The translations under genes were made by a program, and so were the position numbers. A stretch of 64,000 nucleotides of DNA, taken from the NCBI RefSeq assembly GCF_006345805.1, contig NC_043002.1:43834001-43898000 (forward strand), given 5' to 3'. Below the pieces are notes generated by a model. It was not told the origin of the DNA and made no database searches. It saw nothing but the letters and a program-made list of their open reading frames with translations. Shown here piece by piece: positions 1 through 64,000 of this stretch (positions within the stretch are counted from its first letter, which is position 1; every line of letters begins with the position of its first letter). Source of the stretch: Octopus sinensis (lineage: Eukaryota).

Positions 1-170
1 TTTTCCTGTCTTGAAAGTTACTTGGTGACCTCACTTGTACTGGTGGCACAAAAAAAAAAAGTATTCAGTATTCACTGTAAAGTGGCTTGCATTTGGAGCT
101 CAGTACAACCCTGCAGCTCATCACATCCTATCAAATTGTCCAATCTACGCTAGTGTGTAAAACGAATATT
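1..170 (+). mobile_element. Old degenerate RTE-type 3' tail fragment
   Basis: ggtggcacaaaaaaa..gtggcttgcatttggagc..tccaatctacgctagtgtg matches the layout of the better preserved tails. Confidence 0.5.
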
Positions 171-236
171 AAATTATGATTGTATCTATATATGGATGGA
201 TGTGTGTGTGCATATATATTGTATATAGAATAGCTA

Positions 237-639
237 CAGGTGTGACTGTATGGTTAAGAAGTTTGCTTCCCAACCACATGGTTTTGTTTACAGTGTCATT
301 ACATGGCACCTTGGGCAAGTGTCTTCTACTATAGCCCCAGGCTGATCTAAGTCTTGTAAGTTTGGTTGACAGAAACTGAAACAGACATTTTATATATAAG
401 TACATGTGTGTATAAATTTGTAATTCCTTGTCATGACTTCATATGCTTGTTGTAAATGAATATCATTCATTTCCAATATCCTGCAAGAAATGTCTGACCA
501 TAGGGAAATATTATTTTGCTTGCAAACAGGCTAGGGTTGGTGACAGGAAAGGCATCCAGACTTAGAAAATCTGATTTTATTAATTCTGTCCAACCCATGC
601 AAAGTATAGAAAAGTGGATGTCACAATGGTGATGATGAT
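237..639 (+). mobile_element. tRNA-derived SINE ending in an RTE-like tail
   Basis: Head ..ccaaccacatgg..ggcaccttgggcaagtgtcttctactatagc is shared with the other SINE copies. The 3' part has ggttggtgacaggaaaggcatccag and tccaacccatgc..gatgatgat. Confidence 0.7.
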
Positions 640-1559
640 ATCACAACTGTCCAATGAACAGGAACATGAAACTCTGAGTAACAGTTCTGTGGTAATTTTG
701 CAGCTTTAATAAAAAGTGTGTGTATATATATATAAAGAAGCATTGGTTTGTAGAAGAAACATTAAATTTGTGTCAACAACTTTGCATACAACACCATCCC
801 TCAAACATTTAATCACATATAAAAAACGCCATGGTCTACGAACACATAAAAGAAATAATACATATGCATAAAATCACTGAAGGTAAAAATATATATTCTA
901 ATAAAAGACAAATAGAACAGCTTACCAAAAGATAAATATAGTGACTAAAAATTCAAAATTACCAGAAAGCCTAATGCTCTACCGCACTCACATCTTATTT
1001 ACACAATCTGAAGAGGAATAATAAGAGTTATTCTCTGGAATGGTCCATTATTTCGAGAGCCCCTTACTTCAGAGTAAATATAAATAAGTGTAAGTTGTGT
1101 GTAAAGGAATCCCTTGCAATCCTTAAGTCTTTTTGGGCCCAAAACTTTAAATAGATTTACTGAGGTGATCCCTTTTTGCAACTATAGGATTTTGTCCACC
1201 TTTTTGAAATTATATAGAAATAAAAATAGATGTAATAAAATTGTTTAGCATTACCGGGATTTGAAACCAGTGAGGTTAAATTTCTGTTAATTACAGCCAC
1301 CTGAGTGTTTAGCAATAGTCTCTTCTTTTTTTTTTTTTTCTACAGAAAATTTGGACTGGTTCGCTGATGGGTACTTCTTAAATTATATAAGCTTTTCATA
1401 AAAAGTTGTGATCTGTGTGTGTTTCCTGCTTGATTGCGAAGTGTTGTTGTTTTTTGTGCCACTTTGCAATGGTTTATGTGATTGTGCTGTCCCTCAGCGT
1501 TTTGAGGAGAGATGGCTGAATCTGGGAAGAAAAACATGTTTTATTTGGACCTGTGTGAA

Positions 1560-3765
1560 TCAGAGATGTTGGCTTCGAAATCAATAGTTCTCTTGCTCAT
1601 GTAGAGATTTAGGAGTATTTTCTTTCAACCTCATCACATAGCCACATATTTATACCTTTCAATTTAAATGAAGTCTTCACTGATTCATTATATTGCAATT
1701 CTGATAACTCCTCTTGGTAATTGAACTGCATCATCAGAACTGTCAATCAGCAGTGGTTGAGTTAACCAAGGCAAAAAGAAAAAAAAAATTCATTGCCTTC
1801 AAATCACAAAATCTGTTGTTGAAGTCATTTATTAAGATATTAAAATGGTCAATAGTTACAATGGCAGCATCATTTACTCAACAAGTATAACTGACTGAAA
1901 TTTCTTTTGGAAACATTTGTTTGGCATATTTCAAGGGCTGTAATGAATCCAAATATCTTTGCTTTCATGTCAACAAGAGTCATATTTGCACCTTGGAGTT
2001 GTTTATTCAAATTTCCAAGTTTCTCAAAGATGTCAAATAACTGACAAATGCTTTTCCATCCATTGTTGACAGCATTTTCATTTTACATTTATCAACCCGT
2101 GGCCCCTACCTGGGACGTAGTCAGTCCACCTGTGCATACCTTCCTGCTTGTGACACTTGTGAAGACCTGTTGAGGCAAATCAAATCAAAGTCAAATCGAA
2201 TCAAGTCAAACCAAATCAAAATAGATGAACATCAATGGAATTTGTATCCTTGTGGTACCAGTGCCGGTGGCACATAAGAAAACCATCCGAACGGGACCGT
2301 AGCCAGTACCGCATCGACTGGCCTCCGTGCCGTGGGCACGTAACAAACACCATCCGATCGTAGCCGTTCGCCAGCCTCATCTGGCACCTGTGTCGGTGGC
2401 ACATAAGAAAAACACCGAAAACACCATATCCGAGTGTGGCCGTCTGCCAGCCTCGTCTGGCACCTGTGTCGGTGGCACATAAAAAACACCATCCGAGCGT
2501 GGCCGTCTGCCAGCCTCGTCTGGCACCTGTGTCGGTGGCACATAAAAAACACCATCCGAGCGTGGCCGTCTGCCAGCCTTGTCTGGCACCTGTGTCGGTG
2601 GCACATAAAATCACCCACTACACTCTCGGAGTGGTTGGCGTTAGGAAGGGCATCCAGCTGTAGAAACACTGCCAGATCTGACTGGCCTGGTGTAGCCTTC
2701 GGGCTTGCCAGACCCCAGTTGAACCGTCCAACCCATGCTAGCATGGAAAGTGGACATTAAACGATGATGACTGAGAAAGTCATTTCGCTGATCAAATAAT
2801 TCCATGAACCTTTTGAAGCCATTTCCACTTGATAGCTACCTTACTTCTGTATGGGTCAATAATTAAACATGCTTGGCACTTTGATTTACACAAAACTGCT
2901 TAAAAAGATGTTCAGCTTTGGAATTAACTTTAATGCTATTGACACACTTGATCACAGCTTGTAGAACGTCATTAAGAACAGGGGATAGTTTCTTTGCAAC
3001 CAAATTTTCTCAGTTTGTAATGCAAAAGATAATCAACATTTTTTGATTTTCATCCTCCATCATTTTTAAGCATCCCCTTTTCTTGCCCATCATAGCAGGT
3101 GCATTGTCTGCCGCGCATGACAGTAAGTTTTCTTTAGGTATTTTGCTTGTATCCAAATAATGTTTAAGTTTGCTGTGGATATCCTTTGCTGTTGTTGTTG
3201 TTTCCAATGATTTGCAAAACAACATCTCTTCCTGCAAAGCTTTGTGCTCAATATATTTCACATAAGTCCATAACAGGGTGGATTCATCCATTTATAATAA
3301 GAATTTTTGTGATTTTAATGTCTCAATAAGCTTGTTTTCAACACCTTGTCCCATTTCATCAATTCTGTTGGAGACAGTGTTATTACTGAGTAGCATGGCC
3401 CTGACACATCTATCATCATTTTGTTGTACAGTTTTTAAGAATGTTGAGATTGCTGGTTTAATCAGTTGCTCTGCAAAAGTGATTCTTTCCATGTTTTGCT
3501 ATAAGTAGGGAGATTTCATAGCTAGCTTTAAGGGCACAAATGTGGTACACATGTTGTGCAGCAAATAGTGAAGTGAATCTGAATTAGAATTGTTGGGATG
3601 TCTTATCCTCAAGTGCATTTTTAAGCCTGCCTGCCCTTATTGACTCATTTTCTGGTGACACAATAAGCAGAACGATTTACGTTCATCATGGTCATCAGGA
3701 ATAAACCCAAACTTCAAAAACTCCACCGCATATTGACGAGTCTTCTTCTTGCTTTGGTTACTCAT
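1560..3765 (-). pseudogene. Decayed hAT (Charlie/Buster, ZBED5/8-like) transposase, split by an RTE 3' UTR insertion at 2094-2770
   Basis: Fragments in order: BED-finger-like CLLCHQKM..HLRIRH, LSNNTVSNRIDEM, MDEST, EEMLFCKSLETTTTAKDI, ADNAPAMMGKKRG, HTEVR*LS. After the insertion the remainder reads approximately IFEKLGNLNKQLQG..NDFNNRF..YQEELSELQ. Several stops and frameshifts. Confidence 0.85.
2094..2770 (+). mobile_element. RTE LINE, 3' UTR only (young family A)
   Basis: Near identical to the UTR after the RT stop codon at 6224 and 60591. Contains the 63-nt module array and an (ATG)n tail. Confidence 0.92.
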
Positions 3766-5748
3766 TTTAAAAAGAAAGCAATGAAACAAAGGTGATGGTG
3801 ATTTTTGCACAGTGTAGAAAGAAAGGGATTTGAAGCATCAACCAACAATAGTGAGTGGAGTTGACTGCTGCTTTTACAAATGCTTGACACTGGACAATAG
3901 ATATTGAAACAGAGAAACAAATGCAGATACCTCACTCGGTACGCTGGTTGGTCATAGCTACATCACTTCTCATGGTTTCAGTATAAATATTGCATGGCAA
4001 TGCTTTTTTCATTCCAGTGTCCAAAGATAGGGTTAGGGTCGACAAGTGTGAGCTGAAGTCACTTGTAAAAATTTTCACCACCCACGCTAATGCACACCCC
4101 ACCCCAATTTTCCCATGCCCGACATTGGCAAACACTGCTGTAAAAGAATATCACTCATGCTGAGTGTGTGTTTATGAGCATGTATGTATGTTTGTGTGTA
4201 GGGAATTTCATTAGGGCAACAGAGCGATTTGAAAAAAGGCATGTAAAAGATAATTTATTTTAATGAAATATTTTCCTTTTAGTAAATGATTTTTCTTACA
4301 CATGGACTCATTTGATGTGGGGTAGGGTTAAAGATTTAAATATGAAATTTTTTTTTGTTGTCGCTTTTACTCTATAAAAGTATATTGCTCACGCTGAGTT
4401 TGTGTGTGGGTGTGTATGCATATAATTTTAAAACAATGGTATGTAAAAGATAATTTATTTCAATAGCATACATTTTCTCTTAGTAAATGTTTCTTTTTAC
4501 ATACACACACATGCATGTAGACCCGCATAATGCAGTATGGGGTCAATGATTTAAATAACTGATTTTTTTTGTTGTTATTGATTAAATCCTAGCAATTGAT
4601 CACTGTATCGTCATTCCATAAAATGTGTCTATAGAGAGAAAAATATTGAAAAAACATCAAAAGAAATAAAGAAGGCACTAAGTTGTCATGGGATGAGATA
4701 GAAACAACAGCTAAATCTCCCTTAAACCACCTTTTCATCTGAAAATTATTTTGAAATTATAAACAGAAACAAATTGCAGATTCAGACTGTATTTAAAACT
4801 AAGATTTTAAAAAAGTTGGCATCAAAAAACTGAAATTTTAAGATTTAAATTACATTTCATTTTCTGTTTGGAAATAAAGGAAGTGAGGATTGTAATGGTG
4901 TTCACCAGTTTCCCAAATTTTTTTTTCTTTTAACCTTCAAGGTTTCTCCCATCATTTTAAAGTATGTAGTCCAGAAGCAAAAATAATAATAACTAAATAA
5001 AAAACATTGGCCAAAATCAGTACTGAGTGGAAGAGGGGATTTTGAAAAGATTCATAAATTTTCATAAACTTTTTTTTTTACTGAAAAGGTATCTCATTGT
5101 TTTTAAGTGCATAGTCTGAAAAAATTGGACAGAATGGCCCAGAAGGAAGGGGAGAGGGAGGGTTCAAAAATTGTTTTTCATAAAAAGCTTCCCCCTATCA
5201 TTTGCAAGGGTGTGGTAAAAAACAGATTTGAAAAATCCCTGTCAAAGCAGAGAAAATCCAATTTATGTGGGTGTGCTATTCTGGAAGTTCTCCAAGGATT
5301 TTCAGAAAGCACACTCACACAGCAATATTGTGAAAATTACCTGGCAATGACAGGATTGTCAACTAGTATATTTATAAAGACACCAGATTTAAGGAGGTCA
5401 TTACTGAAATTTAAGATGAGCTTTGATACTCATCCTTTGCCAATATTAGAAAGCTATCCCAGTTATATTATTAAATGAACTTATTCATATCTCCATACAT
5501 GCTGCTGCAAAGAAGAAAATGGCTAGAGAAGCAGAGGAAATTAACTTTGTGTCAATAAGAAAATCAAATCACTTAAATCCACTTAGAGTTGTGAGTTTTA
5601 TTACTGATTAAAAATGAAATTGCGTAAATTCCAGTATATTGAGAAATATTTTCTCTAATGAGCATTTTCACAAATGTATAAATATCTTCCTTAGATAACA
5701 ATTGAAATGAAGATATGAAATCTCTTGGAGAGTCTGTAGAGATACATA

Positions 5749-5782
<34 letters not shown>

Positions 5783-5852
5783 GACGATGATGATGATGAT
5801 ATATATATATATATATATATAATATATATATATAATGACGATGATGATGATG

Positions 5853-5886
<34 letters not shown>

Positions 5887-5897
5887 TCACACACACA

Positions 5898-6824
5898 ATG
5901 CTCCGATGGATGTGTAATGTCAGTGTTCATAATCGTCAGAGTGTAAGTACCTTGAGAGAAAAGTTGAACCTAAGAAGCATCAGTTGTGGTGTGCAAGAGA
6001 GACGGCTGCGCTGGTATGGTCATGTGACGAGAATGGCTGAAGATAGTTGTGTGCAAAAGTGCTACACCCTAGCAGTTGAGGGAACCTGTGGAAGAGGTAG
6101 ACCCAGGAAAACCTGGGACAAGGTGGTGAAGCATGACCTTCGAGCTTTAGGTCTCACCAAGGAAATGACTAGAGACCGAGACCTATGGAAGTATGCTGTG
6201 CGTGAGAAGACCCGGCAAGACTAGTCAGGCCATAACCCGTGGCCCCTACCTGAGATGTAGTCAGTCCACCTGTGCATACCTTCCTTCTTGTGACACTTGT
6301 GAAGACCTGTTGAGGCAAGTGAAAATCAAAACAAATCAAAATAGATGAACATCAATGGAATTTGTATCTTTGTGGTACCAGTGCCGGTGGCACACAAGAA
6401 AACCATCCGAACGTGGCCGTAGCCAGTACCGCATCGACTGGCCTCCGTGCTGTGGGCACGTAACAAACACCATCCGATCGTGGCCGTTCGCCAGCCTCAT
6501 CTGGCACCTGTGTCGGTGGCACATAAAAAACACCATCCGAGCGTGGCCGTCTGCCAGCCTCGTCTGGCACCTGTGTCGGTGGCACATAAAAAACACCATC
6601 CGAGCATGGCCGTTCGCCAGCCTCGTCTGGCACCTGTGTCGGTGGCACATAAAATCACCCACTACACTCTCGGAGTGGTTGGCGTTAGGAAGGGCATCCA
6701 GCTGTAGAAACACTGCCAGATCTGACTGGCCTGGTGCAGCCTTCGGGCTCCCCAGACCCCAGTTGAACCGTCCAACCCATGCTAGCATGGAAAGCGGTTG
6801 TTAAATGATGATGATGATGATGAT
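5898..6824 (+). mobile_element. 5'-truncated RTE LINE (family A): RT C-terminus plus complete 3' UTR
   Basis: MLRWMCNV..QERRLRWYGHV..GRGRPRKTW..EKTRQD* is almost identical to the end of ORF 60591-62939. (ATG)n tail. Confidence 0.95.
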
Positions 6825-6875
6825 ATGTTTTAATGTAGTTTGGAATTGATTTTTGACTTTATCACAGTTAAGGTG

Positions 6876-7275
6876 CAGTAGTGGCTGTGTAGTAACAAAC
6901 TTGCTTTCCTACCACATTTTTCTGGTTTCAGTCCTACTGCAAGGTACCTTGGGCAAATGTCTTTTACTATAACTCCAGGCTAACCAAATCCTTGTTATTT
7001 TGTTAGACAGAAACTGAAAAAAAGCCTGTCTTGTGTATATGTGTGTACATATATTTGTATTTCTGTTTGTCTTCCATCACCACTTGGCAACTCTTGTGTT
7101 GGTTTTTTTTTTTATCTCCTTGTAACTTAGTAGCTTGGCATAACAGACCATTAGAAAATGTACCAGGATTTAAAAAACAATTACTGAGTGTCAGTTCGTT
7201 TGACTAAAAGCCTTCAAGGTGGTTCTCCTGCATGACTGCAGTCCAGTCATTGAAGCAAGTAGAAAATAAAAGATA
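6876..7275 (+). mobile_element. Diverged tRNA-derived SINE (same family as 24249-24659)
   Basis: gtggctgtgt..ggtaccttgggcaaatgtc..gaaactgaaa..ccttcaaggtggttctcc..gaagcaagtagaaaataaaag. Confidence 0.75.
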
Positions 7276-8096
7276 ACTTTACCACACTGCCACATATTCT
7301 TAAGGAATTGAGAAATGGACTGACCTGATCCTAGCACTGGCTTTAACATCCATTGTGATATCAGATCTTTGAACAAGAACATATAACTAAATATGGTATT
7401 TTGTGTAATTGGTGCGATGAAGTTCAATTTTGCTCTACTGTCATCAAATATACCTGTAGATACACTGTGGAAGAGCTGCTTTAGCCATCTAAAAACACCT
7501 GTAAAATGGTTAAGTTTTGTGAGGCATTAAACATTTTTGTAGCACCACTGGTATCATTGGTCATAGACGTAGTTTCACTGTAACTCTCTGACACTTAGTC
7601 TCAAGTGGGTTTTTATAGACCTCAGTTTCAATGTACAGACATATGTGTCTGTTATACATTCATTGCTCAACTTCTTGTTAACAGCCATGATTAATCACTT
7701 TTTGATTTCACTTGACTGTAATGTTTATAACACTGTACTTAGCATTATCATTGGTACATCTCTATCTCTCCCCACCCTCTCTCTCTCTACCCACCTCCTG
7801 TCGCTGTCCTCTTCCTTCCTTTTTTCCCCCCCATTTCTTTCTGTCATGATGGCTGGCTTTGAAAATATACACAGCTGTATAAATCATTTTTATACATATA
7901 TATATAAAGTAGTTTTTGACATATTTTCTTATAGTACAAATGTGTGAAAAAAATAGAAATAGATTTTCTCTAACTAGATTTAATTTTAACTTCTTGGCAA
8001 AAAAAAGGAAAACAAAAAAATACCAAATACATAAAAGAGGCAGGAGGTCATACACTAATTTAGATCTAGTATCATACTCAATATTGTACCTATATA

Positions 8097-9269
8097 CAGG
8101 GTGTTCTAGCTAAAGTTGACAATTTTTTGTGTCTGTCTTTCTTTTTTTTTTCAGGAACAGCTTGATGTATTGGCAAACAGCCAGTGGTTTTGGAGAGCAT
8201 AAACATTAAAGTTGTTGAGAAAAAATTGGTTGATGCGGAGGAGTTGAAGTCATCTGGATATTGGAAAAGAGTTGTATCATGATAATTTGCTCAAGGTATC
8301 GAATGCCAACATCATGACCACTGCTCAATGCTCTCTGAATATGGTAAAGACTGTGAGATGTGACATGGACAGCCGCAATGGGGACTACCAAACTAGCCAG
8401 CAAAAAGTTACACAGTGGATATTCTGACTGTATCCACACGCCAGAAATAATCCAACAGGACAAGGTGATGAAAGATTCAAGCAAAGAAACCTGGGTTTTG
8501 GTGAGAAAGATGGATGTTGGAGTTGCCACCATGAAGCTGACTCTGAATGAGGTCCTTTGCTACCACTCATTCAAAAGATGCAAGGGACAAATTATGACAG
8601 CCAAGGAGAACTGTTTGATGAAGACAAAGAAGCTCCTGAATAAGCCAAGGCATCCTGTTGAGTCGAGGATCATCTGTTTTTTCTCAAATGAAAAGAACTT
8701 CTGCCAAGACCGGTTGCACAACACATAGAATGACAGGTGGCTTGTCTACAATCCCACGTATCATGAGAACCAAGTTCCTCCAAACTGTGATGGTCCATAG
8801 GTGTCCCTCCAGTGAGGGTGATGTTATGCCACCCCGCTTCATTGAACAGCATCAGGTTCAGCTCAGAAAGCTGTGCGAAGCTGCTGGAGAGGGTTACTTC
8901 TGGAAGGTCATATGTGTTTCAGCAAGATTTGACTCTTTGCAATAGATCCAGAGGGAATCAGAAGAATTTCCACAACTTCACCAGTCACAATTTCTGACCT
9001 CCTAATTCCCTTGATTGTAATAATCATGGATTACTATGTAGGGGGCATGACTGAGACAAATACTAACTGCTCTGCTGGTGACCAAGATCAAGGTGTTTGA
9101 AGATTTTCCCACACAGTGAGGAATGCAAGGACAAGATTTCAAAACCATCTTAAGGCCATGGTGGAAGCTGAGGGTGACTGCTTTAAATTATCTGTTATCT
9201 CCCAACCATAATCTAGTTGATTTTCTTTTGAATTTTGAAAATACTGTCAAATTTAGCCTGAACTGCCTT
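8097..9269 (+). mobile_element. Decayed maT/DD37D-like Tc1-mariner transposon
   Basis: TA|cagggtgttctagctaaagttgaca left end with an imperfect inverted match tgtcaaatttagcctgaac at ~9245-9263. Relic peptides FFSNEKNF, NDRWL, VMPPRF, YVFQQD, PPNSLDCN, DYYV. Confidence 0.8.
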
Positions 9270-9286
9270 TATGGTAATAAATATGC

Positions 9287-9323
<37 letters not shown>

Positions 9324-9350
9324 CATCATCATCCTCATCATCATTTAGCG

Positions 9351-9421
<71 letters not shown>

Positions 9422-9978
9422 CATATTTATTACCATATAGGCTGTTGATATAAACACATGCACATTTGAATGTATATGAGTATAAACTTGTTCAATCAGC
9501 TGGAGATGAGAAATGTGCATATTTCCAGACTTAAAGTTGAAACTGGGTTCATGCTCTGATACTCTAATTTATAAACTGACATAGTTATCAACCATAGTGT
9601 TGTATCAGAGGCATATTATGATATTCACACTGAGTTTGTTGGTAGATTCATTGTGTTTATTTGATGCATTTTGATTTTTTTTAAATGGACTTAGTTTTCT
9701 TTTTAGGATAGTTTGCTCATTGATATTCCAAGCTGTCACTCCTACACAAGTGTCAGGGAAGCCTACACATAATTTTATTGTCACCTTATACAGTGTAATG
9801 CATTTTTTACTTTGCAGTAGCTGTATGCGTTTTGTGATATATATTTCATGACTGTTGTCACTGTTGAAAGGCTAGAAGTTGAGGCTAACTTCCTTCCACT
9901 AATCACAGTCTTTGTAAAGTATCATGGATAGTTTCTTGCTGCTTGGTTAAAAGATTGAAAAACACCTATATTCTCAGT

Positions 9979-10134
9979 GGGAGCGGTTGTGTTGTAAGTA
10001 GCTTGCTTACCAACCACATAGTTCTGGGTTCAGTCCCACTGCATGGCACCTTGGGCAAGTGTCTTCTATTATAACTTCGGGCTGACCAAAGCCTTGTGAG
10101 TGGGTTTGGTTGACAGAAACTGAAAGAAGTCCGT

Positions 10135-10138
<4 letters not shown>
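9979..10138 (+). mobile_element. 5' half of tRNA-derived SINE, ending in (TA)n
   Basis: High identity to the first 160 nt of 24249-24659. Confidence 0.85.
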
Positions 10139-10171
<33 letters not shown>

Positions 10172-11785
10172 CAATCAAAAAAGAGTGAAAAAACTACAGA
10201 GGGCTTGTGTTATATGGTTAAAGAATATATTTAAATTGTTATCTTAGAAAAATGTTGTAAAATTTTGTGTATGGTAACATAGTTTTTGGAGAAATAACCA
10301 GTTTCATATTTTCTTTTCAAATTTCTCAAAGTTCTTTACCTATACCATATCATGTCTTTGCTATGTTGTGAAATATGGAATTCCAGGCAGGGGAAGGTAG
10401 TCAGAGAATTTTTCTGGTATAAGGGAGATAATCAAAAATGTTGGGAATGACTAGGCTTGATTAATTCAACATGATTTACTTTAGAAGGAATAGAATGTTA
10501 CAAGTGGTTAGGTTTTGCTTTATACTTTTTTCAATGAGGTTAGTTTCTTTATTTAAAAATGTTAGAAATGCTTAAGTTTTGGCTTATATTTTTCAATGAA
10601 GAAGGTTTCCTTATTTAATCTAACTTGTGTTGGTGTTCCAATGGCACATTGATAGAATGGAAAGATTAAAAATTGTGGTAGCAGTTCCATATCAGATCAG
10701 AGCCTAGTGCTGCTGCTGATTGATCCATGGGCTATAGTATAGAATGGTACTGAACCCCCTAACTACATGGTTTTCAAAGCATATTTCTAAATAACACAGC
10801 TTGAACTTAGTCAAAATGAAAGTCGTTGCTCCTGACTCCTAAACAGGACCTCCAGGACTGGTGGGTGGGAGGTAGGAAGGTGTTCTCAAACCTGAGACTT
10901 TGACCAAATTATTGTTTTGGAGTGGACTTTACTTTAGGTACTCAAGTGCCAGGTGATGGTGTTCAGCAGTGTGATGGAACTTGCTGTGCAGGTGTAAATT
11001 TTGGTTTGGGGTTTGGTGTAGGTAATAGGAAATGACCCTTTGTATTTCATTCAAGAGATGCTAAGATCTGTGAGAACTCAAAGAATTTTTTTTAAAAAAG
11101 CACCATTGAATTTACAGTAATAAATAATTAACCTTTTCCATAACCACAGATCATAGGGGCCAATGATTAACTCTGATGTCTTTAGTGTTGATTAACCAAC
11201 TGAAAATGTTTCCCAAGAGTTTCGATATTTATTCCCTTCACATTGACATACAGCACAAAATATCCACAGGGGATTCAATTTACTAACATCGGAGCTAAGC
11301 CAGTCAGTAATATTTATGTTGCCTCAGTCTATTATAAATGTTAAAGTTCTATTGTTGATGCATCAGCTCTTCTGTTGTTTGAAGTGTGGATATTATTTCA
11401 TGTTGCTATCATTTGTTTTAGGTCATGACAATCTTGATAATTATCATGGTTGTTCAATCAGTGACATGCACTTTTAAAAACTTTATTTATTTATTTATTC
11501 TCTTTATGGTGTCGTCATACTTTCTCAGATGTTCAAATTAAAGTAGTTATTAGAATGTTAATTCAGCTTAATTACATTTTCTGTTCTTCTATTGAATACA
11601 CTTTGAATAATTTATTATCTTGAAATTCCTCTTATTTCAGTACACTATTTATTATCTTAAATCTGCTCTTTTTGTTTTTACAATATTTGTTATTGAAATG
11701 AAATAATCCAGTTACACTGCTGTATCTCATCTTTGCTTGCATATCCACCCTAAAATAAAGAAAAATTTCTATTTTCTTCTTTTAG

Positions 11786-11849
11786 GATATTACACTGCGA
11801 AAATTAACTCGGCCAACATCTGCAAAAGGTTCAAGACATAAAAAAGAAG
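11786..11849 (+). CDS. TRAF3IP1: Internal coding exon A of a probable TRAF3IP1/IFT54 (MIP-T3) gene, 64 nt, phase 0 to 1
   Basis: Pyrimidine tract plus tttag|GAT acceptor and GAAG|gtaagt donor. Translates DITLRKLTRPTSAKGSRHKKE. The RPxSAKG motif is recalled from the IFT54 central region. Joins exon B in frame. Confidence 0.65.
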
Positions 11850-12532
11850 GTAAGTTTGTTTACCTGTTGTCAGTAACAAAGAATGCTTACAGATGTTGTC
11901 TCTATAGGAGACCTTAAAATAAATTGCAAAAATTTACAAATATCATGACAATAATATAGATGTTTTTTTTTTTTCTCATTTTAATAATGCAAAAGTAGAA
12001 TCTATTGAAATTACAGGTGTTTATGCATAAGAATAAAGAATAGTTGTCTTTGTTGAGACTAGAATAAAATCTAATCTAGAATTTATGTAGAACTTACAGC
12101 AGTGTATAATTACAATATTGCCATTGTTGATGATGAAATTTCTAAACTGCTTGCTAAAAATACAACGAAGATACACAATTGAAAGTAACAAAGATTTATT
12201 CTTAAATTTCCATTATCATCTTGGCTTCTTTCGCCACCAGCTTACCATTTTCTGTTATGATATTCTTCCAAATATTTGTCTTATATTATATTTCCATCTA
12301 TTCTATCAACACCCCTTACTAATTATTGACACTGTTCAGTAAACATTGCATCACTGTTTCAAGTATTTTTCTTTAAAGTGATATAAATGATTCAATTTTA
12401 GTTGACAGTTATACTTTAGAATATTTTGAGTCAATTTACAGTATCTATTACAGTTCTCATCCAACACATTTGGTTTTTTTGATTGTCCTTTTACCAACAA
12501 CTTTCATATTCCATTGTAAGATTTGCATCATC

Positions 12533-12619
12533 ATCTTCTTCTTCTTCTTCTTCTTCTTCTTCTTCTTCTTCTTCTTCTTCTTCTTCTTCTTCTTCTTCTT
12601 CTTCTTCTTCTTCTTCTTC
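12533..12619. repeat. (TCT)n microsatellite, about 29 units
   Basis: Direct reading. Explains the poly-Ser ORF 12483-12716. Confidence 0.97.
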
Positions 12620-13278
12620 AGATAACAATATTTATTTGGATAAATTGTGGTTTTGTGCTATGTTTTTAATAATTTTACATTATTCATGTCTTATAATGGA
12701 TATTTCATATTTTTGAATCATATTTGTAATTTATTACTTTCATTCATTTTTTATTTTGTTAAACAAAGGCAATATTTTACATTATGACCAACAGTCATCC
12801 CCCCCACCACCACCACCACCTTCCTACTTAAGTTTGCAGCTAGTTTTGCAGGGTATCAGTAATCTAGAGATTGTGCTCAATGCTATCTGAAATAATTTTA
12901 ATTAATGCATTTGGATTTTTCCTTTTAATTAATCTTTTTCCTCAATTGATTACTCTCTTCCAATATTTTCAGTTTCCATCCATGAGCTCTAATATCTTAT
13001 TGCTGGTATTTTTCAGATTATTTTGACTAACTCCTTGGGGAGTTATTCCTATATCTGCATTTTAGTAATTCTTCCATATCAAGTTCTATATAATTTTCAC
13101 TCACTCTGAGTACTGAATCTTTTTTTTTTCTTTTTGTAGCCATGCATCTCTCTTACAGTGAGACATGTATTCCTGTCTCTCTATGATATTTTAACCCCTC
13201 ATTATCTGGTATAAAGCCACCCACCTCAATCCTACATCATCCCCTCAGTGGAGGAAGTCTTGTTTCACAAGTTATTTG

Positions 13279-13586
13279 TGTGTGTTCCTTCTCAAGTCAT
13301 GCCTGGCTCATAAGGGCCAGTTTCCCGGTTTCTTTGGCGTATAGGTTCCCCACCTGAACGGGACGCCAGTCCATCGCAGGTAAGCTGCAAGATGCAGGAG
13401 GAAAGAGTGAGAGAAAGTTATGGTGAAAGAGTCAGCAGAAGTTCGCCATTACCTTCTGCTGGAGCCGCGTAGAGCTTAGGTGTTTCGCTCGTAAACACAC
13501 ACATCGCCCGGTCTGAGATTCGAACCCGCAATCCCTCCCTCAACCGTGAGTCCGCTGCTCTAACCACTAGGCCATGTGCCTCCACA
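13279..13586 (-). mobile_element. Second tRNA-derived SINE family with a 13-bp target site duplication
   Basis: Minus-strand A box tggcctagtgg and B box ggttcgaatc. TSD cacaagttaYttg at 13266-13278 and 13587-13599. Confidence 0.85.
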
Positions 13587-13817
13587 CACAAGTTACTTGG
13601 TGATCTCACTGCTGCTGGTGCCATGTAAATAGTACTCAATATACTCTAAAACGTGGTTGGCATTTGGAAGAGGATCTAGTTGTAGAAACCATACCAAAGC
13701 AGACATTAGAGCTTAGCAAATTCCTCTAGGTTGTCAGCTCTTGTCAAATCATTCACCCCACACCAGTACAGAAAATAGATGTTAACTGGTGATGATGATG
13801 ATGATGATGATGATGAT
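13587..13817 (+). mobile_element. Old RTE-type 3' tail (target of the SINE at 13279)
   Basis: caagttacttggtgatctc..gtggttggcatttggaagaggatctagttgtagaaacc..(gat)n. Confidence 0.65.
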
Positions 13818-15736
13818 AGAACAAGCAACCACTTTTTCTATAAATGCTTTCCTTTTTAATTTTATTTATATTATTTACTTACTTAATTTTGTCAAGATTG
13901 TATTTCTAGAAGTTAAACCATAAAACTAAAGTTACATTTTTCTGCTAAATTTCTGTCTTGTTTACTTTAATTGCATTTTCAAATTATTTTCTTGTTCAGC
14001 TTTTGATGTTTTATTTTAATGCTTTCAGAAATGCTAACTTCAAAGATCTCTCATTATTTAATCATACTTTTATTAAACCTGTTATTAGTCTTCTGTTTCA
14101 TATATTTGTCTTTGCCTGTATATGTTGACTTCTAGTTTGGAGTTCAATAGTTTGCACTCTATTAGTTTCAAAAATTCTAATTGAGTAGGAGTCTGTGGTA
14201 ATTGTAATAATTGAGAAAGACTCCAGATATAAATATTTCATAAAATTTGAAACATTAAAGAAGCTTATATAACTTGGTTCTCTCTTTCATAATTTAGTTG
14301 GCTTCATGTTATTACACTGTCACTATACAGTTGGTAATAATTTTAAAGTTTGGCACATGGCTTCAAATTTGAAGGCAAGCGATATAGTTTATTAAATTTA
14401 CTCCAGTGTATAGCTGCTACTTTTTAAAAAATATTCTTGGAGAAATGAAAATTAAACACAACCATGTTAACCTTTGAACATATGGAGACTAATTGCCTTT
14501 TATAGTCCCAGTCTGACCAGAGCCTTGTGAGTGGATTTCATAGATGAAAACTGAAAGAAGTTCATCATACGTGTGTGTGTGAGTGTGTGTGTGTTTCTGT
14601 TTAAGTGTATCTCCTTATCTTGACACAGTGATTGTGAACAAATGTCAGTTATTTCTAATATTTTTCAAAGATATCATAAAAACCTATGTAATTTACGCAC
14701 TTTTTTTCCACAAAAATACAAATATACTTTAGTGGGTGCATAAATTACATGACTAGATCGTTACCAGAATTTTCAAAGAAATTTTTTTTGTTGGAAAAAG
14801 ACGTACAAAACACAAAGATTCATACTAGAAGCTGACTCATTTAATGGGCTTAAATATAACGAAGTTAACTTTTATGCTGGACAGTATAACACTTAGATTT
14901 TCTGTATGAATTTACCAAAACCATTAAATTGTTAACTACTTTTTGAAGTCTGACATACATGCTGGTAATCATGGTCCGGGCTATATTTTACATATTTCAT
15001 TCGGCTGAGTGAAGTGTCATCCAAGCTGATGTTTATTGGTAATTAAACTTAATTTGCAACACCCGTGCATATTTGTCAGCTTTGTTTTTGTTCATAATTC
15101 TTATCAACAACTTTGGTTTGAAAGACATACAACAGTATGCTAAAGGTGGGACATAATCTCTTGTGGACAAGAAATGTAAAAGAAAGTATATTAGAAACAA
15201 GATTATCTTACATCTTTCCAGCAACAACCTTGGGCACCTTTTTGAATTCCATATGATAAACACTTGTGGACATGCTTATAAAATCAAAAAATTAACACAG
15301 CACCCATGACTTTCAGAAATATTTTCCAAGCTCACAATTGCTGAAGCATGGAATAAACTACCTGCATCAGTTGTTAGCTGTTGAGACATTACATTCTTCA
15401 AAACTTCCATGCTTCCTGAAATCTTCCACCAGAATACCTGATGACTTTTTTTGTTTTTTTACTTGTAGTGCACCTCATCAGCACTGTATACAACAATTTC
15501 CTCCATTATATCATATATATAGATACTCACAATTTGTAAAATAATACTTCAGTTATTTCTGGTTATGCAGAGACACACAAACACACAGGCTCGTAAAGGT
15601 ACATGCATGTGTGCACACACACACACAAACATACAGTCTCATACAGTTATGTACACATACCCACACATGTAATCTCATACAGTTATGTGTACACACACAA
15701 ACACCCTTAAATACAGTCTCATACACTTACATTCAT

Positions 15737-15772
<36 letters not shown>

Positions 15773-16989
15773 AGCATCATATTTTTCATTTATTTATTTT
15801 TATTATTGGAATGCTAACGTTGAGGGAGAAGGAGGAGGGTATACTGAGTGGCTAAAGCAGACTGCCATTGTCAGTCTCATAAGGGAGGAGAAGGAGGGTA
15901 TAGGGAGCGAGTAAAACACTGACAGGTGTCAGTCCTGCAAAACCAATTTTATTTATATAGACAGACAACACAAACATTTTGTAATTTAATAGCTTTTAAT
16001 GTGATACCTGCTAAACAGAAATTATTTTTATTTAATGAAAATTTAATAAAATCTAATCATAAGTAAGTGAAATTATGCTAAATACAAATAAATTGGAAAC
16101 CTTTTCTCCCTGGCTATATTGGCAATTCTGAAAACTTTTGGGTGCGAATTTTACATGAATTTTATCCTGAAAATCACCTGTGTAAATTACAAAGGTGTGC
16201 AATTTACATGGGTTTTTACAGTATGTCTGGTCATAGAGATTTATTACTCCCCTTTGAAATAGGTATGGTTTGATAACAAAAATCTGCCTCTGTTTCATCT
16301 ATCAAGCATGGAAACATGAACATTAAATTGAGAATGTCAGTGATGGAAGGATTTGAGGATTTTTTCTTTATTCCAACCTTTTCCTTATTCCATCTTATCA
16401 TCATCATTATTAAGACTAATATACTTTACTAATAGATAAATAAGAAGTTGCAATAGTTTAATTGGTTTATCACTGGCATCAGATTTAAGGTTTCAATGAA
16501 ATTTGTTCACACACACTTTTAATTCTTTATTCTCAGTAGCCTTACCATAGGGTTGACCAAAATGTTAGCTTGGATTTTTTAAAAGGAAATAAGATACAAG
16601 TTTTGTTGTGTCTAAGGGAAAGTCATTAATCCAGTATAATTAACACATGCACTGGTTCAATTCTACTCCTTTATTATTACTCAGTTGGTTAAATAGCCAA
16701 CTAACTAATCAATTGTTTAATTTGTTTTGTTTGTCAAAGCTTGTTCATTGCTACTAGCAACCTTTTCAAACCAGATACAAAAACAAAGTAAGATACAAGT
16801 TTTTAACAAAAAAAAAAAAAAAAGATTTATTCAATGATACAATTATGGTTAATTTCAACATCGTCTGCTATCTTATGAGCAGATCCATTATTCCTCTCTT
16901 ATACATTTTCTTGTCTCTATTGGCAAATAATTCTTCCTGGTGAATTTCTACATCCTCTTCAGAGATGAATTTTCTAGAAACTAAAACAG

Positions 16990-17790
16990 GTGGAAATATA
17001 AAGGCACAAAATTGGGTGGATATGGTGGGTGAGCCAAAACTTCTCAGCTAGGCCCTAGCAACGTCATCTGTGTCTGCAAAGACGTATCTGGTCTGACATT
17101 GTCGTGATGAAAGACAATTCTCTTACAATTGGTGAGTTTTTGATATTTCTGGCGGATTACTGCATTAAATTTCTCCAGCTGGTCACAGTACACTTCCAGG
17201 TTGATGGTCCACTTCATAGAAGAAGACTGTAAAGGCAACACCCTTTCACCAAATTAAAAGCATAACCTTGTTTGAATGAAGTCTTGCTTTGGAGTTCATG
17301 TGTAGTGGTTTGCTGCACTTCCTCCATAAGTTTTTGCAATTCACTTTGTTATAGACTATCCTTTCTTCATCCCCTAATCACCATTCTCTTAAAAAAAAGA
17401 AAAAAAATCGTTTTTTTTCTTACACATCTGCAATGAATCAAGATGGATGTTCATTGTTCCACATTTTCCTCATTCAGTTGAAGTGAGACGTAAACACCAA
17501 GCCTGCTTATTCAATCAAATTGATCCTGGTTATGAAATGTGGGTTGGTCTCAACTAAATCCTTCATTTTGTCCTTGTTAATCTCAGTTGTTGGCCAGCCA
17601 GAGCAAAGTGCATCTTGAATGGAAAAATTTCCTGACCAAATTTCTGAAAAACCCACTTCTGGTACACACATTTTGTAACAGCATCTTCTCTGTACATAGT
17701 ACATATCTTCCTGCAGGTTTCCACTCCTTGCTTACTCTTTTTAAAATAGAAAAAGGCATGACATGTTAAAAATATTCATTTTAAATTCTC
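16990..17790 (-). pseudogene. Decayed mariner transposase
   Basis: Relic HTH GNFSIQDALCSGWP..KDLVETNP and catalytic region EVYCDQLEK..IVFHHDNVRPDTS (mariner HHDNARPH motif). Confidence 0.8.
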
Positions 17791-17939
17791 CATTTTCACA
17801 GTGATCGTAAACACTCCAAATACCACCTATCTTGTTGCAAGTTTGCATCAAACTATGTTAGTGTATCAAGTATCTAATGAGTATGCATACACAAAGGGGA
17901 AAAAAGGCAAACAAACTGTTTGGTCAACCACTATCATAT

Positions 17940-19395
17940 TTTGTCATCACTTAATGTCTGTTTTCTCTGCTGGCATGAGTTGAACAGTTTGACAAGAGCT
18001 AGCAAAACCTGGAGCCACACCAGGTTCCATTCTGTTTTGGCATGGTCTCTACAGTTGGATAGCCTTCCTGACACCAACTATTTTACAGAGTGTACCTGGT
18101 GCTTTTGATGTATCACCAGCACCAATGCTTTTTATATGGCACCAGCACTGACTAGATCACCAGTATCTTGCAAGACAAAACCCCCTTGACTGGGAACTGG
18201 CGAGTTGTATTGAAGGGGTGTGCATTTGTACCAGTTGAGAGACTAAAGGTATAGAGGGACAGAGATGGGTATCTTTCTGAAGACTAGATATCTGGATACC
18301 CCAGATGGAAAGAGAGAGGGTGAGTTAGAGAGTAAGATAAAGAGAGAAATATTGGGAACAATGTACTGAGACATGCCCTCGAGGGACATTAGGGGTGGTG
18401 AGAATAAGTGAAGTGATATAGAGGTTTGGGGTTGGGTGAATGGACATGACTGAGTTGACTGAAGCAATGATGGAGGGCTTGGGGGCGAGAGGTTTCAGCA
18501 GATACGTAAGGGCATTAAGGCCAATAGCAGTTAGCAAGATGAAGAACTGCACATGGAGGGGAGAGAAGGCACAAAAAAGGAAGTGATTGATAGAAAAAGT
18601 AGATGGAGGAAGACATTAGAAAATGGAAGTGATTTAGGTGTGGGAAGAAAGGTAATTAAGAAAGCCAGGTGGGATATAGTATGCACCTATTCTGCTTTCA
18701 GGTGATAGAGAAGTGATGACTACTAGGGGATGAAATATGGAGGGAGACATTGATGGAGTAGAGATGGAACCCCTCACAGACAAGTATTATGAAGGTGGTT
18801 TTAAGATATCAAGTCTGCAATGGCAGACAAGTTTTCTTGAGTACTGCAAGGCATCAGATATCTCGGTCCTTTGTCATTTCCTTCATAAAGCTCAGAATTC
18901 TTGAGAATGGTTTTCAATACTTTGACCCATGTCTTCCTGGGTTTCCCCATTCCAGAAGTTCCATCCACTTTCAGTGATTGGCACTTCTTTCTGCAACTGT
19001 CCAAATGTATCCACCACATGACCAAATCAGTGCAGTCTTCTCTCTTGCATACTACATTTAATTCCTCTTATCCTTATCTTTTCTTTTAATACACTAGTGT
19101 TTGTCACTGACATTTCTCATCCAGTGGAGCATAGCAGCTTCACTCTAGTCTTCACATGTCCTTTGAATTCAGGGCCCATATCTCAATAGCATGTAGCATT
19201 GCCCTTTGCACACGTGTCATACAATCTCCCTTTCACTTGGAGAAAGAGACATTTAGTTGCCAACAGTGGCAAAAGCTCTCTGAACTTTCTACATTTTTTT
19301 CTTATTCTAGCAATTAAGCTTCCAGTTCATTCTCCTCCACTGCTAATTAGGTCACCTAGGCAGCAGAAATTATCCATTACTTCTTGAAATCCTCT
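17940..19395 (-). mobile_element. Old RTE LINE relic: tail 17940-18190 and RT C-terminus 18780-19395, with unrelated purine-rich sequence between
   Basis: KKCQSLKVDGTSGMGKPRKTW on the minus strand. Antisense tail ..ctacagttggatagccttcctgacaccaac... Confidence 0.7.
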
Positions 19396-20639
19396 GGAGC
19401 ATTTGAGAAAATAAATTTCCCATATGAAACTGAACTTGGTATGTGTGTATGTGTTTTACTGCATAACAGTATGTATTGGTGTGTTGGTTTATATACATCC
19501 CCAACTCTTAGCAAAAGAGAAACTGTTAGAATAAGTAACAAACTTAAATTAAGAACTGAAGTTTATTTGACAGAAGCTGTGCCCCAGTACGGCTGCATTC
19601 CAATGACTAAAACCAGTAAGAGTAATGAAATAAAAATGTAGTAGTAGAGATTTTTAATCACTTCTTATGATGAGAAATACCTAGTTATATGATTTGGTCA
19701 TATATATCTTTAAAAAACTGTGTGTGTGTGTGTGCCTGTGTGCATGTGTGTGTATGTGTGCGTGTGTGTGTGTGTGTGTGCGTGTGCATGCGCATATGTA
19801 TGTGTGTATGTGTATATGAATGTAGAAGGAAACTTAATCATTAGTATCTGTTCTGGGTTATGTAATGGAAGTTGAAACCAAACAAATTATGGAAGAGTGA
19901 GGTAGAATTACATAATGTTACAAATCTAATGAAAAGTTTGTCTAGAAGACATGCATGCACATACACACACGCACACACAGTGTTGTCAAGAAACTTGGGG
20001 TTTAGTCCCACTGTGTGATACCTTGGGCAAGTGTCTTCTGGTTTAGCTATGACCATGTAGTCAGTAATTAAGTTGGTGGTAACATGTTATTGCAGCAAGC
20101 ATCACAAATTTAATTAGGAATGATAATGCTGTGATAAAAAGATACATTCCGCTCAGTCCCTATTATTAACTCGGTGTAGTTAATATTGTTAATATTGAAG
20201 CAGTATTAAATTATAAACACCAGCCCTTTTACAGCTCCTTGTCATGTAGAGGTTAATACTAATATGTCAATTACTGTGACTGCATGATCACAGAAATGGT
20301 TTTACTTTGAGATTGACTAAGACTAATAATGTAGCATTTACATCTTTGCTACATGTAGGATCATGGTGTAGATGTATAAACATTTATACAATTATTTTTT
20401 TTTTCTGTTTTTGTTTTCTTTTAATAGAAAATTGGAAGTTGCTTTGCTACTTATATCTAAGGTTTGAAATATTTTTACTATCTTGAAAGTAATGGAAAAC
20501 AAATGGTTACCAAAAAATCAAAGCTAATTAAATTAGAAGTCACTTGTTTTCATTTACCTCATATACAATACATTAATGCAATACATTAAAATGCTTAGAG
20601 CTACAAATGCTGGTTGCACAACAGGTATAGCTCTGCTAT

Positions 20640-21140
20640 CACCACCAGTACGTTGAGAAGGGCCTCAAGCAAAGAGACACTATCTCTCTAAAATTCTTTT
20701 TTGCATATCTAGAAAGGGCCATCAAGGACATTGACTGGAGAGGTGGCATGAGCATCAATGGTGAGCAACAAACAACATGTAGCACAAAGCTGAAAAGATG
20801 TGGGAAGCAATGAAAGTGAGGAGAGAAAGGAGTGTATCTACTTAGGTCACACAATGAATATGAACCTAGATATGGATGCTGAAATCTCAAAGAGAATAAG
20901 GGCAGAAGGGAAGGCATTAACTCAATAAAGGATGTGCCCCAAACAAACCTGGATAATGCCATACTTGCCAGACTCTGCAATACCACCATCCTACCTGCGC
21001 TTTTATACTCTGTGGGATGGGGGCTATTATGAAGAGGAGAGAACACTGACTGGCTGCAATGCAAAGGTCCATGGAAAAACCAATGCTAGAAATGTCGTTG
21101 AGTACATTCAAAATGAGATAATTCAATGCCTTTGATGTGA
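20640..21140 (+). mobile_element. Decayed RT fragment of a different RTE/BovB-like family
   Basis: Frameshifted EKGLKQRDTISLKFF (GxxQGDxxSPxLF-like), CIYLG, AEISKRIR, NTTILPALLY. Confidence 0.6.
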
Positions 21141-24100
21141 AACAGTTACAGGATGCTATCAAGAAGGAAATTCTAAGTCAACTTGATGAGCTCATTGAGG
21201 ATTCCAGTTTGCTAGTTTAGAAAATTAAAAGCTGCAAATGGTAAGCAAAACCTCCAGTCCAGCAGGAGCCTGGTTGAAGAATCTGGAAGGAGACAAAGAA
21301 AATGTTGCAGAAATGGGAAACAGTGAAGATGAACATGAATTATCACCAAGTATTTCATTCTCTGGAAAGCGATCTTACAATATTTAAGAAGGACTTTGAG
21401 AATTATAGACAGAAGAAATTGATACAGGCTGCAGATGAGAAGAGAAGTTTAAAAAAAAAATTGTATAAATTAATTGTCATTAAACGAAAAAAATTTCTAC
21501 TGTATCTAAAATGGATCATTGCCCTTCAAAGTACAGTGCAGTATTTTAGCTTGCTGCATTTACACTACCTGTGTTTTATGAGGTTAATAAAACTTGTTCT
21601 TCACTTAAATTATACTTATATTTCTTCCTATTTCTCTTATTTACGTTCAGAATATTAATGATGATACAGGTGCATATATAGAGTTTTAATGAGTTTTATT
21701 AAGTGCTATGGTTATTTAAAAAGTGATGATTAGTTCTCCAGAAAATTCACTTATTTGGTAACCCTCTGGTCCCAGTGGTGCTAGAAAGAAGGTTCTATAC
21801 TCTATACCTCACTTTTGGTTTGTACTTAGGTATAGTATTAGCTTGAAATAACATTTTATATCAGGACTTTAGCTATTTTCTGTGTATGAAGCCAAACGTA
21901 AATAAAATTATTTTCCTTTTTATTTATTTATTTTGCATGAAGATTTCCATGTGACTGTTGGAACATTTCTTGTCATATGATTTTATTGACCTTTTCTGAA
22001 GCTTTCCGGTGCAGCCAAGTACAAATTTAACTTATGTTTTCCCAAGCTAATATTCTATAATTCAGATGGAAGAATATGGAGTTATTAAGCATATACATGA
22101 ACTTTCTGTATCTTTTAATAGCACAAATTATTTTCCTGTTGTCAATTCATACAGCTATGAAAGTACACGATGTATCTCCTCTGATTCTATCTGCATTATT
22201 TGTAGTCAATAAATCAATACTACCAATGAGCAAAGTAAGCAGTATTTAGCAAAGAAAATTTTAAAAAAATAATAAAAATTGCTGGAATCTCAGAAAACTA
22301 GTTATGTTTTATGTTGGCAAAAAATGTTAATATATTTCACAAAATAAGATTGTGTGCATGAGGAGAGGTAAGTTTTGATGTTCCATGATAAAAAAACTTC
22401 CTTAAAGACCAAAAGAAAAATGAATAAATGAAAAATAAAATTTTAAATTTTAAAACAAATAAAATAAAAACAGTGATAGTGTAAAAAGTCTTCTCTCTAA
22501 ACAACGAGTATACTTATTTTGTGAATTTTGTTAAAATTGATTCATAAGAGCTTAAACCAAGTTTCTTAGAATTTAGCCAGATTGATTTATTAATTAGTTT
22601 ATTTTGAAGTCTAACATGTGGCATCATCTTCCCTGAAGAGAGCATTTCTATTACCAGTATGATGTAAATTTAGGCTTATAGCATTGTGAGTAATCCAAGG
22701 ATTGAAGCTAGTGATATGTCATAATCACTGATTATTTCTGGATGCCAGAAATTAACCCAGATTTTGACACTGATCTGTGCTCCAATTATTTTATGAAATT
22801 TTATGTGCTGGTAGAAAACTGCCTTTGTGTGTCAACCTCATAATTTCTGATCTTTATTAAAGATTATGTTGAACTGCCAATGATTTTATCTACTAAATTA
22901 CAATTTTGTAAGATAAATATAAATGTTAAAAGAATATGTTGACTCAAGGGTCATAAATATAAAATATAATCAACCAGCAATTACATTACTCCATCTGGTG
23001 TCATGCTTATGTATTCACATTGTTTTGATTTAATCTTGTTCAAGAGGGTTATCAACAATATTTGTTTATAATTACAACATTTTGCATGTAAGCCTGAAAT
23101 TTTGACAGTAGGCTACCAATGATTCAGTTAAGTATTTTCAGTAAAGTCAGGGATATGTATTGGTGTTGTCTTTTTTTTTTGTGACATTACCATATTATTT
23201 TGAATGACTTTCTGAAGGACTTCACTTCCACTATGAAAATTCTTTGCTTCATTGGATGAAAATTCAGAAACATCCATATCTGACTCATCCAAAGACAAAT
23301 CACTGTTATTTTCTTTTTTTTCTTTCTACATTTTATAAGTTTACATGTATATATGCTTCAAAGTTAGAATCACTACTCGCTGAAGCCATATTAGTATAAT
23401 TACGAAAATATTGATCTCAACTCAGACGATGTACCATTAAAGATTTTCCAGTATTTATGATTATGTTTAGCAGAAATGACTTGATCTCACATCATCTCAG
23501 AGCTTTGAGATTTCAGTGATGATTGTTTATGTCTGAAATGACATTGTAAGGTAAGTGTGAGAGACTGAATCTGACCAGTTTGAACCTTAAATATGTAGAG
23601 TATTTCAGCTGGATATGGGCAGTTGAAATGACAAAGTTTTATGACGAATGTAAATGTAAAAGGAAAAATGATTTCTGTATCAATTAAGTATGCTGTTTAG
23701 CCCTAAGTTATCCTTGATTGATTTAGTAAACCTATAATCAAAGGTATTAGAACTCCATCCAGTCTCTTAAAGAGTATTTAGGACTACATCATCCATTGTG
23801 TTCTTTCTTTTTTCTAGCAGATCAAGTTATCACATAATTTTTCTGTATTTACTTACGGCAACCATATTTGTTCAGATATTAAGACCGTACTTACTTATCG
23901 AGCTTTCAGCACCAATATGCACTGCCTCTTTTCTATAGTTCTTTCTGCTGTATAAACTGTATTCTATTGTGGAATGTTTTCTAATTTCTCACCATATATG
24001 TTCTGCTATTCTTGATTTTATTGCTTCACCTAAGATTCACATTTCAATATTCCATCATTTCCCATCTTTAAAACATCTGGTTTACTATTTCGTAAACATG

Positions 24101-24248
24101 TCTTTATACAGGAAATTTTTCAATGCATAAGTGTCACACATAAACACTGTTCATTGTATCATCTCAATAAAATACCTACAATTAGGTGAAGCCACAATGA
24201 AATCCAGTTTTGGAGTTGCTGCACTTTTGTAAGTAGATGCAGATGTTA

Positions 24249-24659
24249 GGCATAGGAGTGGCTGTGTGGTAAGTAGCTTACTTACCGACCACATGGTTCA
24301 GGGTTCAGTCCCACTACGTGGCACCTTGGGCAAGTGTCTTCTACTATAGCCTCGGGCCGACCAAAGCCTTGTGAGTGGATTTGGTAGAAGGAAACTGAAA
24401 GAAGCCCGTCATATATATGTATATATATATGTATGTGTGTGTATGTTTGTGTGTCTGTGTTTGTCCTCCCAACATCGCTTGACAACCGATGCTGGTGTGT
24501 TTACGTCCCTGTAACTTAGCGGTTCGGCAAAAGAGACCGATAGAATAAGTACTAGCCTTACAAAGAATAAGTCCTGGGGTCGATTTGCTCGACTAAAGGT
24601 GGTGCTCCAGCATGGCCACAGTCAAATGACTGAAACAAGTGAAAGAGTAAAAGAGTAAA
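24249..24659 (+). mobile_element. Full-length young tRNA-derived SINE (octopus OK/OR-type; family not assigned)
   Basis: A box tggctgtgtgg, B-box-like ggttcagtccc, central (TA)/(TG) tract, (gagtaaaa)n tail. Near identical copies at 30928 and 50287. Confidence 0.9.
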
Positions 24660-25559
24660 GTTCTCGAGGTGGGCATTTATTTGTTTATTTTTTAAAGTAC
24701 TTTACAAAGTGGAACAATGTACTTCATATTTATAAGTTTTGTCATTTGTTACTTGAGCAGCCATAATTTCTTAGTGCATTTTGAAAAGTGTAGATAGCCT
24801 TCTTAGTGGAAAGTTAGTGATTTATTGAAGTCATAACAAATCATTAGACCATTGAGTTAATTTTATTTTTTAGTTCTTTTATCAGAGAAATTTCTGCTTG
24901 AAAAAAGATAAATATATTTGTGAAAGATATCAGATGAAAAAGCAGAACAAAGTAGGATGTCTTATTAAAAAAGTGTTTGTCATCATTATTATTATTTTAT
25001 CTGAATGCAGACTGAGATTTAAGGAAATATTGAAAGTTTTATTTCTTATATTCAATTTTCAGTTTGTTATTGAAATCTGAATAAAATCTTAATTTAGTTT
25101 TTAAAAAATATTTATTCAATGTTTTTTACTCTCTAATTTTGCCTTATGAAAATTGTCAGTTTTATTGATGTTAATTTCAAATTATATACTAAAGCAGTAA
25201 AAAAAAATTTTTTTTCTGTGTTTGTTTCTGTATTTGATTGTAAAAATAGTTTCATTTTGTATTGAGAGATCTTTGTTCTCATGTGTTGCAAAAGTAAGTA
25301 AAATATTTACTTTTCATCACTTTGCTATACTAACTATTAGTGATGTTATTTAACCCATATCTGTCAAAATTATAAGCTCCATGATAATAGTTGCTGCTGG
25401 ATTATCTTTAGCACCGAGTAATATCATTAATAATTAAAAGTGGCATGGGGAAAAGAGGAACTTATCCTCAATTCTGAAATCTGATGCAAATGCTTGCAAC
25501 AGAGGAAACTCCTGTAAAGATGCCCAAAGGCCGAGTGATAACATCAGAGGGAGTAATGT

Positions 25560-25830
25560 ATTAAGTGTACCACCCAAGTAGGGTTCTAGCATTTACCTCT
25601 CTCACTACACCATCCATATATAAATTAATCAGCCACATAGACATCACACAACCCTGTCTTAACCCCACCATCACATCAAACCATTCACTTATTTCACCAC
25701 TCATCCTAACGCACATAAAATCTCTGAACAGCTCTGAACAGTTGATCATCTACTCCATACAACTACAACACCTGCCACATTGCATCCCTATGCACTCAAG
25801 TCATATACCTTCTCTAGAGCCTTTATGGAT
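25560..25830 (-). mobile_element. Non-LTR RT fragment ending about 65 nt upstream of exon B
   Basis: EWFDVMVGLRQGCVMSMWLINLYMDGVVREVN, the RT motif GLRQGCxxSP. Confidence 0.75.
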
Positions 25831-25897
25831 CTAGAGAAAGCATATGTGAAATAATATTACTAGTAATAATATTGAATATTTTTTTCCTAATTTGCAG

Positions 25898-25997
25898 AAA
25901 ATGAAGTCTCACCTGTACCTTCTGATATGCAGCTTTCATCAGCAGTGGAGACTACTGATGGCCAGCAGACAAAAATATCTCCCAAGGCTCCAGAACA
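25898..25997 (+). CDS. TRAF3IP1: Internal coding exon B of the same gene, 100 nt, phase 1 to 2
   Basis: tttgcag|AA acceptor and CA|gtatgt donor. Open frame ENEVSPVPSDMQLSSAVETTDGQQTKISPKAPE. Phases match exon A (G|AA = Glu) and exon C (CA|T = His). Confidence 0.65.
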
Positions 25998-26419
25998 GTA
26001 TGTATTGTATTTAAATATACTGTCACAACTATTCATGTTATTTATGATATATGTTATAATATTCTAAAACCAGGCTCTTTTTTACAATCACTTTATTACT
26101 ATAATTAAGACTATGTATGAAATCATAGAAATTCTAATGCGCTACTTCAATAATGATGTTTGTATTTCTTATTCCCAGGTTTATTTCATACTATATGATA
26201 CTGGGTTGTGTTGTTTCTTTAGCTGCAGATGAAGAAAAGGAGGTCTTTCATTGATTGGTTTTCTTTTTAAAGTTTATCAGGAGAAGAGGTGAGGAAAAAG
26301 CAGTGTCAATGACTTCGCAGACTGGTGAGACTGATGCACATTATGTCCTGTTTGAACTTAAGCAAGTCACTGTCATTGCAGGATGAATGTGGATGGGAAG
26401 GGAATTAAAGATTTGGTTC

Positions 26420-26880
26420 TAATGCTTACAACAGAGTAAACTTGTGACTTTATCAGGGATGCCGAAAAGTAATGTTCTTTTTTCAAGCAAATAGTCTGAC
26501 ATTATATACCACGAATAGTTTACCAGCTATCTTCTAAATAATAGCTGTCTGGAAAAAGTGCTTGTGTACTGGACCAAAGTCATGGATTCCAACAGTAATA
26601 AAGACATCAGAATGATGGGCACCTTGTTCAAGGATAGATACACACAGCATCTGGCATCATTCTGGGTACAAAAATAAAAGACATGTGACATCCCTATCCA
26701 ATATGAAAGAAGTAAGCAAGCAACCCCCAGATAACATGGAACATTATTGCTAAGGCCGGGAAGTACAGGTGACAGAGTATCAAATGTGAGCTTTGCATTA
26801 CTGAAAAGCTAGACAACATCCAGTCAAAAGATAACATTTGAAACATTAGAGATGAAACTTTCTCTTTCTGCATGCTCTAG
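26420..26880 (+). pseudogene. Penelope-like element relic, GIY-YIG endonuclease C-terminus
   Basis: Manual translation across frameshifts: FKDRYTQHLASF, NKRHVTSLS, ITWNIIAKAGKY, KCELCITEKL, NIRDETFSFCM. This fits the Penelope pattern FKxRYxxH..SF / W.I..KA..Y / CxLCxxEK / LNxRxE..xC. Confidence 0.7.
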
Positions 26881-27252
26881 CAATATTTCACATTCCAAAA
26901 TTTCAAAGAACCACCACCCACTCTACAGATCCTACCAGGATAGGTTTTTTTTTCCTCTGAATGTGAGCATTAAATATATACATCATATGAACTCCACACA
27001 TAGAAGACACATGCCTTAATGGTGAACTCCCTCAATACATAAACACATGAATATTACACATACCCAGCAGATAAACATGATATAAACAAACTTATCATTC
27101 AGCACAATTTTTTTCCAAAAGTTAAACCCAAGGGTGATAATCACCCAAAAGTTGTTGCTTAGGAGTTCTCTCTTTTGATTTCTTTTTTTTTTTACCAAAA
27201 GTTCTCATAAGACTTTCTCATAAATTCTTTTTGTGTTTTAATCCAAAATGGA

Positions 27253-27440
27253 TTGACAACTGGTGTTGGTGTGTTTACATCCCTATAACTTAGCAGTTCA
27301 GCAGAAGATACTGATAGATAAAGTACCAGGCTTAAAAGAAAAGAAATAAGCACTGGGGTCGATTCATTTGACTACAAATCCTTCAAGGTGGTGTCCCAAC
27401 ATGGCTGCAGTCTAAGGACTGAAACAAGTAAAAGATAAAA
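27253..27440 (+). mobile_element. 3' half of a tRNA-derived SINE
   Basis: ttgacaactggtgttggtgtgtttac..ctggggtcgatt..gactgaaacaagtaaaagataaaa. Confidence 0.75.
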
Positions 27441-27616
27441 GGAACCTCAACAAAAGATATATGCACTCACTCACACATACACACCCATGTATACACATGT
27501 ACACATGTCTGTGTGTTTGTGCGTGTATATATATATTTATGCATCCATTCATTTTTTGAAATTTTATTTTTACATTTTCATAATTATAAGCATCATCATC
27601 ATTGTCGTCATCACCA

Positions 27617-27842
27617 TTTTTTTTTTATTGCCCACAAGGGGCTAAACACAGAGGGGACAAACAAGGACAGACAAACGGATTAAGTCGATTACATCGACCC
27701 CAGTGTGTAACTGGTACTTATTTAATCGACCCCGAAAGGATGAAAGGTAAAGTCGACCTCGGCGGAATTCGAACTCAGAACGTAACGGCAGACGAAATAT
27801 CGCTAAGCATTTCGACCGTCGCACTAACGTTTCTGCCAGCTC
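27617..27842 (-). mobile_element. Third tRNA-derived SINE family
   Basis: Minus strand gagctggcagaaacgttag (A box), gagttcgaattcc (B box), gtcgactttacctttcatcctttcggggtcgat core, A-rich tail. Confidence 0.85.
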
Positions 27843-28139
27843 ATCACCATTATCATTTCATGGTGTGTCACTGTAGAACTAGACTGGCTTTTATTTATTT
27901 TCATCTTTGAGTGTTGCCCAGAGGTGCAGTGGCAGAGATGGATATCAGAGGTATGTAAATAGTGGTGAACAAAAATAAGGTGGAGGAAGTTTGTGGCAGG
28001 TGACTAATACTTAAATCTCACATCCACTAGCATTAACTCTTTAGCATTCAGATTACTTTGTCAAATGTAATGCGTATTTATTCACATTGTTTTGATTTGA
28101 TCATGTATTGTATTGTAGCTTTGAGATTTTGTGATGACG

Positions 28140-29075
28140 GTCGTCATCATCATCATCATCATCATATTTGTTTTCCATGCTGGCATGGGTTGAGCGGTGT
28201 GACCAGAGCTGGCAAGCTGCACGAAGCTCCAGTCTGATTTGACATAGTTTCTATAGCTGGATGCCCTTTATGACATCAACCACTTTATAGAGGGTGCTGG
28301 GTGCTTTTATGTGGCACTGCACAAGTGCCTTTCTTGTGACACTGGCATAAGTGCACCTTACGTGTTACAGGCATGAGTGACCTTTACATGACACTGGCAC
28401 AGGACTCTTTCAGGCCAATTGTCTTCACCAGGGCAAATGGTCTTAACATGTCTGCTGTAGAGTACTGGTCTTCTTGAGGACATCAAGGGACCAGGTTTCA
28501 TGGTCCTTTGTCATCTCATCTGAAAGGTTCAGTGTCTTGAGGTCATCCTTCGATACTTCATCCCACATCTTCCTGGGTTCCTTCTTCCATGAGTTCCATC
28601 TATTTTTAGAGATTGGCACTTCTTTATGGAGCTGTTGGCATCCATCCACATCACATGACCAAACCCCTGCAGTCTCCTCTCTTGCACACTGCATCTCATT
28701 TCTCTTTTGCCTAACTACTCTCTCAATACACTAGCACACTGTCAAACATGTACACTTACATTGCACATCCAGTGAAGCATACTAGCCTCATTCCTCTCTA
28801 ACCTTCACATGTCCTCTATATTCAGGGCCCATGTCTCACTACCATGTAGAATTGCTATCCATATACATGCATCATACTATCTTCCTTCCACTTGGCGAGA
28901 GAAACCTTTCATAGCCAATGGAGATAAAAGCTCTCTTAATTTCCTCCATCCTATTTTTATTCTAGCTATTATGCTAACCGAACCTACTACCCTACTACTA
29001 ATTTGGTTCCCTATGTAGCATAGATTATCTTCTACTTCTAATGGGCCACCAGAGTATTTGAGAGAATTATGCATG
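28140..29075 (-). mobile_element. Old 5'-truncated RTE LINE
   Basis: IIARIKIGWRKLRELLSPL, KEPRKMWDEVSKDDLKTLNL. Antisense tail with (cat)n. Confidence 0.8.
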
Positions 29076-29229
29076 TGATTGTATATTTTTAGTATGATGT
29101 TGTAAGATAGGTGTCAGAGGCCAGACCTGGCTAGTTTGAACATTAAGCAAGTAGAATATTTTGGCCGGGTAGGGCCGGTTTAAATGCTAAATAGTTAAAG
29201 CCACCTCCCTTGACTGTAAGCCCCACTCA

Positions 29230-29447
29230 TTTGAAGGGGATCTTGGTTTTGTGAGCTATATGGTGACCTCACTGGTGTTGTTGGCATGAAGAAAAAAAAA
29301 GCACCCAGTATTCTCTGTAAAATGGTTGGAATTAGGAAGAGCAAGCAACTGTAGAAACTATACCAAATCAACATAAGAAAACCACACTATCAGATTCTGT
29401 CAAATTGTCCAATGTATGCCAGCATAGCAGATGTATGTTAAAAGATG

Positions 29448-29452
<5 letters not shown>
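29230..29452 (+). mobile_element. Old RTE-type 3' tail
   Basis: aatggttggaattaggaagagcaagcaactgtagaaac..tccaatgtatgccagcatag..gatgatgatg. Confidence 0.6.
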
Positions 29453-29486
<34 letters not shown>

Positions 29487-29573
29487 AGAATATATATATA
29501 TATGTATGTATAAGGAAAATATATATTATATGTATGTATAAGGAGAATATATATATAAATGTATGTATAGGGA

Positions 29574-29617
<44 letters not shown>

Positions 29618-29744
29618 GTATAGGGAGAATATATATATATAAAGTTAATCCAAACATGAAAACACCAAGAGAAAACACAACAACGCGAGGACGTGGAATA
29701 AATATAGTATTATTGGATGCTCAGGAAGGAAGGGAAGAAGGAGG

Positions 29745-29779
29745 GTTTTACGTTTTGAGCAGAGCTCTTCGTCAGAAAC
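29745..29779 (-). ncRNA. Minimal type I hammerhead ribozyme motif (Penelope-type) with a G12A change
   Basis: Minus strand GUUU CUGACGA A GAGC UCU GCUC AAAA C GUA AAAC: stem I GUUU/AAAC, stem II GAGC/GCUC, palindromic ACGU stem III. The core GAAA reads AAAA. Confidence 0.65.
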
Positions 29780-30927
29780 ATAGGTAAAGGAAAGATCCAG
29801 AGAAGGGAAGACGGAGGAAAAGAATCACCAACGGTACACACGCGGTCACATTTTGAAAATATATATATATATATATGTATAGGGAGAATTCACAAAAAAA
29901 ACAAAAGACGAAGACAGGTGGTGTAGAAAACAACAGATATATTAGCATAACGCTCGGGAATTAAAAAAGTCTTCCATAGAAAAGAACATAGAAAGAAACA
30001 AGGAGAGAAAAAAATGTGTGTACTTATATATGCATTCATACAGCTAGGTGAAACTTCGAAGTCACTGTCAACAAGAATAATAAATTTGTAGTGTACAAAA
30101 TTACTGAGTAACCCATCAGATTAATGTAAAATTGTTTTTATTATAGCTGAACATAAAAACAAGCATTAACATGTATATTTTTTACTTGTTTCTGTCGTTT
30201 TGACTGTGACCATGCTGGAGCACCGCCTTATATATATATATATAATGATTTTATTTATATATCACATGTTCAAGGTAAAACCCACTGCTATTTGGTTTCA
30301 ACTGTTATAGAATATACTTCGTATAAAATTGCTTTTGTAAACATCAGACAGTATGGTATTTTCATGAAAGTTCATAGCACTAATTAGATGCTGTGGCAGC
30401 TAAATCACTCGATGGTCAACAGTTCATTCTAATTCTTTGCTACTTGGAGGTTGTAGAGACATTGTTGATAACTGCAATTCTAAAATGTTGAACTTTGAAT
30501 ATTTTGGCTGCAGATAGCTGTTTGCCTATTATATAATGATGCTCACTCAGTTTATTCATGTATATGTGAGAGTATATTGAAGAAGTTTTGTTGATATTTG
30601 ATATATTGTTAAAGCATAGATTTTAGCCTAAACAATGTGGATAAGTCAATTATTTTCAATGAAATGGTCAAAGAAAGCCAATTGCAGAGTTGATAGTATA
30701 CAGATATGAAACTTTAAGCAAGGGTATGGAGTGGGTTATATCAGTTTGTATGGAATTCAAAGAACTAAGTTTGGGTGAGTTAAGAAAATTGCTTTTAGTT
30801 TCACATCATTCAAAAGGATTTGGAGAAAAGATTTGTATAGCTACACTAACTTGAAAAGATAAGATACAAGCAAAAAACAAATATATAGACAAAAAAACAG
30901 AAATAATGAACAAGTGTAAAATGTTGA

Positions 30928-31332
30928 TAGGAGTGGCTGTGTGGTAAGTAGCTTGCTTACCAACCACATGGTTCCGGGTTCAGTCTCACTGCATGGCACC
31001 TTGGGCAAGTGTCTTCTACTATAGCCTCAGGCCGACCAAAGCCTTGTGAATGGATTTGGTAGACGGAAACTGAAAGAAGCCCGTCGTATATATGTATATA
31101 TATATATGTGTATGTATATGTGTGTGTATGTTTGTGTGTCTGTGTTTGTGTGTCCGACCAACATCGCTTGACAACCGATGCTGGTGTGTTTATGTCCCCG
31201 TAACTTAGCGGTTCGGTAAAAGTACTAGGCTTACAAAGAATAAGTCCTGGGGTCGATTTGATCGACTAAAGGCGGTGCTCCAGCATGGCCGCAGTCAAGT
31301 GACTGAAACAAGTAAAAGAGTAAAAAGAGAGT
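30928..31332 (+). mobile_element. Full-length young tRNA-derived SINE
   Basis: Near identical to 24249-24659. Confidence 0.92.
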
Positions 31333-31519
31333 ATAGCTGACTGAAAGAAATAGCATGGGGTGGTGAGGTAGGACTATAATGTAAGATTCAGAGATGAAGC
31401 ATACTGGAATGGCAGACAGGAAGTGGCTAAAATTGAAGAGAGTCAGTTGTTTCTAATAAAGTTTAAACATGTAGTTAGAGAGATAAGCACCGGAGGAGCA
31501 TAGTTGAAACAGGTGTGTG

Positions 31520-31745
31520 TTTATCATCATTGTCATTTAACATCCCTTGCATGTTGGCAGAGGTTGAACAGTTTGACATGAACTGAGCAAGCAGAAGGCT
31601 GCATTGAGATGCAATGTCTGCTCTAGCATGATCTCTACAGCTGGATGCCCTTCCTAATGCCCAATCACTTAACAAAAAGTATAGGGTACTATTTTTCATT
31701 GCACCAGCACTGGTAAGGTCACCAAGTACCTGCAAGATAAGACCC
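31520..31745 (-). mobile_element. Old RTE-type 3' tail
   Basis: catcattgtcatttaac..ctacagctggatgcccttcctaatgccc. Confidence 0.7.
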
Positions 31746-33743
31746 TTTAACTGAATGTGGTATAGTATTTATTGAGGGGTATGAAATTGTGATAGAGGGA
31801 TAGGTGCAGGTGTCTTGCTGGAAATGTGAATGTATGGCTTCTCCATCAGGAATGACAGAGAGAGTTATGTGTGGTAAGGTACAAAGTGACTACACTATTT
31901 TTTGTTTTTGTGCTTGGTCAGTAAGTGTTATTTCCTTTGCTTCTATCTAGAAAACAAAGAAAAAGACTACTATTTTCTTCACACTTTGCTTTTGTTTCCT
32001 GGACATCGATGTTTTGAAACTGATCTATTTTCCATTACATTTCTGACAGATTTAGCACTGAGTTGCTGAAGCAGAAATATCGTTATAGCAAATACTCTGC
32101 TCAGCACCATAGATTTGCTTGTCACTTGATTGGCCAAAACCACTTGAGCATGTCCCTTAGTGGCTGACAATAAGTGCATCTTTGATCATGAGTAGGAATA
32201 GTTGGAGATCATCATAGGCATGTGTCGACAGGAATTCTTTGAAGTTTGATTAAATATCTTAAAAGCAAAGTTTGAAGGAAATATTAACCATTTTTCATAC
32301 TTTCTATGGGTAAGCAACTAGGAAATAACAGTTGCTATCCAATGACAAAAATCGTTTTACACAGTGTTTTGAGAGAGAGAATAGGATAGAAAAAAGGTGG
32401 GTAGATAGATAAGTGCATTAGATTTGGATGCAATGAGTATCGGAATAGGGGAAGTGAAAGAAAGGAAATTGGAGTGCAAGAAGGAGGATGAGGTAACAAG
32501 GGACTCTAGTAGGGGTACAAAGTGGTGTCATTTACAGCACTCAAGTGAGTTGTACTGCAGAAGATTGATGGAAGGTTTGGTGCTAGAAGATGAGTTGTGG
32601 AAGAAGGATGTATGTGAGAAATTGGGGGTTAAAGAAATAAGCAGTGGAGCAGTATAGTTGATGTGTGAAAAAGCGTGTGTGAGATGTGTGAGAAAGAGTG
32701 TTGTGTGTGTGTGTAATTGTGGGGAATAAATGTGTTGCTGTAGATATGGTATAGGGCTGTGGGTGTTAAGAACAATACATCATAGGGGTGGTGATGTGAT
32801 GAGTAGGTTGTGAAGTGTGTGTGAATGTAAAGGTAGAAAGTGGTACTTTTAGTGCATGTATAGATTAATTTGGTTATGTAACTTAGAGAGGTAAACAAAC
32901 CGAAACCAGTTGTCAAGAGGTGGGGAACAAAAATAAGGTGCACACAATTCCAAATGTTTTTTTTCCTAATTTAACAGCAATATAATGTATGTGTGTGTGT
33001 GTGACCGGCTTACATACAGTTTCTGTTTACTAAGTTCACTCTTGAAGACCCAGGAAGACATGTGATGAAGTATTGAAGGCTGATCTCAAAACTGAACATT
33101 AGGAAGGAGATGACAGAGGACTGAGATATGAGGTGCATTGCTGTACTTGCAAAGACCCACCCACCACAACAGAATTGAGATCCTGAAACCAAGGTGCCAC
33201 ATAAAAATATTGGCATGGGTTCTGATGCCCTGTAAAAGCACCTAGTACACACTCTCTCTCTCTCTAAAGTGATTGATGTTAGGAAGGGCATTGAGCCATA
33301 GGAACCAAGCTAAACTTGACTACAGAACCTGGTGTAAACCCTGGCTTTGTTAGTTCCTATCAAGCCTTCCAACACATGCCAGCATGAAAAATTGATGCTA
33401 AATGTTGATGACGATGACTCACAATGCTTTGGTCAGCCTAAGGACCTGAATCTGAAACCATGATGTTACAAAGTGCACTTCTTAATCACACATGTTCCTC
33501 TGGAAATATGTTTTCTTTTATTGTAAAGAATTTTATTTATTTATTTATTTTTTTGACAATTCAGTACTATTGTTAGATGTTAAACAATGATTAAAAGTCT
33601 TTATGCTTAAGCAAGAAGGTTCAAAATTTAAAGCATTTCAGGAGTGACTAAATTTATGCTTGTTTTATCTTGAAATGTTACCCACCAAAATTCTTCACTT
33701 GTTAAAAGGTAAAATAAAAATTGAATATAATAATTAAAACAGC

Positions 33744-34255
33744 GAAGACCTGTTGAGGCAAGTGAAATCGAAATCAAATTTGATGACTGGCATCCATGCT
33801 AGTGGGGCGCTAAGAGCACCATACAAGCATGATCATTGCCAGAGCGGCTAACTGGCTTTCGTGCCAGTGGCATGTAAAAAGCACCATTCAAGCATGATTG
33901 TTACCAGCATTGCCTTAATGGCACTTATGCCAGTGGCAAGTGAAAAAACATTCGAGCAAGGTCGTTGCCAGTGCTGCTGGACTGGATCCTGTGCAGGTGG
34001 CATGTAAAAAACACCATTTGAGCGTGGCCATTGCCAGTACCACATGATTGGCCCTCGTGCTGGTGGCACGTAAAAGCACCCACTACACTCTCAGACTGGT
34101 TGGCATTAGGAAGGGCATCCAGCTGTAGAAACTCTGCCAGATTGGAGCCTGGTGCAGCCATCTAGTTCGCCAGTCCTCAGTCGTATCGTCCAACCCATGC
34201 CATCATGGAAAGCGGACATTAAATGATGATGATGAAGAGGATGAGGATGATGATG
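33744..34255 (+). mobile_element. RTE 3' UTR (family B) with a perfect 15-bp target site duplication
   Basis: TSD aataattaaaacagc at 33729-33743 and 34256-34270. Module array, terminal aggaagggcatccagc motif and (ATG)n tail. Confidence 0.92.
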
Positions 34256-34358
34256 AATAATTAAAACAGCATTATAATGTTTAACTATTTCTAAAACTTG
34301 TACTTGACGTCTAATTTTTTATTTGTTTCTTTCATTTATTTTTTTAATGTTTTTACAG

Positions 34359-34445
34359 TTCATCATCATTAAATCGAGTTGGTAGCGCACGGCGTGCACC
34401 GCCTAAACTGAGAACATCAGAAGTTATTGACGATCCTATGATACA
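34359..34445 (+). CDS. TRAF3IP1: Internal coding exon C of the same gene, 87 nt, phase 2 to 2
   Basis: ttttacag| acceptor and CA|gtaagt donor. Translates SSSLNRVGSARRAPPKLRTSEVIDDPMI, resembling the IFT54 motif RPGSARPAPPRVK as I recall it. Confidence 0.72.
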
Positions 34446-34519
34446 GTAAGTTATCTTTAATGGACAAAACATAACAGTGGCCTAACCTTTAACCTTTGTA
34501 TTACTATATTTCTGTTTAA

Positions 34520-34736
34520 CCCTTTAGTATTTAAACAGGCCATATCCATCGCAAATATTCTACCTGTTTTATGTTCAAACTAGCCAGATCTGGCCCCTCA
34601 CACCATCCCTACAATATCCTTCTAAAAATACAGTTACCTCATCAAAATCTCGAAGCTACAAGATAATGTATGATTAATTCAAAACGTGTGAGTAGATAAG
34701 CATTACATAGGACAGAATAATGTGAATGCTAAGGTG
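34520..34736. mobile_element. TTAA-flanked piggyBac-like MITE
   Basis: TTAA|ccctttagtattt ... gaatgctaaggtg|TTAA. Related pieces at ~28033, ~29100-29200 and 49073-49850. Confidence 0.7.
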
Positions 34737-34791
34737 TTAAATACACAGCCTTTGTTTCAATTAATTTTTAAGGTAATGAGTCTATCTAGAG

Positions 34792-34976
34792 CAGTGGTTT
34801 TCAACTAGGCCCGATATGGCCCTTGGGGGCTCCATGTAAGATTCTGTTGTTAAGGTTTACATGCAATAAATTGGTTCTACTTCTACAGTACACAAAGCAT
34901 TTTAACATTTTTTTCTATAATTCCTAGCAATATTTAATTATAAAAATGCTGTAGGATCCTTTTTACATTCTCATAT

Positions 34977-35037
<61 letters not shown>

Positions 35038-35113
35038 GAATGGATATAGAGGCCTTGTAGAATTAAATAGGAATCAAAAGGGTCCGGAGGCTAAACATGG
35101 CTAAGAACCACTT
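34792..35113. mobile_element. hAT/Charlie-type MITE with an internal (TA)n
   Basis: cagtggttttcaac left end and ctaagaaccact right end. Flanks atctagag and gtctaaaa resemble the NTCTAGAN target. Confidence 0.6.
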
Positions 35114-35607
35114 GTCTAAAATTATGTTTAGCTCTTCTCAGTTTTTTGTTTTGTTTCATTAATTCATGAGTCTAACAAACATTGTCAATATAAACATTCC
35201 TACTTTGTTTAAATACTTCATGTAATTCTAAAGGACTTTTAAAAGTCGCTGTCTAGCTTGACTTTCACAGCACTAAGTGGATGGAAGTTCCAGATGGCAT
35301 TCTCATATGGTATCAATTTCCTTAGCTAGAGGAACTGGAACCTTAAACCATTATCACTAAATGTCCAATTTCCCATGCTTCCATGGGTCAGACAAAATTT
35401 TTCTTGGCAGATATTCTATGGCAAGAAGCCCTTGCTGTTTCCAACTCTTGCCTGTTTCCAAGTAAAGTGATGTATTCCCTTAACTAAACGTGTTTCTTCA
35501 CAAGAGACTGGAAACAAATGACCTCATTTGTATGATATACATTTACAACCATCACATGATATGTAATAAAAGATACTCAGTTACACACATACACGTATTC
35601 TTTTAGA

Positions 35608-35895
35608 AGGTGCATGGCTCAGTGGTTTCACCATCAGGCTCATAATCATGAGGTAGAGAGTTCGATTCCTGGACCAGGCCGTTTGTTGTATTCTTGAGCA
35701 AGACACATTATTTCATGTTGCTCCAGTTCACTCAGCTGTAGAAATGAGTCACTGGTGCTGAGCTGTATTGATCTTTGCCTTTCCCTTGTATAACATTGGT
35801 TGTTAGGCGAGGAGAGGCTGTTATGCATGGGTGACTACTGATCTTTCATAGATGACCTTGCCTCAGAGGGTAACTTTCTAGGTGCATTCCCATGG
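35608..35895 (+). mobile_element. Fourth tRNA-derived SINE type
   Basis: tggctcagtgg (A box), gagttcgattcc (B box), then cttgagcaagacac..ccagttcactcagctgtagaaatgag, a CORE/Meta-like central domain (domain not firmly assigned). Confidence 0.75.
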
Positions 35896-35953
35896 AAGGG
35901 GATCTTTATTTATTAATTTTTTTATTTAGAATTTAATAAACAAGAAAATATCT

Positions 35954-36302
35954 TCATCATCATCATCGTTTAATATCCGCTTTCCATGCTAGCATGGGTT
36001 GGATGATTTGACTGAGGACTGGCGAACCAGATGGCTGCACCAGGCTCCACTCTTGATCTGGCAGAGTTTCCACAGCTGGATGCCCTTCCTAACACCAACC
36101 ACTCTGAGAGTGTAGTGGGTGGTTTTACATGCCACCGGCATGGGGGCCAGTCAGGCGGTACTGGCAATGACCTTGCTCAAATATTTTTCCACATGCCACC
36201 GGCACAAGTATCAGTAAAGCAGCACTGGTAACGATCATGCTTGAATGGTGCCTTTTACATGCCACCGGCACAGAAGCCAGTTAGCTACTCTGGCAACGAT
36301 CA
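35954..36302 (-). mobile_element. RTE 3' UTR (family B), antisense
   Basis: Reverse complement of the 3' part of 33744-34255. Confidence 0.88.
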
Positions 36303-38766
36303 TACTAGATTTCAATTCTGATTATCAAAATCTGATAAGTTGTTTGCCAATGCTGTCTGTGCAGATACTTTTGCTCCAGGAGAAGATCAGAATATCAGAA
36401 TCTAGATCTTCATTACTCTGACTGTAATATTAAAGGTATGTTACATAAATATATAGTTGACACTCTAACTGATGATAAAATTTACACTCTAGTCCTTATT
36501 TTGTTTTTCAAAATATGGAAATTGTAATGACATTTCATGTGTTCTACACTAATGATATTGTTCAAATGTTTTTCTTTTTTTTATATCTGTGACACTCTAG
36601 CCCAAAGTTGATTAAATAAAACCAAATATTAGTGCTCAAGTATGAATTTAGTTAAGAATATTGAAAGCAAAATGTACCACTGGCCATATCTGAAGAGTAA
36701 AAATACCAAATCAAATTTTAAAAATACTGATTAATTAGTGTGATCATCAAACACTCATGATTGAAAGATATATTTTATATAAAACACTCTCTAACACATA
36801 TGCAGAGAGACATATGAGTGGACAAGTACACACACAGACACACAGACACACACACACACTTCTTTTACTCTCACCCTTCTATTCTTTTGTAAGCAATTAC
36901 TTATCTCCATACACACATACCCTGCATGCATACACACAGGCATGTGGCTAATTCTCAGACAGATTCAAAGCAGACTGGGAGGAGTGATAGTAAGTCATGA
37001 ATAGCAATGAAAGGACAATGACAAACAAACAGCTGATTGAGCAATTAACCAACACATTAAGCAAATGATCAATTAGTTAGCTGGTTAAATAATTAACCAG
37101 TTGACTAACGATATTGAAGTGATATTGAACCAGTGCATATGTCTGTTATTATTGGCATAATGACTCTCCCAAGACATAATTTCTCTCAACGCATACACAA
37201 ATACACATCAAGAATCTTGCGAACCAAACACAAAATGAACCAAATGCAAAAACTGTTCCAAATATACAGATATCATTATAGTAAGATAACAGGTTAATGT
37301 CATTAGTTGAAGGGGTTAGGAAGGTGAACGGTAAAATAAAATGAAATAAAATAAAACAAGATACAATGCAATGAAAGTAGTACAGGTTCATGGCTGTAAA
37401 TGATTAAGTATATATAAAAAGTTTATGGTTATAAGAGGAGATATATTATTAGATACTTAGACAAACAGTGAAATAGATAGGCAAGCAGGCTGAGAGTTTA
37501 CCCTAGATGTGGTTTGTGACCTGGAGAGAGCCAAATTTTGTAGCTTCTGAAAAATATGGTCCATGTGGCACACTTGTAAACTATGTAGAGCGAAATAAAA
37601 TTTCTCTCAGGTAGGTAATCATTACCATTTGTCTTCATGTTTTAAATTGAACCAGTGAGAAAGCCTAACTTGGTTGCTTAGTGTACTAGAAATAACAACC
37701 ACATCCTACCATCTTAAATAAGTGGATAATATATTCCTGAGCATATTAAATGATGTGATGGACATTTGTGATGTCATAGGTATACTTGGTCAAGGCTGGC
37801 TTGAGGTTAAAGAACAACAACAGCAGCAGCAATGATTTAAAAACAAAAATGATGAATTCGAAAATCTCACAGTCTGTCTGAAAATTGTGTAACCTTTAAT
37901 CATATGATGTTGCGCAATGGATAAACTTTGAAAGGTAATACCACCAGAGCAAAAATTTGTCTCTAGAATTTCTATCATATCAGGTTCAAGTACTGTAAAA
38001 GCATAGCAAAGGATCATTTCAATGAGTTGGTTGCTTATGATTTTAGTGGTTTATAATATAATTGACTTATATACCAGACAATATGCTACTGCTCATCTGA
38101 GCACATAAATGGTACGTGTCACCTACAGTAGCTGTCAACTTTTACTGCCAAACCGATATGTTAACTGTAACTTTTTGCTTTCGTCTATATTTATTTTATT
38201 TTTTATTTTTGAAACTAGCAAGTAACTGAAAATAATTATTAATTGTTCGTTACGACCTTCAAGCTGAAGCTGTCAGATAAAGCTTAGTATTTTTTCTGTA
38301 TATCCTATACCTTTGAATATTGCCAAATTATAAAACACCAATGTTGGGCATGCCAGTGCACTTGTAAATTACATGTCATTTTCAGATTTTTCAAAAATAT
38401 TGTAATGTGCTTGGATAGTGTCAGTTTGTAAAGTTAAGCAGATAGCAAGCCATTCATTTGAGAGTCGCATTCATGATAGGAAATATAGAAATAAATGAAA
38501 CAGGAGCAGAAACAAAGAAAAAAAAAGGGATAAACAGAACAACAAAATACTGTGGGAGTAAGTTATAAGGTACATCTGTAAGCAGAGCACAAATTGACCA
38601 TAGCAGAGATTTAAAGTGATGATGTGAGGATGTGATTCCCTGATGAAATACAGCATCATTTTTTAAAACTATATTATCCAATTAATAAGACATACGTGTA
38701 GTATACTGCATATTCATGAAACAAGAATATAGAAGGGAAAAAGTTATCAATAAGAATATTTGATAG

Positions 38767-40597
<1,831 letters not shown>

Positions 40598-41354
40598 CAT
40601 ATATGGATACAGAACATCAGCAAATGTGTAAACAACATCAAATTCGAAAACAAACAAGTTAAATATCCAAACAACGAGAAAAAAAATGGAAAACTGGACA
40701 AGAAAACACAGCGAATAACCCTTCATTGGTTGTTGGCTGTCTAACTACTCCTCATTTCGAGCATTCAACGACAATATGAGTCTTCAAAGACAGTTGCTCC
40801 CATAAATTCCCAAAGGTTGGGAACAAAAACTGGACAGTGGAGACATGCAAGGAAACCAAATGAAAAGAAATATGGGGGATTGTTAGACCAGAACTAGAGG
40901 AAAATAGTGAATGGCAGGAGAAATATTTTCTTCGAAAAGAGGAATGATAGAAGAGAGAGAAAGAAAACATCCAGTCCTTTGAATGGCCATGCAGGAAAAG
41001 AAAGATGGATGATGGTCACGCGTGTGCAATGAGAGAAAAAGAGAAAGAGAGAGAGCAAACTGTAAAGGAGGAGAAAAAGGGAATTAGAGAAGGATGGAGG
41101 AAGAAAACAGTAAAGAATAGAGTCGTATCAAAAATGTCAAGATAAACTTACTTTATAGATAGATGGGTGGCGTTAGCTGTCCATTTTCCACTTTTTCTCA
41201 TGTTGTTTGCATATTAAATCGTTTATTTTCATAATTCATGTTGCTTACACAGTTGGTGATATCCTGTACCCATATATGTATATATATATATCATATTATT
41301 AAATTGAATGCTACGCATCCATTTCAAAGTAAGTTTATACATAACCACATGCAT

Positions 41355-44300
41355 TCATCATCATCATCATCATCGTTTAGCGTCCGTTTTCCATGCTAGC
41401 ATGGGTTGGACGGTTCTACTGGGGTCTGTGAAGCCAGAAGGCTTCATCAGGCCCAGTCAAATCTGGCAGTGTTTCTACGGCTGGATGCCCTTCCTAATGC
41501 CAACCACTCCGTGAGTGTAGTGGGTGCTTTTTACGTGCCACCCGCACTGGTGCCAGACAGAAATGGCAAACGGCCACGAACGGATGGTGCTTTTTATGTG
41601 CCACCGGCACGAGGGTCAGGCGAGGCTGGCAACGGACACGAAACGGGGCGGTGCTGGCAACGGTCGCGAAACGGAAAGTTCTCTTACATGCCACCGGCAC
41701 TGGTAACACATCTGCAATTTCCATTGATCGATTTCCATTGATCGATTTCGATTCTGATCGTCACTTGCCTCAACGGGTCTTCACAAGCAGAGTTTTGACA
41801 TGCCACCGGCACTGGTAGCACATCCGCAATTTCCATTGATCGATTTCGATTCTGATCCTCACATGCCTCATCACGTCTTCACAAGTAGAGTTTTGTGTCC
41901 CAAGAAGGGAAGGTATGCATACGTAGGCTGGCTCCATCCCATGTAGAAGGCCACGGGTTATGGACTCACTTGTCCTGCCGGGTCTTCTCGCGCACAGCAC
42001 ACTTCCAGAGGTCTCGGTCTCTAGTCATTTCCTCAATGAGACCTAAAGTTCGAAGGTCGTGCTTCACCACCTCGTCCCAGGTTTTCCTGGGTCTGCCTCT
42101 TCCACAGGTTCCCTCAACCGCTAGGGTGTGGCACTTTTTCACACAACTATCTTCATCCATTCTCGCCACATGACCATACCAGCGCAAACGTCTCTCTTGC
42201 ACACCACAACTGATGCTTCTTAGGTCCAGCTTTTCTCTCAAGGTACTTACACTCTGCCGAGTGTGTGAGTACCGGCATTACACATCCTTCGGAGCATACT
42301 GGCTTCATTTCTAGCGAGCTTACGCATATCCTCAGCAGTCACGGCCCATGTTTCACTGCCATGTAGCATGGCTGTTTGTACACACGCATCATACAGTCTG
42401 CCTTTCACTCTGTGCGAGAGGCCTTTTGTCACCAGCAGAGGTAAGAGCTCTCTGAACTTTGCCCAAGCTATTCTTACTCTAGCAGTTACACTTTCAGCAC
42501 ACCCCCCCCCCGCTGCTGACTTGGTCACCTAGGTAACGGAAACTATCAACTATTTCTAGTTTTTCTCCCTGGAAAGTGACGGAAGTTGGTCTCAGAGCAT
42601 TTTCAGTGTTTATTGTTCCTGAGCATCTGCCACATACAAAAACCATCTTCCTAGTTAGCCTTCCTTTGACATTGCTGCATCTCTTATGTGTCCATAGCTT
42701 ACACTTGGTGCATCTTATAGAGTTTCTACCTACACCTTTTCTACAGATCGAGCAGGGCCATCTACCTGAAGGTGTTTGTGATTTGTCTACCTTCCTACTG
42801 ATTACGACTTTGGTTTTAGCTAGATTGACTCTGAGGCCCTTCGATTCTAATCCTTGTTTCCACACCTGAAACTTCTCCTCCAGTTCTGATAGCACTCAGC
42901 AATTAGAGCAAGGTCATCAGCATAGAGGAGCTCCCAAGGCATCCTGTTTTGAATTCCTCCGTTATTGCCTGGAGGACTATGATAAATAGGAGGGGGCTGA
43001 GTACTGAGCCTTGGTGGACTCCTACCTCTACCCGGAATTCTTCACTGTACACATTTCCAACCCTCACCCTACTAGCGGCGTCCCTGTACATGGCCCGCAC
43101 AGCTCTCACTAACCATTCATCTATCCCTAGTTTCCTCATTGCCCACCAGATAAGGGATCGGGGACCCTGTCGAAGGCTTTCTCCATGTCAACAAAAGCCA
43201 GGTACAGGGGCTTATCTTTGGCTAGGTATTTCTCCTGCAGCTGCCTTACCAGGAATATAGCATCAGTAGTACTTTTCCCTGGCACAAACCCAAACTGCAT
43301 CTCATCTAAACTAACTCTCTCTCTAATTAGTTGGGCTATGACCCTCTCCGTAACCTTCATCACCTGGTCCAACAGCTTGATACCTCTGTAGTTATTTGTA
43401 TCTAGGGCATCACCTTTACCTTTGTAGCAGTTGACTATTATACTGCTACACCAGTCATTGGGTATGACCCCTTTGTGTATCACCTGATTAACTATACGGG
43501 TGACTAGGCTATAGCCGACACTACCAGACATTTTGAGCATCTCTGCAGTGATTCCTGATGGGCCTGGGGCTTTCCCTGTCTTCATGCTTCTAATTGCCTT
43601 AGCTACCACGGAACTATCAACTCGGATAGCTGGTCCCTCTGTTGGGTCAACATTCGGCAGACTCTCTTTATCCCATTCATTTTCTTCATTCAGCAACCTT
43701 TCATAGTGGCATCTCCAAACCTCTCTCTTTGCATCCTCATTTAGCGCAAGTGAACCATCTTCCATGCGAACACACTTCTCCTACCTACCTCACGATTCTC
43801 TCTCACACACTGTCTTGCAACACGAAACACCTCCAGTCTTTGGTCCTCACGGCGCAGAATATTGGCAAATTTTTTCTTATCTGCTTCCCCTCTGGCTAAA
43901 TAAACCTGTCTCCTAGCTTCTCTTTTGGCAGTCTGATACAATCCCCTACCACCTACCCCCTTTTTTCCAGACCTTCCAAGCCTGTCTCTTTTCTCTAATA
44001 GCCCTGTCTACAATATTGTTCCACCACCACGTTATTCTAGGTCGAGAGGGGACTTTGCACCAGCCACAGATCTGGTCAGTGGCTCTCAGCAGATTGTCCC
44101 TTAGAAACGTCCAGCTGTCTTCTACCCCCCCTGTGATGCTCTATCCCCTTCTACTTCGTCAGAGGCTTCAAGTAATATGTCCCTAAATCTCTGTCCATTT
44201 TCAGGATCTTTAAGCTTCCAGATCCTTCTTCTCCATATTTGTCGTCTTCTGGTTGTCCTCCTAGTCCTGATCCTAAAGTCACTAACTACCAGTCTATGTT

Positions 44301-44643
44301 GTGGGGCATTCTTCACCTGGGAAGGTTTTGGCATTTATAAGCAGCCATCTCTCCCTTTGCCTTGTAAGGATGTAGTCAATTTGGCTGGTATGTTGGCCCG
44401 ATTGGTAAGTGACTAGGTGGCTGGTAGGTTTCCTGAAGTTAGTGTTGCAACTCATAAGATTATTTGCATCGCAGAACTCCAGCAGCCTGGTTCCCTCCTC
44501 GTTGCGGGAGCCATAGCCATAGCCTCCATGTACGCCATGGAAGCCCCCAGCATGTCGTCCAACGTGACCATTGAAGTCACCAGCCACAAAGATAAGGTCT
44601 CTGTCGTTCGTCAACGAGGTAGTCTGCAGTAGAGTGTCATAGA
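41355..44643 (-). mobile_element. Long 5'-truncated RTE LINE (family C UTR) with a frameshifted EN-RT ORF
   Basis: APE endonuclease AGDFNGHVG..SQIDYIL. RT NYRGIKLL, QFGF, FVDMEKAFD, GVHQGSVLSPLLF, YLG. PHD-like Cys cluster. Several frameshifts. Confidence 0.95.
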
Positions 44644-44660
44644 ATGCAGTAGAGTGGGAT

Positions 44661-44692
<32 letters not shown>

Positions 44693-46133
44693 CACAGAAA
44701 CATGATTTTTTAAAATAATTGTTTATGTTATATAATGTTATGTTAAATCATATTCATAGTATATCATGTAATATTATAAGTAAATTATTGTATTGTCAAT
44801 AGTATCTATTTAATTTATCTTTATATATGTATATATATATATATATTATAATAAAAGGGTAAAATCAATAATAGTTTCACCAGGTGGTCAGTGCAGAAAT
44901 AAAAACCTCATAGGTAAATTTTACGAGATATTTTATAATTATATACATATAATTATATATATATGTTGATTCATTATTTTTCTTTTGCTCACCTACAATA
45001 TAGTGTTATTCTCGGAGATTTTAATTTGGTAACTAGGGCTTTAGCGTCTATTTCTTGCAGTGCGTGGTGAGGCATAAAGCTGACCCTTGTTATAATTATG
45101 TATATGATTATAAAATAAATTATTATATATATATATGTATGTGTGTATATATATATACAGATATAATCATTATATATTTTTATATATATACATACATCAT
45201 ATATATATCTATATTTATATAGCTATAACTATAAAAGAGAGTTTGTATGTGTGTGTGTGATGGTGTATGTGACTGTCAGTATACATCCTTTTTTGTGACG
45301 ACTGACACACACACATCTAAAGACAGAGACAGACACACACACAGGGACAGAGATAGGCTTCAGGTGTGCGTTAATGTACATATATGTGTATGTGTGTGTG
45401 TGTGTGTTTGTGTCTCTTAGTTTATGTATGCAATTTCTCCCTCCCCCACCATCAGTGGAACACACTGATATAGAAAGTTTACTCGCGGCCTGGACTTCAA
45501 ACAAACAACAATGTTCTCTTTCAAATACTACCAACATGAAGATTTGGCTGATTTAACACCACTCACAATGCTTGCAAGTATATCTGAGGAAAATATATTA
45601 TTCTGGTTATTATAACAAATTTGGAAACTTGACAAAGTAGATAGCCTCACCGGCTCTTTGAATATAATTACAGAAATGTTATTCCACTCCTTGTAACCAG
45701 TTTCAAGATAATTTTTAACAGTTCTCCTAAGCTTCTTCATCACTGTTAGTATCAACGTTGCACAATCTTGTTACTGTCAATATTTGTTCTACAGCCTATA
45801 ATGTTACACAGTTTAAAAACGGCATCTTCCTTTTTATACACTTGGTTCAGTGTTTGTTTCAAAATTGTAAAATAAATTATTTTCGTATGAAAAATTGAAT
45901 TATGCCTCCTGAATTTTCTTGGACTTTCGCTTTCTTCACCGTTACATTCATTCGGTCATTAATTTTATAGCATTTAGTACATATTCCAAATAAATATCAA
46001 CTTTCTGTACATTGTTACATTGGTGACCCCTAGTAGCTTTTGCTAAATTGGTGACTTTCCGTTTTTTTATAGCAAAACTATGCTACTGAAAGTATGTTTT
46101 GCACCTATATTGACTACATTTAGTAACTTTTGC

Positions 46134-46452
46134 TGGTGGAACTGGAAGACAGTCACCCCACCCTAAACTGACCTTTCCGATTTTTTTTTTTTACTGGATT
46201 CTTACGTTTTTGATGACGGAGATTCTGAACATGCAAAAAAAAAACACGTTTTCGAAATTTTTAATTTAATCTTTGAAAAAAGTTTTAAAAGTTAGAAATT
46301 TGGTGGGGTGGGGGAGGAGGAATTAAAAAGTTTGAAAATATGGTTTTTTGCATATTCGGAATCTGTCATCAAAAACATAGCAATCTGGTTTTAAAAAAAA
46401 ATCAGGAAGGTCAGTTTAGTTGATTGGGATGAGTGTTTTGCAGTCCCACTGG
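46134..46452. mobile_element. Fold-back/MITE with ~100-bp imperfect terminal inverted repeats
   Basis: ctaaactgacctttccga..tttttgatgacggagattctgaacatgcaaaaaa pairs with ttttttgcatattcggaatctgtcatcaaaaac..ggaaggtcagtttag. Confidence 0.7.
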
Positions 46453-47029
46453 CTACATTTCATCTCACTTGAAGTTCGTATGTGTACATTTTGCTGTTTT
46501 CAATATTATCAATTCTATGAGTGTGTGTGTGTGTATTTCTGCGTTCATTATGTCTAAAGTAAACTATAGTAAAGAATATTTTACTCTGTTTTAATCAGGC
46601 CACATCTAATGGAGTAGCCATTCTTATACTTGGTGATCACCATGAAAATCATGATATTCTCATTCGTGTTCAAGACACACATTCATCCCTCTTAACATGC
46701 TCTCTAGTATACTCTTATTCTGTGGAATGAACAAACTGAGTATCATTTCAATATTCCATGGATTGAAATCTGTTTGTTGTAGAGAAGTGTATTTGAAATA
46801 ACCAGTTATTGAAATGATGTAGAAAATATGTAAATGAAAATAAAGTTTATTTGACATGTGTAATTGATTTGATTGTTTTGGTCTTGACATCAGTTGGTAA
46901 GAATAGGAGTCATTTGACAACACCTTTTTGTTTGCAATTGCTTATCCTGTTGCAGGTTCAATCCATGGAATATTGAAATGATACTCAGCTTGTCCATTTC
47001 ACAGAATAAGAGTATACAAAGCACTATTT

Positions 47030-47249
47030 GAGCATATCTGATGCCAGTACCGCTTGACTGGCCCTCGTGCTGGTGGCATGGAAAAGCACCAACTACACTC
47101 TTAGGGGTTGTCGTTAGGAAGGGCATCTAGCTGTAGAAACTTTGTCAGATCAGATTGGGGCCTGGTGCAGCCTTCTATCTCGCCAGCCCTCAGTCAAACC
47201 ATCCAACCCATGCCAGCATGGAAAGCAGGCATTAGACGATGATGATGAT
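47030..47249 (+). mobile_element. RTE 3' tail (family B-like)
   Basis: gccagtaccgcttgactggccctcgtgctggtggcatgg..aggaagggcatctagctgtagaaac..gatgatgatgatg. Confidence 0.85.
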
Positions 47250-47285
47250 GTATACACACATACAATTTATATATATATATATATA

Positions 47286-47930
47286 CAGGTTGCAGTGAAT
47301 AAATTGTCGTCTAAATTACACAAAAATGAAAATAACACTGACATCTCATTTTAACAGGTATATTTACCAAAATTACATAAAATATCTTGAAATACTAAAT
47401 AGTAAATTTATTCAATAAAATCACCATTGGCTTCAACTATGGTCTCCAGACAACTTTGGAATTTCCTGCAACTCGTCTGGGACAGTCACTTGTTTAAGTT
47501 GGTGCATGCTGCCATAATCCTTACCGTCAGTTCATCTTTGGTGTTACAAGGAGTTTTGTTGGTCTCTCAATCAACTGCACCCGACACATAATAATCAAGA
47601 GGGTTGCAGTCTGCCAAGTTAGGGGTGATGTGGTCACAGAAATTGTCTGACAGCCATGACTGGGTTCTACTACTTGTGTGGCATGGTGCAGAGTCCTGTA
47701 GCCAGACATAGGGCCTTCCATCAGTCACTTTCTTGACCCAGGGCAGCACCACCTTCTCCATGCACTTAATGAGTCTGAGGTCATGTGGGAAGATGAATGG
47801 AAGCATAATGTCGCCATCACTAGTGATCACTCCAAACACCATGATGTTGACTGGATGTTCGATTTTTATCACTCACAGTATATGTTTTGTGGACACAACA
47901 AGCCAACGGCTTTTTCTGTGTGTTCACCAT
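47286..47930 (-). mobile_element. 3' part of a maT/DD37D-like transposon
   Basis: MVFGVITSDG..YVWLQDSAPCHTS..DCNPLDYY. TA|caggttgcagtgaataaattgtc terminus at 47286. Confidence 0.85.
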
Positions 47931-49072
47931 GTGGTGCTGTTAGAAATTATTCTTGTCTGAGAAATACCAAAGCCTGCCTGGATAGAGGGGATGCTTGAGT
48001 TTGTCCAAAGGCTTTATAGCGTGATCTTTGCTCTTGCTCTTGATGGCTTGGGATAAAAATTGGCCCTTTCTCATCTTGTATGAGGAATACCAACTCTTTA
48101 ACTATAATATAGTCATTCACTCTGGTGTTATCATAATACATGCTTATGATAAGTTTGTGTTGTTTTATGAGTGTTTTAATGAATTATTCATTTGGTTCTT
48201 GTATGATATATGTCGTAGTGTTGCATCTGTTTGTTTAATGTCAATTGCTTTATGGCCTGATGTTCCTGTATTGCTTTATGGCCTGATGTAGTAATCAGGT
48301 GTTTTAATTGTCTTGTGCCTACAGGCTCATGATGCTGGAGTTTATCTGGATTTTCAAAGTATAGTGGAAGAGTCGTCACTGTAGGGTATGTCAGTCTGTT
48401 GCACAGAGCTAACCCAAATGTTATAAGTACTCATTTTCAGTTGAGTATAAATACAAGGTTATTACTAGTTGAAGTATGCTTGGGACATCTTCAAACCCAT
48501 AAGAAAGCTGTTCACTCTGCTTTGTCATGGAGAAAATTTCTCACTGTAGACAAATATACAGAGAAATACACCAAATCAACTTGCAGCACCACCTACTTTG
48601 AGTGTGAGATATGAGCATTTTGAAATGGTTATCTCCTCTTCAATTACAGAAACTAGATAGGGTGTGCTACAAGCTCATAGGAGAGACTGTCTCTCTTTTG
48701 ATATTCCCATTATAGCACTAACTGACAGCTCATCACAATGAAAATTTTGGGGTGGCAGTGCTAAGCAGTGATTGTATAAAAACAAGGTTATTAGCAGTTC
48801 AAATATGCTTGGGGCATATTGAAACTCATAAAAAAAGTCTTTCCCTGTGTTTTGTCATGGAGAAAATTCTTCACTGTAGACAACTGGATGTACTGGAGCA
48901 ACATGAATTGTTTTGCTCAATGACACAATGTGCTGAGCAGTCTGAGAATTGAACCCAATACTTAACAGTTGGGAGCTCAACACCTTTATACCATGCTATG
49001 TGTTTTCACACTAATGTATCGATGCCTATTATTTACTAATGTTTATTTTATGTGTAGTATTTTCTAATTTAA

Positions 49073-49850
49073 CCCTTCAGTATTCAAACCTTTTATATCT
49101 CGCCAAAATATTTAACCTGTTTTATGTTAGAAATGGCCAGATCTGGCCTCTCACCTCATTCCTACAATGTCATTCTAAATCTAAGCAATTGCAACATTGA
49201 AATTTCAAGGCAATGAGATAATTCATAATTAATTCAAAACAATATGTGAGGGAGAGGTAGATCCAGGAAGACATGGGATGAGGTGGTCAAGCATGACCTT
49301 CGAACGTTGGGCCTCACAGAGGCAATGACGAAAGACTGAGATCTCTGGAGATATGCTGTGACTGTGAAGACCCGACAAATAACGTGAGTTCATGGCTGTT
49401 TCCTGCACCAGCTTCACATAGCAGCCCCAGCCCATCCAAAGTACCTTGGATTGCAGAACGACCTGCTGTGCTTACCTTACCTTGGATTGTAGGGTGACCT
49501 GCTGTGCTTGAGGAGACATTGAGCCATTCCATCGAAATCAAAATATATCAAATGGAAATTGTAGTTGTGATACCTGTGCCGGTGGCACGTAAAAAGCACC
49601 ATCCGAATGTGGCCAATGCCAGCGCTGCCTTGACTGGCTTCTGTGCTAGTGGCATGTAAAAAGCACCCACTACACTCACAGAGTGTTACTAACTTTTATA
49701 TTTATCATCCTTTCTCTCCTGACTTCCCAGACCCCGGTTGAACAGTCCAACCTGTGCTAGCACGGAAAACGGCCGTTAAATGATGATGATGATGAATATA
49801 AATTAACAAAACATCACATTTGACAGAATAATCTGAATACTAAATGGCTA
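49073..49850. mobile_element. TTAA MITE split by an RTE 3' fragment (+, 49245-49795)
   Basis: MITE halves 49073-49244 and 49796-49850 match 34520-34736. The insert encodes GRSRKTWDEVVKHDLRTLGL and ends in (ATG)n. Confidence 0.75.
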
Positions 49851-50286
49851 AGGTTTCTGTAGAAAATGGAAAATTAAATGCTCATCTAAGAAGGGTTTTG
49901 ACTGAAACTGTTTTGTATCAGTAGGGATACTCACAGTCAGGAGAGTGGTTTGATCTTTCAAATGTTGATAATAACTTCCTAAAAATGTTGTCCCATGTGA
50001 CTAAGCGTGGATGTGTGGCTTCGACATCAAAACAATAAAGCACTTATTGCAGTTGAATGTATCATTGTCAATGCAACCAAAAATTAAAAAAATACGAATG
50101 ACAGATTTGCTCAGATATTTTGGTTGTTAACTTAATTTTGGATTGGTAGGGTATTGTTCAACATGAGATTTTTCTACATGGCTATGTGATCAATAAAGAT
50201 ATACTGAGTTATTTGTGAGAGGCAGTTAAATTAAGAGGCCTAAAGTAGGGACAAACAAAGCCTGGATGCTACATCACAACAATGGG

Positions 50287-50515
50287 TCTCTTTTACTCTT
50301 TTTCTTGTTTTAGTCATTTGACTGCGGCCATGCTGGAGCACTGCCTTTAGTCGAGCAAATCGACCCCAGGACTTATTCTTTGTAAGCCTAGTACTTATTC
50401 TATCGGTCTCTTTTGCCGAACCTCTAAGTTACGGGGGACATAAACACACCAGCATCAGTTATCAAGCAATGCTGGAGGGACAAACACAGATTCACAAACA
50501 TATACACACACATAC

Positions 50516-50577
<62 letters not shown>

Positions 50578-50731
50578 GATGGGCTACTTCCAGTTTCTGT
50601 CTACCAAATCCACTCACAAAGCTTTGGTTGGCCCGAGGCTATAGTAGAAACACTTGCCCAAGGTGCCACGCTGTGGGACTGAACCCAGAACCATGTAGCT
50701 GGTAAGCAAACTACTTACCACACAACCACTC
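50287..50731 (-). mobile_element. Full-length tRNA-derived SINE
   Basis: Reverse complement of 24249-24659. Confidence 0.9.
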
Positions 50732-50967
50732 TGTTCATCTATTACACATTTTTCATGATTTCTTTTGGTAACATACATGATGACTCTTAAACTCAAGCAT
50801 CCTCACTCTCTGAAGTTAGTTTCCAAAGAACATTTATTTTAAAGTCTGGTACTTATTTTGCCTGCCTGATAAGTTGTGGTGATATAAACAAATCAGCACA
50901 GGTTGTCAAAGACATGTAGTGCAGATATGCATGCATGCATTCGTATATAAATATATACATACATATA

Positions 50968-51748
50968 CAAGGGGATAGCCAAAAGTAACTGGAAATGTTC
51001 TCTGTGGGACAAGTCCATTGTAGTTCAGGCTTCCACCACTAGGAGCCTTGATGCAACCCTGAGGTATCAGTATGCTGACCGGCGTTGTGTAGTGTAATCC
51101 TACTTCCACGTGGTGCTTCTCCCTATTTCATCGATTTGTGCAGTGGCTGAAACGAAAGAACAGCATGTTTCTGTGAGATTCTGTTTTCTGCTGGGGACGA
51201 CGGCAGTTGAAACAGTTGTCATGCCTCAAACAGCTTACGAGGGTGCCGCTATGAGCAAAAGTTTACAAATGGTTTTCATGCCTTAGGAGGACCATCACTG
51301 AACAATTGACTAACTTTCTGATATGACTGGTGTGTCCTGGAGCTCCTGCCAACGAATTTTGAGTGAGAAATTGTGGATGAAAAGAGTTGCAGCAAAATTT
51401 GTGCCTCACTTGCTCGCAGAAGACCAAAAGCAGTCAGGACTGAGTTGTGTGTCGGGAACGGAAAAAACAGTTGGAAATTGATCCAGACCTTTTTTTAATG
51501 ATCATAACTGGTGACGAAAGTTGGTGTTATGGAATTTGCAGATGTGGAAGAGGTGAAAAAAAAAATGACTGAGGTGTTAAAAGGTGTCACTTTGCAAGAG
51601 TTCCAGCACTGCTTTGAACTGTGGAAAACGCACCTGGATGTATTGCTTCAAATGGAGAATACTCTGAAGGTGATAAAAGTGTAAACATGCAAAAGTAAGT
51701 GAATAAAATGATATTTCAAAATTCCAGTTTCTTTTGGGTACTCCCTTG
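50968..51748 (+). mobile_element. Internally deleted mariner with both TIRs and TA TSDs
   Basis: TA|caaggggatagccaaaagtaactggaa and ttccagtttcttttgggtactcccttg|TA. Relic RVAAKFVPHLL and ITGDESWCYG joined directly to FADVEEVKKK..CIASNGEY. Confidence 0.9.
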
Positions 51749-51759
51749 TATATAGGATT

Positions 51760-51910
51760 CCATGCAGTTTCCACCTATCAGATTCACTTACAAGGTTTTG
51801 GTTGGCTCAATAGGCTATAGCAGAAGACATTTGTCCAAGGTGCCACTCAGTGGGACTGAACCTGAAACCACATTGTTGTGAAGTGAACTTCTTAAGCGCA
51901 TAGCCATGTC
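51760..51910 (-). mobile_element. Diverged SINE 5' half
   Basis: ggctatagcagaagacatttgtccaaggtgccactcagtgggactgaacc. Confidence 0.7.
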
Positions 51911-52678
51911 TGTGTATGTTGTTGAAGAACATTAACTAATCATCGATTTTAAATCATATTTGGACATTACTAACTTTTATATTTATCATCCTTTCTCTCC
52001 TTATACTTTTCTATATCTTCATATCATTTCATCATTGTCCTAGCACATAGTGAATATTGAACAAATACATAATCATAAGTATTTAAGTGCCTTATCAATA
52101 ATAACTAATTTATTTGGGCTTCCAGATTCCTATCTTTTGCACAAACAAAATCTGGTATTGTCTCAAAATACATTTTCTGCTTTTATAGACATAAATTTAC
52201 TTTAATAAGTTTCTTCAAGCATTATTGTTAACCCTAGAGTATTTCCCTTATGTTTTTCATGCTTGTTTGTCAACTTTATCTTAAGCATTATTAAATTTTT
52301 CTTCCTATGATAACTATTAAATTTTTCTTCCTATGATAACTATTAAATTCTTTGTTTGTGAGTAGAAATGTATTTTTATTATTTCTTGATCATGTAATTA
52401 ATCTAAGACTATACTGAAAGAATTCTCAGAGATAAGAAAATAAATAATATTCATTATGCATAATTTTCTCAAGAAATTCTGGGAAGAGATGTGTGGAGAT
52501 TATGTGTCAGAAAAAATAATTAAAATTTTTCTATTAATTTAGCTTATTTTCAAGAATTGAATATGGACAAAGTCTATCAGGAAATATTTTCCTGATTACA
52601 AGTGCTTTCCCATCAGTTTAATAATAAACCAAAAATATTTCTATTAAATGCTAATTTAATTAGTGTGCTTTCAGTATA

Positions 52679-53406
52679 TATCATCATCATCATCATCATC
52701 GTTGTTTAACGTCTGCTTTCCATGCTAGCATGGGTTGGACAGTTTGACTGTGGGCTGGCGAACCAGATGGCTGCACCAAGCTCCAGTCTTGATCTGGCAG
52801 AGTTTCTTCAGCTGGATGCTCTTCCTAACGCCAACCACTCCGAGAGTGTAGTGGGTGCTTTTACGTGCCACTGGCACGGTTGCCAGTCAGGCGGTACTGG
52901 CAACGACCTCGCTTGAATTTTTTACACATGCCAATGGCACAGGTGCCAGTAAGGTGATGCTGGTAACGATCCCGCTCGAATGGTGCCTCCTACATGCCAC
53001 CAGCACGGAAGCCAGTTAGCCGCTCTGGCAACAATCACGCTCAGATGGTGCTCGTGCCCGTCATCGAATTTCACTTTGATTTTGATTTCGGTTTCGATTT
53101 CAGTTGCCTCAACAGGTCTTCGCAAGCAGAGAAGGAAAAGGTATGCACAAGTGGGCTGGTTAAACCCCTGGCACAGGCAAACGAGGTTATGGTCTCATTT
53201 GGCTTGCTGGGTCTTCTCAAGCACAGCATATTTCCAAAGGTCTCGGTCACTAGTCATTTCCTTAGTGAGGCCTAAAGTTCGAAGGTCGTGCTTCACCACT
53301 TCAGCCCAGGTCTTCCTGGGTCTACCTCTTCCACAAGTTCCCTCAACCTCTAGGGTGTGGCACTTTTTCACACAGCTATCCTCATCCATTCTCGCTACAT
53401 GACTAT
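52679..53406 (-). mobile_element. 5'-truncated RTE LINE (family B UTR)
   Basis: HVARMDEDSCVKKC..GRGRPRKTW..EKTQQAK, module array and (cat)n. Confidence 0.92.
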
Positions 53407-54052
53407 GTCTTAGAAAACATACACAAAGAAACACACACACACTTATAAATGTATCTTAAAACAGTCACTTGTTAATGTCTTTAACACCTTTAAGAACCTG
53501 CATAATAATATACAATAAAGTTTTTCTCCTCTTTCCAGATACGTAGCCTTAGTATATTGTTGTTGCATCAGCATAGTAAATTTAATCAGTCAAAATTTTT
53601 ATCAGATAATATTGATCAATATAACTGTTAGTTATTTTCATACTTTTCTGCTAAAAATTTTCAGCTATGGTAAAGAATGATAACCTTAAATATTTCCAAC
53701 CAACATTATTTTTTTCTTTGTATATTTTTTTAATCTTAATTGAAACGTGTTTCATGATGCATTTTAGCTTCTGATCTTCAAGCCAATTGATTGCTTATAT
53801 TTATTTCTTTATTGTTGAATGTACTTTATCTAAATGCAGCCACAGTTTCACTTTTGTTATTTATAATTATTTTTTACACCTTTTATTAATCCATGAATAT
53901 AATTGCCCCTTCCCGCATCTTTTTTATTAGATAACGATGTAATGAAAGTTGAAACTTTGTTTTTACCTTTCTGCAAATCATACTGTGGTAAACAACAACC
54001 TAAAACATAATGGTATTTAAAGGGATTGTCTACATCCAGAAATTTTGTTTAA

Positions 54053-54271
54053 CCCTTTTGTTACCATATTTTTGTTGAGATGCTCTGTGTTTCTTTCAAT
54101 TAATTTTAAATATAACAAAGAATTTAGTAAAATAACTTAATCATTAAGCTAGTGTTAGGAACATAAATTGTGACTAAGGTTTGGTGGAAGATTTTAATTC
54201 AGAACTTTTGAAAACAAGACATTTGTATGACAGTGCCAGAGGGAGTTTCAAGCAGGTTGGTATCAAAAGGG
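54053..54271. mobile_element. TTAA-flanked piggyBac-like MITE, second family
   Basis: TTAA|cccttttgttacca ... tggtatcaaaaggg|TTAA. An older copy lies at ~55319-55543. Confidence 0.85.
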
Positions 54272-56679
54272 TTAAGTTCACAAAATTAAATAAGATTGTG
54301 TGCTCTAAGAAGAAATGAAATTGTTGGGTTATTCTGCTCATTTATCTCACAAAAGACCTTGCTGCAGGTGTTAGGCTTCACTTCTGCTAACAAATACATT
54401 CTTCGTTTTGTGAATTTCACATCCATATACTTTATTGCATGCTCAATATGACAATATATTTTGTGCATCTCAAATAACAAAACTTTTTTTTTCTTCATCT
54501 TCTCTGCTGGAGGATTTGTAGCTTGGAAATTACTTCTACAATGTAAAACGTTTTTGCAAAAATTAATGAAGAACAACTGATATATGCTTCAAAATTTTCA
54601 TTTTATCATCAATGTTGAGCCATTTATGTATCAGTAAGACATTTAGTTTTCAGAGCTTTTCAAATAATCGTTCTTGTATTTCTTCATGCAAATTATTGGT
54701 TTTGCTTGATTTCTCATTATTTCAAATAGATTTTGCTGTTATTTAACAACCAAGTTTTATTGGCAAACAAAACAAACATAATTTTTTCAGACTTCTCTGA
54801 TAAAATACTTTTCATGTCAAACATATAAGCAAATTGTTGGAAGGATATATATATTCACTGATTGAATGCATTGTCTTCATTGAATACATTTGCAATTACA
54901 ATAATCAAATGCATTGTATATGGTGAGTGAACTGAATGACTGCATTCTTGCCAAATTACTTGTACATTATAAGTTAGCATAAATAGGTTGTGAATCTGCA
55001 TTTACTTATGATGTTTCTACCTATATTTCTTTTACCTTTAAATACATTCTTTGGTCACTCATTTAGCTATCCATGTAATGAATTCTTTCCTTGAGTTCAA
55101 ATACCTTGCCCATTATCTTAGAAAGTTCCATACAAAGTTGAATTATGTTTATCAACTACAGTGCAATGGAAAATATGTGGTTATGACTTACACAATATTT
55201 TGGTAAACATTTATAATTTGTTCAGAAGTTCCATATTCTTCTTAATTATGGGAAGTACCTTCGAAAAGGATATCTTTATTTATTTTGCACCTATTCATGC
55301 CTGTTATATTTTTAGACATTAAGACTTTTGTTACCACATTTCTGTTGAAATGCATTACTTTTTTGTAGTTAGTTCTGGAAATAATGAATTATTTAGTAAA
55401 ATATTTTTCATTATTAAGCTGATGTTTGGAACAAATTAACCTAGAATTTTGATAGATTTACATTTAGACTACTTTAAGGCATGATGAATGAGTTATAGAA
55501 CCAGAGGTGGTAGTCTTGGGTGGATTTGTATCAAAAGAGTTGTAGGCTTTAGTTTTTTCTGATATTTTGTTCCATTTACCTTCATCATTTTGTTTTATTT
55601 AGACACAGTTTCTATATAAGTTTTGGTTTCTGCTTCTAAGCCTTGTGAAGTGTTATTTCTGTTATTGTTTTGCATTCATTTTCCTTATATGGATAGTGTG
55701 GTGCATCTGTTGCTGCAATTGTTTTGTTTTTTGTTTCATTTTGGTTTGGATGTCCCATTTCATCACAAACCCCTCAGTGTGAAACCTATTTTTTGAGGCC
55801 AACCAAGCAAATGGGGCAGCTAGCATGCTGTATCTTGCCCAGGAACAGAACACAGTATACTGTACACTAAGGTTACAACTTTTGATGCCAACCCACCTGA
55901 GGCTGTTCTTGGTACAATGATATAAGCTTCTTGTTTTTAAGTGATCTAAATCGAAACCTTCCATCAAATTTTCATGTTAATTTATTTTCCAAACCCTAAA
56001 TTAATAATGACAAAATATTTTACTAAATTCTTCATTATTTTCAAAATTACTTGAAACAAAAGCAGTGTGTTTCAAAAGAAATATGGCATCAAAAGTATTT
56101 ATACCACAACTAATAAAGTTCAGCAAGTTCAGTGCTTGTCTTCATAGTTCCTGCTTAGAATGACAAGTTTGGAGCTGCTATTTTTCTTGTCTTCTGCAAG
56201 CTGTATATTTTATTTTTAGTTATAATTATACTTATATTTAATTACCACTGTAATTATAATTAAAATACATTATACTATTACGACATGTTAGACAAAGCAA
56301 AATTTTGATTAGAATTTCATGTAGATGATTTTTTTTTACTTGAAAATAGCTGAGACATCTATTTGACATTTAGATGAAACTGGGGGATTGTACTAGGCAT
56401 TTTGTTAGCTCCCCAACAAATATTTGAAGTTTAATCTAAAGTTTACACTCTTGAGCTATTTTTTACAGTCTCTGTCTGTCTGTCTTTCTCTCTTCGTCTC
56501 TCTCTCTCTCTCTCTTGGTAGCCATGTATCTCCTTTACAGCAGCACACCTATTTCCGCCCCCTTTCTTGTTAATTCTCTCTCCCTCTCTCTCTCTCTCTG
56601 GCTGGATAACCTCCACAATAAGAGATCTGTTTCACTATAACCTTTCATGTGACACAAGATCACCTCCTCCAAAGATTCT

Positions 56680-57013
56680 TTGTTTTGCAAGTTACTTGGT
56701 GAACTTGCCAGTGCTGGTGCCACTTAAAAAGCATCCAGTTCACACTGTAATGTGGTTAGCATTTGCGAAGGGCATTCGACTGTAAAAAACAAACCATGCC
56801 AAAACTGACCTCACCTGTCCTGGTGTCATGTAAAAAGCACTCAGCCCACTCTGCAGGGTGGTTGGTATTAGGAAGGAAATTCAGCTATGAAAAAAACCAT
56901 GCCAAAACAGACACAGAAGTACGGTGCAGTCTTCTGCCTGGCCAGCTCCTTTCAAACTGTCCAACCCATACCTGCATGGAAGAATGACATTAAACAATGA
57001 TGATGATGATGAT
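56680..57013 (+). mobile_element. Old RTE-type tail with the terminal module present twice
   Basis: tgtggttagcatttgcgaagggcattcgactgtaaaaaac and gtggttggtattaggaaggaaattcagctatg, then tccaacccatacctgcatgg..(gat)n. Confidence 0.65.
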
Positions 57014-57816
57014 GAACACTCTTTGTATAGATGATAATAATAAGCAGTTATGATGTATAATGTCATTAACCTACTAACACTCTTAAAAAGTAATAAGGAG
57101 ATTGCTGTGAAAGGTTTTGATTGAGGTTTTTTTTTTTTGCATCATGCTCTTTATGAGATACACCATGAAGTTGAATTAATAACAGATTATTTATTTAAAA
57201 CCCAGAAAGGGAAGAAATTGGCGAAGATCTACATCTTCATCTTTCTCTGCATTCAGACAAGAGTCAGGAACAATAAGCATTTCACTTCTCATGGCAGTCG
57301 GACTTATCGACATTCCAGCAACTCTGCCAAATATCATGTAACATGTTCTCGTCTGTAAAATGTAAAATCTCCTCTGTAAAATGAGTTTCAGTAATTTTGT
57401 AATGTTTTTTTTTTTTTCTGTTCATATGAGTGAATATTCTCAGGTGTGGAGGTCCATTACTGAAAAGGCTCCCTTCAATATATCTGGACACTTTAGTGAT
57501 ATTACAACCCATGTCCACATCATGATTTAACATCCACTTTTCTGTGCTTGCATGGGTCAGACAGATTTTGTTGAGGCGGATTTTCTTCGGTCAGATTCCT
57601 TTCTTGTCACCAACCCTCAACTATTTCCAAGAGAGGTACTATTTCCTATTCCCAGACATGTTTCTGATGAAAGACTAAATGAGCAACATGACTTATATAA
57701 TGGTGATGCTCATTTACAACCAGCACTTGATGTCTATACAAGGTACGCACAAACAAACACACACACACACGTGTTTAAGCCCACTAAATCAACTCAAGGT
57801 TTTGGTTTGTCTAGGA

Positions 57817-58130
57817 CAGAGGTTGGCCAACCAGGGTAAATTACCCCAAGTGGGGTAAAAATGAAATTCTTGGAGGGTATAAGGATTCATTAGATAAGTA
57901 AAATTACATAAAAGACATGTTTCTTCTTAAAACAGAAATTTATGTTCTGGCTTGAGGAGGCACTCAAAAAGTTGCCACCTTTTGCAACAACAATTGGACC
58001 CCAAAGACTGTACCCAAATTGCTGTCATCAAAATACCTCAATTTTGATGTAATTCTAACAAAAGTGAAGCAACATTATTTCTCCAAAATCTGAAGCGAAA
58101 AAGTTTCTAGAAAAATCCTATTCATAATGA
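57817..58130 (+). mobile_element. Possible hAT left end, right boundary uncertain
   Basis: gtctagga|cagaggttggccaacc resembles a Charlie TIR in an NTCTAG context. Confidence 0.35.
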
Positions 58131-58196
58131 GGATATTAATTTATTTTATCTCATTTGTTTTATACTTTTCGTGTTTATAATTTATATTTATAATTC

Positions 58197-60608
58197 ATCA
58201 TCATCATCATCATCATCATTTAGCGTCCGTTTTCCATGCTAGCATGGGTTGGACGGTTCAACTGGGGTCTGGGGAGCCCGAAGGCTGCACCAGGCCAGTC
58301 AGATCTGGCAGTGTTTCTACAGCTGGATGCCCTTCCTAACGCCAACCACTCCGAGAGTGTAGTGGGTGATTTTATGTGCCACCGACACAGGTGCCAGACG
58401 AGGCTGGCGAACGGCCACGCTCGGATGGTGTTTTTATGTGCCACCGACACAGGTGCCAGACGAGGCTGGCAGATGGCCACGCTCGGATGGTGTTTTTATG
58501 TGCCACCGACACAGGTGCCAGATGAGGCTGGCGGACGGCCACGATCGGATGGTGTTTGTTACGTCCCCAAAGCACGGAGGCCAGTCTATGCGGTACTGGC
58601 TACGGCCACGTTCGGATGATTTTCTTGTGTGCCACCGGCACTGGTACCACAAAGATACAAATTCCATTGATGTTCATCTATTTTGATTTGTTTTGATTTG
58701 ATTTGATTTTCACTTGCCTCAACAGGTCTTCACAAGTGTCACAAGAAGGAAGGTATGCACAGGTGGACTGACTACGTCCCAAGTAGGGGCCACGGGTTAT
58801 GGCCTGACTAGTCTTGCCGGGTCTTCGGATGGTGTTTTTATGTGCCACCGACACAGGTGCCAGATGAGGCTGGCGAACGGCCACGATCGGATGGTGTTTG
58901 TTGCGTGCCCACAGCACGGAGGCCAGTCGATGCGGTACTGGCTACGGCCACGTTCGGATGGTTTTCTTGTGTGCCACCGGCACTGGTACCACAAAGATAC
59001 AAATTCCATTGATGTTCATCTATTTTGATTTGATTTGATTTGATTTTCACTTGCCTCAACAGGTCTTCACAGGTCTTCACAAGTGTCACAAGAAGGAAGG
59101 AAGGTATGCACAGGTGGACTGACTACGTCCCAAGTAGGGGCCACGGGTTATGGCCTGACTAGTCTTGCCGGGTCTTCGGTTGGTGTTTTTATGTGCCACC
59201 GACACAGGTGCCAGATGAGGCTGGCGGACGGCCACGATCGGATGGTGTTTGTTATGTGCCCACATCACAGAGGCCAGTCGATGCGGTACTGGCTACGGCC
59301 ACGTTCGGATGGTTTTCTTGTGTGCCACCGGTACTGGTACCACAAAGATACAAATTCCATTGATGTTAATCTATTTTGATTTGGTTTGATTTGATTTGAT
59401 TTGATTTTGATTTTCACTTGCCTCAACAGGTCTACACAAGTGTCACACACTTGCCTCAACAGGTCTTCACAAGTGTCATAAGTAGGAAGGTATGCACAGG
59501 TGGACTGACTACATCGCCGGGTCTTCGGATGGTGTTTTTATGTGCCACCGACACAGGTGCCAGATGAGGCTGGCGAACGGCCACGATCGGATGGTTTTCT
59601 TGTGTGCCACCGGTACTGGAACCACAAAGATACAAATTCCATTGATGTTCATCTATTTTGATTTGGTTTGATTTTCACTTGCCTCAACAGGTCTTCACAA
59701 GTGTCACACGTGTCACACACTTGCCTCAACAGGTCTCCACAAGTGTCACACACTTGCCTCTGCCTCAACAGGTCTTCACAAGTGTCACACACTTGCCTCT
59801 GCCTCAACAGGTCTTCACAAGTGTCATAAGAGGGAAGGTATGCACAGGTGGACTGACTACGTCGCCGGGTCTTCGGATGGTGTTTTTATGTGCCACCGAC
59901 ACAGGTGCCAGATGAGGCTGGCGAACGGCCACGATCAGATGGTGTTTGTTGTGCCCACAGCACGGAGGCCAGTCGATGCGGTACTGGCTACGGCAACGTT
60001 CGGATGGTTTTCTTGTGTGCCACCGGTACTGGAACCACAAAGATACAAATTCCATTGATGTTCATCTATTTTGATTTGGTTTGATTTTCACTTGCCTCAA
60101 CAGGTCTTCACAAGGGTCACACACTTGCCTCAACAGGTCTCCACAAGTGTCACACACTTGCCTCTGCCTCAACAGGTCTTCACAAGTGTCACACACTTGC
60201 TTCAACAGGTCTTCACAAGTGTCATAAGAGGGAAGGTATGCACAGGTGGACTGACTACGTCGCCGGGTCTTCGGATGGTGTCTTTATGTGCCACCGACAC
60301 AGGTGCCAGATGAGGCTGGCGAACGGCCACGATCGGATGGTGTTTGTTACGTCCCCAAAGCACGGAGGCCAGTCTATGCGGTACTGGCTACGGCCACGTT
60401 TGGGTGGTTTTCTTGTGTGCCACCGGCACTGGTACCACAAAGAATACAATTCCACTGATGTTCATCTATTTTGATTTGTTTTGATTTGATTTTCACTTGC
60501 CTCAACAGGTCTTCATAAGTGTCACAAGAAGGAAGGTATGCACAGGAGGACTGACTACGTCCCAGGTAGGGGCCACGGGTTATGGCCTGACTAGTCTTGC
60601 CGGGTCTT
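58197..60608 (-). repeat. Six-unit tandem array of the RTE 3' UTR (~340-400-bp units plus the terminal complete UTR)
   Basis: The junction gccgggtctt|cggatggtg recurs at 58825, 59176 (cggttggtg variant), 59525, 59873 and 60271. Confidence 0.95.
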
Positions 60609-62939
60609 CTCACGCACAGCATACTTCCATAGGTCTCGGTCTCTAGACATTTCCTTAGTGAGACCTAAAGTTCGAAGGTCGTGCTTCACCACCTCGTCCC
60701 AGGTTTTCCTGGGTCTACCTCTTCCACAGGTTCCCTCAACTGCTAGGGTGTAGCACTTTTGCACACAACTATCTTCAGCCTTTCTCGTCACATGACCATA
60801 CCAGCGCAGCCGTCTCTCTTGCACGCCACAACTGACGCTTCTTAGGTTCAACTTTTCTCTCAAGGAACTTACACTCTGACGATTATGAACACTGACATTA
60901 CACATCCATCGGAGCATACTGGCTTCATTTCTTGCGAGCTTACGCATATCCTCAGCAGTCACGGCCCATGTTTCACTACCATGTAGCATGGCTGTACGTA
61001 CACATGCATCATACAGTCTGCCTTTTACTCTGAGCGAGAGGCCTTTTGTCACCAGCAGGGGTAAGAGCTCTCTAAACTTTGCCCAGGCTATTCTTACTCT
61101 AGCAGTTACACTTTCAGCACACCCACCCCCGCTACTGACTTGGTCTCCTAGGTAGCGGAAGCTATCAACTACTTCTAGTTTGTCTCCCTGGAACGTGGCA
61201 GAAGTTGGTCTCTGCACATTTCCAGTGTTTATTGCTCCTGAGCATTTGCCACAGACAAAAACTATTTTCCTAGTTAGCCTTCCTTTGACATTGCTGCACC
61301 TCTTATGTGTCCATAGCTTACACTTGGTGCATCTTATAGAGTTTCTACCTACACCTTTTTTACAGATCGAGCAGGGCCATCTACCTGAAGGCGTTTGTGA
61401 TTGATCTACCTTCCTACTTATTAGGACTTTGGTTTTGGCTAGGTTGATTCTAAGGCCCTTCGATTCTAATCCTTGTTTCCACACCTGAAACTTCTCCTCC
61501 AGTTCTGATAGTGACTCAGCAATTAGAGCAAGGTCATCAGCATAGAGGAGCTCCCAGGGGCAACCTGTCTTGAATTCCTCCGTTATTGCCTGGAGGACTA
61601 TGATAAATAGGAGGGGACTGAGGACTGAACCTTGGTGGACCCCAACCTCTACCCGGAATTCTTCACTGTACTCGTTGCCAACCCTCACCTTACTAGCAGC
61701 GTCTCTGTACATGGCTTGCACAGCTCTCACCAACCATTCTTCTATCCCTAGTTTCCTCATTGACCACCAGATAAGGGATCGGGGGACCCTGTCAAAGGCT
61801 TTCTCCAAGTCAACAAAAGCCAGGTACAAGGGCTTATCTTTGGCTAGGTATTTCTCCTGCAGCTGTCTTACCAGGAATATAGCATCAGTAGTACTTTTCC
61901 CTGGCACGAACCCAAACTGCATATCATCTAAGCTAACTCTCTCTCTAATTAGTTGGGCTATAACCCTCTCCGTAACCTTCATTACCTGATCCAGCAGCTT
62001 GATGCCCCTGTAGTTATTTGTCTCTAGGGCGTCGCCTTTACCTTTGTAGCAGTTGACTATTATGCTGCTACACCAGTCATTGGGTATGACCCCCTCGTGT
62101 ATCACCTGGTTAACTATACGGGTGACTAAGCTATAGCCGACACCACCAGATATTTTGAGCATCTCTGCAGTAATTCCTGATGGGTCTGGGGCTTTCCCTG
62201 TTTTCATGCTTCTAATTGCCTTATCTACTAAGGAACTGTTAACTCGGATTGCTGGTCCCTCTGTTGGGTCGACATTCGGCAGACTCTCTATATCCCATTC
62301 ATTTTCTTCATTCAGCAACCTATCATAGTGGCGTCTCCAAGCCTCTCTCTTTGCATCCTCATTAAGCGCAAGTGAACCGTCATCCTTGCGAACACATTTC
62401 TCTCCTACCACGTCACGATTCTCTCTCACACACTGTCTTGCAACAAGAAATACCTCAAGTCTTTCATCCTCACGACGCAGGACATTGGCAAATTTTTCCT
62501 TATCTGCCTCCCCTCTGGCTAGATAGACCTGTCTCCTGGCTTCCCTTCTGGCAGACTGATACACTTCCCTGCTACCACCGTTCTTCCAGGCCTTCCAAGC
62601 CTGTTTCTTTTGTCTAATAGCCCTGTCAACAATATTGTTCCACCACCATGTTATTTTGGGTCTTAAGGGGACTTTGCACCAGCCACAGATCTGGTCAGCG
62701 GCTTTCAGCAGGTTGTCCCTCAGAAGCGTCCAGTTGTCTTCTACCCCATGCGTAGCTATACTCCCTTCCATTTCGTCTAAGGCTTCAAATAACATATCTC
62801 TAAATCTCTGTCCATTCGCAGGGTCTTTAAGCTTCCAGACCCTTCTTCTCCATGTTGGTCGTCTTCTAGTCGCCCTCTTAGTCCTGATCCTAAAGTCACT
62901 AACTACCAGTCTATGTTGTGGGCATTTATAAGCAGCCAT
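60591..62939 (-). CDS. RTE-clade reverse transcriptase, 782-aa open frame, with a C4HC3 PHD finger insert
   Basis: NYRGIKLL, QFGF..STTDAI, FVDLEKAFD, GVHQGSVLSPLLF, YADD (61533-61544), FRYLG, RLRWYGHV, GRGRPRKTW. Confidence 0.96.
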   Translation of the reverse strand: MAAYKCPQHRLVVSDFRIRTKRATRRRPTWRRRVWKLKDPANGQRFRDMLFEALDEMEGSIATHGVEDNWTLLRDNLLKAADQICGWCKVPLRPKITWWWNNIVDRAIRQKKQAWKAWKNGGSREVYQSARREARRQVYLARGEADKEKFANVLRREDERLEVFLVARQCVRENRDVVGEKCVRKDDGSLALNEDAKREAWRRHYDRLLNEENEWDIESLPNVDPTEGPAIRVNSSLVDKAIRSMKTGKAPDPSGITAEMLKISGGVGYSLVTRIVNQVIHEGVIPNDWCSSIIVNCYKGKGDALETNNYRGIKLLDQVMKVTERVIAQLIRERVSLDDMQFGFVPGKSTTDAIFLVRQLQEKYLAKDKPLYLAFVDLEKAFDRVPRSLIWWSMRKLGIEEWLVRAVQAMYRDAASKVRVGNEYSEEFRVEVGVHQGSVLSPLLFIIVLQAITEEFKTGCPWELLYADDLALIAESLSELEEKFQVWKQGLESKGLRINLAKTKVLISRKVDQSQTPSGRWPCSICKKGVGRNSIRCTKCKLWTHKRCSNVKGRLTRKIVFVCGKCSGAINTGNVQRPTSATFQGDKLEVVDSFRYLGDQVSSGGGCAESVTARVRIAWAKFRELLPLLVTKGLSLRVKGRLYDACVRTAMLHGSETWAVTAEDMRKLARNEASMLRWMCNVSVHNRQSVSSLREKLNLRSVSCGVQERRLRWYGHVTRKAEDSCVQKCYTLAVEGTCGRGRPRKTWDEVVKHDLRTLGLTKEMSRDRDLWKYAVREKTRQD

Positions 62940-63460
62940 CTTTCCTTTTTTCTGGCAAGGATGTAGTCGATTTGGCTAGTATGCCGGCCCGATCGGTAGG
63001 TGACCAGGTGGCTTGTCGGTTTCCTGAAGTTAGTGTTGCAAATCATAAGACTATTCGCATCGCAGAACTCCAGCAGCCTGGTTCCCTCCTCGTTGCGGGA
63101 ACCATAACCGTAGCCTCCATGCACGCCATGGAAGCCCCCAGCACATCGTCCAACATGCCCATTGAAGTCACCAGCCACAAAGAGAAGGTCCCTGTCGTTC
63201 GTCAATGATGTGGTCTGCAGTAGGGTGTCATAGAAACAGTCTTTCTGTCCATCAGGTAGCCCTGGCTGAGGGGCATAGGCCGATATAATAGTTGCTAAAC
63301 TATGGTGGAGCACTAATCTAATCTTAATTATTCTGTCACTTACTGTGACTACCTCGATTACCTTATCTACCCATTTTTCGGCGATAAGCATGCCCACACC
63401 CCCGACTCCGTCAGTATTCCCAGCCCAGAAAATCTTGTACCTCTGTCCTTTGCCTGATAC
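62903..63460 (-). pseudogene. APE endonuclease part of the same RTE, 5'-truncated and frameshifted from the RT
   Basis: GVGMLI..SDRII..ISAYAPQ..AGDFNGHVG..NEEGTRLLEFC..TNF..SQIDYIL. The frame reads open back to about 63460 (VSGKGQRYKIFWAG). Confidence 0.93.
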
Positions 63461-63598
63461 AACAGGCTTCTTTCAGTTTCCGTCTACCAAATCCACTCAC
63501 AAGGCATTGGTCGGCCCGGGGCTATAGCAGAAGACATTTGCCCAAGATGCCATGCAGTGGGACTGAACCCAGAACCATGTGGCTGGTTAGCAAGCTAC
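63457..63598 (-). mobile_element. SINE 5' half (A box missing) fused to the RTE 5' end
   Basis: Minus strand gtagcttgctaaccagccacatgg..ggaaactgaaagaagcctgttGTATcaggcaaagg. Confidence 0.9.
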
Positions 63599-64000
63599 AA
63601 ATCTTTAAAATATGATCCCAAGACATCATACTTTTCTTTTTTTGATGTGGCTAACAAACTGAAACAGATAACAAATCAAAGCATTTACCGTTAAGTGATA
63701 TACTAAAAAGTCTTCAGTCAGCCATAGCTGTGAATTTTGCATTGCCTGGAACTTTGAGCAAGAGTTGTCAATCATAGTCTTAGATTGATCAAAACATTGA
63801 GAGTGACATTCAGTAGACAGAGGGTAGAAGGCCATTGGAGGAACCATTCCTAATCTTGGCCAGTACACTTCATAAGTTAAGTTGTATGTGTCTATCTGTT
63901 TTCCCATTAATGTTTGTGCATAAATACATTATTTTCTATTTTCTAAGGAATAATTATATCTTTCTGTGTTGATAAAATAAAGATCAAAGATCTTCTATTT

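What the first reader, a model, noticed from the sequence alone, without database searches (positions are those of the whole stretch)
58197..60608. RT-adjacent hierarchical array: six tandem copies of the RTE 3' UTR with nested sub-repeats and mixed ancestry
Seen: units 60272-60608, 59874-60271, 59526-59873, 59177-59525, 58826-59176 and the terminal 58197-58825. Each restarts at the last ORF codons via the same junction, with GA microhomology (ccatccGA|agacccgg). Units 2-4 share a 37-nt deletion and carry a 33-nt sub-repeat amplified 4, 4 and 2 times. Unit 3 lost one 63-nt module. Units 1 and 6 share variants (ccccaaag, agtctatg) absent from the middle units, which keep the state seen in the copies at 2094 and 5898. 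Inference: simple slippage of one copy does not easily give this order. It suggests repeated RT template jumps between different transcripts, or a satellite forming from a LINE UTR. The transcript would carry over a dozen structured modules behind an open RT frame, like an RT plus ncRNA array unit.
Basis: partly seen in the sequence, partly recalled or inferred. Interest (0 to 1): 0.8.

Follow-up and report, generated by a model that had tools for sequence, protein, structure and literature searches.

The report
Tandem array inside a dead LINE
The downstream untranslated region of a broken LINE retrotransposon has been duplicated head-to-tail into six copies, most likely by ordinary DNA duplication, unequal exchange and gene conversion; this is a real but ordinary early stage of a repeat array born from a mobile element.

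Summary
On the minus strand a 5'-truncated, frameshifted non-LTR retrotransposon (endonuclease fragment, 782-aa RT frame) is followed by five ~340-400-bp units and a sixth that runs into the normal distal UTR and (TGA)n tail. All five joints are the same sequence, CCATCCGA|AGACCCGG, with 2 nt of microhomology.

One identical junction points to one founding event, not repeated RT jumps. Shared derived indels nest in adjacent units ((U2,U3),U4; U5,U6), and U2 and U3 differ by 0.9% while other pairs differ by 4-9%, so the array grew stepwise as DNA. The "mixed ancestry" of units 1 and 6 is a patch of at most 78 nt: 0 differences in 76 columns inside it, 12 in 181 outside. One short gene-conversion tract explains it. 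Units and modules fold no better than shuffled sequence.

I could not test whether the junction occurs elsewhere in the genome, because no searchable collection holds this host. An array already carried by the source element therefore remains possible.

Tandem repeats derived from a LINE 3' UTR plus part of the ORF are already described. New member of a known kind; low interest.

The parts
62903..63463 (-). Endonuclease (APE/EEP-type) part of the LINE. It is 5'-truncated and in a different frame from the RT part.
   Evidence: Pfam Exo_endo_phos_2, E = 2e-7. tblastn of homologue P0001 residues 105-288 maps to 63463-62912 in frame -1, against frame -3 for the RT part.
60591..62939 (-). 782-aa open frame with the reverse transcriptase and a weak PHD-like zinc finger. 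Stop codon TAG at 60593-60591.
   Evidence: ORF list. Pfam RVT_1 E = 2.5e-32 and PHD E = 6e-4, the latter below Pfam's cut-off. The closest solved structures are LINE-1 ORF2p and R2. The best database homologues are 55-59% identical EN+RT+PHD proteins of about 1050-1100 aa.
60272..60608 (-). Unit 1 (337 nt). Holds the last 17-18 nt of the real ORF with its stop codon, then the proximal UTR: one 33-nt motif, a (CAAAT)n stretch, the divergent module M1 and one canonical 63-nt module. Carries the derived 3-substitution patch.
   Evidence: Alignment, site table, motif counts.
59874..60271 (-). Unit 2 (398 nt). Has the 37-nt deletion that removes the copied stop codon, and the 33-nt motif four times.
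   Evidence: TRF 60089-60224, period 33, 3.9 copies.
59526..59873 (-). Unit 3 (348 nt). Has the 37-nt deletion and the 33-nt motif four times. The 67-nt module M1 is deleted between ACCATCCGA direct repeats. Differs from unit 2 by 0.9%.
59177..59525 (-). Unit 4 (349 nt). Has the 37-nt deletion, the 33-nt motif twice, and seven private substitutions.
   Evidence: TRF 59415-59478.
58826..59176 (-). Unit 5 (351 nt). Full-length unit with the copied stop codon. Closest to the dispersed single-UTR copy (1.5% apart). Has private 4-nt and 10-nt insertions.
58483..58825 (-). Unit 6, proximal part, homologous to units 1-5. Carries the same derived patch as unit 1.
58220..58482 (-). Unduplicated distal UTR: two more 62-63-nt modules and a conserved tail of about 170 nt. 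Many other LINE- and SINE-like elements in the window share this tail.
   Evidence: TRF 58365-58557, period 62. Tail matches at 11 or more other places.
58195..58219 (-). (TGA)n / (ATG)8 microsatellite tail that ends the element.
   Evidence: TRF and the sequence.
60323..60400 (-). The patch in unit 1 that is identical to unit 6, proposed as one arm of a gene-conversion tract. Derived sites at 60375, 60358 and 60353.
   Evidence: The state is derived, because more distant families keep the other state.
58535..58612 (-). The same patch in unit 6. Derived sites at 58587, 58570 and 58565.
5898..6824 (+). Dispersed 5'-truncated copy of the same family, with the ORF end, a single UTR and no junction. 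This is the reference for the ancestral architecture.
   Evidence: 95.7-95.9% identity to both ends of the array. Segment divergences of 1.5-3.3%.
2094..2770 (+). An older copy, 5'-truncated inside the proximal UTR. It has four canonical modules and no junction, but it does not tell whether its source carried an array.
39616..39710 (+). A 95-nt tail fragment, 100% identical to the tail of the array-bearing element including (ATG)8, lying inside a 1.8-kb (TA)n.
63457..63598 (-). A 5'-truncated SINE-like body fused to the 5' end of the LINE. The break is where intact copies enter their internal (TA/TG)n.

Best explanation
This is a defective copy of an RTE-like non-LTR retrotransposon, 5'-truncated and frameshifted. 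A 337-bp segment of it, comprising the last 17-18 nt of the ORF and the proximal half of the 3' UTR, became a local tandem array.

Step 1 (inferred). One non-homologous tandem duplication joined ...CCATCCGA, at the end of a 63-nt module, to AGACCCGG..., 18 nt before the stop codon. The two sequences share 2 nt (GA). Candidate mechanisms are end joining between sister chromatids or a replication template switch.

Step 2 (shown by the pattern). Homology-driven unequal exchange or replication slippage between units raised the number stepwise to six.
- A middle lineage first acquired the 37-nt deletion and a duplicated 33-nt motif, and then gave rise to U4 and the ancestor of U2 and U3.
- The 33-nt motif went from two to four copies.
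- U2/U3 is the latest duplication.
- U3 then lost module M1 by recombination between ACCATCCGA repeats.
- U5 and U6 are a second neighbouring pair.

Step 3 (inferred). A cluster of three substitutions arose in one end unit. A gene-conversion tract of at most 78 nt copied it to the other end unit.

The array has no demonstrated function. It is a minisatellite or proto-satellite born from a mobile element.
For: - All five joints have the same sequence, which occurs nowhere else in the window. Independent jumps would not reuse the same two nucleotides with only GA to guide them.
- Nested shared derived characters sit in adjacent units. The 37-nt deletion and several substitutions mark U2-U4; further changes and the fourfold 33-nt motif mark U2 and U3. 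Bootstrap support is 99.6% for (U2,U3) and 86% for (U2,U3,U4).
- Unit ages are unequal. U2 and U3 differ by 0.9%, U5 and U6 by 2.1%, and other pairs by 4-9%. A single concatemer-forming event would give a star-shaped tree.
- The U1-U6 grouping (86.6% bootstrap) disappears when columns 345-422 are removed. There are 0 differences in 76 columns inside the patch and 12 in 181 outside (Fisher p = 0.02). Three random sites fall within 23 columns with p = 0.02.
- The shared state is derived.
- The separate copy at 5898-6824 has one UTR and supplies both parental sequences of the junction.
- The same region shows other slippage products: 33-nt, 10-nt, 4-nt and (CAAAT)n length changes, and the module deletion.
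- The literature already describes microhomology end joining followed by unequal exchange as the route from mobile elements to tandem repeats (PMC9659126).
Against: - The founding junction cannot be assigned to DNA repair rather than reverse transcription. Both use 1-3 nt of microhomology.
- The oldest splits among units are about as deep as the divergence between this element and the separate copy. U1 differs from U6 by 12 in 181 columns outside the patch, and from the 5898 copy by 11. The first duplication could therefore predate the insertion.
- The 95-nt fragment at 39616 is identical to this element's tail. P(0 differences) is about 0.01 if the two were as diverged as U1 and U6. This hints that the array-bearing lineage, or this locus, was still producing copies after the units had diverged.
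- Three substitutions within 23 nt in one unit need a multi-nucleotide event.
- Only one in-window copy is informative about whether other copies lack the array.
Confidence: 0.65

Rival explanations
1. The array, or at least its founding duplication and oldest units, already existed in the source element and reached this locus by retrotransposition. On this reading the family has an array-bearing subfamily that spreads a satellite seed, and later local events added U2/U3.
For: - The deepest unit splits are as old as the split from an independent copy.
- The 95-nt fragment at 39616-39710 is 100% identical to this element's tail and shares its private tail variants.
- A lower level of repetition, the 63-66-nt modules, is clearly inherited across diverged families.
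Against: - The only informative close copy, 5898-6824, has a single UTR.
- No array-specific marker occurs elsewhere in the 64 kb.
- The statistics rest on 95 nt.
- The identical (ATG)8 tail length fits a very recent copy of this locus, or DNA-level copying, equally well.
Confidence: 0.2
2. An internal template switch of the reverse transcriptase during target-primed reverse transcription made the founding junction. The enzyme would have moved from 18 nt upstream of the stop codon back to the module boundary in the UTR. DNA-level processes then expanded the array.
For: - 2-nt microhomology at the joint.
- The first duplication is about as old as the insertion.
- The 5' end of the same element is fused to an internal point of a SINE-like body whose 3' half is missing. 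That could be another template-switch product.
Against: - Neither side of the joint is at an RNA end, whereas the characterised template jumping of non-LTR RTs (R2) is end to end. That statement rests on my own knowledge and was not tested here.
- Nothing in the sequence separates this from end joining or a replication template switch.
- The SINE fusion is equally well explained by insertion into the SINE's (TA)n with a target deletion.
Confidence: 0.15
3. One reading: the six units were laid down by repeated RT jumps between different transcripts in one or a few retrotransposition events.
For: Units differ from one another, and units 1 and 6 share variants that the middle units lack.
Against: - Five identical joints.
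- Nested derived indels in neighbouring units, and very unequal pairwise distances.
- The U1-U6 similarity is confined to at most 78 nt.
- The middle-unit features (37-nt deletion, amplified 33-nt motif) are absent from every other copy in the window, so no donor transcripts are in evidence.
Confidence: 0.03
4. Assembly artefact: mis-joined or over-expanded reads of a repeated UTR.
For: Tandem repeats of about 350 bp inside an abundant repeat family are hard to assemble.
Against: - Every unit has its own substitutions and indels.
- The differences form a coherent nested pattern with identical joints.
- A collapse or chimera of dispersed copies would not create a junction that the other copies lack.
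Confidence: 0.03
5. Double insertion: a second, 5'-truncated copy integrated into the UTR of the first to create the junction. Recombination then produced the array.
For: 5'-truncation joints of LINEs typically show 1-3 nt of microhomology (my own knowledge). The route is proposed for Drosophila satellites (discussed in PMC9659126).
Against: - It predicts a second distal UTR and tail after the array, and only one is present.
- The joint is not in the (TA)n-type targets used by the other insertions in the window.
Confidence: 0.03

Closest known systems
Chicken HinfI (SCR1) tandem repeat derived from CR1 (listed in review PMC9659126, Table 1)
   Same: The tandem unit is built from the 3' UTR plus part of the coding end of ORF2 of a LINE. 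The composition matches the present units.
   Different: That repeat is an established genomic tandem-repeat family. Here there are six units, seen at one locus, still attached to their parent element. The LINE clade differs too (CR1 against RTE-like).
Common cetacean satellite from the 3' end of L1, the HeT-A 3'-UTR-derived satellite, and the hypervariable 3' UTR of Ogre elements giving PisTR-A (PMC9659126)
   Same: A retroelement 3' non-coding region that already holds short tandem repeats is the source of longer arrays.
   Different: Those are high-copy satellites with chromosomal domains. Nothing here shows amplification beyond one locus.
Mouse L1 5'-UTR monomer arrays (my own knowledge, not tested here)
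   Same: Arrays of about 200 bp inside a LINE UTR. Their number varies between copies and they are transmitted by retrotransposition. This is the model for the rival 'array-bearing subfamily' reading.
   Different: They lie at the 5' end and act as promoters. Transmission is documented there and unknown here.
Template jumping or switching by non-LTR RTs, as in R2 end-to-end jumps and L1 chimeric retrocopies (my own knowledge)
   Same: Joints with short microhomology, made during reverse transcription.
   Different: Known jumps go from the 5' end of one template to the 3' end of another. Here both breakpoints are internal, the same joint recurs five times, and the units have different ages.
Octopus RTE-2_OV (PMC9115989)
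   Same: An RTE-clade LINE with a single ORF of about 1100 aa (EN, RT, zinc finger) and a 3' UTR of about 600 nt made mostly of repeats. The single-UTR copy here also has a repeat-rich UTR of about 600 nt.
   Different: The published description mentions no array of whole-UTR units. Identity with that element could not be tested: no matching sequence was found in its supplementary files.

Membership tests
Non-LTR retrotransposon (LINE), RTE-like | Reverse transcriptase domain of the non-LTR type | tested here: met
   Pfam RVT_1 E = 2.5e-32. The best solved-structure matches are LINE-1 ORF2p and R2.
Non-LTR retrotransposon (LINE), RTE-like | N-terminal APE/EEP-type endonuclease in the same polyprotein | tested here: met
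   Exo_endo_phos_2 match. It is collinear with EN+RT homologues, but truncated and frameshifted in this copy.
Non-LTR retrotransposon (LINE), RTE-like | Dispersed copies that are 5'-truncated, share a 3' end and finish in a short tandem-repeat tail | tested here: met
   Copies at 2094, 5898, 39616, 41355-44644, 52681-53406 and others. (TGA)n tails.
Non-LTR retrotransposon (LINE), RTE-like | Placement inside the RTE clade in an RT phylogeny; single ORF without ORF1 | not tested
   No reference clade set was available and the copy lacks its 5' end. Size and domain order agree with the RTE-2_OV description (PMC9115989), but that is resemblance only.
Tandem repeat / satellite DNA derived from a mobile element | Head-to-tail units whose sequence is homologous to part of a mobile element | tested here: met
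   Six units, five identical joints, 82-96% identity to single-UTR copies.
Tandem repeat / satellite DNA derived from a mobile element | Satellite status: long arrays, many loci or high genomic abundance, homogenised monomers | not testable with these tools
   Only one six-unit array exists in the 64 kb. The host genome is in none of the searchable collections.
RT template-jump concatemer | Joints at template ends, and units of equal age (star tree) or units matching distinct donor transcripts | tested here: not met
   Both breakpoints are internal. The units form a nested tree with a 0.9% pair against 4-9% pairs. No donors carry the middle-unit features.
RT with an associated structured non-coding RNA array (retron-like unit) | Stable, conserved RNA structure next to a stand-alone RT | tested here: not met
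   Folding z-scores from -1.1 to +0.7 for modules, unit and tail. No Rfam family matched. The RT belongs to a eukaryotic EN+RT element.

The most novel reading that the evidence does not exclude
The array is not private to this locus. An RTE subfamily would carry a multi-unit 3' UTR array, founded by an internal RT template switch or in a master copy, and would scatter it by retrotransposition, so that a LINE seeds the same proto-satellite at many sites. The identical 95-nt tail fragment 19 kb away would then be a sister or daughter insertion of that lineage.
Probability: 0.15. Interest if true: 0.4.

Novelty: new member of a known kind. Interest (0 to 1): 0.15.

Why it matters
The locus is a cleanly readable snapshot of how a tandem array starts inside a mobile element. 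It shows one microhomology joint, stepwise unit gain, nested slippage, deletions between internal repeats, and a gene-conversion patch. It could serve as a worked example and as a marker locus for population or long-read studies.

It does not reveal a new mechanism or a new kind of RT-RNA system. It would gain interest only if the junction proved to be dispersed. That would document a LINE spreading a satellite seed in this genome.

Tried and rejected
Searches for the junction outside the window:
- Metagenome contigs gave four hits, all chance 20-21-mers in high-GC contigs with no further similarity.
- Viral contigs gave none.

Searches for any other copy of the family or of the neighbouring SINE:
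- Genome contigs, two patterns: none.
- Viral contigs, two patterns: none.
- The RT protein search gave no hit above 59% identity.
- The exact-protein look-up found nothing on record.
- The host is therefore absent from every searchable collection, and the negative junction results say nothing about dispersal.

Other attempts:
- Rfam and tRNA scans of the window found nothing.
- RNA folding of the modules, one unit and the tail was not more stable than shuffles. One call failed on a length limit.
- Literature searches for sequence strings of the tail and the SINE, and a search of the supplementary files of the octopus RTE paper, found nothing. No tool identified the organism.
- From memory, the SINE-like repeat looks like the abundant octopus SINE. 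The AT-rich, (TA)n-rich context would also fit a penaeid shrimp (PMC7878876). I leave the host open.

Ideas considered and rejected:
- The U1/U6 state as an ancestral or subfamily state. More distant families keep the other state.
- Unequal root-to-tip substitution loads among units as evidence of foreign origin. My hand count from the site table gives about 2.5 to 10 changes per unit, with variance/mean about 1.3, so a clock is not rejected.

Full report
**What is there**

The feature lies on the minus strand. A 782-aa open frame (60591-62939) carries a non-LTR reverse transcriptase and a weak PHD-like finger. An APE-type endonuclease fragment lies upstream in another frame, at 62903-63463. 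Against a 1071-aa homologue, the element covers residues 105-1064 and has a frameshift near 62912-62939. It is therefore a 5'-truncated, defective LINE copy. The closest solved structures are LINE-1 ORF2p and R2. The best database relatives are only 55-59% identical.

**The array**

Downstream of the stop codon, the sequence CCATCCGA|AGACCCGG occurs five times and nowhere else in the window. None is expected by chance. These joints delimit units of 337, 398, 348, 349 and 351 nt. A sixth unit (629 nt) continues into the undisturbed distal UTR and the (TGA)n tail.

Each unit starts 17-18 nt before the end of the ORF, so units 1, 5 and 6 contain ...TRQD-stop.

A separate copy at 5898-6824 has the ORF end and one UTR of about 600 nt. 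It supplies both parental sequences of the joint, which overlap by GA only.

- Units 2-4 share a 37-nt deletion, which removes the copied stop codon.
- The 33-nt motif is present 1, 4, 4, 2, 1, 1 times.
- Unit 3 lacks one module. The missing piece is 67 nt, the divergent module, lost between ACCATCCGA direct repeats.

**How the array grew**

Three observations argue for one founding junction followed by DNA-level, homology-driven growth.

1. Five identical joints guided only by a dinucleotide cannot reasonably be independent events.
2. Shared derived characters are nested, and their carriers are neighbours. Bootstrap support is 99.6% for (U2,U3), 86% for (U2,U3,U4), and weak for (U5,U6).
3. 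Unit pairs differ in age. U2 and U3 differ by 0.9%, U5 and U6 by 2.1%, and other pairs by 4-9%. Units made together from one template would give a star tree. Units copied from different transcripts would need donors with the 37-nt deletion and the amplified 33-nt motif, and no other copy in the window has these.

**The 'mixed ancestry' of units 1 and 6**

The three shared substitutions lie within 23 nt. Across alignment columns 345-422 (76 compared columns), U1 and U6 are identical. These columns correspond to 60400-60323 in U1 and 58612-58535 in U6.

Outside this patch U1 and U6 differ at 12 of 181 columns. That is as many as U1 against U5 (11) or U1 against the separate copy at 5898 (11). 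The contrast is significant (Fisher p = 0.02), and three random sites fall within 23 columns with p = 0.02.

The U1-U6 clade (86.6% bootstrap) vanishes when the patch is removed. The shared state is derived, because four more distant families keep the other state.

One short gene-conversion tract between the end units is therefore enough. Equally, one conversion of the ancestor of the middle units by a consensus-like copy would do. Outside that patch, the unit order is what local duplication predicts.

**Structure claim**

One whole unit, four modules and the tail fold no better than dinucleotide shuffles (z from -1.1 to +0.7). No Rfam family matches. The count of modules behind the RT frame is right: 8 canonical, 5 divergent, and 13 copies of the 33-nt motif. 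Calling them structured is not supported.

**What stays open**

Divergence between this element and the 5898 copy is similar in every segment:

| Segment | Divergence from the 5898 copy |
|---|---|
| ORF end | 2.9% |
| U1 | 3.3% |
| U5 | 1.5% |
| U6 proximal part | 2.4% |
| Distal UTR and tail | 2.3% |

The deepest unit splits are about as old as the split between the two copies. The first duplication therefore happened around the time of insertion: before, during or soon after.

A 95-nt tail fragment at 39616-39710, inside a 1.8-kb (TA)n, is 100% identical to this element's tail. It shares the element's private variants and its (ATG)8. If the two were as diverged as U1 and U6, zero differences would have p of about 0.01. 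This hints that the array-bearing lineage, or this locus, gave rise to a copy after the units had diverged.

Only one in-window copy (5898) tells us that a relative lacks the array.

The decisive test is dispersal of the junction in the genome. I could not run it, because the host is in none of the searchable collections. The four metagenome hits were chance 20-21-mers.

**Comparison with what is known**

A review lists tandem repeats built from the 3' UTR and a partial ORF2 of a LINE (chicken CR1 HinfI/SCR1). It also lists the cetacean satellite derived from the L1 3' end, the HeT-A case and the Ogre 3' UTR case. It names microhomology end joining between sister chromatids followed by non-allelic or unequal recombination as the route (PMC9659126). 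An octopus RTE is described with a 3' UTR of about 600 nt made mostly of repeats (PMC9115989).

The present locus is a small, young, still-attached example of the same kind.

**Verdict**

This is a new member of a known kind, of low interest.

Noticed in passing
window 39616-39710 (+), inside the (TA)n at 38772-40604: A 95-nt, extremely 5'-truncated LINE tail. It is 100% identical, including (ATG)8 and two private tail variants, to the tail of the array-bearing element 19 kb away (58289-58195, minus strand). It is either a sister or daughter insertion or a DNA-level patch copy.
   Followed up: partly
window 63457-63598 (-), next to the LINE 5' end at about 63456-63463: The truncated 5' end of the LINE is fused, in the same orientation, to a SINE-like body that lacks its first 20 nt or so. 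The break is exactly where intact copies (24273-24655, 30948-31325, 50288-50714) enter an internal (TA/TG)n, and the SINE 3' half is missing beyond the LINE tail. This is either insertion into the SINE microsatellite with a target deletion, or an RT template-switch chimera.
   Followed up: partly
window 5742-5879, 38772-40604, 10137-10167, 50512-50576: LINE and SINE copies of these families repeatedly border or interrupt (TA)n tracts. The 5898 copy follows (AT)64, and the 95-nt fragment sits in about 915 TA repeats. This suggests a (TA)n target preference or (TA)n growth at insertion sites.
   Followed up: no
window 2345-2610, 6373-6654, 33815-34037, 41523-41642, 58365-58557: Arrays of 62-66-nt modules, with 2 to 4.4 copies, sit in the 3' regions of several diverged LINE- and SINE-like families. 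This lower level of tandem repetition is inherited through retrotransposition, and its copy number varies.
   Followed up: partly
window 18117-17944, 28144-28329, 31523-31669, 34049-34247, 35950-36150, 41355-41558, 47058-47250, 49723-49795, 52684-52886, 56812-57015: At least ten further elements share the last 150-200 nt or so of the LINE tail at 70-91% identity. This fits a LINE with many partner or truncated elements using one 3' end.
   Followed up: no
window 41836-44644 (-): A second, longer copy of a related LINE family. It is 89% identical over 2.8 kb of the ORF, carries several frameshifts and has its own single UTR with no unit array.
   Followed up: partly
window 59853-59872, 60251-60270, 59505-59524 (-): The 37-nt deletion in units 2-4 removes the copied stop codon TAG. 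It leaves the joint AGACCCGGCGACGTAGTC, a handy second marker for tracing this array in other data.
   Followed up: yes
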